Of a DNA stretch of 32,000 nt, positions 1 to 32,000 are shown piece after piece (the first letter of the stretch is position 1; every line of letters starts with the position of its first letter). The notes beneath the pieces were generated by a model. It searched no databases. It was not told the origin of the DNA and worked only from the letters and a program-made list of their open reading frames with translations. This DNA is from Pseudoalteromonas tetraodonis. Its GTDB lineage: Bacteria > Pseudomonadota > Gammaproteobacteria > Enterobacterales > Alteromonadaceae. Where the stretch lies: the NCBI RefSeq assembly GCF_002310835.1, contig NZ_CP011042.1, positions 330,001 through 362,000 of the forward strand. The letters are read 5' to 3'. Made by a program: the position numbers and the translations under genes.

Positions 1-502
1 CCGCTTCTAAAATATCAATTTCGCCAGAGCGCGGCCAAGTACCATATTCTTCATCGGTTGGCATCATCCAAAAAGCTGGCCAGCTACCTTGACCCGAAGG
101 TAACTTTGCACGCATTTCAAAGCGGCCATAAGTAAAGTCTGCGTTGTAACGGGTGTTTAAACGGGCTGATGTGTATGGTTTTTCTGCGCCTTCTTCTGCA
201 GGTAAGGCGACTATGTTTAGTACACCGTCTTTAATAAAGGCGTTTTCTTCACTGTCGGTATAACATTGTTTCTCGTTGTTACCACCGCCAGCGCAGTTTA
301 ATTCAAAGTTCCACTTGTTAGTATCAATACTAGTGCTGTCAAACTCATCGTTCCATACCATACGCCAGTCAGAGACTGGTTCAGTAGGGTTTACTTTTTC
401 AATATCTGTAGTAGTGGTTGCTGCGTCACCACCACAACCCGCCAGAGATGCTAATGAAATAGCAGCCAAAAGGCGAGTAATGCGTGTTGTTTCAATGTTC
501 AT
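1..502 (-). CDS. Glycoside hydrolase family 16 beta-1,3-glucanase (laminarinase-like) lipoprotein, N-terminal part; the 3' end lies beyond the window start
   Basis: Absent from the supplied ORF track because there is no stop inside the window. My reverse-strand translation from the ATG at 502-500 reads MNIETTRITRLLAAISLASLAGCGG (lipobox LAGC) ...WRMVWNDEFD...GNNEKQCYT...YTSARLNT...YGRFEMRAKLP...WPAFWMMP...WPRSGEIDILEA. It contains the GH16 catalytic E-x-D-x-x-E motif (EIDILE). Confidence 0.85.
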   Translation of the reverse strand, partial: MNIETTRITRLLAAISLASLAGCGGDAATTTTDIEKVNPTEPVSDWRMVWNDEFDSTSIDTNKWNFELNCAGGGNNEKQCYTDSEENAFIKDGVLNIVALPAEEGAEKPYTSARLNTRYNADFTYGRFEMRAKLPSGQGSWPAFWMMPTDEEYGTWPRSGEIDILEA

Positions 503-564
503 AACTGAACCCCGTTCAACTGATTATTGTCAGAATATAGTGTATTTGTTGATTTTTTCATTTT

Positions 565-578
565 TGTAAGCGCTTACA
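565..578. promoter_or_regulatory. Perfect 14-bp palindrome TGTAAGCGCTTACA, LacI/GalR-type operator candidate (copy 1)
   Basis: Read directly from the sequence. It is self-complementary with a central CG and matches the generic LacI-family half-site pattern TGNAANCGNTTNCA. It lies 63 nt upstream of the GH16 start codon. Confidence 0.5.
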
Positions 579-595
579 TTTTCATGTGTGATAAA

Positions 596-609
596 TGTAA
601 GCGCTTACA
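596..609. promoter_or_regulatory. Second identical 14-bp palindrome TGTAAGCGCTTACA (copy 2)
   Basis: Identical to the site at 565-578. Centre-to-centre spacing is 31 bp, about three helical turns. Confidence 0.5.
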
Positions 610-773
610 AATAATATGGGGGATTTTTAACTGGGTCAAGAATTTGTTTAAATAATTTACAATTGATTTACTTTTAATAGGGTGTTTTTGTTAACAGGAA
701 CGGTTAAACGCCCAAGTAATGTTATAAATAAAGGTTTAAAAGGTGTACATGGGCGTTTTCATTAGCCGTATTG

Positions 774-1562
774 CTATTTTTTAAATGGCATTATTAACAA
801 TTGCCACAAGGATGAATTTTGTTCGGGGTTTGGGTATTGGCTCAAACCAAGTGCAATACGTTTATCAGGCTGGCTTGCCTGTGATTTATAGCTGCCAAAA
901 AGTCTATCCCACCAAGTTACACTAAACCCAAAGTTACTGTTTGTTTCTTCGGGGTTTTGGCTGTGATGTATGCGGTGCAGCGCTTGGGTGATAAGGATGA
1001 GGCGCAGTGGTTTTTCTATTGCGCTTGGCAAGCGAATATTTGCGTGGTTAAACAGTGCTAACCCATTGAGTGTTATTTCAAATATAAGTACTGCAATGGC
1101 GGGCACGCCAAGAGCAGTTATGGCGGCAAGCTTTATCAATATGCTAAGACCTATTTCAATAGGGTGAAAGCGCAGCCCAGTGCTTGTATCTACGTGCGCA
1201 TCAGCATGGTGAACACGGTGTAAACGCCATAAAATTGGAATTTTATGAAATAATCTGTGTTGCCAATAAATCAGTATATCTAGCAACAGCAGGCTAAGTA
1301 TAATTGCTACTGAAAGAGGCATAGTTAGTTGATTAAACACACCGATACTATGTTCTTGGTTATAAAGCGCGGCGGCGGTTAACCCTAAAGGAACCGCTAA
1401 CCGAGCAATCACTGAAGAGGTAAATACAAGACCAAAATTCGCAACCCAACGTTTAGTGGCTTTTATGGGCGATTGCCGTGCAGGGGCTTGCCACTCAAGC
1501 AGCATCATTATGACTAAAATACTTACAAAACATCCAAGCCGCCACCATAATTCGTTATCCAT
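774..1562 (-). CDS. Fatty acid hydroxylase / sterol desaturase superfamily membrane protein
   Basis: 262-aa ORF with multiple hydrophobic segments and the di-iron histidine boxes of this superfamily (WQHRLFH, HRVHH, HRIHH). It overlaps the upstream gene by 8 nt. Confidence 0.85.
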   Translation of the reverse strand: MDNELWWRLGCFVSILVIMMLLEWQAPARQSPIKATKRWVANFGLVFTSSVIARLAVPLGLTAAALYNQEHSIGVFNQLTMPLSVAIILSLLLLDILIYWQHRLFHKIPILWRLHRVHHADAHVDTSTGLRFHPIEIGLSILIKLAAITALGVPAIAVLIFEITLNGLALFNHANIRLPSAIEKPLRLILITQALHRIHHSQNPEETNSNFGFSVTWWDRLFGSYKSQASQPDKRIALGLSQYPNPEQNSSLWQLLIMPFKK

Positions 1563-2205
1563 TGATAGCCTCCGTTTTACTGATATTAGCTTCTAGTTGT
1601 TTTAATGTGTGATAACCGCCATAAATACGGGTGAAAATCGTTATGGCGCAAGCTGCAGCAAATAAGCTGGCCATTATGGCAAAGTGCTGCGGCCAAATAC
1701 AAAAGGCAACAAATAAGGCAATGGTTTCTGTGCCTTCGGTTAAGCCATTTAAGTAGTAAAAACTTTTATATTTAAATTGTGGTTTGTCGAGTTTAAATTT
1801 TTCAGCGGCAATCGCAAAGGCCAAAAAGCTGGAACCGGTACCTATAAAAGTAGCCAGTAAAATAGCACCTGCAATGGCATTTTGTGCTGGATTAGCCAAA
1901 ATAAAGCCCAGTGGAATCGCTGCGTAAAATAAAAAGTCGAGAGTAATATCTAAAAACCCACCCGCGCTAGAACTTTGATTAGCATAGCGGGCTAATGCGC
2001 CATCCAGTCCATCTAAAATTCTATTCAACGCAATGGCGATTAATGCGCCATACCACATTTCAAAGGCAAGTAAAGGCACGGCAAACATACCCACTAAAAA
2101 ACCAAAAACAGTGAGTTGATTAGCTGTAATGCCGCTTTTATTAATGAGCATAACAACCGGTGTTAGTAGTGGCTTTATAATGGGGGTAACAAATTTATCT
2201 AACAT
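1555..2205 (-). CDS. CDP-alcohol phosphatidyltransferase family protein (YnjF-like)
   Basis: 216-aa polytopic membrane ORF with a D-G-x2-A-R type motif (LDGLDGALARY) followed by acidic residues (FLDITLD), as in CDP-alcohol phosphatidyltransferases. Confidence 0.8.
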   Translation of the reverse strand: MLDKFVTPIIKPLLTPVVMLINKSGITANQLTVFGFLVGMFAVPLLAFEMWYGALIAIALNRILDGLDGALARYANQSSSAGGFLDITLDFLFYAAIPLGFILANPAQNAIAGAILLATFIGTGSSFLAFAIAAEKFKLDKPQFKYKSFYYLNGLTEGTETIALFVAFCIWPQHFAIMASLFAAACAITIFTRIYGGYHTLKQLEANISKTEAING

Positions 2206-2233
2206 ACGTATTGCCTTGAATATGAGTCAGGTT

Positions 2234-2872
2234 TTAAGCATCAGTGCCTAAAGTAATCACTTTGCCAGCTGTTGCCTCGGCGTCACTGTGGTCGTGCGTA
2301 ACCATAATGGCAGGCAATTTATGCTCGCGTATTTGACTAAACACCAGTTCGCGGGTATCAACACGCAATTGGGTGTCGAGTTTACTAAAAGGCTCGTCGA
2401 GTAAAATAGCTTTAGGTTCGCTGAGCAACATGCGTAGCAGTGCAACACGCGCTTGCTGCCCACCAGATAGACTGTCGGGATGGCGGGCTGCCAATCCTGT
2501 TAAGCCAACTTGTTCTAGGGCGTGGTCTATTTTTTCAAGACGCTGCTTTTTATTGCCTTTGGGCATAGCAAAGGCAATATTTCCTGCCACTGTTAAATGC
2601 GAAAACAATAAAGCGTCTTGGTAGAGCACCCCAATATGGCGTAAATGCGGGGGTGTGTTATCTATATTTTGATCATTTAGCCATACTTCGCCTTGTGCCC
2701 TAAAGTCTTTGGGCAAACAGCCTGTAAGCCAATTTAATAAGCTTGACTTGCCACTGCCCGATGGCCCCATAATGGTGAGTATTTCGCCGCCATTTACTTG
2801 CTCGTTTAAGCTTAGTAACAGCTCGCCTTGACGGTAAAGCTGACAATCTTTGATGTGTAATGATGACTGCAT
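2234..2872 (-). CDS. ABC transporter ATP-binding protein (YnjD-like)
   Basis: Walker A GPSGSGKSS, signature LSGGQQARV, Walker B ILLDEP, H-loop VTHD. 212 aa. Confidence 0.9.
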   Translation of the reverse strand: MQSSLHIKDCQLYRQGELLLSLNEQVNGGEILTIMGPSGSGKSSLLNWLTGCLPKDFRAQGEVWLNDQNIDNTPPHLRHIGVLYQDALLFSHLTVAGNIAFAMPKGNKKQRLEKIDHALEQVGLTGLAARHPDSLSGGQQARVALLRMLLSEPKAILLDEPFSKLDTQLRVDTRELVFSQIREHKLPAIMVTHDHSDAEATAGKVITLGTDA

Positions 2873-2896
2873 TAAATAGCCTTAATGGTTTTATAG

Positions 2897-4612
2897 TTAA
2901 GCGCGCGCTTTAAAAAAGTATTTAGGTAACACCCATGCCACACCAAAACCAATTAGCGGTAATGCCATTTGTAAAATGGCGTAAACTGCACTGGTGCGTC
3001 TGCTTGCGCCATTAGCAAGGGTTACGGCTTCGGTGGTAATGGTACTTATACGCCCGCCACTGGCTAAAAGTGTAGATAAATATTGGCCAAAACTAATCGC
3101 CAGTCCAAGCGCTATCGCGATTAAAATAGGGGCGAATAGTTGTGGCAATTTAACCTGTAAAAACACCTTGCAGGGACTTGTCCCCAAGCTTGCGGCAACG
3201 CGCGCTAATCGAGGGTCTAAACGCCTGTAACTATCGGCAATAGATAAAAAAACATACGGTAAAACAAATAAAACGTGCACAAATATCACATTAAAAAAGG
3301 CATGCTGGCTATTGAGCAGTTGTTGTAACCACACAATACCAAATAAAAACGCAATACTGGGCACTAATAAAGGAAGATAAATAATTAACTGTGTCCATTT
3401 CGACATGGGTTTCGTGTTTAACTGCTCGGCTTCTAAGCACAGCAATACCATAGTGATAGCAAACAGCGTACTTATTACCCCTATTATTAAGGTATTAAAC
3501 AAGGGAGTATGTATTTGTGTAAATGCATGTTGAAAATGCAGAAATACCACGCTTGAGGGCACGGTATCCGGAAAACGCCAATAGCCCGCTATTGACCACA
3601 TCACTAACCCAATTAGCGCAGCAACAATAAAAATTAAAATTAGACTCGTGAAAACATGAGTAAATGTGCAGATCAATTGATGTGCATACTGGCGGCGGCC
3701 ATTAATAAGTGATTGCTTAAAAACTAGAGCAATGATTTTTTCAAGCAATAGCCACGTTAAGAGTAGTCCAACAGTGACCGCTAATTGTAACAGGGCACCC
3801 GCCGAGGCTTTTATTCGCAGGTTTAAATCTACATCGTTAAACCAGTGCATTATAGCAACGGCTAAAGTGGGAGGGGTATTTGGGCCAAGAATGAGTGGCA
3901 TTTCAACGCTGGCGCTGGCATAAGCAAGTACTGCAAAAATAGGTAAACGTAACAGTGGGTATAAACTGGGTAGCACCACTTTAAAAAACGCCACCATAGG
4001 GTAATAACCTAAATTAACCGCAATTTGATGCTGTTTGCGTAGCTTTTTGCCAAGTTCGGGTTGCGCCAAAACACTCAATGCAATCAGTAGTAAAAAAGGT
4101 AACTCTTTAAGCACAAGCCCAATAATAATGCTCCAGCCAAAAGCGTCGTAAGGTAACGCGCCTTCTGGCGCTAATTGCCAGCCAGTTAACCATGGAGAAA
4201 ATAAACGAGTAAATAACCCCGATGGCGCAATTAAAAAACTCACCGCAATCGCGGCAGCGGCATGCGGAATAGCCAATATTGGACTTAAAATATATTCAAT
4301 GCGTTTAAGCCACACACTATTAAAAAACGCGCCAAGCATAATGATCATCAGCACAAACGCGATTAAGGTACTAATAAGCCCTGTTCGTATGCTCAGCTCT
4401 ACCATGTGTGTCAATCCAGGCGTTTGCCATAATGCGTTAAATCCTGCTAAGCCAATATTTGTTTCATTGAGTGCCGGCGCCCAACCAAAGGCAGGTAAAA
4501 GCACGCCGATTACCCCCCCTAAAACGGGTAAAGTAAGCAATGCAACCAAACAGTAAGGACTTAGTTTGACCAAAAAGGTAAATAGGCTATTTGAAGCGGG
4601 TACTTTATTCAT
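2897..4612 (-). CDS. ABC transporter permease with two tandem permease domains (YnjC/ThiP-like)
   Basis: 571-aa, about 12-TM ORF with two EAA-like loops (AVNLGYYPMVAFFKVVLPSL and AASLGTSPCKVFLQVKLPQL). ATGA start/stop overlap with the upstream binding-protein gene. Confidence 0.85.
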   Translation of the reverse strand: MNKVPASNSLFTFLVKLSPYCLVALLTLPVLGGVIGVLLPAFGWAPALNETNIGLAGFNALWQTPGLTHMVELSIRTGLISTLIAFVLMIIMLGAFFNSVWLKRIEYILSPILAIPHAAAAIAVSFLIAPSGLFTRLFSPWLTGWQLAPEGALPYDAFGWSIIIGLVLKELPFLLLIALSVLAQPELGKKLRKQHQIAVNLGYYPMVAFFKVVLPSLYPLLRLPIFAVLAYASASVEMPLILGPNTPPTLAVAIMHWFNDVDLNLRIKASAGALLQLAVTVGLLLTWLLLEKIIALVFKQSLINGRRQYAHQLICTFTHVFTSLILIFIVAALIGLVMWSIAGYWRFPDTVPSSVVFLHFQHAFTQIHTPLFNTLIIGVISTLFAITMVLLCLEAEQLNTKPMSKWTQLIIYLPLLVPSIAFLFGIVWLQQLLNSQHAFFNVIFVHVLFVLPYVFLSIADSYRRLDPRLARVAASLGTSPCKVFLQVKLPQLFAPILIAIALGLAISFGQYLSTLLASGGRISTITTEAVTLANGASRRTSAVYAILQMALPLIGFGVAWVLPKYFFKARA

Positions 4613-5886
4613 TGGCTAACCCCATAGCGCGTTTGCCAACCTTGCATTATGGCATTAACCCAACTTGGGTGAGGCTCACTGAGTGTGCGTTTTATGCTAT
4701 TAAAAGGCAGCGCACTTGGGTGCGGTTGTGTGGTTTTAAATAAGGCTTGTTGCTGGGTATTTAGCATTGATTGGATCAACACGGTTTTATCGCCCCAAAT
4801 AGTGGGCTTTTGTTTATGAGCTTGCGCTTGAGGGCTTAATAAAAAATTAGCGACTAACTGTGCGCCTTGTGCATGGCTTGCATTATACGGTATTGCTACA
4901 AAATGGGTGTTACTTAAACTGCCATCATGCATAGCATAACTGCGGGTGCTGGTGGGTAAATCAAAGCGTTGTACTGCAGCGGGCACTTCTGGCGCTGAAA
5001 AGGTAAACCCGATACTAAGCTCAGTATCGTCAATTAAGCGGCGCATTTGTGCGCCACTTTGCATAAAATGTTTGCCGCTACGCCAAAGCGTAGGGTGTAA
5101 TTTATTTAAAAATACCCACAAAGGGTTGAGCACCTCAGTGGTGTTTTTATCTGTAGCTGGCTGGTTTAGCTGTGCTTTTAATTCATCATCGTTGTTGTTA
5201 TGTAGTACCACTAAAGCGTATTTTAAAAAGCTCATGCCTAAAAAATCAGGCGGCTTTGGGTAACTAAAACGCCCAGGGTTTTGCGCGCTCCAAGTTAATA
5301 ACTGATGTAGGGTGGTGGGTAATTGATTCGTTGTGCTGCCATCTATTGCTAGGCTGTCGTAATAAAAAGTGAGCGACGCTTGCCCCCAAGGCGCTTCCAT
5401 CCCGTTTGTAGGCAAACCAAAATCAAAGTTTACCGCGGGGTTATTATTAGGATCGGTTAATGCAAAATTTGGCAGCGTCTGGGCCCAGTCTTTAAGCAGC
5501 AAGTCATGCTTACTCATAGCGGCAAAGTTAGCGCCATTGATCCAAATTAAATCGACACTGCCTTGAGCGTGATTATTGGCTGATTTTTCTGCTAATACTC
5601 GGCTTACTGCTTCGCTGGTATCGCTTAATTTTACATGCACTAATTCAATATCATATTGCGCTTTGACCTGCTCAGCCACCCATTGAATGTAGGCATTTAT
5701 TTGCGGATCGCCGCCCCATGCATAAAAATAAACGGGTTGGTTTTTACCTTGGCTTTGGATAGTTTGCCAGCGAGTATCAGAGGGAGAGGTTGCCATGGTT
5801 TTAAAGCTAGCAACTAAAACAATGCACAAAGCAATACTCAAAAAACAATATCGGCTGAGTATTTGTATTGGCTTAACGACGTGCAT
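4609..5886 (-). CDS. ABC transporter periplasmic substrate-binding protein (YnjB-like)
   Basis: 425-aa ORF with an N-terminal signal/anchor, translationally coupled to the permease. The segment VYFYAWGGDPQINAYIQW resembles what I recall of YnjB-type binding proteins. Confidence 0.7.
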   Translation of the reverse strand: MHVVKPIQILSRYCFLSIALCIVLVASFKTMATSPSDTRWQTIQSQGKNQPVYFYAWGGDPQINAYIQWVAEQVKAQYDIELVHVKLSDTSEAVSRVLAEKSANNHAQGSVDLIWINGANFAAMSKHDLLLKDWAQTLPNFALTDPNNNPAVNFDFGLPTNGMEAPWGQASLTFYYDSLAIDGSTTNQLPTTLHQLLTWSAQNPGRFSYPKPPDFLGMSFLKYALVVLHNNNDDELKAQLNQPATDKNTTEVLNPLWVFLNKLHPTLWRSGKHFMQSGAQMRRLIDDTELSIGFTFSAPEVPAAVQRFDLPTSTRSYAMHDGSLSNTHFVAIPYNASHAQGAQLVANFLLSPQAQAHKQKPTIWGDKTVLIQSMLNTQQQALFKTTQPHPSALPFNSIKRTLSEPHPSWVNAIMQGWQTRYGVSQ

Positions 5887-6709
5887 TTAAATTCCAGTTG
5901 TAATCTAAAAATTTAATTTTCATGTCATTATTTTGCAGCGCTTTTTGTTGAGCGGGTAGCAGTTTTAATGCATCAGCGTATTGTGCTAAAAACGGGTGTA
6001 ATGTGTTTGCTCCTTTAAAGCCTTGTTCAAAATCACCGCCGTACCATTTAAAAATAGACGATACATTTAAAGTATTGCCTGTTGCCATGTTGCGGGTGTT
6101 GTCTGACAAAAAACGAACAGTTTGCTGGTGTAATTGCTCTTCTAGTTTATCGGCCGAGTAGGCTTCTTCACGAAGTGCAGGGCAACCAATACTGGCGCAG
6201 TTTACTGCAAAGTGAATACGCGGGTCGTTGTATTTACCACTACCACGAATTAACTCATGCTCTATATCATCAAGGCTGCGTGTTTTACCTAGCAGCGAAA
6301 TAAACTCTTTGCTCCACGGTGAACTAAAAAAGCTACCTAACTCTTTGATTGATTCAATATTAGGGTACTGCGTTAATATTAGTTCAACGGTAAAGGCATT
6401 ATAGGCATTAATTAAAAACGCCAACTGTTTGTGTTTACCCCACGTGTTAAATTCACCTGGTGTGATGGCTGTTAACGTATTTAAATATGCTTTTAATTGG
6501 GTATGCTCGTGTTTAATTGCAGCGTAATCAACCTCAGTGCTGTGCCCATGATTAATAGCGACAACATGTTTAGTTAATAGCGTGTTCCAACTATCGTGCA
6601 GGTTTTGTGCACTACTTTTAAACGCCGTGACCAGTAGTGCACTTAAAACTAAAAACTTCAATAACGTATACAAAGGCTTAACCTCGGCGCCATGCATGGT
6701 ATTTTTCAA
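5873..6709 (-). CDS. DUF547 domain protein, exported
   Basis: 278-aa ORF with a signal peptide (LKFLVLSALLVTAFKSSAQ) and DUF547-type motifs (FLINAYNAFTV, IHFAVNCASIGCP). The annotated start is TTG at 6709; an ATG at 6697 is an alternative. Either start overlaps the upstream stop at 6678-6680. Confidence 0.7.
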   Translation of the reverse strand: MKNTMHGAEVKPLYTLLKFLVLSALLVTAFKSSAQNLHDSWNTLLTKHVVAINHGHSTEVDYAAIKHEHTQLKAYLNTLTAITPGEFNTWGKHKQLAFLINAYNAFTVELILTQYPNIESIKELGSFFSSPWSKEFISLLGKTRSLDDIEHELIRGSGKYNDPRIHFAVNCASIGCPALREEAYSADKLEEQLHQQTVRFLSDNTRNMATGNTLNVSSIFKWYGGDFEQGFKGANTLHPFLAQYADALKLLPAQQKALQNNDMKIKFLDYNWNLNARR

Positions 6710-8831
6710 GCATGTTTAAAACAGTTTGTGGAGCATGGTTACGTTTCCATTCACCAGCGGCATATTTGTTGCCTTCTGCCCATGTTGGGTAGCTGTGAAT
6801 TGTGCCTAGAATTTTATTAAGGCCAAGGCCGTGTTTCATGGCTAAAACAAATTCAGCAATTAAATCGCCTGCATGCTCAGAAACCACAGTAACTCCGAGT
6901 ATTTTGTCTTTTCCTTTAGGGGTGATCACCTTAATAAAGCCATTATTGGCGCTCTCAGTAATGGCGCGGTCTAACTCTTCAAACTCAAAGCGGGTGATTT
7001 CATAGTCTATGCCTTTATCAATCGCTTCTTGCTCGTTTAGGCCTACGCGCGCGACTTCTGGATCAATGAAGGTGGTCCATGGAATAACACGGTAATCTAC
7101 TTTAAACTTTTTAAAGTGGCCAAATAAGCCATTAACCGCCGCGTACCACCCCTGATGAGCCGCAACGTGAGTAAACTGGTACGGGCCTACAATATCGCCT
7201 GCGGCAAAAATATTAGGGTAGAGTGTTTCTAAGTAGTCGTTAGTTACTATGGTTCGATTAGTTTCTATACCAAGCTCTTCAAGGCCATAGCCTTTGAGGT
7301 GTGCGCTTCGGCCAACGGCACACAGTAGCTCATCATATTCAATATCAATTTCGGTGTCGTTGTGCTTCACCACGAGGTACTTTTTACCCTCGCGTGCTTC
7401 ACAGCGCAGCGCTTGGTGTGAGGTTAAAATATTAACGCCACTATCGGCCAATGATTGGTGTGCAAAAGCTGACACTTCAACATCTTCTTTGATCATAACG
7501 CGCTGAGTCATTTCAACTTGCGTCACACTTGAGCCTAAACGAGCAAAGCTTTGTGCAAGCTCACAACCAATCGGGCCCCCACCTAAAACAACCAGTTTTT
7601 TGGGCGCTTCGTCGAGCTCGGCAAATTTGCTCCATAAAGTATCGCTGGTAACGTAACCGGTTTCTTCAATACCTGGCAGTGGCGGTATAAACGGGCGTGC
7701 ACCGGTGGCAATAACAAGTGTGCGAGCGGTAAGAGTTTGCGTGCTGCCATCGTTAAGTTTAATTTCCACTGTCCACGGGTCAATCAATTTTCCATAGCCT
7801 TTTAAAACCTCCACACCTAAATTTGTGTAGCGCTCTATGCTGTCGTGCGGGGCTATATCAGCAATGACTTGATGTACACGTGCCATTACTTTTTTAAAGG
7901 AAAACTGCGGTGTAGTGTTTTCAAGGCCATAGTTTTCGCCATGGCGCATTTGCTGTGCTATTTTTGCACTTTTAATAATCGCTTTACTAGGCACACAGCC
8001 AGTGTTTAAGCAGTCACCACCCATTTCGCCGGCTTCAATTAAGGTGACTTTGGCTTTTACTGCGGCGGCAATATAGCTGGTAACTAAGCCGCCTGCACCC
8101 GCGCCAATAACAATCATGTTACGGTCGAATTTTTTGGGCTTAGTGTAGTTTTTATAAACCCGTTGTTTTTTAAATACATTTAAAATCGCTTTCGCAATCA
8201 GTGGGAATACACCTAATAGAGCAAATGACAGAATTAAATCTAGTGACAAAATGCCCGATAAACGCTCAATTTGTGCAAGTTGAGTACCGGCATTCACAAA
8301 TACAAAGGTGCCTGCCAACATACCAATTTGGCTCACCCAATAAAAAGTCCACGACTTAATAGCGGTTAAGCCCATTAATAGGTTAATTAAAAAGAACGGA
8401 AATACCGGTACTAAACGCAAAGTAAAAAGGTAAAAAGCGCCTTCTTTATCTACGCCTTTATCTATAGCAGCTAAACGCTCAGGAAACCGTTTTTTAATGG
8501 TGTCGCGTAATAAATAGCGTGACACTAAAAAGGCAAGGGTAGCACCAATCGTTGAGGCAAACGACGCCACCAGTAAGCCTTCTACTAAGCCAAATAATGC
8601 GCCTGCGGCCAATGTTAAAATAGCTGCGCCGGGTAAAGAGAGAGCCGTTACTACCACATAGAGTAAAAAGAACCCGCCAATAACTAACAACGGCGATTGC
8701 GCTTTGTATTGGTTAAACTGATCCATCGACCCTTTTAAGCCATCGAGTGTAAGTAACTGGTGCAAATTAAAATGAAAGAACATGCCAATACCGGCTGCTG
8801 CAATCAATAATAACAATAGTTTTTTAATCAT
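6678..8831 (-). CDS. Fusion protein: N-terminal TVP38/TMEM64 (DedA-superfamily) membrane domain plus C-terminal class I pyridine nucleotide-disulfide oxidoreductase (mercuric reductase / dihydrolipoamide dehydrogenase-like)
   Basis: Residues 1 to about 225 are polytopic, with the TVP38-type segment LRLVPVFPFFLINLLMGLT. From about residue 238 onward: FAD GxGxxG (VIGAGAGG), redox-active disulfide GGDCLNTGCVPSK, NAD(P) site VVLGGGPIGCE, C-terminal HSYPTWAEG. Confidence 0.85.
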   Translation of the reverse strand: MIKKLLLLLIAAAGIGMFFHFNLHQLLTLDGLKGSMDQFNQYKAQSPLLVIGGFFLLYVVVTALSLPGAAILTLAAGALFGLVEGLLVASFASTIGATLAFLVSRYLLRDTIKKRFPERLAAIDKGVDKEGAFYLFTLRLVPVFPFFLINLLMGLTAIKSWTFYWVSQIGMLAGTFVFVNAGTQLAQIERLSGILSLDLILSFALLGVFPLIAKAILNVFKKQRVYKNYTKPKKFDRNMIVIGAGAGGLVTSYIAAAVKAKVTLIEAGEMGGDCLNTGCVPSKAIIKSAKIAQQMRHGENYGLENTTPQFSFKKVMARVHQVIADIAPHDSIERYTNLGVEVLKGYGKLIDPWTVEIKLNDGSTQTLTARTLVIATGARPFIPPLPGIEETGYVTSDTLWSKFAELDEAPKKLVVLGGGPIGCELAQSFARLGSSVTQVEMTQRVMIKEDVEVSAFAHQSLADSGVNILTSHQALRCEAREGKKYLVVKHNDTEIDIEYDELLCAVGRSAHLKGYGLEELGIETNRTIVTNDYLETLYPNIFAAGDIVGPYQFTHVAAHQGWYAAVNGLFGHFKKFKVDYRVIPWTTFIDPEVARVGLNEQEAIDKGIDYEITRFEFEELDRAITESANNGFIKVITPKGKDKILGVTVVSEHAGDLIAEFVLAMKHGLGLNKILGTIHSYPTWAEGNKYAAGEWKRNHAPQTVLNMLEKYHAWRRG

Positions 8832-8845
8832 ATTATCTCTTGGGC

Positions 8846-11200
8846 TTAAAAGTTATGCGTTAGGGTAAGCTTGGCGTTTATTGGTAATTCAGGGAATGCT
8901 AATGTTGCGCCAAAATAGCCGCCTTCAAACACTGGACGCCAGTTATCTTGATTTGTGACGTTGTTCACATCTAATCGCAACTTAGTGCTAGGCGTAAACG
9001 CGTAGCTGGTATTGACGTTTAACGTGTATTGGTCACGAATTTTCACTGTTTGTAAAAAATCTAGCGGGTAACTCTTTGTATATAAAGCTGAAAAACCTGC
9101 CTGCCATTTCTCATTAATTGAATAACTACCATTAACGCTTAACGATTGCTCAGGAATACCTTGTACTTGGCTATTTGAAGGGGCAAACGCTGTATAACTT
9201 GGCGCGCCTATACCATTACCGGCAATAATATCTGGGCGTGAGTTATCAAACGCATCAGCAATTTGCGCCGAGTCTTGGCCAGTCGCAGAGTTATCGTAGC
9301 GTGCGTCAATATAGCTATAACCTGCACTTAACCAATATGGGTAAGCGTCGTAAAATACTTGGCCTTCAAAACCTGAGGTACGAATACCGGTATTGCTGCC
9401 ATCGCGGTTGCGTAAACTACGGCGCTGGCTAAATAGGGCGCCATCAGCATACCAATCGCTGTTGGTAGGCGCATATTTTAAGCCAAATTCTACCAGCGTG
9501 TTTTCGGTTGCAAAGTTTTGCGCACTAATCGTGTTGTCACCACCTAAGGTGTTACCACCGGCCATACTATTTGAAGTCGCTTCGTTGTAACTTGCTGCGC
9601 CGTAACTTGTAAAATCAGTATTGAGCTTGTAATTAAAACTGATTTGGCCAGATTGCAGCGTGTCGTTAATGCTATCACTGGCTGCTGTTTGTCCTTGTGG
9701 CGCTATGGGATCGTGTGCTTCTACATCATAATAATCAAGGCGGTAACCCACACTGGTACGCAGTTTATTTGTCCACTGTGAGTCTTGTTGTATAGCAAAG
9801 CCAGTTTGCCAAGAACGCGAGTCGGTGGTGTCTGATAAGTTAAAATCACCACTGCCATCACCGTTTATATCGTATTGACCACCTGGAGATACAAATACAC
9901 CGGGGCGCAGCTCAACTAAGCGTGCTTTTTGCGCATCGGTTAATGGAATACGACGGTTTGAAAGTGGACCCGTTAAATCAATTGGCGTGTCGGCCTCGGT
10001 GGTAAATTGGCTGTATCCAAGTACTTTGTTGTAGCGCACATCAAAGGCTAAGATAGTCTGCTGTTCATTATTCCATTGATACGTTAGTTCAGTGCGGTTT
10101 TGTGCGGTATCGGCACCATCTATAATTTCAACAAAACTGTTTTGAGCCACTTCATCACGTTTTAAGTGCTGAAAATAACTAATATTTTTAAGCGACGCTT
10201 TATCTGAAAGCTCGCGCTTATAAATACTGTGTAGTAGGTAAGTAGTGGCTTCGTTTTGGTTATCAGGGTCGGTAAGTACGGTGCTGCGATCAATGTTAAC
10301 TAACCCTGTAGGAGATACAATTGAACCCGCTGCGGGTACTGTGCTGCCGTTTGCTTGAACGCCTTGGCCGGTAATGTAAAGACCATGGTCGATGAGTGCT
10401 TGAGTAGGGCGGTTAATACCGGCGTTGTCGGTAAACTCAACCTGATATAGCTCAAAGTTAATATCCCAGCTGCTTTTATCATCAGGCAATACTCGCAGTG
10501 CTGCAAAAAGACTGTCACTTTTAGTCCCTGAGTAATCGTAGTAGCTTCCATGATCAAGGTGTTCATAACTCACACGAAAACCAATTTTGTCTTTTACAAT
10601 CGGTGCGGTGTAATCAAGCTGAGCGGTGTATTGATCCCAACGACCCGCAGAGAGCTTCGCTTTACCTTTGTGTTCTTCAGTGGAGGCTTGCTTAGAGTGT
10701 AAATTTACAAAACCACCATTGCGCTGGCTTGAACCAAACAATACTGGAGGAGCGCCTTTAACTACATCTATTTGTTCTACCGCGTTAAATGATAACGGCA
10801 CACCAAAGCCGTTATTACCTGCTTGGCGACGAGTTCCATCTTGAAAAAGCTCACCTAATTGGCCACGAATAGTGGGTAAGCTTGGTGCACCAAAGCCACT
10901 GGCGGCATACGTATTAGGGCTCACAGCAAGTACATCTTGCAAGGTGGTAATGTTAAGTTGTTCTATTAGCTCTTTTGAAATAGGCGTGACTGAACGTGCT
11001 ATATCTTGCAGTGCTAAATTATCGCCAAAGGGGCCATTTATGGTTGCATCTTTAACAGAAAGTCCTTGAGAATTTAAACTTTGGCCCGCTACTTCAATAC
11101 GCTCTATGGCATTTTCTGTTACAGGCTTTGTTGTAGCAAAAGCAATAGCGGGTGTATTTAATAAAGCGGCTATAGATACGGCCAAGGATGAATATTTCAA
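8846..11200 (-). CDS. TonB-dependent outer membrane receptor
   Basis: 784 aa with a signal peptide (AALLNTPAIAFA), plug-domain-like N terminus (IERIEVAG...), a long Gly/Tyr/Asn-rich beta-barrel region and a C-terminal aromatic residue (LTHNF). TTG start at 11200. Confidence 0.9.
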   Translation of the reverse strand: MKYSSLAVSIAALLNTPAIAFATTKPVTENAIERIEVAGQSLNSQGLSVKDATINGPFGDNLALQDIARSVTPISKELIEQLNITTLQDVLAVSPNTYAASGFGAPSLPTIRGQLGELFQDGTRRQAGNNGFGVPLSFNAVEQIDVVKGAPPVLFGSSQRNGGFVNLHSKQASTEEHKGKAKLSAGRWDQYTAQLDYTAPIVKDKIGFRVSYEHLDHGSYYDYSGTKSDSLFAALRVLPDDKSSWDINFELYQVEFTDNAGINRPTQALIDHGLYITGQGVQANGSTVPAAGSIVSPTGLVNIDRSTVLTDPDNQNEATTYLLHSIYKRELSDKASLKNISYFQHLKRDEVAQNSFVEIIDGADTAQNRTELTYQWNNEQQTILAFDVRYNKVLGYSQFTTEADTPIDLTGPLSNRRIPLTDAQKARLVELRPGVFVSPGGQYDINGDGSGDFNLSDTTDSRSWQTGFAIQQDSQWTNKLRTSVGYRLDYYDVEAHDPIAPQGQTAASDSINDTLQSGQISFNYKLNTDFTSYGAASYNEATSNSMAGGNTLGGDNTISAQNFATENTLVEFGLKYAPTNSDWYADGALFSQRRSLRNRDGSNTGIRTSGFEGQVFYDAYPYWLSAGYSYIDARYDNSATGQDSAQIADAFDNSRPDIIAGNGIGAPSYTAFAPSNSQVQGIPEQSLSVNGSYSINEKWQAGFSALYTKSYPLDFLQTVKIRDQYTLNVNTSYAFTPSTKLRLDVNNVTNQDNWRPVFEGGYFGATLAFPELPINAKLTLTHNF

Positions 11201-11272
11201 ACGTTTTCTCTCTGTAATTGTATGTTGATGGTTATAAAAGACCGAAAGGCTTAAAAATAACTTTCAGCAATT

Positions 11273-11286
11273 TAACAATATTGTTA
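11273..11286. promoter_or_regulatory. Perfect 14-bp palindrome TAACAATATTGTTA in the promoter region of the TonB-receptor operon (operator candidate)
   Basis: Read directly. It lies 73-86 nt upstream of the receptor start, in the divergent intergenic region shared with the ORF at 11432. Confidence 0.25.
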
Positions 11287-11431
11287 TTTATTAAAATATT
11301 AAAAATAGCTGCTTTGTTAATCGATTTATTAAACAAGCTTAACAGCTATTTACAATTATTATGAAATAAAAGGGAGTTTGTACGGTCTTTATTGCTTATT
11401 AGTTTATTTATATCTTTTTTAAGGAAATTTT

Positions 11432-11845
11432 ATGACAGGTTCAATGAATACTGATGTACAAAATCGTTTGCAGTGGTCTTTATTATCGCTTCGGTGTGGG
11501 GTGTTTATAGTGATGGTAATGTGGACGCTAGATAAATTTGTAAATCCGGGGCATAGCGCCCGTATTTTTGAACATTTTTATGGGATCAGTGGCTCTACCG
11601 ATACTATTGCTTATATTTTAGGTGCACTGCAATTATTGCTAGTAATAGCATTTTTGGTCGGTATTAAAAAACGTATTACTTACGGTGCTATTTTTATAAT
11701 GCATGGTTTATCTACGCTTTCTTCATATAATCAATACATTGATGGCTTTAATAATTTACTGTTTTTTGCGGCGTGGCCTATGTGGGCTGCGTGTTTTGCG
11801 CTTTATTTATTACGCGATCAAGACGTAAAATTTACGATTAAATAA
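11432..11845 (+). CDS. Small integral membrane protein, function unknown
   Basis: 137-aa ORF with four hydrophobic segments. Good SD (AAGGA) 7 nt upstream of the ATG. Confidence 0.6.
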   Translation: MTGSMNTDVQNRLQWSLLSLRCGVFIVMVMWTLDKFVNPGHSARIFEHFYGISGSTDTIAYILGALQLLLVIAFLVGIKKRITYGAIFIMHGLSTLSSYNQYIDGFNNLLFFAAWPMWAACFALYLLRDQDVKFTIK

Positions 11846-12204
11846 TAAAGGCAAAAAAAATGGTTATAAGCGTTAGCCTATAACCAATAAAGTACACAGG
11901 GAGTGTAGGAAGTTCTGTTGTACGCAGTAAACGGTTAGTTACCCATTTACTGTGTGTCATCAAAAGCGCTTATTGGCGCTTTTAATCAAATAAAGTGGAC
12001 TGTAATAAATACTTATTTTTATAAAAGCAAAGCTAATGCCAACTTTTAATGTATTGAAATATATAACTATTTATTATTTATAAGTAGAGGCTTTGCATAA
12101 TGCAGGTAAATTTTTCTATATTGCAACGGTAAAGGTTACCGACTTTGCAATATAAAAAAATGGCAAGGCTTTTTAAAACAGAGGGGAGTTTTAGTATCGC
12201 TGAT

Positions 12205-13896
12205 TTAAAAATCAGCGGCTACTTCAAATTCTAAACGTTGATGAGAAATAGGGTGGGTGAAGGCTAAATACTCGGCATGTAAATGTAAGCGCTCTGCCTC
12301 TTCACCATAATGAGTATCGCCAACTATCGGGGTATTTAAACCTAATTGATGAGCGCAATGTACCCGTAACTGATGTGTACGCCCTGTTTTAGGGTATAAC
12401 TGCAGTCGGGTGGTGTTGTTTTTGCGCTCCAGTACATGCCATGTTGTTAACGACGGTTTACCGGTTTTATAACACACCATTTGGCGTGGTTTATCATCAA
12501 AGTCGAGCACAAGAGGTAAATTAATCACTCCGCTATTCTCAGTAATATTGCCCGCCACTAAAGCAACGTAACGCTTTTCAATTGTGCGTTCAATAAACTG
12601 TTTTTGCAGCGCTTTATGCGCGCGCTTATTAAGCGCAATAATTAACAGCCCTGAGGTCGACATATCTAACCGATGCACAATAAGTGGGCCAGAAGCCGCG
12701 GGGAACTGAGTTTTTATACGCATGTACACTGAATCATCAATATTAATCCCTGGCACCGATAAAAACTCCGCGGGTTTGTTTATTACCAGTAAATCATCGT
12801 CTTGATAAACAATAGTTAAGTCTTTTCCTTTTGCAGGGTTTGTTAGTAATGGATTTTCTTCAACATTTAAGCCTTTTAGCATATGACCTAAAATGGGTTG
12901 GCATTTGCTATAACACGATGGGTAATAATGTAAGTGATGCCTAATTGCTGATTTAGGCGGTGCACCCCACCAAAATTCGGCCATAGCCACTGGTTTTAAA
13001 TCGTGCTTGTATGCATATTGTAATAATTTAGGGGCGGCGCAATCCCCCGCTCCCGAAGGTGGAGTGTGCTCAGGAAGTTTGGCAAAAATAGCATTCAGAT
13101 CGGTCACTTCACCGTGTGCATTTAAAAATTGGTATTGAGCAAATAATTTCTTTTGTAGGTTTTTTGAGAGTGTTTTGCGGCGCTTTTTTAATCCGTTAAT
13201 TTCACCCAGCATAGCTGCTTGGGTTTGCTCAAGCGCTGTAATTTGCGTTTGCCAGTCTTGCTTTAATGCCTGCAGTTGTTTTTTCTCAACAATACTTTGC
13301 CCAGCTAAGGTTGTTTTAAGTTGTTCAAAGTCATCGGCATTGAGTTGCTCTTGGCCAGTTTGGCGTTGCTCTTTTCGCTGTTTGCGGGTCACTTGCATGG
13401 CTTGTTGTTTGGCTACAAGTTGCTGTTCATAATTTTTACGTGCTGTAGCTAATTGCTGCTCAAGGGCTTGATAATCTTCACTGTTTTCTAATGCCGTAAT
13501 TTGCGCATTAATGGCGTTAATGATTTGGCTTTGCTGACTAAATACAGCATCGTCTATGTGTTTAAGTGCCACATTAGGTGCAAAATTCAGTTGCTCATCT
13601 ATGCCCGCTATTTGCCCCGAATAGGCGCTAATAAATCCCAGTTGTTGCGCCTGATTTTGAACGACGAGCACACCAAACATTTTACCCGCATCAATATCAT
13701 CCGTATCTAAAATAGCCTTATCTAGCTTTTTTAATTGCTGTTGTAATTGCTGTGCAGCGACAACGGCCAAAGGGTGCGGTTTATAATAAAATGGAAATGT
13801 AAACTGCTCAGGCAGAGCAAGGGAATCGACGTTTTCATCAAAAACGGTAAAGCAGCTAGCAGGGTTTGACATGGCAGTAAAATTAGCAGTTAACAA
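12205..13896 (-). CDS. RluA-family pseudouridine synthase with a ~355-aa N-terminal extension
   Basis: The C-terminal ~200 aa carry RluA-family motifs (VINKPAEFLSVPG, catalytic HRLDMSTSGLL, GRTHQLRVH). The N-terminal part contains a Q/K/E-rich coiled-coil segment and a Cys/His cluster. Confidence 0.85.
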   Translation of the reverse strand: MLTANFTAMSNPASCFTVFDENVDSLALPEQFTFPFYYKPHPLAVVAAQQLQQQLKKLDKAILDTDDIDAGKMFGVLVVQNQAQQLGFISAYSGQIAGIDEQLNFAPNVALKHIDDAVFSQQSQIINAINAQITALENSEDYQALEQQLATARKNYEQQLVAKQQAMQVTRKQRKEQRQTGQEQLNADDFEQLKTTLAGQSIVEKKQLQALKQDWQTQITALEQTQAAMLGEINGLKKRRKTLSKNLQKKLFAQYQFLNAHGEVTDLNAIFAKLPEHTPPSGAGDCAAPKLLQYAYKHDLKPVAMAEFWWGAPPKSAIRHHLHYYPSCYSKCQPILGHMLKGLNVEENPLLTNPAKGKDLTIVYQDDDLLVINKPAEFLSVPGINIDDSVYMRIKTQFPAASGPLIVHRLDMSTSGLLIIALNKRAHKALQKQFIERTIEKRYVALVAGNITENSGVINLPLVLDFDDKPRQMVCYKTGKPSLTTWHVLERKNNTTRLQLYPKTGRTHQLRVHCAHQLGLNTPIVGDTHYGEEAERLHLHAEYLAFTHPISHQRLEFEVAADF

Positions 13897-13967
13897 AATA
13901 ATTGCCGAGAGTTTAACATAAGCTGTGCTATGTCACTAAGGATGCGTGCTCGCCAATTTAGACCTAT

Positions 13968-13999
13968 AAAAAAGGCCAACATTTTTATGTTGGCCTTTT
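13968..13999 (-). terminator. Rho-independent (bidirectional-type) terminator downstream of the S9 peptidase gene
   Basis: A6-GGCCAACAT-TTTT-ATGTTGGCC-T4: a perfect 9-bp GC-containing stem extendable by flanking A/T pairs. It lies 25 nt after the stop at 14024. Confidence 0.75.
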
Positions 14000-14023
14000 A
14001 AAATTAAACGCGTTTATAAGTGC

Positions 14024-16072
14024 TTATTTATTTGCGTCTTTGACTTCTTTTAACTTAGCAGCATGGTCAATTTCAAACGCAGGCATCTCTTTTTTGCCTT
14101 CCATTAAATAGTTGTCCATCCAGCGCATTAAACGCAAGCTGTAGTCGTATTGCGCTGCCACTTTACGGTTACCATGACCTTCACCTGGGTAATAAACAAG
14201 ACGTACATCCTTACCTTGCACTTTCATGTAGCGGTAAAGCTCCATAGATTGTGCAGGGTGAACGCGAGGGTCGTCTTTACCGTGCATAATAAGCAGAGGT
14301 GTTTCAGATTGGCCTGCCCAGTAAATAGGGCTGCGTTCTAAGTACCACTGCCATTTATCCCATGGGTATGAACGCGCATGAACTAGGTTCATTTCGTTAG
14401 AAATATCAGTAGTACCAAATTTAGACAGTTGGTTGGTGACACCCACAAACATAACGCTTGCAGCAAAGTGTTTGGTTAGTTTTGTTGCGCCCCACGCCGA
14501 TGCATAACCACCGTAAGATCCCCCAGTAATACCAACACGTTTAGTGTCTACTAAACCCATATCAACAAGGTGATTTTTAAAATCAACTAAATCGTCAAAC
14601 TCTTTACCTGCGTAATCGTTTTGGCCTAATTTTGAGTAATCTACGCCTTTACCTGTAGAGCCTCGGTAGTTGGGATAAAACACCGCATAGCCACGTGCTG
14701 CACCCATTTGACCTGGGCGTGAGTAGTTAGTGACCCAGCCGTCTTTATCATGGCTTTCAGGGCCACCGTGTACCGACATAATCAGTGGGTAGCGTGTGCC
14801 TTTTTCATAATCTAATGGGTAAACGAGCACGCCATCAAGCTCAACGCCGTCGCGTGCTTTAAGGGTAATGGTTTCTTGCTTGGCAAAGCGTTTATCATTT
14901 AACCAGCTATTTGAATCGGTTAAACGTGTTGCTTTATTACTGCGCACAATAAACACTTCGTTAGGGTGTTTTGCGGTATTACCACGAAGTGCGAGTGTTT
15001 TATCTGAATCTGAAACACTCAATTGTGAGGCAATAAATTCACCTTCGTTGACTAATTTTTTGTATTTATTAGAGCCCGTTTTAATGCTCGCTACAAAACT
15101 TTGCGTGCCTACATTGGCAATAAAGTTAAGTGTATTACGCTTATGCGACCATTCAAAATCAACAACGTGACCCATAAAGTCAGGTAACCATTCAGTGATT
15201 TCAGCGGTTTTAGTGTCAGCAATAAATAAGCGGCCTGTTGCAGGGTCGTGCTTATCTTCTGCACCTAAAATAGCAATGTATTTACCATCATGCGACAGCT
15301 CTGCATCACCTAGCTTGCCTTCAGTTTTAAACGATAAGGTTACTTTATTGCTAGCAATATCAAACAAATGCCACATAGATTTTGTGTATTTATCATCAAT
15401 CAGTGCCGTGGGTTGAGTTTTAACCAGTAGCTTTTCACCATTAGCAGCCCAATTAACGTCACTCACGTAGTTATCAACGTTGAGTGCGGTGGGGGTAAGT
15501 GGTTTATCCGCTTTAGCTAAGTCAACAATAAAAAGCTGCTTGTTCTTTAAGCCCATTTCATATACTTCAGCTTTAAACCCAAGTTTTTTAAGTTCTTTTT
15601 CTGACTTGTCTGCTGCAGGCATCGCTAAAATAGCCACCTGTTTGTTGTCTGGGCTTAATTTGTAGCTTGAAATTGATGTGTCTTTTAAAGCAAGAACAGG
15701 TTGTGCTTGGCCGCCATCAACAGGGATTTGATATAACGAGGTAAATTTATCGTCTTTTAGCTTGGCTAAAAAATAAATTGTTTTACTGTCGTTTGACCAT
15801 TCTATGCTTTTAATATTAACCGAGCCGGTAATGAAAGGACGTTCAACGCCTTTATCATCAACAACATAAAGCTCACTGTAATTACTGCCATTCTCATCAA
15901 CATATAATGTACGCGGTAACGATCGTGTAAACGCAACGTTGTCGCCATCTGGGCTAACACTGGTTTGGATCACAGATTTAATTTTTGGAATGTCTTCAAC
16001 AGTGATGGCCGATTGCGCAAATGCAACTGAGCTTGAAAGCCCAATTGCCAGCGCTAAGCTAGTTTTTAGCAT
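14024..16072 (-). CDS. S9 family serine peptidase (prolyl oligopeptidase / dipeptidyl-aminopeptidase type), exported
   Basis: 682 aa with a signal peptide, a beta-propeller-like N-terminal half, and a C-terminal alpha/beta hydrolase domain with nucleophile motif GGSYGGY, then HGKDDPRV and GEGHG (Asp/His of the triad). Confidence 0.9.
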   Translation of the reverse strand: MLKTSLALAIGLSSSVAFAQSAITVEDIPKIKSVIQTSVSPDGDNVAFTRSLPRTLYVDENGSNYSELYVVDDKGVERPFITGSVNIKSIEWSNDSKTIYFLAKLKDDKFTSLYQIPVDGGQAQPVLALKDTSISSYKLSPDNKQVAILAMPAADKSEKELKKLGFKAEVYEMGLKNKQLFIVDLAKADKPLTPTALNVDNYVSDVNWAANGEKLLVKTQPTALIDDKYTKSMWHLFDIASNKVTLSFKTEGKLGDAELSHDGKYIAILGAEDKHDPATGRLFIADTKTAEITEWLPDFMGHVVDFEWSHKRNTLNFIANVGTQSFVASIKTGSNKYKKLVNEGEFIASQLSVSDSDKTLALRGNTAKHPNEVFIVRSNKATRLTDSNSWLNDKRFAKQETITLKARDGVELDGVLVYPLDYEKGTRYPLIMSVHGGPESHDKDGWVTNYSRPGQMGAARGYAVFYPNYRGSTGKGVDYSKLGQNDYAGKEFDDLVDFKNHLVDMGLVDTKRVGITGGSYGGYASAWGATKLTKHFAASVMFVGVTNQLSKFGTTDISNEMNLVHARSYPWDKWQWYLERSPIYWAGQSETPLLIMHGKDDPRVHPAQSMELYRYMKVQGKDVRLVYYPGEGHGNRKVAAQYDYSLRLMRWMDNYLMEGKKEMPAFEIDHAAKLKEVKDANK

Positions 16073-16200
16073 TGTTATTTCCTTTGCTTTATAAGATTTA
16101 CCTCATTATAACAATGTGTAACCAATATACTAAAAAATGCGATTAATCCTCAAAAGAGGACGTTAAGTGAAGTGATTCTTGTGCAATACCGCGCATACAT

Positions 16201-17427
16201 TTATAGACTCTTTTTAGGAGGGAGCGCCACGTTTGCAAAAATAAGTCCTGCCACGAGCGACATAAAAATTAAAAACGTTTGCTGTCCAATATGCTCAGCG
16301 TAAACAAAGTCTTGGCCTTCAATGAGTGAGTTTAAACCTATGTACGTTTTGCTCCCCGGTACCAACACAATTAAGCCTTGCATAGCTACAATGGAAGCAG
16401 GGGCATTAGCAACTCGATTAAATAAGTTACTAAATACGCCCACTGAAAATGCGCCAACAAAGGTACCTAGCGTGTAATCTAAATACATGGCAGAGCCAAT
16501 ACTGGTGCCGTAGGCTATAAATCCTGAAGCAATAGACCAAGCAGCATGTTTAAACTTAGTTCTAAATATCACAATTAAGCTGCTACATAGTAAAAATATA
16601 GCCAACCAAGCTGTCCATTTAGGCAGTGGCTCTGGCTGTACAAAATCAGCTTGACCAAAAATAGCAAAGCCAATAGCAATACCAATAAATGCACCAAAAT
16701 AAAGTTTAAACAGCAACATAAACGAGTCCATAACGCGTGCTGTGCCAGATACTAAATGCCGCGCTGCGAGTTCAGCTAAACCAAGTGCCAGTGCTAGGCC
16801 TGGAATAAACACAATAATGGCCGACAGAACAATTAAACGAATATTAATATGCGCATCTAAATGAACGCTAATGGCACACGCCAGTACCGCTGAAACAATC
16901 GCCACTAAGGGTTCTAACATGTGGGCAACGCGCTTGGAACGAGCCGACCACAGCACAAATAAATAAACAACAAAGGTTAATAAACCAGACCACAGCACGT
17001 CATTCCAACTGGTGCCCATAAGCATTGCAAATGCGCCGCCAGAGGTAGCAAAGGCAATACCTGTAATCACTCTATTGTAAGGGTTTGGGGCATCAAAAAT
17101 GATATCAAGTTGCTGATCAACTTCTTGCAACGTTAATTCATCATTAAGCATTTTATTAACGAGATCATCGGTATCTGCAAGTGAGCCTAAGTCGTGATCG
17201 CCAGGGTCTACACGGGCTACATGGGTGTATTCATCTTCATGACCATCAGTCCAAATAACAAAGGTAACCGATGTTGGCGACATGACAAACGATGATTTAA
17301 GACCAAGGTAAGTCGCCACTTCCATTAAATGGGCTTCTAAGCGATATGCCGGTGTACCGTACTTATGAAGCATTTTGCCCAATTTAACGATAAATTTGCG
17401 TTTTTCTGTAAACGTTGCGGTTTTCAA
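16201..17427 (-). CDS. ThrE-family (YjjP/YjjB-type fusion) threonine/serine exporter family protein
   Basis: 408 aa. The N-terminal soluble segment KLGKMLHKYGTPAYRLEAHLMEVATYLGL is typical of the ThrE/DUF1212 family. About 10 TM segments follow. Confidence 0.8.
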   Translation of the reverse strand: MKTATFTEKRKFIVKLGKMLHKYGTPAYRLEAHLMEVATYLGLKSSFVMSPTSVTFVIWTDGHEDEYTHVARVDPGDHDLGSLADTDDLVNKMLNDELTLQEVDQQLDIIFDAPNPYNRVITGIAFATSGGAFAMLMGTSWNDVLWSGLLTFVVYLFVLWSARSKRVAHMLEPLVAIVSAVLACAISVHLDAHINIRLIVLSAIIVFIPGLALALGLAELAARHLVSGTARVMDSFMLLFKLYFGAFIGIAIGFAIFGQADFVQPEPLPKWTAWLAIFLLCSSLIVIFRTKFKHAAWSIASGFIAYGTSIGSAMYLDYTLGTFVGAFSVGVFSNLFNRVANAPASIVAMQGLIVLVPGSKTYIGLNSLIEGQDFVYAEHIGQQTFLIFMSLVAGLIFANVALPPKKSL

Positions 17428-17550
17428 ATTTGTTTTGAACCAACTATTAAATAACTAAGCTAAAAATATAGGCAATAATGCTAAAATTGCCCAAGTTTAT
17501 TTGCGGCGATTTTAAACACAAATCGCCGTCTGTCTAGTCATTTCTCACCG

Positions 17551-18774
17551 TTATTTTTTATTTTTTTCTGCTATCCATTGCGACATGTATTGTGTGCTGC
17601 GCATGGTGTGATGTTTTAGCATTTGACCGGTGAAATTTTTCATTCTATGCGCAGATAAATTTTGGCTTACTAATTGAATTTTTTCGATTAAATTGTCGCT
17701 CAACTGCGCTTTATCATAAAGTGTATTAAGTAACTCATTACCAGCTTTTTGTGCAGCTATAAACTCAGCCTGATTGGTATAAATTGAGACAGCAGCGTTT
17801 GCAAATTCTTCTGCATTTTGAGTGATAGCACCAGGCCATGGTAAATGGTTATGCATACCTTCGCTACCTATTGGCGTGGTGACGCTTGGGGTTTGCATGA
17901 TCATGGCCTCTAAAAGTTTGCCTTTTATGCCAGCACCAAAACGAAGCGGGGCTAAACAAACGCGCGCGCTTTGCATTACTTCATAAGCATCATCTGCCCA
18001 GCCTTTAATTAAAAAACCGGTTTTAGGGTTATTGAGTGCGGTGGCTTTAGGTGGTGGGTATGAGCCATAAATGTGCAACTCTGCCTGCGGTAGTTGTTTG
18101 CGGATGAGCGGCCAAATTTTTTGTAAATACAGTACTGCATCCCAGTTAGGGGCATGCCTAAAATTACCAATAGTCATAAAGTGTTGGCGCTGATCATACG
18201 ATTTAGTTTGCTCAGGTAAGGCGCTTAAATCAACCATAAATGGTAAATGATGTAACACACTAGGCTCAACTTTAAACACTTCATTGAGTAGTTCCATCTC
18301 ATAGCTTGAGATAATTAAGCTTAAGTCACAGCGTAAAATAGCGGCTATTTCACGTTTAGCTATGTCTGATAGTAAATCGCTATGGTTGAATTCACGCTCA
18401 CCTTTATGGGCTTCATGGCGGGCATTGCGCAGGCATTGTAAATCTTCGGTGTCTAAAATTTTAAGTGCATTTGGGCAATGCTTATCTACGCGCCAGCCAA
18501 ATTGTTCTTCCATCATAAAACGGTCGAACATAACAATATCTGGGTTGTAGGCTTTAACGTAATCATCAAAACTATCGCAGTTAAGTGCGATGCTTTGACT
18601 GGTGATGCCGTAATCGTTCAGATTTACCATGTGCTCTGTAGGTTGTGCAGGCGTAGCAAATTCAACATCCCAGTTTTGCGATTTAAACGCATTAAGTAAC
18701 GACATCATGTGCGTACCCGCAGCAGACGAATTGGGCTCTGGCCATACATAGCCAATTACCAGCACTTTTTTCAT
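17551..18774 (-). CDS. Glycosyltransferase (GT-B fold, GT4/GT1-like)
   Basis: 407 aa. The C-terminal half has the GT-B donor-binding pattern (APLRFGAGIKGKLLEAMIMQTPSVTTPIGSEG). Confidence 0.75.
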   Translation of the reverse strand: MKKVLVIGYVWPEPNSSAAGTHMMSLLNAFKSQNWDVEFATPAQPTEHMVNLNDYGITSQSIALNCDSFDDYVKAYNPDIVMFDRFMMEEQFGWRVDKHCPNALKILDTEDLQCLRNARHEAHKGEREFNHSDLLSDIAKREIAAILRCDLSLIISSYEMELLNEVFKVEPSVLHHLPFMVDLSALPEQTKSYDQRQHFMTIGNFRHAPNWDAVLYLQKIWPLIRKQLPQAELHIYGSYPPPKATALNNPKTGFLIKGWADDAYEVMQSARVCLAPLRFGAGIKGKLLEAMIMQTPSVTTPIGSEGMHNHLPWPGAITQNAEEFANAAVSIYTNQAEFIAAQKAGNELLNTLYDKAQLSDNLIEKIQLVSQNLSAHRMKNFTGQMLKHHTMRSTQYMSQWIAEKNKK

Positions 18775-18793
18775 TGGCTAGATCTCTTATTAT

Positions 18794-19061
18794 TAGGGTC
18801 TGTTGACCTTTCAAGGTTAAATTTGCAGCAGTCTGTTTGGTATTTAGGCAAGGCAGAGCCTATGTGGTGTGGTTGTTCCCCACAAATAGGCGATAACGCA
18901 GCATCAATACCAAACAGGCGCTGCCCGAAGGGTTCTGCCTAGGGGCGATTTACTCTTTGTTGCTCGGTTTTTACTTAGCCCACTAGGTTACAAACTTCGC
19001 GCCGCGATTAAACCGCCCCTAGTTTGAACAAATTATAATCCGCAAAGGTCAATAGACCCTA
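18794..19061. mobile_element. MITE-like / highly structured 268-bp intergenic element with 18-bp terminal inverted repeats
   Basis: Left end TAGGGTCTGTTGACCTTT; reverse complement of right end TAGGGTCTATTGACCTTT (17/18). Two long internal imperfect hairpins: CTGTTTGGTATT/AATACCAAACAG and CTAGGGGCGATTTA/TAAACCGCCCCTAG. No credible ORF. Confidence 0.5.
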
Positions 19062-19282
19062 GTTTATTTGCGTGCTTTTTCAGCAGTGTAAATACGCTGC
19101 GTTTTGTTTAGTCGTAGTACATAACGACAACACAGTAACGATAAGTAAATAATCGCGTAGTTTAACTTATTCGCCTTACTTAAGCATCATTTAGCTGATT
19201 TTATCCTTGCTTAACACTTTATGAACAAGGTAAAACGTGTTTATATAGCGGGTAATATTTAACAATAAAAAAGGATGAAAAC

Positions 19283-21733
19283 ATGAATGCTTTTAGGCTA
19301 TTTATTGCCTTGGTAGGCTGCATTGTTTTATTGCCTGCAAGTTATGCAGAGCAAGGATATCAAACCCCTTCACCGGCGCTTGCGGCATTAGTCGATGCTA
19401 AGTTAGCACCAACTAGCTCTTTATCAAATGATGGTCAATGGCTTGCTCTGTTTGAACGCAAGCGTGTTGTGTCGCTTGATGAGCTGGCCAAAGAAGAATT
19501 TAAGCTTGCGGGAATTAAGCTTAATCCTGCTAACTTTTCACGCTCACGGGTAAGTGCAAAGTACAGCGCGTTAGAGCTTAAGCATGTTCAAAGTGGAACA
19601 GTAATAAACGTTAATAATTTGCCTCAGGGGATTATTCGCTCGCCGCGTTGGTCAGCAAATAGCGAACATTTAGCGTTTATTGTTGAACAACCGGATAACG
19701 CACGGCTATGGGTTTATAGCGTTAAAACCAAACAAGCTAAGCAGTTAAGTGAGCTTGCACTTAATTCAGTATTAACCGCTACGCCTTATCAGTGGTTACC
19801 CGATAGCACGGCGATTGTGGCTAATTTAGCGGTAAACTTAGACAAACCAAGATTAACCAATGATACCCAAAGCACAGTGCCGGTTATTCAACAAAGTACT
19901 GGCGAAAAAGCCCCAGCAAGGACTTATCAAAACTTATTGACCAGCCCGTTTGATGAAGCACAATTTAAATTTTATGGTCAAGGTCAATTAGCGTATATCA
20001 CGCTTGATGGCAAAGCACAGCCGATTGGCCGTGCCGGTTTATTTAAATCGTTTTCAATTTCGCCTGATTCAACCAATATTTTAGTCGCGACCATCGACGA
20101 GCCATTTTCGTATCAAGTCCCTTACAGTCGTTTTGCAACTACATGGCAAATATGGGGAATGCGTGGCTATGCATTAGTAGAGCTGGCAAAGCAACCTCTT
20201 GCCGACAACATTCCACAAGGCTACGACAGTGTGCGTACAGGTCGTCGTGATTTTGAGTGGCGAGCCGATCAAGGTGCTGAAGTCATATGGGCCGAGGCAC
20301 AAGATGGCGGTGATATGAAAACTGAGGTTGAATATCATGACTACCTTTACAGTTTACGAGCGCCATTTAAACGCGACCCTAAATTATTTGCCAAAGTAGA
20401 GCGTCGTTTTGCGGGTATACAATGGGGTAATGATAATATTGCCATGCTAAGTGATTGGCGTTTTAGTGACCGACAAGTGCGCACTTATGTAATTCAACCA
20501 CGTAATGCCGATAGTAACCGCGTGTTATTTTCAGAGCGCAGTTATAACGATGCCTATAAAGATCCAGGCAGTGCAATTTACGAGCGTAACGATTTAGGTG
20601 TTAGCGTAATAAAAGTTGTTGGCGGACGTTACATTTACTTACGTGGCGATGGCGCGTCTGAGCAAGGAAACATTCCTTTTTTAGATCAGTACGATGTTAA
20701 AACGAATAGCACCAAACGTTTATGGCAATCAGCAGCGCCTTATTACGAGCGTGTGCGTGCATTGTTAGACGATGAAGGCACAAAATTCATTACTATTCGT
20801 GAGTCTAAATCGCAGCAGCCAAACTTTTTTATTCGCGATTTAGATAAAGGCTCGCTAACACAGCTTACTCAGTTTGAGCATCCTTACCCTGCATTTAAAG
20901 GCGTAACCAAAGAGCAACTACGTTATACCCGTGATGACGGTGTTGAGCTTTCAGGTACGCTTTATTTACCACCAGGGTATGACAAAACACAAGGGCCATT
21001 ACCGGTATTGATGTGGGCATATCCACTTGAATATAAAGATAAAGCAGTTGCATCACAAGTGCGTGAATCTGAATACGAATTTACCTACATAGGTTATTGG
21101 GGCCCTATGCCTTACCTTGCGAAAGGGATTGCGGTGTTTGATGATCCTAAAATGCCGATTGTAGGCGTTGATGGCAGTGAGCCAAATGATCACTTTAGAA
21201 AACAGCTAGTCTCTAGTGCTAAAGCAGCGGTTGATGTACTGGTTGAAAAGGGCATTGCCGATAAAGATAACATTGCTATAGCAGGGCATTCGTATGGTGC
21301 GTTTATGGTGGCTAATTTATTAGCACATAGCGATTTATTTAAGGTAGGTATTGCCCGCAGTGGTGCGTATAACCGCACATTAACGCCGTTTGGTTTTCAG
21401 GGTGAAGAACGTGATTTTTGGCAAGCACAAAGTGTGTACGCAAACATGTCGCCGTTTTTCCATGCTGAAAAAATTAACGAACCTATGTTAATGATCCACG
21501 GTCAAGAGGACCCTAATTCGGGCACTTTTCCAATGCAAAGTGAGCGTATGTACGCAGCGCTTAAAGGCTTGGGTAAAGAAGCGCGTTTAGTGATGCTTCC
21601 TTACGAAGCTCATGGCTACCGTGCCCGTAAAAGCTTATTACATGTACTGTGGGAGCAAGAGCAATGGCTTGATAAGTACTTGTTAAAGGATAATGTTGAA
21701 CCAGTTGATATGGACGAACAACCCATTCAATAG
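19283..21733 (+). CDS. S9 family serine peptidase (prolyl oligopeptidase family), exported
   Basis: 816 aa with a signal peptide (LLPASYAEQ), a long propeller-like N-terminal region, nucleophile motif GHSYGAF, then HGQEDPNS and EAHGY. AGGA SD upstream. Confidence 0.9.
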   Translation: MNAFRLFIALVGCIVLLPASYAEQGYQTPSPALAALVDAKLAPTSSLSNDGQWLALFERKRVVSLDELAKEEFKLAGIKLNPANFSRSRVSAKYSALELKHVQSGTVINVNNLPQGIIRSPRWSANSEHLAFIVEQPDNARLWVYSVKTKQAKQLSELALNSVLTATPYQWLPDSTAIVANLAVNLDKPRLTNDTQSTVPVIQQSTGEKAPARTYQNLLTSPFDEAQFKFYGQGQLAYITLDGKAQPIGRAGLFKSFSISPDSTNILVATIDEPFSYQVPYSRFATTWQIWGMRGYALVELAKQPLADNIPQGYDSVRTGRRDFEWRADQGAEVIWAEAQDGGDMKTEVEYHDYLYSLRAPFKRDPKLFAKVERRFAGIQWGNDNIAMLSDWRFSDRQVRTYVIQPRNADSNRVLFSERSYNDAYKDPGSAIYERNDLGVSVIKVVGGRYIYLRGDGASEQGNIPFLDQYDVKTNSTKRLWQSAAPYYERVRALLDDEGTKFITIRESKSQQPNFFIRDLDKGSLTQLTQFEHPYPAFKGVTKEQLRYTRDDGVELSGTLYLPPGYDKTQGPLPVLMWAYPLEYKDKAVASQVRESEYEFTYIGYWGPMPYLAKGIAVFDDPKMPIVGVDGSEPNDHFRKQLVSSAKAAVDVLVEKGIADKDNIAIAGHSYGAFMVANLLAHSDLFKVGIARSGAYNRTLTPFGFQGEERDFWQAQSVYANMSPFFHAEKINEPMLMIHGQEDPNSGTFPMQSERMYAALKGLGKEARLVMLPYEAHGYRARKSLLHVLWEQEQWLDKYLLKDNVEPVDMDEQPIQ

Positions 21734-21740
21734 TGTATTA

Positions 21741-21780
21741 TGCCGTGAGATTAAGAATATCCCCTCTCAATCTCACGGCA
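21741..21780 (+). terminator. Stem-loop immediately downstream of the S9 peptidase gene (terminator candidate, weak U-tract)
   Basis: Perfect 12-bp stem TGCCGTGAGATT / AATCTCACGGCA with a 16-nt loop, starting 8 nt after the stop. Followed only by CTTTG. Confidence 0.45.
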
Positions 21781-21797
21781 CTTTGCGCCGAGTTATA

Positions 21798-21869
21798 GGC
21801 TTCGAGCTTCGAGTATCGGGCTTAGAACCTCAGGCTAAGCTCGGTGCTCTTAACCCGATCCTCGAAGCC
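21798..21869. repeat. REP-like imperfect palindromic element
   Basis: CTTCGAGTATCGGG pairs with CCCGATCCTCGAAG (13/14). Inner CTTAG/CTAAG, outer GGCTTCGAG/CTCGAAGCC. Tandem GCTTCGA GCTTCGA at the 5' side. Confidence 0.35.
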
Positions 21870-21975
21870 GTTATTTCTACCTTACTGATAGTTGTTTTAC
21901 CTTTCACCTTTGGCTTTTTTCCTTTACCCTTTCATTCATAATTAACACTATTTTTTAATCTATTGCGAGCTTTAA

Positions 21976-22593
21976 ATGATTGATGTAGCTGCACTTGCGG
22001 TATTTATTCCTACCTTCTTTTTTGTATCAATTACACCCGGTATGTGTATGACACTGGCCATGACCTTAGGCATGAGTATTGGCGTGCGACGAACTTTATG
22101 GATGATGATAGGTGAACTACTCGGTGTAGCAACAGTTGCGGTAGCCGCGGTGCTTGGTGTAGCCAGTGTTATGCTTAATTACCCCAGTGCATTTGATATT
22201 TTAAAATGGCTAGGTGGCGCTTATTTAATCTACATTGGCATTAATATGTGGCGTGCAAAAGGAAAAATGTCGGTTGATACGCATAACACAACAGCCGTGA
22301 GCCGATATTCATTATTTTCACAGGGGTTTGTAACCGCCATTGCCAATCCAAAGGGATGGGCGTTTATGATTTCCTTATTACCTCCTTTTATTAACGTGCA
22401 ATACAGTGTTGCGCCACAGTTAGCGGTGTTGGTGGCCATTATTTTACTTTCAGAGTTTATCTGTATGATGATTTACGCAACAGGTGGCAAAAGCCTGCGG
22501 TTATTTTTAACTAAAGGCAATAACATCAAGTGGATGAACCGAATTGCGGGGAGTTTAATGGTGCTAGTGGGGGTTTGGTTAATACTAGGGTAA
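21976..22593 (+). CDS. LysE/RhtB-family amino-acid (or homoserine-lactone) efflux protein
   Basis: 205 aa, about 6 TM, with an N-terminal pattern typical of the LysE family (FIPTFFFVSITPGMCMTLAM...). Confidence 0.85.
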   Translation: MIDVAALAVFIPTFFFVSITPGMCMTLAMTLGMSIGVRRTLWMMIGELLGVATVAVAAVLGVASVMLNYPSAFDILKWLGGAYLIYIGINMWRAKGKMSVDTHNTTAVSRYSLFSQGFVTAIANPKGWAFMISLLPPFINVQYSVAPQLAVLVAIILLSEFICMMIYATGGKSLRLFLTKGNNIKWMNRIAGSLMVLVGVWLILG

Positions 22594-22618
22594 TTTATTG
22601 TAGTTATTTAATTAATAT

Positions 22619-22646
22619 AACAACCCTAACTTATATTAGGGCTGTT
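22619..22646. terminator. Hairpin shared by the convergent LysE gene and (before IS insertion) the lipoprotein operon
   Basis: AACAACCCTAA-cttata-TTAGGGCTGTT, an 11-bp stem with one mismatch that becomes G-U on the minus-strand RNA. On the minus strand it is followed by a T/A-rich tract. Confidence 0.45.
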
Positions 22647-22658
22647 ATGAAACGCTTA

Positions 22659-23951
22659 GGTAGTGTTTAGAAATCTGTGTCATTTCAGTATTATTAAGAA
22701 AACAGGAGTGACACATGACTCAATCTTTCGACTTCAACAAAGCATTAGCTGAACTTCAAGCTGGTAAAGGCCTTACTGGCGAAGACGGTGTTCTAACACC
22801 CTTAATCAAACAACTCACCGAAGCGGCTCTTAAAGCTGAATTAGAGCAGCATTTAGAATCTGAGACCCAAGTTAACCGTAAAAATGGTTCAACCAAAAAA
22901 ACAGTTAAGTCATCCATAGGCCAATTCGAACTTGAAACGCCCAGAGACCGTTCAGGTTCGTTTGAACCTCAGCTTGTTAAAAAGAACCAAACCAAGTTAA
23001 CGCCTGAAATTGATGAGAAAATCCTATCTATGTTTGCTTTAGGTATGAGCTATCGAGATATTCGAGGCCACATACAGGATATGTATGGCGTTGAGGTATC
23101 AGAGGCCACCATCACTGCCGTAACAGGCCAACTGATACCAGAGCTTAAAGTATGGCAAGCGCGCAGCTTAGACACGCTTTACCCGTTTATCTGGCTTGAT
23201 GCCATTCATTATAAGATTAAAGAAAATGGGCGCTACGTGAGTAAGGCTATTTATACCGTACTAGGTGTCAATATCGAGGGCCGCAAAGAGTTACTTGGTT
23301 TATATATCTCTGAAAGTGAAGGGGCTAACTATTGGTTATCAGTATTAACAGATTTACATAATCGTGGTGTATCCGATATTTTAATTGCCTGTGTTGATGG
23401 ACTAAAAGGCTTCCCTGAAGCAATAGCAACAATCTATCCTGACGCCGAAGTGCAGGAGTGCGTTATTCATCAAATTCGTAATTCGATGAAGTATGTTGCT
23501 TCAAAGCACCAAAAAGAGTTTATGGCTGGCTTGAAACCCGTTTATAAGGCTGCCACTAAAGATGCAGCAGAAGCCGCTCTCGCCGAATTAGATGCCAAAT
23601 GGGGCAAGTTATACCCTATCGTTATCGAGTCTTGGCGTCGTAAGTGGGGCAATCTGTCGGTTTACTTCAAGTATCCAGATTACGTGCGAAAAGCTATTTA
23701 TACCACAAATGCAATTGAAGCTGTACATCGTCAGTTTAGGCGACTCACCAAGACTAAGGGAGCATTCCCTAATGAAAACAGCTTGATGAAATTATTGTAT
23801 GCAGGCATATTGAATGCCTCGAAGAAATGGACAATGCCAATCCATAATTGGAATCTGACATTGTCGCAATTGGCCATCCACTTCGAAGGTAGGTTAGATG
23901 GTGTGCTAGATATTTAGCAACTTAGGCTGACACAGAATTCTGAACGCCCTC
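22659..23951 (+). mobile_element. IS256-family insertion sequence, apparently intact
   Basis: 24-bp terminal inverted repeats: GGTAGTGTTTAGAAATCTGTGTCA versus the reverse complement of the right end GAGGGCGTTCAGAATTCTGTGTCA (18/24, the inner 9 bp identical). Flanked by the direct 8-bp duplication AACGCTTA (22651-22658 and 23952-23959). Single transposase ORF. Confidence 0.9.
22715..23917 (+). CDS. IS256-family (MULE/DDE) transposase
   Basis: 400 aa. The N terminus, ...GKGLTGEDGVLTPLIKQLTEAALKAELEQHL...TPRDRSGSFEPQLVKKNQT..., is characteristic of IS256-family transposases. GGAG SD upstream. Confidence 0.95.
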   Translation: MTQSFDFNKALAELQAGKGLTGEDGVLTPLIKQLTEAALKAELEQHLESETQVNRKNGSTKKTVKSSIGQFELETPRDRSGSFEPQLVKKNQTKLTPEIDEKILSMFALGMSYRDIRGHIQDMYGVEVSEATITAVTGQLIPELKVWQARSLDTLYPFIWLDAIHYKIKENGRYVSKAIYTVLGVNIEGRKELLGLYISESEGANYWLSVLTDLHNRGVSDILIACVDGLKGFPEAIATIYPDAEVQECVIHQIRNSMKYVASKHQKEFMAGLKPVYKAATKDAAEAALAELDAKWGKLYPIVIESWRRKWGNLSVYFKYPDYVRKAIYTTNAIEAVHRQFRRLTKTKGAFPNENSLMKLLYAGILNASKKWTMPIHNWNLTLSQLAIHFEGRLDGVLDI

Positions 23952-23956
23952 AACGC

Positions 23957-24517
23957 TTATTTATCTAGCGCTTTAAGCTCATCAGTTGTTGTTTTTAATT
24001 TGAATTCACGATAAAGCATATCTTCATCATTAGGGCTTAAATTCTTTCCTGACGTTTCGATTAATTTATCAAATAAAGGCTTAGTATTTTCCATAGTTAC
24101 AAGCGCACATAACTGTTTCTTTCCATCTAAGCGAGCAAAACCAATTTCTTTAGCAATAGCCCCTACTAAGCTTTGCTCAGCTACCTGTTTACTTATTTGC
24201 GTAAATGATGAATTAGTCGTCGTTGAGTCTTGCTGTTGGGTTTGTTTGTTTATTAGTGTATCCATTACTTGCGCTTTAGCACTAATTTGAGTTGCTAGAT
24301 CGGCACGTGCATTGGCAATAGCTTGTGCTCTACTTGCAGCCATATTTCCCGTCCATACTACACAGCTAGATGAAGCCAAACCGCCCTCGGGTGCAGTAGG
24401 TTGTAAAACCCAGCTTGGAACAGAATCGTTTTCAGCAAGAGGTTGAGACTTTTGTGGTGTTGTACCACATGCTGTAATAACTCCAGCAACTGCCAATATT
24501 AAAAGTTTATTTCGCAT
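23957..24517 (-). CDS. Lipoprotein, LPP20/FlgP-like (envelope operon gene 5)
   Basis: 186 aa with lipobox LAVAGVITAC-G. The segment PSWVLQP...GGLASSSCVV...ASRAQAIANARADLATQISAKAQV fits what I recall of the LPP20/FlgP family pattern (P-x-W, Gly, then an Ala/Arg-rich helix). The start overlaps the upstream gene by 11 nt. Confidence 0.6.
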   Translation of the reverse strand: MRNKLLILAVAGVITACGTTPQKSQPLAENDSVPSWVLQPTAPEGGLASSSCVVWTGNMAASRAQAIANARADLATQISAKAQVMDTLINKQTQQQDSTTTNSSFTQISKQVAEQSLVGAIAKEIGFARLDGKKQLCALVTMENTKPLFDKLIETSGKNLSPNDEDMLYREFKLKTTTDELKALDK

Positions 24518-25805
24518 GATTTACTTCCTTATTGTTAAGGTTCCATTGTTCTAAGTTTTTTTGATATTGAATATCTAATTTACTTACCTTTTGTAAGTAC
24601 TTTTTTGTTTCGTCGTACGGTAAATTATTTATAAGTTGTGCGTATACACCTTCGCTATCTAATTGGTTTATTAAGGCTACCGCTTTATTTATATTCGTAC
24701 TTCTATTTAAGTTAAATGCTTTAGCTACGTTACCAGCGCCAGTATTATAAGCTGCAATGGCACAATATCTTCGGCTTATGGGATTATTAATTTTGCGCAA
24801 ATATCGAGTCGTTAAAATGTCTAAGTACCCAGCACCGTAAGTTATATTAGTTTTTGGGTCGAATAATTCTTTAGCTGTAGGAGCTATATCCTTTTTAAAT
24901 TGTTTGCGAGCAACATCTAAGCCTGCTGAGTTTGGCACTATTTGCATTAATCCAAATGCTGGAATATGCGATTTTGCATTAGGATCAAATGACGACTCAG
25001 CATGTGAAATAGCTAATAGTAAAGATAATTGGTCTTTAGAAAACTGGCTATAATAAGTAACAAAAGGCGCTACTTTTTTTTGTAAATAAGTATCGGGTAG
25101 AGCGAAAGTATGCGACTTAATGCGTTTGTAGGTAAGGTTTTGCTCTTTTGTTTTTTTTAGCGCATTATTTAAATTACTAATACGTTGTTCTTTTTCTTTG
25201 GTAAGCTGCTCTTTTTGGATATCAATTTGTGCTTTAGGTAATTGCTCGTTTTTATCTAAACTACTCAATGATTGCTCGTGTTGAGAAGTAATTTCATTAA
25301 TTAATGCGACTTCGCTTTCATGTTTGTCTGGCTGTGCTTTTATATCAACTTTTGCTGTTTTTACTGCTTTATCGAGTAAGCTAAGGTCTTTAAAAATATC
25401 AGTTAAAACCGGCGATAATTTAACATTATTTAACAATTGATTTGTTGTTAATGCTTCTTCTTGAGAAGTCGCTTTTAGTCCTGTTTCATTTGAGTCTTCA
25501 AGTGTTTGTACAGTCACGGTCGAATTTTGTTCATCAATAATAATACGTGTTTTTTTATCCGCACTATATTCAACACGTTCTAATAATGAGCTTTGTACAG
25601 GTCTTGACCAGTTTTGCAATAATCTATCTCTAAATTTATCGTATTCCTCGAGATATGCTTGTCTGAATGCTTGATATTCCAACTGATGATCGTTTTTAAA
25701 AGTGGTTTGTTTTGCAAGTTGCTGTTTTTTAAATTCTTCGAACGTCGGCGTGGTAGCCCCGCTGTAAGCACTAAATAAAGCAAAAAATAATAAAGTGTGA
25801 CGCAT
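24507..25805 (-). CDS. MltC-like lytic murein transglycosylase (DUF3393-like N domain + SLT domain), secreted and not lipidated (envelope operon gene 4)
   Basis: 432 aa with a signal peptide (FALFSAYSGA). The SLT motifs align closely with E. coli MltC as I recall it: LLLAISHAESSFDPNAKS..AFGLMQIVPNSAGLDVARK, NNPISRRYCAIAAYNTGAGNV, YDETKKYLQKV. The N-terminal KTRIIIDEQNSTVTVQT resembles the MltC DUF3393 region. Confidence 0.85.
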   Translation of the reverse strand: MRHTLLFFALFSAYSGATTPTFEEFKKQQLAKQTTFKNDHQLEYQAFRQAYLEEYDKFRDRLLQNWSRPVQSSLLERVEYSADKKTRIIIDEQNSTVTVQTLEDSNETGLKATSQEEALTTNQLLNNVKLSPVLTDIFKDLSLLDKAVKTAKVDIKAQPDKHESEVALINEITSQHEQSLSSLDKNEQLPKAQIDIQKEQLTKEKEQRISNLNNALKKTKEQNLTYKRIKSHTFALPDTYLQKKVAPFVTYYSQFSKDQLSLLLAISHAESSFDPNAKSHIPAFGLMQIVPNSAGLDVARKQFKKDIAPTAKELFDPKTNITYGAGYLDILTTRYLRKINNPISRRYCAIAAYNTGAGNVAKAFNLNRSTNINKAVALINQLDSEGVYAQLINNLPYDETKKYLQKVSKLDIQYQKNLEQWNLNNKEVNHAK

Positions 25806-25814
25806 TTTTTATCC

Positions 25815-26606
25815 TTAAAAATAAGCGTTAAATTCATACTTGGTCAGTAATGAATCAGAGATGTATTCACTAGATAGCTCAGATACTGCATAAAATGTAG
25901 CCGCAGTGTTAGCAAGTATCTCGGTTGTTTTAGCTAAGGCTTTTTCGTCATCTTGAGTAAGCATTAACTCATCAAGTTTAAATAAAGCTTTTTGCGTTTC
26001 ATCAAGTAATGGTGCGTAGTTACTAAAGCCAACGCTAAGGTTCAAAAACATACCTTGAGCATTTAACTGTTTTGACTGCATATAATATTTAATATTATGA
26101 GAATCAAAATAAAATTCGTTACTTGATTTTATAACATCGCTTAGACTATTAACTCTGAGCATTTTTTTATTAAAAGGTATTAAGGGTGTAAATTCCGGTA
26201 CCATAGCTTTATCGTATTTTAAGCTATGTACGGCGATGCCGACTATACGAGTATTTTTATTAATAAGTGTGAGTAAATATTTCGTATTTTTGTAATACCT
26301 ATATTCGTAATCAGTATTCAAAGATGATGTTTTAATTACTTGCGGAATACCTATTTTTTTTTCAGCGTAAGGTAAGTAGTTGCCAATATCTAGCGCAGTA
26401 ATCTTTTTTTCTTCGATTTGGTTCGTAAAGTGAGTAATGAATCCGTTGTACCCTTCAATTATGAGTGCTTTACTATCGGCCCAATTTCCAAGACCCATTA
26501 AAGTAACCATAAGTAAAATAAAGTAACCTTTCAATTTAGCTAACAAAGATTTATTTTCTTCAGTGTTAGCCTCAGGCTCTAAGTTATTTCCTACAGACAT
26601 TTTCAT
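25815..26606 (-). CDS. Hypothetical membrane-anchored periplasmic protein (envelope operon gene 3)
   Basis: 263 aa with one N-terminal TM segment (GYFILLMVTLMGLGNWA) after a charged 25-aa head. No motif that I recognise. There is a 9-nt gap to the downstream MltC-like gene. The C terminus ends in an aromatic residue (NAYF). Confidence 0.65.
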   Translation of the reverse strand: MKMSVGNNLEPEANTEENKSLLAKLKGYFILLMVTLMGLGNWADSKALIIEGYNGFITHFTNQIEEKKITALDIGNYLPYAEKKIGIPQVIKTSSLNTDYEYRYYKNTKYLLTLINKNTRIVGIAVHSLKYDKAMVPEFTPLIPFNKKMLRVNSLSDVIKSSNEFYFDSHNIKYYMQSKQLNAQGMFLNLSVGFSNYAPLLDETQKALFKLDELMLTQDDEKALAKTTEILANTAATFYAVSELSSEYISDSLLTKYEFNAYF

Positions 26607-26667
26607 CCTTAAAATATAGTTTATCAGTGTTAAATATAACTGTTTAAAACATGGCTTAATATAATCG

Positions 26668-27504
26668 CTAATAAGAATCGATAGCAGTATTTTTTAACTT
26701 TACAATGCTATTTATTAAATTAGTTGTGCTGTCTTGATTGGCTAAATGAATTAACTCGGTTTTTGAGCGTTTAGAGTAGCTCAAACCTTTTCCTTCAAAA
26801 CGTTGTTGCCAAATAGACTTTTTGCTTTGTGTATCTATTTGAAGTTTTAACTGTGTAATTACAAGTTTACTTTGTGCTTTTATTATCGAGTTTTTAACTA
26901 AATAGGTCACTTCGCAAGCCGAGTTTGTTAATTTATATCCATGCTGTAAAAGTTGCTCAGTGAGTAACTCTGTAAGTTGAGAGCTATTTTCGCCCGTTAC
27001 TTTTAAGCAACTATTTTTTGCGCCTAGCATTGCTTGTTGTTGTTTTATTTTTTCTTGTTGGCCTTCTTCAAGATCGGCTTTACTAATTGAAATAGCTGCA
27101 TATACAGTACAGTTAATAGGGTCTACATAACGATCATATACTTTTGCGCTTTTTAATAGCTGATTGGTTTGAGACTCAATCACCGATTTGTAATCAGAAT
27201 GGCTTACTGTGCTTGATGAGGTGTTTTTAATTATTTCTTTCACTGAAATATCAGTACTTAGTAATTTTGCGAGCTCTTCACGCGCATTTTTAGCTGACCG
27301 ACGTTCATCAATTGTTTTTAAACCAGAGCATTGTGAAGAGCCTGAGCTAGCTAATTTTTCATCATCAACAATATCTATTCCTACCCACTTAGGCTGGGCA
27401 TTCTTTGCATAGTATGAGCTGCAACTACAATGTGATGCTGCATTAGTAAGGAAAGGACTTAGCGCTATTGCCGCTAATAGTAGTGAGGATGTTCTAGTAG
27501 TCAT
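26668..27504 (-). CDS. Secreted protein with an LPP20-like N-terminal region (envelope operon gene 2)
   Basis: The track gives 26668-27534 with a GTG start. I prefer the ATG at 27504, which gives MTTRTSSLLLAAIALSPFLTNAAS (signal peptide). The segment PKWVGIDIV...GSSQCSG...RRSAKNAREELAKLLSTDISV repeats the pattern seen in the ORF at 23957-24517. Confidence 0.6.
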   Translation of the reverse strand: MTTRTSSLLLAAIALSPFLTNAASHCSCSSYYAKNAQPKWVGIDIVDDEKLASSGSSQCSGLKTIDERRSAKNAREELAKLLSTDISVKEIIKNTSSSTVSHSDYKSVIESQTNQLLKSAKVYDRYVDPINCTVYAAISISKADLEEGQQEKIKQQQAMLGAKNSCLKVTGENSSQLTELLTEQLLQHGYKLTNSACEVTYLVKNSIIKAQSKLVITQLKLQIDTQSKKSIWQQRFEGKGLSYSKRSKTELIHLANQDSTTNLINSIVKLKNTAIDSY

Positions 27505-27521
27505 AGTTTTACCAACAGCAA

Positions 27522-27551
27522 TAAGGCCTAACACAAAATTGGTAGGCCTTA
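27522..27551 (-). promoter_or_regulatory. Intercistronic stem-loop between operon genes 1 and 2
   Basis: TAAGGCCTA / TAGGCCTTA, a perfect 9-bp stem with a 12-nt loop. The alternative GTG start (27534-27532) sits in the loop. Confidence 0.35.
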
Positions 27552-27558
27552 ACTTAAA

Positions 27559-28626
27559 TTACAAACGGTTTGAAGTTGTTGCTAGAGTTAGCTTTGCGTT
27601 ATCCGATTCACGCTCGACAAGCCGTGTTTGGCCTTCAATAACAAACTTAAGTTCGTCAACGTCTAATGTTAAGTTGCTCGCTTTTTCATAATATGCTTTT
27701 GCTAATTCTAAATCATTCGCTCTTTCTGCGCACACACCATTGTTGTAGTTTATAGCCAGTGATTCTGAATACTGACTTTGAGCTTTTGCAAAGGTTTTGC
27801 AGGCGTGGTCAGGCATGTCTTTTTCTGCAAATTCAACAGCGAGGTCTAATAACTCTTCTGCTTTATCAGTTAAATCTGAATCATCAGATTCCATCAACTT
27901 TACATTTTTAGTCACTTGGTGTGGTGCAACATCTTGTTTTAATTCTTCTATTACAGCGGCAAGTGCTCTGCCTCGTAATACAGAGTCAGATGGATGAGGG
28001 TCGTCACCTTTACATACTTTACTACTTGATAGGCGTGAATATTGTTTAGTAAAAACAATTTGCCCTGTTTCTACAGATACAGCCTTAGGTTTAAAATTTA
28101 CTTTCGCAATTTTTTCTGAACACTTAATGGTTATTTCTCTAGACTTCTCACACTTGTACCATTTATCACCTTTTTGTATACATTCACTGTCTTTTTCGTA
28201 GTAAGTAGAGGTATCTACATCAGCAGTGTAGTCAGCAGTGATAAGTGTATCTGCGCCTGTAAGTTTACCTAGGCGGGTTCTGTTTTTTGAGTTACTGATA
28301 TCACTTTCATTAAACCGTTGTTGTTCTATAATTTTACTAAGAGAAGCTTTATCAACAAAGGTAAAGTAAGGTTGGCCATTCACACGAATATTTGAAAGGT
28401 TTGTTTCAATTATACCTGTAGCTGCGTTTCTGTTATTTGAAATAACTGCAAGACGCTTCATTTTCTCAGTGCCACTTTCTTTAGCCGCTTTTGTGTATGT
28501 AATAGGTAATTCAGCAGTTGTGAAAGAGTTATTTAAACTAGCAATACCTCCATTAATAGTTTCAGTAACTACACAGCCAGAGAGCATTACACTTGATACT
28601 AAAGCGATTTTTATTCCCTTTATCAT
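27559..28626 (-). CDS. Outer-membrane lipoprotein with a CsgG/LpoB-like fold region, a Cys-rich insert and a C-terminal TPR-like tail (envelope operon gene 1)
   Basis: 355 aa with lipobox VMLSGC-V. The segment KRLAVISNNRNAATG...NGQPYFTFVDKASLSKIIEQQRF...LGKLTGADTLITADY ... AKVNFKPKAVSVETGQIVFTKQ follows the pattern I associate with CsgG/HfaB, LpoB and FlgO-type lipoproteins. C149/C159/C169/C205 form a Cys-rich insert. Residues ~255-325 look TPR-like (ACKTFAKAQSQY..., LELAKAYYEKASNL). AAGGA SD. Confidence 0.6.
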   Translation of the reverse strand: MIKGIKIALVSSVMLSGCVVTETINGGIASLNNSFTTAELPITYTKAAKESGTEKMKRLAVISNNRNAATGIIETNLSNIRVNGQPYFTFVDKASLSKIIEQQRFNESDISNSKNRTRLGKLTGADTLITADYTADVDTSTYYEKDSECIQKGDKWYKCEKSREITIKCSEKIAKVNFKPKAVSVETGQIVFTKQYSRLSSSKVCKGDDPHPSDSVLRGRALAAVIEELKQDVAPHQVTKNVKLMESDDSDLTDKAEELLDLAVEFAEKDMPDHACKTFAKAQSQYSESLAINYNNGVCAERANDLELAKAYYEKASNLTLDVDELKFVIEGQTRLVERESDNAKLTLATTSNRL

Positions 28627-28663
28627 ACAATTATTCCTTTATTAAGTTAGTGTTCATTTTCAC

Positions 28664-28692
28664 TTTTTAACACTTGTAACTAGATGGGTCAA
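28664..28692 (-). promoter_or_regulatory. Candidate sigma70 promoter of the envelope operon
   Basis: On the minus strand: TTGACC (28692-28687), a 17-nt spacer, then TAAAAA (28669-28664), about 40 nt upstream of the ATG at 28626. The -10 matches only 4/6. Confidence 0.3.
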
Positions 28693-28900
28693 CCTTATAG
28701 CTAAAAACTCTCATTAAAACGGTTCTTTTTTCTTATTTTAAAAAAGGTACAAGGGGGGAATACCTTTACAATTTAAAAAGATGCATGAATTTTATAACTA
28801 TAATCGAATCCATCTTTACCTAATTTCATGTAAGAAAAACGACTAAAGTGGCTGTTATCATTCTTTAACTTATTGGATAAATTTTTAAGTGGGGTGTACT

Positions 28901-29413
28901 TTATTTAATAGCATTTTCTACTGGGCAACCACGCTTTCTACATACACCTTCGTTACATAGTTTGCATATTTTACGGGCTTCTATCTGCTCGCTTGTTAGG
29001 CTGCTAAGCGCTAGTTCTATCAAACTTAAAAAGCTTTGTTTTTGTTCATCATTAAAGCTATTTAGTATTTTAGAGGTGGCTGTTTCTCGGCTGTTTAGTA
29101 CTCTTTTAACCCTTTGACTTCCTTTATCAGTTACGTATAAAACAACAGAGCGAGCATCCTTTACCGATTTACGCCTCTCTACAAGCTCTTCTTTTTCAAG
29201 CGTATTTATTAATCTAACCGCACCAGAGTGCGTTAAGCCTAAAACCTTGCTCAGTACATCTATGGTTTCATTTGGGTGGTTGTAAATAGTGACGAGTGCC
29301 GATTCGTGGCTTAAGCGTCGCCCGCCTAATTCGGCAATCTGCTTTTCAATGTCATTAGAAACAAAGGTGGCAAACGTGCCGATTAAATTTGATATGTATT
29401 TTTCATTTTTCAT
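28901..29413 (-). CDS. MarR-family transcriptional regulator with a C-terminal 4-Cys tail
   Basis: The track ORF is 28901-29500. I place the start at M30 (ATG at 29413-29411, MKNEKYISNLIG...) because the upstream 29 codons cover the operator-like palindrome and promoter region. The winged-helix region LGLTHSGAVRLINTLEKEELVERRKSVKDARSVVLYVTDKG is typical of MarR. The tail is CKLCNEGVCRKRGC. Confidence 0.8.
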   Translation of the reverse strand: MKNEKYISNLIGTFATFVSNDIEKQIAELGGRRLSHESALVTIYNHPNETIDVLSKVLGLTHSGAVRLINTLEKEELVERRKSVKDARSVVLYVTDKGSQRVKRVLNSRETATSKILNSFNDEQKQSFLSLIELALSSLTSEQIEARKICKLCNEGVCRKRGCPVENAIK

Positions 29414-29425
29414 AAATTCAATTGT

Positions 29426-29442
29426 ATGTGATTCGATCACAT
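29426..29442. promoter_or_regulatory. Palindrome ATGTGAT-TCG-ATCACAT, candidate MarR operator
   Basis: 7-bp inverted arms separated by 3 nt, 13 nt upstream of the preferred MarR start, in the divergent region toward the dehalogenase pseudogene. Confidence 0.4.
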
Positions 29443-29504
29443 AAATATAGTGACAAGTTAAGTACGCTCGTTTATTGTGTGATTCAGTCATGTATATCAA
29501 TTAA

Positions 29505-30370
29505 ATAAAAAATGATTCAGAAACATTACGTTATACAAAAAAGTTTAAAACTATATTAGATAAAAAAATGGCCTAAATAGATGAAGGCGAAGGCGATCCT
29601 ATTGTGTTTTTACATGGTAATCCTACATCTAGCTACCTTTGGCGAAATGTTATGCCATATTTACAAGGAAAAGGGCGTTTAATTGCTATGGATATGATTG
29701 GATTAGGAGATTCGAAAAAGTTAGATAACACCCATGAAAGCAGCAAATACACATTTGCACTTTTAGAAGCGTTGGGCGTGAACAGTAATGTTACTTTAGT
29801 ACTGCACGATTGGGGCTCTGGTGTTGGTTTTAACTGGGCTAATACACATCGTGATGCAGTAAAAGCGATTGCCTTAATGGAAGCAATTGTTACCGATTTT
29901 CCAACATGGGATGACTTTCTTAAGGACTTACATGGCCCAATTAGCACCTTGCGCTCTGCTGAGGGTGAAAAAATGGTGCTTGATGATAACTTTTTTATTG
30001 AAACAATATTACCAGCGACTATTTCGCGTCAATTAACGCAAAAAGAACACGACGAATATCGTAGACCCTTTATAAATCCGGGGAGGATCGCCGTGCAATT
30101 TTAGCAGGGCCTCGCCAACTTCCCATTGCCGGAGAGGCTGCCGATACTGTCGCTTTAGTAAAAAGCTATGCGAGTTATTTAGCCAACTCTCATGATATTC
30201 CAAAGCTATTTATTAATGCAGAACCAGGTGCTTTTTTAGTTGGTTACGCAAGAGACTTTGTGCGCACATGGCCAAACCTAGCTGAGGTAACCGTGAGCGG
30301 TATCCACTATCTTCAAGAAGATTCGCCGAATGAAATAGGCGAGGCTATTTCTAATTGGTTATCAAAATAA
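29505..30370 (+). pseudogene. Haloalkane dehalogenase (HLD-II, LinB/DhaA-like alpha/beta hydrolase) pseudogene
   Basis: The frame-0 translation [41 protein letters not shown]...VLHDWGSGVGF... has an in-frame TAA at 29574-29576 where homologues have Tyr (MAYIDEG). A -1 frameshift in a G-run near 30081-30083 moves the reading frame. The shifted frame continues EDRRAILAGPRQLPIAGEAADTV...PKLFINAEPGAF...VSGIHYLQEDSPNEIG...SK* and ends at 30370. No in-frame ATG at the 5' end; the ATG at 29512 is in another frame. Confidence 0.85.
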
Positions 30371-30488
30371 AAACGGCGTGTATAAATTAATCTGAATTGC
30401 AGATATTGAATTCATCCCAAGAAGTTATTTTAAGCGTTAACTACTCTATAGGTAACGCTTTTATAAAATTAAAAGCGTTATTCTTTAA

Positions 30489-32000
30489 CTATTTCAGTAA
30501 AAATGGTGCTGTTTTACTCGCTTTTACATTTGCCACTTTTTCAGGTTTACCTTGTGCAACTATATGCCCGCCTTCGTCGCCGGCTCCTGGGCCAATATCA
30601 ATAACCCAATCACTGTTGCTGGCTACTTGCATATCGTGCTCGACCATAATAACGGTATTGCCAGCATCAACTAAGCCATTTAACTGCGTCATTAACATGG
30701 CCACATCTTTAGGATGTAGACCAGTGGTTGGTTCATCTAAAACATAAAGCGTATCGCCGCGCTGAGCACGTTGTAGTTCAGTGGCCAGTTTTATACGCTG
30801 GGCTTCGCCACCTGAAAGCTCAGTAGCGGGTTGCCCTAAACGTAAATAGCCAAGGCCTACCTGTAGCAGTGTATTTAGCGCGCGTTCAATAGCGGGCTCA
30901 TCGTCAAAAAATGTATGCGCCGACTCAACCGTTAAATTAAGCACATCGGCAATGGTTTTATCTTTATATGTAATCTCGAGTGTTTTCTGGTTGTAGCGCT
31001 TAGCATTACACACAGGGCAGGGTGAATAGACACTAGGTAAAAATAACAGCTCTATACTAACAAAGCCTACACCTTCGCAGTTTTCGCAGCGGCCTTTTTT
31101 AACATTAAACGAAAAACGACCGGCATCGTACTTACGCGCTTTTGCTTCATTGGTATTAGCAAACAATTTTCGTACATGATCGAATAAGCCTGTGTAAGTT
31201 GCAAGGTTTGAACGAGGTGTGCGGCCAATGGCTTTTTGATCAACCGTGATAAGGCGTTTTATATGCTCAATGCCTTGCGTTATTTGTCCTTCGGTTGTTA
31301 TGTCGAGCTCTTGCTCGAGCAGCTCAGCGTTGTCTGTTGGTATTTGTGGCTGCGATTTTTGCCCAAGTGCATCGTAAACCAGTTCAACAAGCGCTTGGCT
31401 TACTAAGCTCGATTTACCTGAGCCAGATACCCCCGTAACACTTGTAATAACCCCAAGTGGAAATTCTACATCGAGTTTTTGTAAGTTATTACGCTCAATA
31501 TTTTTAAGCGATAGCCATGCTTTTGGTCGGCGTTGTTTGTGTTGTTTGTGTTGTATGTGAGCTAGGTGATTTTCTTCATTTTTAAATAAATACTGGCTAG
31601 TATGTGAGCTGCTAATTTGTTTTAAACCCTCAACAGGGCCGCTGTAAACAATATTACCGCCGTGTGTGCTAGCATTTGGCCCTACATCGACCACCCAATC
31701 GGCATGGCGAATAACGCTTACGTCGTGTTCAACCACAAAAACCGAGTTACCAGCGGCTATTAGTTCATCTAATGCGGCTAATAAGGCTTGCGTATCTGCA
31801 GGGTGTAAACCTGCCGATGGCTCATCTAACACATAAACTACACCAAATAACTTTGAGCGAATTTGCGTTGCAAGCCTTAGGCGTTGTAATTCCCCTAGCG
31901 ATAACGATGGGGTTGTGCGCTCCAGTGATAAATACCCTAAACCAAGCTTAGTTAACGCTTCAACGCGTTTAAGAATATCGCCTGCTATACGCTTTGCCAC
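30489..32000 (-). CDS. UvrA-family ABC ATPase (excinuclease ABC subunit A-like, probably a divergent paralogue), C-terminal 503 aa; the 5' end lies beyond the window
   Basis: NBD-I signature/Walker B (LSLGELQRLRLATQI, YVLDEPSAGLH). NBD-II Walker A (TGVSGSGKSSL), zinc finger CENCEGVG...CPVCNAKRY, signature LSGGEAQRIKLA, Walker B YVLDEPTTGLH. Noticeably diverged from E. coli UvrA as I recall it. Confidence 0.9.
   Translation of the reverse strand: MAKRIAGDILKRVEALTKLGLGYLSLERTTPSLSLGELQRLRLATQIRSKLFGVVYVLDEPSAGLHPADTQALLAALDELIAAGNSVFVVEHDVSVIRHADWVVDVGPNASTHGGNIVYSGPVEGLKQISSSHTSQYLFKNEENHLAHIQHKQHKQRRPKAWLSLKNIERNNLQKLDVEFPLGVITSVTGVSGSGKSSLVSQALVELVYDALGQKSQPQIPTDNAELLEQELDITTEGQITQGIEHIKRLITVDQKAIGRTPRSNLATYTGLFDHVRKLFANTNEAKARKYDAGRFSFNVKKGRCENCEGVGFVSIELLFLPSVYSPCPVCNAKRYNQKTLEITYKDKTIADVLNLTVESAHTFFDDEPAIERALNTLLQVGLGYLRLGQPATELSGGEAQRIKLATELQRAQRGDTLYVLDEPTTGLHPKDVAMLMTQLNGLVDAGNTVIMVEHDMQVASNSDWVIDIGPGAGDEGGHIVAQGKPEKVANVKASKTAPFLLK

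What the first reader, a model, noticed from the sequence alone, without database searches (positions are those of the whole stretch)
774..11200. Eight-gene operon coupling a TonB-dependent receptor and a YnjBCD-like ABC importer to three lipid-related membrane enzymes
All eight ORFs are on the minus strand with tiny gaps or overlaps: 14 nt, 20-32 nt overlap, 14-nt overlap, ATGA overlap, 24 nt, 28 nt and 8-nt overlap. This implies a single operon.

It combines an outer-membrane TonB-dependent receptor and a binding-protein-dependent ABC importer with four other products. These are a TVP38/DedA::flavoprotein disulfide reductase fusion, a secreted DUF547 protein, a CDP-alcohol phosphatidyltransferase and a di-iron fatty-acid-hydroxylase-family protein.

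As I recall, E. coli ynjB-ynjC-ynjD (an uncharacterised ABC system) lies next to ynjF, an uncharacterised CDP-alcohol phosphatidyltransferase, so part of this linkage appears conserved across distant gammaproteobacteria. DedA/TVP38 proteins are implicated in lipid or polyprenyl-phosphate flipping. CDP-alcohol transferases attach an alcohol head group to CDP-diacylglycerol.

A plausible but unproven reading is uptake of a scarce polar compound that is then installed as, or used to modify, a membrane-lipid head group.
Basis: partly seen in the sequence, partly recalled or inferred. Interest (0 to 1): 0.65.

Follow-up and report, generated by a model that had tools for sequence, protein, structure and literature searches.

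The report
Candidate organoarsenic uptake-and-lipid operon
A real eight-gene (in fact nine-gene) marine operon built on orthologues of the uncharacterised E. coli ynjBCD-ynjF genes shares its odd accessory genes with arsenosugar-biosynthesis operons, so it probably imports an arsenic compound and fixes it to a membrane phospholipid.

Summary
All eight minus-strand genes, their domain families and every junction are as described, and gene callers find the same eight genes on independent contigs.

- The window's CDP-alcohol transferase is a 57%-identical orthologue of E. coli YnjF, and YnjBCD are orthologous too.
- The eight genes are not the conserved unit. In 65 complete loci, YnjB, YnjC, YnjD and YnjF occur in 65, DedA::reductase in 62, the hydroxylase in 42, DUF547 in 20 and the TonB receptor in 19.
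- A ninth gene, a divergent DoxX-like protein, travels with the cluster and shares an ECF-sigma-like promoter motif with it.

The main new lead concerns arsenic. The DedA+reductase pair (61-67% identical), DUF547 (50%) and the hydroxylase (52%) recur inside ArsS/ArsM arsenosugar-biosynthesis operons in six or more lineages. One genome carries ArsS, its two transferases and the whole cassette in one locus. In one plasmid a nucleoside-type transporter replaces the ABC importer.

Best reading (about 0.35): import of an arsenoriboside-type alcohol, arsenic redox handling, and YnjF-made arsenosugar phospholipid. All of this rests on gene-neighbourhood inference.

The parts
8846..11200 (-). TonB-dependent outer-membrane receptor (784 aa, TTG start, signal peptide ...AIAFA|TT). 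Accessory: present only in Alteromonadales-type loci.
   Evidence: Plug 47.3 bits and barrel 46.2 bits. The siderophore-receptor subfamily TIGR01783 scores only 109 bits against a cut-off of 223.5. Present in 19 of 65 complete loci.
6678..8831 (-). Fusion of a COG0398/TVP38 DedA membrane domain (about residues 1-230, no cysteine) to a class-I NAD(P)H:disulfide oxidoreductase. The reductase part carries FAD and NAD(P)H glycine motifs, the CLNTGC redox pair, a His-Glu dyad in HSYPTWAE, and no C-terminal Cys pair.
   Evidence: VTT_dom 88.8 bits, Pyr_redox_2 205 bits, Pyr_redox_dim 104.6 bits. Scores fall below every NCBIfam equivalog cut-off, including MerA, lipoamide dehydrogenase, glutathione reductase and RclA. 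Present in 62 of 65 loci. It is 61-67% identical, with the same C-terminal tail, to proteins inside ArsS operons.
5873..6709 (-). Secreted DUF547 protein (probable start at the ATG at 6697, giving 274 aa) with an invariant CASIGC cysteine pair.
   Evidence: DUF547 97.7 bits. The invariant motif HFAVNCASIGCPAL is seen in 17 homologues. It is 50% identical to the DUF547 of the Acinetobacter ArsS operon, which has the same signal peptide and the same motif. No solved fold relative was found.
4609..5886 (-). YnjB-type periplasmic solute-binding protein.
   Evidence: NF008633 508.7 bits against a cut-off of 203. About 41% identical to E. coli YnjB. Of the 123 invariant positions, 24 are aromatic, 10 acidic, 4 basic and none Cys.
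2897..4612 (-). YnjC-type double-domain ABC permease (571 aa).
   Evidence: BPD_transp_1. It aligns with E. coli YnjC over residues 45-570 at 29% identity, E 3e-38.
2234..2872 (-). YnjD-type short ABC ATPase (212 aa).
   Evidence: ABC_tran 108.5 bits. The best NCBIfam match is ThiQ at 163.6 bits, below its cut-off of 245. It is 49% identical to the E. coli ynjD region by tblastn.
1555..2205 (-). YnjF orthologue: a CDP-alcohol phosphotransferase with an intact catalytic motif, DGLDGALAR-x8-G-x3-D-x3-D.
   Evidence: PF01066 49.4 bits. It is 57% identical to E. coli YnjF over 207 aa, E 8e-76. Present in 65 of 65 complete loci. The family is small: 134 clusters at 50% identity with E<=1e-30, and none of the best 150 hits is longer than 265 aa, so no fusion partner is evident.
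774..1562 (-). Membrane di-iron hydroxylase or desaturase of the FA_hydroxylase ('sterol desaturase') family. His boxes HRLFH, HRVHH and HRIHH are present.
   Evidence: PF04116 103.9 bits. OlsE scores only 88 bits against a cut-off of 475. Present in 42 of 65 loci. It is 52% identical to the hydroxylase of the Acinetobacter arsenosugar locus and 34% identical to the one next to arsS in Thiodictyon.
11432..11845 (+). Ninth member: a divergently transcribed 137-aa DoxX/MauE-clan membrane protein.
   Evidence: DoxX 26.7 bits against a cut-off of 23.6. Present in 53 of 65 loci. It is divergent in Alteromonadales (80-90% identity), co-directional just upstream of the fusion in Psychrobacter (about 52%), and downstream in Oceanisphaera and L072.
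11239..11266 (-). ECF-sigma-like promoter motif TGAAAG-N17-GGTCT, about 40-65 nt upstream of the receptor's start codon.
   Evidence: The pattern has 3 hits in the window against 0.14 expected. It occurs as a divergent pair in all 22 Alteromonadales-type loci and in L089 (both members under the strict pattern in 19 of the 22).
11362..11388 (+). Second copy of the same motif (TGAAAT-N16-GGTCT), oriented towards the DoxX-like gene.

Best explanation
**What it is.** The locus is a horizontally mobile envelope operon, probably controlled by an ECF sigma factor, for taking up and processing an organoarsenical. The most likely substrate is an arsenoriboside, that is, an arsenosugar-type alcohol of the kind that algae release.

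**Proposed steps.**
1. The TonB-dependent receptor carries the compound across the outer membrane. YnjB binds it in the periplasm and YnjCD import it.
2. The DedA::NAD(P)H-disulfide-reductase fusion at the inner face of the membrane controls the As(V)/As(III)-thiol redox state of the arsenical. The secreted Cx4C protein DUF547 and the DoxX-like membrane protein assist. This is the same module that ArsS/ArsM arsenosugar-biosynthesis operons carry.
3. YnjF transfers a phosphatidyl group from CDP-diacylglycerol to a hydroxyl of the imported compound. The product would be an arsenosugar-phospholipid-type lipid.
4. The di-iron hydroxylase modifies that lipid further, and the DedA domain may redistribute it across the bilayer.

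**Shown here.**
- Operon structure.
- Orthology to E. coli ynjBCD and ynjF.
- Intact catalytic motifs.
- Core versus accessory membership.
- Shared promoter motif.
- Sharing of orthologous accessory genes with ArsS operons.

**Inferred.**
- The substrate.
- The direction and target of the redox step.
- The lipid product.
For: **(1) Uptake plus YnjF is the invariant pair.** YnjB, YnjC, YnjD and YnjF occur in 65 of 65 complete loci. They stay adjacent even though gene order differs between Alphaproteobacteria (fusion-YnjF-YnjBCD) and Gammaproteobacteria (fusion-(DUF547)-YnjBCD-YnjF).

**(2) The arsenic link.**
- Acinetobacter plasmid: arsS-DedA::PNDR-DUF547-TIGR04283-TIGR04282-ArsM-like methyltransferase-PiT, with MTA phosphorylase and an FA_hydroxylase nearby. 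PNDR here means a pyridine nucleotide-disulfide oxidoreductase.
- Metagenome locus L113: ArsS-fusion-DUF547-GT2-DUF2064-methyltransferase-LMWPc (ArsC-like), preceded by an ECF sigma gene.
- Microbulbifer: MTAP-ArsS-VTT-PNDR-GT2-DUF2064, with DedA and the reductase unfused.
- Cyanobacterium Pseudanabaena: TVP38-'mercuric reductase'-arsM-TVP38-arsS, with an ArsR gene about 4 kb upstream.
- Thiodictyon: FA_hydroxylase-arsS.
- Burkholderia glumae and B. thailandensis.
- Cupriavidus: arsS lies 34 nt from the fusion gene.

**(3) Both modules in one locus.** Genome locus L036 has ArsS (445.8 bits), TIGR04283 and TIGR04282, followed directly by DsbA-like, GST, TetR, DoxX-like, fusion, DUF547, YnjBCD, YnjF and the hydroxylase.

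**(4) The shared proteins are orthologue-level, not just family-level.** The fusion is 61-67% identical and shares a distinctive C-terminal tail. DUF547 is 50% identical with the same CASIGC motif and signal peptide. The hydroxylase is 52% identical.

**(5) Transporter swap.** In Sphingopyxis the ABC importer is replaced by a NupC/CNT nucleoside-type transporter next to a TonB receptor, YnjF and an AhpD-like protein. A 'nucleoside recognition' transporter lies two genes upstream of arsS (GT2 and the hydroxylase between them) in Thiodictyon. Both fit a riboside substrate.

**(6) Chemistry.**
- ArsS makes 5'-deoxy-5'-dimethylarsinoyl-adenosine from DMAs(III) (PMC13598754).
- Arsenosugar phospholipids are phosphodiesters of diacylglycerol with a glycerol arsenoriboside, which is the bond type a CDP-alcohol phosphatidyltransferase forms (established enzymology).
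- These lipids dominate ocean arsenolipids, and part of them is suspected to be bacterial (bioRxiv 10.1101/2021.03.22.436501).

**(7) Ecology.** The hosts are algae-associated marine heterotrophs. The operon sits next to a GH16/TonB-receptor locus.

**(8) Envelope link in E. coli.** The ynjC P213S mutation gives a strong fitness gain under colistin (PMC9184624).
Against: - Everything rests on gene neighbourhood. No experiment links YnjBCD or YnjF to arsenic.
- Only 1 of the 80 YnjB-anchored loci (L036) has arsS within 10 kb, and the 32-kb window has no other ars gene.
- No Pseudoalteromonas or Psychrobacter ArsS appeared among the 120 closest ArsS homologues. The window's organism would therefore depend on preformed arsenicals.
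- ArsS operons themselves lack YnjF, so the lipid step is not part of the established module.
- The conserved residues of YnjB (aromatic plus acidic) suggest a cationic ligand rather than a neutral sugar.
- E. coli keeps the core in a gut, FNR-controlled setting where arsenosugars are at best occasional.
- YnjF's nearest solved relatives include enzymes with soluble substrates.
- The names 'arsenosugar biosynthesis glycosyltransferase' for TIGR04282 and TIGR04283 are themselves predictions.
- Some related loci sit next to zinc, cobalt or thiamine genes instead.
Confidence: 0.35

Rival explanations
1. Thiol/disulfide (or other chalcogen) homeostasis module without arsenic. YnjBCD would import an oxidised sulfur or selenium compound, such as a disulfide, persulfide or selenotrisulfide. 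The membrane-tethered reductase would reduce it on arrival. YnjF and the hydroxylase would remodel lipids as part of the same stress response.
For: - Every related locus is surrounded by thiol-redox genes: AhpD-like/CMD, DsbA-like (CPWC), Nu-class-like GST, redoxin, thioredoxin, CcdA and the rhodanese YnjE.
- The regulators are ECF sigma with short zf-HC2 (ZAS) anti-sigma factors, or TetR.
- The second reductase in these loci belongs to TIGR03169, a family found fused to SelD.
- A DedA protein was linked to selenite uptake in Cupriavidus (cited in PMC8679861).
- Plants fuse DUF547 to a glutaredoxin (PMC13621322).
Against: - It gives no role to YnjF, the most conserved protein of the set.
- It does not explain why the same orthologous fusion, DUF547 and hydroxylase sit inside ArsS/ArsM operons together with MTA phosphorylase and an ArsC-like phosphatase.
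- YnjB's invariant residues are acidic and aromatic, which suits an anionic S or Se oxyanion poorly.
Confidence: 0.2
2. Import-and-neutralise system for a toxic methylated or trivalent arsenical or another soft metal(loid). The logic would be that of the mer operon: a periplasmic binder, an importer and a MerA-like reductase. YnjF would then make a soluble phosphodiester, for example a glycerophospho-arsenosugar, rather than a membrane lipid.
For: - The reductase is closest to MerA and lipoamide dehydrogenase.
- YnjF is closest to DIPP synthase and AF2299, which use soluble CDP-alcohols.
- The island lies on conjugative IncC plasmids of Enterobacteriaceae beside a bufferin-type copper-stress operon, an ECF sigma gene, CMD and HAD genes, flanked by IS66 and Tn3 (PMC11626156).
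- Burkholderia glumae has the same combination.
Against: - MerA's defining C-terminal Cys pair and NmerA domain are absent, and the MerA score is below cut-off.
- A TonB-dependent receptor is a scavenging device, which is hard to reconcile with detoxification.
- YnjF has a hydrophobic, PgsA-sized sequence, and the adjacent lipid-type hydroxylase argues for a lipid substrate.
Confidence: 0.15
3. One reading: uptake of a scarce non-arsenic polar alcohol (an amino alcohol, polyol or quaternary amine) that YnjF installs as a phospholipid head group. This would parallel choline uptake plus phosphatidylcholine synthase.
For: - YnjF and an importer are always together.
- The YnjB pocket residues look suited to a cation.
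- A ynjC mutation changes colistin fitness, and a ynjC deletion lowers uptake of a cationic dye (PMC9184624).
- There are weak Pcs-like hits.
Against: - It does not explain the near-universal reductase, DedA and thiol-redox partners.
- It does not explain the ECF/ZAS control.
- It does not explain the sharing of orthologous accessory genes with ArsS operons.
Confidence: 0.15
4. Salvage of thiamine, oxidised thiamine (thiamine disulfide) or thiamine fragments, as the KEGG-style name 'putative thiamine transport system' implies.
For: - The ATPase's best match is ThiQ, and ThiP gives a weak permease match.
- In Falsirhodobacter a tenA-thiD-thiE-thiM cluster lies next to the locus.
- Thiamine is a cationic sulfur-containing alcohol.
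Against: - There is no TPP riboswitch or any other Rfam hit in the window.
- All Thi scores are below cut-off.
- The YnjB profile matches ThiB only marginally (probability 7.6%), and less well than PotD (22.6%).
- It offers no role for YnjF or the hydroxylase.
- E. coli already has thiBPQ.
Confidence: 0.04

Closest known systems
E. coli ydjXYZ-ynjABCD operon plus ynjE and ynjF (uncharacterised y-genes; the operon is FNR-activated, PMC3688515)
   Same: YnjB, YnjC, YnjD and YnjF are orthologous (41, 29, 49 and 57% identity). A COG0398/TVP38 DedA protein and a CxxC redox protein are encoded with the importer.
   Different: - E. coli has two free DedA genes, a ferredoxin-like YdjY and the AhpD-like YnjA instead of a DedA::disulfide-reductase fusion.
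- It has the rhodanese YnjE.
- Its ynjF is convergent rather than co-transcribed.
- It has no TonB receptor, DUF547, hydroxylase or DoxX-like gene.
- Its control is anaerobic (FNR) rather than through an ECF-type promoter.
ArsM/ArsS arsenosugar-biosynthesis gene clusters (ArsS = TIGR04167, with the TIGR04282 and TIGR04283 transferases and MTA phosphorylase)
   Same: They share orthologous DedA plus class-I disulfide reductase (fused or split), the secreted Cx4C DUF547, an FA_hydroxylase-family enzyme, the TIGR03169 reductase, CMD/AhpD-like and HAD proteins, and ECF/ZAS regulators.
   Different: The window has no ArsS, ArsM, transferases or MTA phosphorylase. Instead it has an outer-membrane receptor, an ABC importer and YnjF. 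This looks like a salvage and lipidation branch rather than de novo synthesis. Only L036 combines both.
Bacterial phosphatidylcholine synthase pathway (choline ABC uptake plus Pcs, a CDP-alcohol phosphatidyltransferase that joins CDP-diacylglycerol to an imported alcohol)
   Same: The logic is the same: a binding-protein-dependent importer supplies an exogenous alcohol to a CDP-alcohol phosphatidyltransferase.
   Different: YnjF is not a Pcs: it scores about 21 bits against cut-offs of 300-440. The redox module, the TonB receptor and the hydroxylase have no counterpart. In the choline system the importer and synthase genes are not one operon (own knowledge).
mer operon (MerP and MerT import with the MerA flavoprotein reductase)
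   Same: A periplasmic binder, import across the inner membrane and a MerA-like flavoprotein disulfide reductase tethered to the transport step. In MerA the tether is NmerA; here it is a fused DedA membrane domain.
   Different: There is no NmerA, no C-terminal Cys pair and no MerT or MerP. The MerA score is below cut-off (378.6 against 454.45). The importer is an ABC system, and a lipid-type transferase is present.
Bufferin (DUF2282-MNIO-DUF2063-DoxX) metal-stress operons
   Same: A DoxX-family membrane protein and ECF-sigma control. In Enterobacteriaceae IncC plasmids and in B. glumae the bufferin operon directly precedes the DedA::reductase gene (PMC11626156).
   Different: The window has only the DoxX-like gene. 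It has no precursor peptide, MNIO or DUF2063 gene.

Membership tests
YnjBCD-type ABC importer | The solute-binding protein matches NCBIfam NF008633 (PRK11622) above its cut-off. | tested here: met
   508.7 bits against a cut-off of 203, covering profile positions 5-397 of 397.
YnjBCD-type ABC importer | A fused double-domain permease and a short ATPase, each orthologous to E. coli YnjC and YnjD. | tested here: met
   YnjC aligns over residues 45-570 at 29% identity, E 3e-38. YnjD is 49% identical by tblastn.
YnjBCD-type ABC importer | A known substrate. | not testable with these tools
   No substrate is known for the family. The structure model of the binding protein failed (pLDDT 40.8). No PDB relative was found by sequence.
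CDP-alcohol phosphotransferase (PF01066), YnjF subfamily | Catalytic motif D-x2-D-G-x2-A-R-x8-G-x3-D-x3-D. | tested here: met
   DGLDGALAR-YANQSSSA-G-GFL-D-ITL-D, read directly in the translation. PF01066 scores 49.4 bits against a cut-off of 22.
CDP-alcohol phosphotransferase (PF01066), YnjF subfamily | Orthology to E. coli YnjF. | tested here: met
   57% identity over 207 of 216 residues, E 8e-76.
CDP-alcohol phosphotransferase (PF01066), YnjF subfamily | The lipid donor (CDP-diacylglycerol) and the identity of the alcohol acceptor. | not testable with these tools
   All characterised equivalogs score below cut-off: archaetidylinositol-phosphate synthase 68 against 180, PIP synthase 43 against 170, Pcs about 21 against 300-440.
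Class-I pyridine nucleotide-disulfide oxidoreductase | FAD and NAD(P)H GxGxxG motifs, a CxxxxC redox-active disulfide, and a dimerisation domain with a His-Glu dyad. | tested here: met
   GAGAGG, CLNTGC, GGGPIG and HSYPTWAE are all present in the translation. Pyr_redox_2 scores 205 bits and Pyr_redox_dim 104.6 bits.
Mercuric reductase MerA | A C-terminal Cys-Cys pair, an NmerA domain, and a score above the TIGR02053 cut-off. | tested here: not met
   The C-terminus ...EKYHAWRRG has no Cys. The N-terminus is a DedA domain. The score is 378.6 bits against a cut-off of 454.45.
DedA superfamily, COG0398/TVP38 branch | A VTT/DedA domain (PF09335) and similarity to YdjX or YdjZ rather than the YghB type. 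| tested here: met
   88.8 bits against a cut-off of 33.9. It is 30% identical to YdjZ, E 2e-12. Fusion to PF07992 plus PF02852 is the commonest fusion of this branch (bioRxiv 10.1101/2023.01.04.522824).
FA_hydroxylase superfamily; ornithine-lipid hydroxylase OlsE | His boxes HX3H, HX2HH and HX2HH; for OlsE, a score above the NF052566 cut-off. | tested here: inconclusive
   The His boxes are present (HRLFH, HRVHH, HRIHH) and PF04116 scores 103.9 bits, so superfamily membership is met. OlsE membership is not met: 88 bits against a cut-off of 475.
TonB-dependent siderophore receptor (TIGR01783) | A score above the subfamily cut-off. | tested here: not met
   109.1 bits against a cut-off of 223.5. 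Plug and barrel domains are present. No STN signalling domain was detected.
Arsenosugar (ArsS/ArsM) gene cluster | Presence of ArsS (TIGR04167), with or without ArsM and the TIGR04282 and TIGR04283 transferases. | tested here: not met
   tblastn with ArsS, ArsM, both transferases and MTA phosphorylase finds nothing in the 32-kb window. Only the accessory proteins are shared: DedA, reductase, DUF547 and hydroxylase.
Arsenosugar (ArsS/ArsM) gene cluster | Accessory proteins orthologous to those encoded inside ArsS operons. | tested here: met
   Fusion 61-67% identical, DUF547 50% and hydroxylase 52%. DedA plus reductase are within 10 kb of arsS in 7 of the 10 contexts examined.
TPP-riboswitch-controlled thiamine transporter | A TPP riboswitch upstream, and Thi equivalog scores above cut-off. 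| tested here: not met
   No Rfam family reaches its gathering score in the window. ThiQ scores 163.6 against 245 and ThiP 37 against 395. The YnjB profile matches ThiB with probability 7.6%.

The most novel reading that the evidence does not exclude
YnjF would be the missing arsenosugar-phospholipid (arsenolipid) synthase. The COG0398 DedA::disulfide-reductase plus DUF547 module would be the long-sought bacterial machinery that reduces and handles pentavalent methylated or riboside arsenicals at the membrane. The operon would then be the first genetically defined bacterial route from an exogenous organoarsenical to a membrane lipid. It would also assign a function to the E. coli y-genes ydjX, ydjZ and ynjA-F, to DUF547, and to one branch of the DedA superfamily.
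Probability: 0.22. Interest if true: 0.9.

Novelty: new variant of a known kind. Interest (0 to 1): 0.72.

Why it matters
- **Uncharacterised families.** YnjBCD, YnjF, the TVP38-type DedA proteins and DUF547 are conserved and functionally uncharacterised, and some are E. coli K-12 genes. The comparative evidence here gives them a concrete, testable chemical context: organoarsenicals.
- **Ocean arsenolipids.** Arsenosugar phospholipids are the main arsenolipids of the surface ocean, and part of them is suspected to be bacterial. To my knowledge no gene for their phosphatidyl-transfer step is known. This operon supplies a candidate.
- **Clinical plasmids.** The cassette also rides on IncC and other conjugative plasmids of Klebsiella, Salmonella, E. 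coli and Providencia, beside metal-stress genes. A ynjC mutation alters colistin fitness in E. coli. A role in envelope composition could therefore have clinical relevance.
- **If arsenic is wrong.** Even then, a conserved pairing of an importer, a CDP-alcohol transferase and a membrane-tethered disulfide reductase is an undescribed design.

Tried and rejected
- **Rfam.** The scan of the whole window found no riboswitch or other RNA family.
- **Consensus promoter and terminator scan.** Counts did not exceed those from shuffled sequence.
- **PDB sequence searches.** YnjB, DUF547 and the hydroxylase gave nothing.
- **DUF547 model.** The AlphaFold model (pLDDT 78.5) gave no Foldseek match in the PDB with E<=0.001. 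No fold assignment was possible.
- **YnjB model.** The AlphaFold model failed (pLDDT 40.8) and was not searched.
- **YnjB profile against E. coli PotD and ThiB.** Both matches were marginal, at 22.6% and 7.6% probability. No ligand class could be deduced from homology.
- **Exhaustive search with YnjF for informative fusions.** The family has 134 clusters at 50% identity with E<=1e-30. The best 150 hits are all 265 aa or shorter, so no fusion partner is evident.
- **Literature.**
  - Nothing functional was found on ynjF, ynjB or DUF547.
  - Searches on the DedA/oxidoreductase fusion gave only the DedA-subfamily survey already cited, which assigns it no function.
  - No paper joined arsenosugars with DedA, TVP38, DUF547 or CDP-alcohol transferases.
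- **Selenium lead.** It rests on the TIGR03169 'N-terminal to SelD' reductase, selD lying near ynjF in enterobacteria, and DedA-linked selenite uptake. I kept it only as part of a rival, because the same reductase sits in arsenosugar clusters.
- **Zinc and cobalt lead.** Zur/ZnuA and CbiMNQO lie next to the locus in Rhodobacterales. I judged this to be neighbourhood noise on transporter-rich plasmids.
- **Thiamine lead.** Rejected, as explained under the rivals.
- **Search for the cognate ECF sigma gene in the window.** None was found.
- **The promoter motif outside Alteromonadales-type loci.** It is absent from Psychrobacter, Psychromonas, IncC and alphaproteobacterial loci.

Full report
**1.

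The window carries eight consecutive minus-strand ORFs. Their junctions are a 14-nt gap, a 32-nt overlap (20 nt from the ATG at 6697), a 14-nt overlap, an ATGA overlap, 24- and 28-nt gaps, and an 8-nt overlap.

Pfam and NCBIfam confirm every domain call:
- TonB-dependent receptor (Plug plus barrel);
- VTT/DedA fused to a class-I pyridine nucleotide-disulfide oxidoreductase;
- DUF547;
- a binding protein matching the YnjB family model NF008633 at 508.7 bits (cut-off 203);
- a double-domain permease;
- a short ABC ATPase;
- a CDP-alcohol phosphotransferase;
- an FA_hydroxylase-family di-iron enzyme.

Independent gene calls on six contigs that carry the identical fusion protein give the same eight genes. 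The organism is a Pseudoalteromonas.

Catalytic motifs are intact, read directly in the translations:
- the CDP-alcohol motif DGLDGALAR-x8-G-x3-D-x3-D;
- the reductase motifs CLNTGC, GAGAGG, GGGPIG and the His-Glu dyad in HSYPTWAE;
- three His boxes in the hydroxylase.

The receptor, the binding protein and DUF547 have signal peptides. The DedA domain has no cysteine. Its lysine-rich linker places the reductase in the cytoplasm (inference from the positive-inside rule).

**2. The E. coli link is real and stronger than recalled**

In MG1655 the order is ydjX (DedA), ydjY, ydjZ (DedA), ynjA (AhpD-like), ynjB, ynjC, ynjD, ynjE (rhodanese), followed by a convergent ynjF. ydjXYZ-ynjABCD is listed as one FNR-activated operon (PMC3688515).

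The window's transferase is 57% identical to YnjF over its full length. YnjB is about 41% identical, YnjC 29%, and the DedA domain 30% to YdjZ.

The shared design is therefore a TVP38-type DedA protein, a CxxC redox protein, YnjBCD and YnjF, not only YnjBCD plus YnjF.

**3. What is conserved**

A genome scan anchored on YnjB returned 80 loci. tblastn with the window's proteins gave these counts in the 65 loci with full flanks:

| Gene | Loci (of 65) |
|---|---|
| YnjB, YnjC, YnjD, YnjF | 65 |
| DedA::reductase | 62 |
| DoxX-like ORF | 53 |
| Hydroxylase | 42 |
| DUF547 | 20 |
| TonB receptor | 19 |

- All eight genes occur together in Pseudoalteromonas, Thalassotalea, Colwellia, Pseudocolwellia, Aliiglaciecola and Psychrosphaera, and also in Catenovulum.
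- Psychrobacter lacks the receptor and DUF547.
- Protein identities between Pseudoalteromonas and Psychrobacter are unusually high for members of different orders: reductase 89%, DedA 86%, YnjF 82%.
- In Psychromonas the seven-gene cassette sits between nrdA and nrdB.
- In several Pseudoalteromonas the cassette lies on chromids or a 65-kb plasmid.

Horizontal movement as a unit is the simplest reading.

**4. A ninth gene and a shared promoter**

The 137-aa ORF at 11432-11845 (+) is a DoxX/MauE-clan protein. It accompanies the cluster in different positions:
- divergent in Alteromonadales;
- co-directional upstream of the fusion in Psychrobacter;
- downstream in Oceanisphaera and in L072.

Aligning the divergent intergenic regions of eleven loci exposed two conserved elements, TGAAA[G/T]-N16-18-GGTCT. 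One faces each gene, about 40-70 nt from its start. The pattern has 3 hits in the window against 0.14 expected. It forms such a pair in all 22 Alteromonadales-type loci and in L089 (both members under the strict pattern in 19 of the 22), and in none of the Psychrobacter loci.

Its shape (a -35-like GAAA, a 16-18-nt spacer and a -10-like GTCT) and its fixed, strand-specific position suggest an ECF-sigma promoter. That is an inference.

In agreement, relatives in Sphingopyxis, Ciceribacter, Pseudooceanicola, Burkholderia, Acinetobacter and an IncC plasmid have an ECF sigma gene next to the cluster, often with a short zf-HC2 anti-sigma factor. Others have a TetR gene instead.

**5.

Clustering all ORFs of the 80 loci and scanning them against Pfam showed recurring neighbours:
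- a TetR regulator;
- a DsbA-like protein (CPWC);
- a CMD/AhpD-like protein (CHYC), the same family as E. coli YnjA;
- a GST.

Two Psychrobacter loci lack the fusion and have AhpD-like plus DsbA-like genes directly upstream of ynjB, as E. coli has ynjA.

Plasmid-borne relatives add thioredoxin, redoxin, CcdA, peroxiredoxin-like proteins and a second reductase of family TIGR03169. DUF547 carries an invariant secreted Cx4C pair. In plants DUF547 is fused to a glutaredoxin (PMC13621322).

**6. The arsenic connection**

Searching the plasmid collection with the fusion protein and then with ArsS, and looking up ArsS homologues, showed that the window's unusual accessory genes are regular members of arsenosugar-biosynthesis operons.

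| Source | Gene order or content |
|---|---|
| Acinetobacter portensis plasmid | arsS-DedA::reductase-DUF547-TIGR04283-TIGR04282-ArsM-like methyltransferase-PiT, with MTA phosphorylase and an FA_hydroxylase |
| Metagenomic contig L113 | ECF sigma-ArsS-fusion-DUF547-GT2-DUF2064-methyltransferase-ArsC-like phosphatase |
| Microbulbifer marinus | MTAP-ArsS-VTT-reductase-GT2-DUF2064, with DedA and reductase unfused |
| Pseudanabaena (cyanobacterium) | TVP38-'mercuric reductase'-arsM-TVP38-arsS, with an ArsR gene about 4 kb upstream |
| Thiodictyon | nucleoside-recognition transporter-GT2-FA_hydroxylase-arsS |
| Burkholderia thailandensis | arsS, with DUF547 3.5 kb downstream, and ECF/ZAS, CcdA and thioredoxin nearby |
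| Burkholderia glumae | bufferin operon-fusion-ZAS, then TIGR03169 reductase and both transferases |
| Cupriavidus | arsS lies 34 nt from the fusion gene |

- Of the ten ArsS contexts examined, seven have DedA plus reductase within 10 kb, four have DUF547 and three have the hydroxylase.
- The similarity is at orthologue level. The fusion is 61-67% identical and shares a distinctive C-terminal tail. DUF547 is 50% identical with the same CASIGC motif and signal peptide. The hydroxylase is 52% identical.
- One genome locus from the YnjB scan, L036 (a Pseudomonas MAG), has ArsS (445.8 bits), TIGR04283 and TIGR04282 immediately followed by DsbA-like, GST, TetR, DoxX-like, fusion, DUF547, YnjBCD, YnjF and the hydroxylase. 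The two modules can therefore work side by side.
- NCBIfam also lists ArsM::AhpD fusion proteins (a model name seen). This ties the AhpD-like partner to arsenic as well.

**7. Mechanistic reading**

- ArsS adenosylates DMAs(III) to 5'-deoxy-5'-dimethylarsinoyl-adenosine, the precursor of arsenoribosides (PMC13598754).
- Arsenosugar phospholipids are diacylglycerol-phosphate diesters of a glycerol arsenoriboside. A CDP-alcohol phosphatidyltransferase acting on CDP-diacylglycerol and the arsenosugar's free hydroxyl would make exactly that bond. This is established enzymology of the family; applying it to YnjF is my inference.
- These lipids dominate the arsenolipid pool of the surface ocean. A fraction with ether-linked chains is suspected to be bacterial (bioRxiv 10.1101/2021.03.22.436501).
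- In Sphingopyxis a NupC/CNT nucleoside-type transporter replaces YnjBCD between a TonB receptor and YnjF. This fits a riboside substrate.

I therefore propose the following sequence:
1. The receptor and YnjBCD import an arsenoriboside-type alcohol.
2. The DedA::reductase, DUF547 and DoxX-like module handles arsenic-thiol redox.
3. YnjF makes the phospholipid.
4. The hydroxylase tailors it.

Overall confidence is about 0.35. Confidence that the operon deals with some organoarsenical is about 0.5.

**8. Caveats**

- The case is entirely by association.
- The window has no ars gene outside the shared accessory genes.
- Only one YnjB-anchored locus has arsS nearby.
- ArsS operons lack YnjF.
- No Pseudoalteromonas or Psychrobacter ArsS appeared among the closest ArsS homologues.
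- YnjB's invariant residues (24 aromatic, 10 acidic, 4 basic, no Cys among 123) look like a site for a cation. That would suit arsenocholine-type or other onium alcohols better than a neutral sugar.
- YnjF's closest solved relatives include enzymes that use soluble CDP-alcohols.
- E. coli keeps the core under anaerobic control.
- Some relatives sit next to zinc, cobalt or thiamine genes.
- The only experimental data on the family are indirect: ynjC P213S gives a strong fitness gain under colistin, and a ynjC deletion lowers uptake of a cationic dye (PMC9184624).

**9. Comparison with known systems and novelty**

The closest known systems are:
- the uncharacterised E. coli ydjXYZ-ynjABCDEF region, which shares the core;
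- ArsM/ArsS arsenosugar clusters, which share the accessory genes but not the core;
- choline uptake plus phosphatidylcholine synthase, which shares the logic but belongs to a different subfamily;
- the mer operon, which shares the import-and-reduce logic, although MerA's defining features are absent.

No paper in the searchable library connects arsenosugars or arsenolipids with DedA/TVP38, DUF547 or CDP-alcohol transferases. The DedA-subfamily survey only notes that reductase fusions are the commonest in COG0398 and assigns them no function.

I classify the finding as a new variant of known kinds of system and rate its interest at 0.72. It makes the function of several conserved 'y' and DUF families, and the origin of bacterial arsenolipids, directly testable.

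Noticed in passing
window 11432-11845 (+), with 11239-11266 (-) and 11362-11388 (+): A divergent 137-aa DoxX/MauE-clan gene is conserved with the operon across genera. Both transcription units carry the same motif, TGAAA[G/T]-N16-18-GGTCT, which looks like an ECF-sigma promoter pair.
   Followed up: yes
window 19054-19082 (-): A third copy of the motif (TGAAA-N19-GGTCT) lies about 280 nt upstream of the glycosyltransferase gene at 17551-18774 (-). It sits in the divergent region shared with the S9 peptidase gene at 19283-21733. It may be another regulon member or a chance match.
   Followed up: no
window 565-578 and 596-609: Two identical 14-bp palindromes, TGTAAGCGCTTACA, lie 31 bp apart between the end of the hydroxylase gene and the start of the downstream GH16 (laminarinase-like) and TonB-receptor genes. 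They look like LacI-type operators for that polysaccharide locus.
   Followed up: no
window 22715-23917 (+) and about 24000-30000: A Mutator-family (IS256-like) transposase gene is followed by a low-GC stretch (0.31-0.38). That stretch encodes an LPP20-like lipoprotein, an SLT transglycosylase and ORFs without family matches. It may be an inserted island.
   Followed up: no
L088 7848-15963 (Psychromonas sp. SP041): The seven-gene cassette (fusion to hydroxylase, without the TonB receptor) is inserted between the ribonucleotide reductase genes nrdA and nrdB.
   Followed up: partly
L091 (E. coli IncC plasmid pYDC637); the same island occurs in Klebsiella, Salmonella, Providencia and Citrobacter plasmids: A transposon-flanked island on conjugative clinical and veterinary plasmids combines three parts. 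The first is a bufferin-type operon (DUF2282-DUF692-DUF2063-DoxX). The second is DedA::reductase, a TIGR03169 reductase, YnjBCD and YnjF. The third is an ECF sigma gene with CMD, HAD and TetR genes.
   Followed up: partly
L102 352-1116 and 1230-4001 (E. coli MG1655): The thiamine importer operon thiBPQ is convergent with yabI, another DedA-family gene. This is a second case of a DedA gene next to an ABC importer of the same permease architecture. It is possibly a coincidence.
   Followed up: no
L100 8413-13163 (Rhodobacteraceae SC52) and L092 3624-10004 (Pseudooceanicola): In two Rhodobacterales plasmids the YnjF-YnjBCD genes lie directly beside the zinc-uptake genes zur and znuA. In SC52 they occupy the position where znuCB would be expected.
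   Followed up: no
L112 1245-2399 (Zhongshania-like contig): A CDP-alcohol phosphotransferase gene followed by a small cytidylyltransferase gene lies about 8 kb from arsS and an ArsM-like methyltransferase gene. I did not test whether it is related to YnjF.
   Followed up: no

Follow-up and report, generated by a model that had tools for sequence, protein, structure and literature searches.

Known models for the control of peptidoglycan enzymes by partner proteins are LpoA and LpoB with PBP1A and PBP1B, CpoB, and NlpI with endopeptidases, while CsgG, which forms outer-membrane secretion channels, has two amphipathic membrane hairpins. Vibrio FlgO, FlgP and FlgT build a large concentric H-ring under the outer membrane, and in V. 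cholerae 58 FlgP and 58 FlgO lipoproteins with 26 FlgT make up these concentric, outer-membrane-anchored rings (bioRxiv 10.64898/2025.12.02.691832). The five-gene cassette described here has the same two folds, and we tentatively read it, by analogy and with a probability of about 0.42, as an accessory outer-membrane-tethered periplasmic scaffold with a dedicated peptidoglycan-cutting unit, two modules that would have been joined repeatedly in evolution.

The window is the whole stretch of Pseudoalteromonas tetraodonis DNA that was analysed, 32,000 nt long, and g1 to g5 are five co-directional open reading frames on its minus strand, at 23957-28626. The frames of g4 and g5 overlap by 11 nt, the g3-g4 gap is 9 nt, the g2-g3 gap is 61 nt, and g1 and g2 are 24 nt apart if g2 starts at its GTG or 54 nt apart if it starts at its ATG, exactly the set and spacings given in a preliminary description of this DNA. 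That description also ascribed a signal peptide, lipobox or N-terminal anchor to every product, and direct reading of the sequences finds one in all five; these export signals are kept in every homologue. The five are real genes, each with homologues in other genera (E = 1e-47 to 1e-150), and from their spacing they would be co-transcribed. A simple scan finds no terminator-like site on the operon strand within the five-gene unit. The g1-g2 spacer (27505..27558, minus strand) holds a 9-bp GC-rich hairpin, UAAGGCCUA...UAGGCCUUA, over the alternative GTG start of g2, with an RNA fold of -18.2 kcal/mol (z = -2.2); it has no clear U-tract, is not called by the terminator scan, and could be an RNA-stability or attenuation element or could uncouple g1 from the remaining genes. 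Upstream of g1, the AT-rich 274 nt at 28627..28900 (minus strand) are the presumed promoter site, in which a simple scan finds no sigma-70 consensus match.

The product of g1 (27559-28626, minus strand, 355 aa) is a predicted outer-membrane lipoprotein with the lipid on Cys18 of the lipobox MLSGC18. It has an alpha/beta domain with the CsgG/LpoB/FlgT/GNA1162 fold, a beta-hairpin at residues ~127-184 that is long and polar and contains a disulfide, a pair of TPR motifs at ~253-318 and a helix at the C-terminus. Pfam CsgG is matched by 12 of the 12 g1-family members at E<=0.01 (best 2.8e-11) and Pfam LpoB by 7 of the 12 (best 3.9e-6), and the window protein itself reaches 17.9 bits with CsgG, under the gathering score of 20.8 and at profile positions 54-154 of 210 only. 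Among PDB structures, the top Foldseek match of its AF2 model (pLDDT 82.9) is CsgG 4uv2 (E=1.2e-5); the model also matches one chain of the Vibrio LPHT ring 8z5n (5.7e-5), GNA1162, HpaA, FlgT 3w1e, LpoB 4q6l and LptE, with TM-scores that are low (0.25-0.6), partly since g1 is multi-domain. The g1-family profile, searched against PDB sequences, finds TPR proteins only and no CsgG, and the TPR tail has weak matches to YbgF/CpoB.

The LPP20 fold is found in g5 and in part of g2. The g5 product (23957-24517, minus strand, 186 aa), a predicted outer-membrane lipoprotein (lipobox ITAC17, Cys17), scores 28.2 bits against Pfam LPP20, over the gathering score of 25.9; LPP20 is matched by 10 of the 14 g5-family members, and the family profile finds Helicobacter pylori Lpp20 (5ok8) at E=9e-6 over nearly the full length. 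It is the most conserved of the five, with 52-71% identity to cassette orthologues in other Pseudoalteromonas and in Shewanella and 21-31% to more distant LPP20-type lipoproteins in its alignment. The gene g2 lies on the minus strand at 26668-27534 if read from the GTG or, more plausibly, at 26668-27504 from the probable ATG start at 27504, which gives 278 aa. Its product is Cys-rich and has a Sec signal ending in LTNAAS and then a conserved CSC motif, at the site of which many relatives have a true lipobox, and Cys26, Cys28, Cys59 and Cys132 are invariant in its family, a small one with 52 representatives in a set of 1.84 billion. The N-terminal half of g2 is LPP20-like, with a PxWV motif, and the C-terminal half is an alpha/beta region without family assignment. 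Pfam gives no direct match for g2, LPP20 included; LPP20 is matched by 7 and LptE by 2 of 43 relatives, hhalign gives 81% with an LPP20-positive exported protein, x2, of the variant cassettes described below and 54% with g5, and Lpp20 5ok8 tops the search of PDB sequences with the g2 profile, at E=0.023 only. A g1-like gene precedes g2 in every context examined.

The remaining two proteins are a lytic transglycosylase and its constant neighbour. By sequence, g4 (24507-25805, minus strand, 432 aa) is a predicted periplasmic, non-lipidated family-1 enzyme with an MltC-like catalytic half: it has a Sec signal, where Cys is absent in all homologues, the catalytic motifs AESSF, GLMQI and AYNTG, a Pfam SLT match at E=9.5e-25, and MltC 9vi7 (4e-33) and 4c5f (6.5e-30) as best PDB sequence matches. 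The NCBIfam MltC model is matched with 145 bits (cut-off 375), and only the C-terminal 205 residues are aligned; in the N-terminal part, the helical motif F..FK...EY..FR..YL.EYD.FR is cassette-specific and present in all homologues. The g3 product (25815-26606, minus strand, 263 aa) is a bitopic inner-membrane protein, N-terminus in, with ~25 cytoplasmic residues, one TM helix (LMGLGNW) and a periplasmic ETEC_3214 domain (NCBIfam NF043066, E=4.5e-30, 104.4 bits, cut-off 35). Its C-terminus, ...LLT[KR]YEFNAYF, is very highly conserved in the alignment and is retained in Marinobacter and Ferrimonas despite 35% overall identity. The AF2 model of g3 (pLDDT 77.7) shows, besides the TM helix and a long helix, two units of a helix plus 4 strands each, and helices at the C-terminus. 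The preliminary description had taken g1 for a CsgG/LpoB-type region with a TPR tail, g4 for an MltC-like enzyme and g5 for an LPP20-like lipoprotein, which family and fold matches bear out; its LPP20 assignment of g2 stands indirectly, through the relatives and x2, and not by a direct match, and g3, there called an orphan, belongs to a named domain family without assigned function.

Homologues of the five genes occur together outside this genome in several marine bacteria, even where their order is permuted. All five are linked in other Pseudoalteromonas lineages (63-89% identity), in at least four Shewanella (S. yunxiaonensis, S. baltica, S. mangrovi and Shewanella sp. SR44-3) and on the metagenome contigs L032 and L033, and the permuted orders are g1-g2-g5...g3-g4 in the metagenome locus L034 and g5-g3-g4...g1-g2 in P. 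xiamenensis. The g1-g2 pair also stands alone, in housekeeping contexts (L029, L057), and in L058 an LPP20-type lipoprotein accompanies it. In some genomes g3-g4 and an LPP20-type lipoprotein partner four to six other exported proteins, which replace g1-g2; in Shewanella sp. 10N.286.48.A6 and S. gelidimarina g3-g4-g5 stand with six, x1-x6; S. corallii and Marinobacter nauticus have rearranged versions, and Ferrimonas balearica has a minimal one, g3-lipoprotein-g4. The cassette is a composite, and not one indivisible unit or the self-contained module first proposed: its g1-g2 module occurs alone elsewhere, and its g3-g4(+LPP20) module joins another, quite different lipoprotein set as well.

In the scaffold reading, g1 and g2, with g5 or an equivalent, would be outer-membrane-tethered subunits of two folds, CsgG/LpoB/FlgT alpha/beta in g1 and LPP20 in g5 and N-terminally in g2, and the Sec-exported MltC-type g4 and the inner-membrane-anchored g3 would be the peptidoglycan-cutting unit. 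From its place at the inner membrane, g3 would position or control g4 and in this way keep the opening of peptidoglycan local, and g1, g2 and g5 would then assemble as oligomers beneath the outer membrane, in a periplasmic scaffold that fills or bridges the opening. The outcome would be a stand-alone envelope structure that brings no ATPase, secretin or filament genes with it. We infer this physiological role, and the formation of a ring or scaffold by analogy of fold and lipidation only. Points against it, beside the low Foldseek TM-scores and the g1-g2 hairpin, are these: g1-g2 exists without a dedicated transglycosylase, so that such an enzyme is not strictly required for whatever the pair builds; a role as enzyme regulators, and not as structural subunits, is also known for LpoB-like and TPR lipoproteins; and the g3-g4 partners would be non-homologous across variants, unless x3-x5 share the fold, because the cassettes of g3-g4 with x proteins (type B) have no protein recognisably CsgG-like by sequence.

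In a second, rather unlikely reading, the cassette controls peptidoglycan remodelling and builds no large structure: g1, g2 and g5 would be outer-membrane-anchored adaptors or regulators and, with g3, would activate, inhibit or localise g4 or housekeeping peptidoglycan enzymes. The LpoB and YbgF/CpoB matches of g1 agree with it, as do the g1-g2 pairs in housekeeping contexts without a lytic transglycosylase and the constant adjacency of g3 and g4, with g3 first and often 0-10 nt between them. Also in its favour, the g3 model weakly resembles inhibitor folds of BLIP type (3d4e, prob 0.80; BLIP-I, prob 0.38), but the Foldseek matches of g3, these and those with 4h0a/4ifa outside the SCP part, are all weak, at TM 0.2-0.3 only. 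Moreover, five or nine exported proteins would be a large number to regulate a single enzyme, the LPP20 fold comes so far from structural ring subunits and antigens and not from enzyme regulators, and core wall growth suits an accessory, mobile cassette less well than an add-on structure or function does.

The cassette is rare, accessory and horizontally transferred, with a patchy, mobile distribution. A g3 motif scan matched 9 of 185,579 species representatives, cassette GC is 0.346 where the window is otherwise at 0.418 (GC3 0.23-0.28 and 0.35-0.41) and, in S. yunxiaonensis, 0.365 against 0.481, and IS256, IS630, IS4 or Tn7-like genes often adjoin the cassette, which in S. baltica lies on the cargo side of tniQ-tniB-tnsB and in S. 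yunxiaonensis near prophage tail genes. These features would suit an envelope-based protection or exclusion function on mobile DNA, such as a barrier to phage adsorption or DNA injection, surface exclusion in conjugation, or resistance against lytic or envelope-damaging agents from outside, and ETEC_3214, a distant g3 relative, sits next to an integrase fragment on an E. coli island and has a virulence regulator as its activator. We consider this reading improbable: PADLOC matches none of the five proteins, copies on phages or true plasmids were not found (the only matches are on Pseudoalteromonas chromids), g1-g2 pairs occur in housekeeping neighbourhoods, and the faint match of g2 to TraT (E=0.07) is not significant. 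Pfam, NCBIfam, PADLOC and PHROGs yield domain-level matches only for the cassette proteins and no match to flagellar, curli or secretin systems, to phages or to defence systems, in agreement with the earlier view that the genes fit no named system.

A CsgG-type secretion channel, already proposed as an option, with g1 as its pore, g2 and g5 as accessory factors in the periplasm and g4 as the enzyme that clears peptidoglycan, is very improbable. CsgG is the best Foldseek match of g1 and its Pfam model is matched by the whole family, but the g1 model is unlike the CsgG membrane channel because it has a single long hairpin, polar or charged on both faces and held by the conserved Cys149, Cys159 and Cys169, which would not form a CsgG-like lipid-facing barrel. 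The CsgG match of the window protein is partial and below the gathering score, the family profile retrieves no CsgG from PDB sequences, and no locus has a csgA/B/E/F-like gene or another gene that could encode a substrate.

Pseudoalteromonas and Shewanella are polar flagellates, and the FlgT and LPHT-ring matches of g1, the LPP20 fold (FlgP family) of g5 and g2 and a secondary match of g4 to the flagellar assembly lytic transglycosylase model NF047373 (60 bits, cut-off 234) could point to a divergent FlgO/FlgP/FlgT-like set with its own transglycosylase, acting in trans as accessory ring parts for a flagellar, pilus or secretion machine whose genes lie at another place in the genome, but the chance of this is equally slight, as no flagellar, pilus or secretin gene adjoins the cassette in any of the more than 12 independent contexts, no FlgO, FlgP or FlgT model matches except a non-significant FlgT_N on x4 (E=0.22), and the cassette is in few species per genus whereas flagella are universal in both genera.

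The window has no flagellar, curli, pilus, secretin or polysaccharide-export genes, as had been stated before; the neighbours of the cassette are an ABC importer, TonB receptors, S9 peptidases, LysE, MarR, a UvrA-like gene and one glycosyltransferase. The MarR-family regulator gene (Pfam MarR; 28901..29500, minus strand) lies directly upstream on the same strand as the cassette, which it accompanies in this Pseudoalteromonas lineage only, being absent from the Shewanella loci and from L008. It is possibly a local regulator and not a conserved cassette part, and in L004 and L019, where the left flank is a different one, it has moved along with the cassette in truncated form.

The five genes of the cassette, g1 to g5, lie on the minus strand between positions 23957 and 28626 and are read in this order: g1 (27559-28626, 355 residues), g2 (26668-27534 from a GTG codon, 288 residues, or from the ATG at 27504, 278 residues), g3 (25815-26606, 263 residues), g4 (24507-25805, 432 residues) and g5 (23957-24517, 186 residues). 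The ATG of g2 is preceded by AAAACT and gives a 278-residue product with a normal signal peptide. Re-reading of the sequence reproduces the close packing reported in the preliminary description, with 24 or 54 nt between g1 and g2, 61 nt between g2 and g3, 9 nt between g3 and g4, and an 11-nt overlap of g4 and g5. RNA folding also recovers the hairpin of the g1-g2 spacer, which is GC-rich, has 9 bp and a predicted energy of -18.2 kcal/mol (z = -2.2), and a simple scan of the five-gene unit calls no terminator-like site on its coding strand.

Each product carries a signal peptide, a lipobox or an anchor, as was first noticed, and these can be read straight from the five sequences. The g1 protein has the lipobox MLSGC (Cys18), g2 has a Sec signal followed by a CSC motif, g3 has a cytoplasmic tail and one transmembrane helix, g4 has a Sec signal without a cysteine, and g5 has the lipobox ITAC (Cys17); the same export signals are present in all homologues. 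On these signals, all five products are predicted to be exported, g1 and g5 as outer-membrane-type lipoproteins and g3 as a protein anchored in the inner membrane. The remaining genes of the window, which corresponds to chromosome II of Pseudoalteromonas sp. SM9913-like strains (CP001797.1), encode an ABC importer, TonB-dependent receptors, S9 peptidases, LysE, a UvrA-like protein, a MarR-family regulator, an IS256 transposase and one glycosyltransferase, so the window is indeed free of flagellar, curli, pilus and secretin genes, and likewise of capsule-related ones.

The g5 protein matches the Pfam LPP20 model (PF02169) with 28.2 bits, above the gathering score of 25.9, the same model is matched by 10 of 14 relatives, and the g5 family profile finds Helicobacter pylori Lpp20 (5ok8) with E=9e-6. 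This above-threshold match and the lipobox ITAC17 uphold the original assignment, and g5 is a bona fide LPP20-family lipoprotein. For g2, the LPP20 guess stands only in part. There is no direct Pfam family match, the word-index homologue search returned g2 alone, and the family, with 52 representatives among 1.84 billion clusters, was recovered only by an exhaustive HMMER search. Seven of 43 relatives match LPP20 (best 1.6e-5) and two match LptE, while hhalign relates the N-terminal half of g2 to g5 (54%) and to x2 (81%), an LPP20-positive exported protein of the alternative set described below; among PDB sequences the g2 profile places Lpp20 at the top, weakly, with E=0.023. The C-S-C just after the signal peptide, Cys59 and Cys132 are invariant in 43/43 relatives (family alignments A3 and A4; residues 26-59 correspond to positions 27340-27430), and most relatives have a true lipobox before the CSC, where the g2 of the window has a Sec-type signal instead. 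In three comparison loci, a 60-residue ORF with a match to the g5 profile (E=5e-13 in L031) closely precedes g1 but lies on the other strand (9730-9912, minus strand, in L008 and L009; 112-294, minus strand, in L031); it looks like what is left of a g5 copy that was duplicated or rearranged in the Pseudoalteromonas lineage with 63% identity.

Relatives of g1 are rare (11 clusters in a word-indexed search of 5.8 billion proteins). The protein aligns with positions 54-154 of the 210 in the Pfam CsgG model (PF03783) with 17.9 bits against a gathering score of 20.8, and with LpoB (PF13036) with 14.8 bits against 22.3, and it also gives TPR matches; in its family, 12/12 members match CsgG at E<=0.01 (best 2.8e-11) and 7/12 relatives match LpoB at E<=0.01. 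The AF2 model (pLDDT 82.9) has an alpha/beta domain, a very long beta-hairpin formed by residues 127-152 and 159-184, and a helical TPR tail. In Foldseek, whose TM-scores are modest across this analysis, the best match is CsgG at 1.2e-5 (4uv2 and 4uv3, E=1e-5 to 1e-4, probability 1.0, target-normalised score ~0.35). The other matches are a chain of the Vibrio LPHT flagellar ring (8z5n, 5.7e-5), LpoB (4q6l, E=1.8e-3, target-normalised score 0.55), GNA1162 (4hrv, 0.59), which is among the top ones, HpaA, FlgT (3w1e) and LptE. On these matches the modelled g1, which has both a lipobox and a CsgG-like alpha/beta periplasmic fold, belongs to the broad CsgG/LpoB/TolB-N-like lipoprotein fold. The family profile retrieves TPR proteins only, and not CsgG, among PDB sequences, and the CsgG/LpoB kinship is detectable only at the level of Pfam profiles and folds. 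The farthest relative from the word search (L010, 1418-2479, 33% identity) is solitary, is followed only by a 35-residue ORF and a convergent PilZ gene, and has a longer insertion at the tip of the beta-hairpin.

The g4 protein contains an SLT domain (PF01464, E=9.5e-25) with the motifs AESSF, GLMQI and AYNTG, which correspond to the catalytic Glu-Ser, GLMQ and AYNxG, and is predicted to be a family-1 lytic transglycosylase with its catalytic motifs intact. The MltC likeness suggested at the outset is borne out, MltC being the closest structure: the catalytic half aligns with residues ~132-339 of 4c5f (E=6.5e-30) and also with the MltC-type transglycosylase 9vi7, and a short stretch resembles the N-terminal domain of MltC. 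It does not qualify as an MltC equivalog (NF008670), since it reaches 145.4 bits against a cut-off of 375 and covers only model positions 154-358. Escherichia coli MltC shares the catalytic half with its ES, GLMQ and AYNxG motifs but is lipidated and lacks the conserved, cassette-specific helical N-terminal motif of g4, whereas no cysteine is found near the cleavage site of g4 in the window protein or in any homologue. The g4 gene is always paired with an ETEC_3214-domain gene.

This partner is g3, which had been taken for an orphan and in fact belongs to the ETEC_3214 domain family (NCBIfam NF043066), with 104.4 bits against a cut-off of 35 and 174/175 model positions aligned. Its relatives are rare (20 clusters in the word-indexed search of 5.8 billion proteins), a motif scan finds 9 loci among 185,579 species representatives, and no match exists among 50,697 phage genomes. 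The AF2 model (pLDDT 77.7) contains the transmembrane helix also seen in the sequence, a long helix, two units of a helix plus four strands, and C-terminal helices; its structural matches, with TM-scores of 0.2-0.3, are weak and involve SCP-containing extracellular proteins (4h0a and 4ifa) and BLIP-like proteins, the latter resemblance being a lead only. A fold search against BFVD gave one marginal match, an unnamed 'zinc-ribbon' protein with a TM-score of 0.31, which was judged uninformative. The last 11 residues, LLT[KR]YEFNAYF with a terminal Phe (positions 25815-25850; also in L025 and L027), hardly vary across Pseudoalteromonas, Marinobacter and Ferrimonas despite 35% overall identity, and look like a putative docking peptide; the g3 variant of the locus L034 has a different end, …EYQMYNNS.

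Profile searches and the gene tables of fetched loci, which gave a census of ~30 informative loci, define several architectures. The order g1-g2-g3-g4-g5 is found in three Pseudoalteromonas lineages, in Shewanella yunxiaonensis, S. baltica, S. mangrovi and Shewanella sp. SR44-3, and in the metagenome loci L032 and L033. Two permuted orders keep all five genes, g1-g2-g5...g3-g4 in L034 and g5-g3-g4...g1-g2 in P. xiamenensis, whose g3 is only 30% identical. In Shewanella sp. 10N.286.48.A6 and S. gelidimarina, and in rearranged form in S. corallii, six other genes (1811-7946 in L015/L026; also L021, L022 and L027) replace g1-g2 and give x1-x2-x3-x4-x5-x6-g3-g4-g5. Marinobacter nauticus has g3-x2-x1-x3-x4-lipoprotein-g4 and Ferrimonas balearica has g3-lipoprotein-g4, while g1-g2 alone or with an LPP20-type lipoprotein occurs in housekeeping neighbourhoods (L029, L057, L058), and g1-like genes occur alone on many metagenome contigs. 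The x genes are co-operonic and all their products have signal peptides or lipoboxes (x1, a lipoprotein of 233 residues; x2, 300; x3, a lipoprotein of 375; x4, 454; x5, 430; x6, 241). No Pfam or NCBIfam family is matched by the x proteins other than x2, and hhalign of x1 and x3-x6 against g1, g2 and g5 returns signal-peptide matches only.

The recurrence of the set in other genomes, whose absence would have refuted the first interpretation, is thus seen in Pseudoalteromonas, Shewanella and metagenomes and in two permuted orders. Since linkage lasts at 30-45% identity and through both permutations, chance adjacency of unrelated genes is ruled out, and the conserved linkage is strong evidence that the linked genes share a function. 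The unit is not the self-contained whole that was initially proposed. Because g1-g2 occurs alone (L029, L057) and g3-g4 joins x1-x6 instead, it is a composite of a g3-g4 core, with an LPP20 lipoprotein, and a g1-g2 module that can be replaced by another lipoprotein set.

The cassette has a GC content of 0.346 against 0.418 in the rest of the window and a GC3 of 0.23-0.28 against 0.35-0.41, and in S. yunxiaonensis the values are 0.365 against 0.481. An IS256-family transposase gene (PF00872; 22715-23917, plus strand) is convergent with g5, the two stop codons being 39 bp apart. As the same cassette has no IS256 in the sister locus L002 and only a truncated copy in L003, the element was inserted between g5 and the LysE gene recently and is specific to this strain. 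Other neighbours of the cassette include IS630, IS4 and, in S. baltica, Tn7-like tniQ/tniB/tnsB. In this species (L012, L013, L014) an SGL (gluconolactonase-like) gene, as two fragments or two copies, flanks the cassette, which is ~3.5 kb from the tniQ-tniB-tnsB-like genes and on their cargo side. Some strains also have IS4 there, and a Tn7-like transposon may carry the cassette as cargo. True plasmid carriage was rejected, the only matches being Pseudoalteromonas chromids. A MarR-family regulator gene (28901-29500, minus strand), likewise poor in GC (0.373), precedes g1 by 274 nt in the same orientation; in P. rhizosphaerae (L004, L019) a truncated copy of it has moved along with the cassette into another left flank. 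Neither the Shewanella cassettes nor L008 have this gene, and because it is limited to one Pseudoalteromonas lineage it was ruled out as a component of the system. A variable region of hydrolase and UvrA-like genes surrounds the cassette: an alpha/beta-hydrolase ORF (29604-30104, plus strand) encodes 166 residues here, 150 in L001 and 227 in L002 and, given this variation in length, is probably decaying, and a UvrA-like paralogue (30489-32000, minus strand) has ~855 residues in L003 and is split into two ORFs in L001.

The statement that the set matches no named system is sustained, as it fails membership of the H-ring, curli, MltC-equivalog, spanin and defence families. Curated family libraries (Pfam, NCBIfam, PADLOC, PHROGs) contain no description of the gene set as a whole, and a literature search on LPP20/CsgG/transglycosylase operons, or on these genes in Pseudoalteromonas and Shewanella, found nothing relevant. 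Phage-type lysis or type 10 secretion (holin, endolysin, i-/o-spanin) was rejected, as there is no holin or spanin homology and g4 has its own Sec signal; in PHROGs, g4 gives generic transglycosylase matches, g5 one family of unknown function and g1-g3 nothing. An anti-phage defence system was also rejected, the five proteins having no match in PADLOC-DB 2.0 at E<=1. The Neisseria GNA1162 (DUF799)/CsgG-like/DUF4810 lipoprotein clusters are another uncharacterised multi-lipoprotein operon with a CsgG-fold protein; to our knowledge they contain no transglycosylase or ETEC_3214 protein, and no DUF799 or DUF4810 match is found in the cassette.

In its parts, the cassette is closest to the lipoproteins of the flagellar H-ring together with a machine-dedicated transglycosylase. 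In flagellar motors, lipoproteins with the LPP20 fold and with the CsgG/LpoB fold assemble into very large rings in the periplasm. Machines that traverse the cell wall characteristically have a dedicated lytic transglycosylase, such as FlgJ/SltF, EtgA or VirB1; like g4, these enzymes are encoded within an operon of envelope-assembly proteins. The Vibrio H-ring (FlgO/FlgP/FlgT) and the Campylobacter basal disk (FlgP) comprise, as the cassette does, several small lipoproteins of the outer membrane. Two folds recur in both: the LPP20 fold is common to FlgP, g5 and, probably, the N-terminal half of g2, and the CsgG/LpoB/TolB-N-like alpha/beta fold is common to FlgO/FlgT and g1, the model of which resembles FlgT (3w1e) and a chain of the LPHT ring (8z5n). 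In Vibrio cholerae, 58 FlgP, 58 FlgO and 26 FlgT subunits make up concentric rings that are lipid-anchored beneath the outer membrane (bioRxiv 10.64898/2025.12.02.691832). The cassette differs from the H-ring in the TPR tail and long disulfide-containing hairpin of g1, in having its own lytic transglycosylase and inner-membrane ETEC_3214-domain protein, and in its accessory, mobile distribution. None of g1-g5 matches a FlgO, FlgP or FlgT family model at E<=1, the sole flagellar-ring-model match being that of x4 to FlgT_N (E=0.22).

The reading that we favour, with a probability of roughly 40%, is that of an outer-membrane-tethered periplasmic scaffold with a dedicated peptidoglycan-cutting unit. 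The g1, g2 and g5 proteins would oligomerise into the tethered scaffold, g4 would open peptidoglycan locally, and g3, which is encoded directly upstream of g4, would tether or control g4 from the inner membrane, possibly through the cassette-specific N-terminal helices of g4 or the C-terminal peptide of g3. A narrower version is only tentative: a stand-alone lipoprotein ring or plate under the outer membrane, with H-ring/basal-disk folds but independent of flagellum, pilus and secretion system, which its own transglycosylase would install through the cell wall and the ETEC_3214-domain protein would tie to the inner membrane. In kind, the cassette would be an envelope scaffold of known folds with a dedicated peptidoglycan cutter, here stand-alone, modular and mobile.

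The main rival, somewhat unlikely, is a regulatory module that forms no large structure and is modelled on LpoB, CpoB or NlpI. The LpoB and TPR similarities of g1 and the BLIP-like hint for g3 speak for it, and regulators of the LpoB/LpoA/CpoB/NlpI type resemble g1 in the LpoB-like domain (7/12 relatives, PF13036), in TPR repeats and in being an outer-membrane lipoprotein whose gene lies next to that of a peptidoglycan enzyme; their partner enzyme is a PBP or an endopeptidase, whereas that of the cassette is a lytic transglycosylase, and the cassette has several components beyond a regulator and its enzyme. A mobile function in envelope protection or exclusion would accommodate the transposon and insertion-sequence neighbours but is improbable. 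The channel that was also envisaged at first, of the CsgG type, is very improbable, although CsgG (4uv2/4uv3) shares with g1 an N-terminal lipid, an alpha/beta periplasmic fold and a beta-hairpin off the core sheet. CsgG has two amphipathic membrane hairpins and no TPR domain, while the model and sequence pattern of g1 show one long hairpin only, whose residues 136-174 are rich in S/T/Y/E/K/R and polar or charged on both faces throughout the family, with conserved Cys149, Cys159 and Cys169; as modelled, it bears little resemblance to the lipid-facing part of a barrel. Furthermore, neither csgE/csgF nor genes for amyloid subunits (csgA/B, hfaA) or another candidate substrate are found in the window or in any related locus. 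Equally doubtful is that the products are trans-acting parts of a flagellar or pilus machine, against which stand the gene contexts, with no flagellar genes beside the cassette in any of those examined, and the patchy distribution.

The significance of the cassette is potential. Parts of this kind that stay linked and move together, yet come without a machine, point either to an envelope structure not described before or to a new way of controlling a transglycosylase from both membranes. As g3-g4 joins either g1-g2 or x1-x6, a natural experiment is available on which partner set contacts the peptidoglycan-cutting core; if the stand-alone ring were correct, g1-g2 and x1-x6 would be interchangeable scaffolds that dock on the same conserved core for opening peptidoglycan. 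The system is small, with five genes, and occurs in genetically tractable Pseudoalteromonas and Shewanella strains. The cassette gives genomic context to the g2 family, of roughly 50 clusters, and to the ETEC_3214 domain family. The founder of that family belongs to a virulence regulon of enterotoxigenic E. coli (ETEC), and the stand-alone ring, if true, would be the family's first functional context.

This founder, ETEC_3214, is a CfaD-activated gene whose product has a predicted N-terminal transmembrane helix (PMC5554520). The protein of E. coli H10407 and Nissle 1917 shares with g3 the domain model and an N-terminal transmembrane helix plus periplasmic domain, at ~19% identity. Unlike g3, the Nissle gene is solitary, beside an integrase fragment and without transglycosylase or lipoprotein partners, so a shared cassette context was ruled out, and, being solitary and only 19% identical, the founder says little about the cassette. 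The gene was located with a published primer sequence, whose exact 30-nt match marks it in 231 of 5,426 complete E. coli genomes. The matched gene of Nissle 1917 (L028, 6385-7122) has a TonB-receptor/ABC cluster on one side and the integrase fragment on the other, and dynamin-like and patatin-like genes adjoin it.
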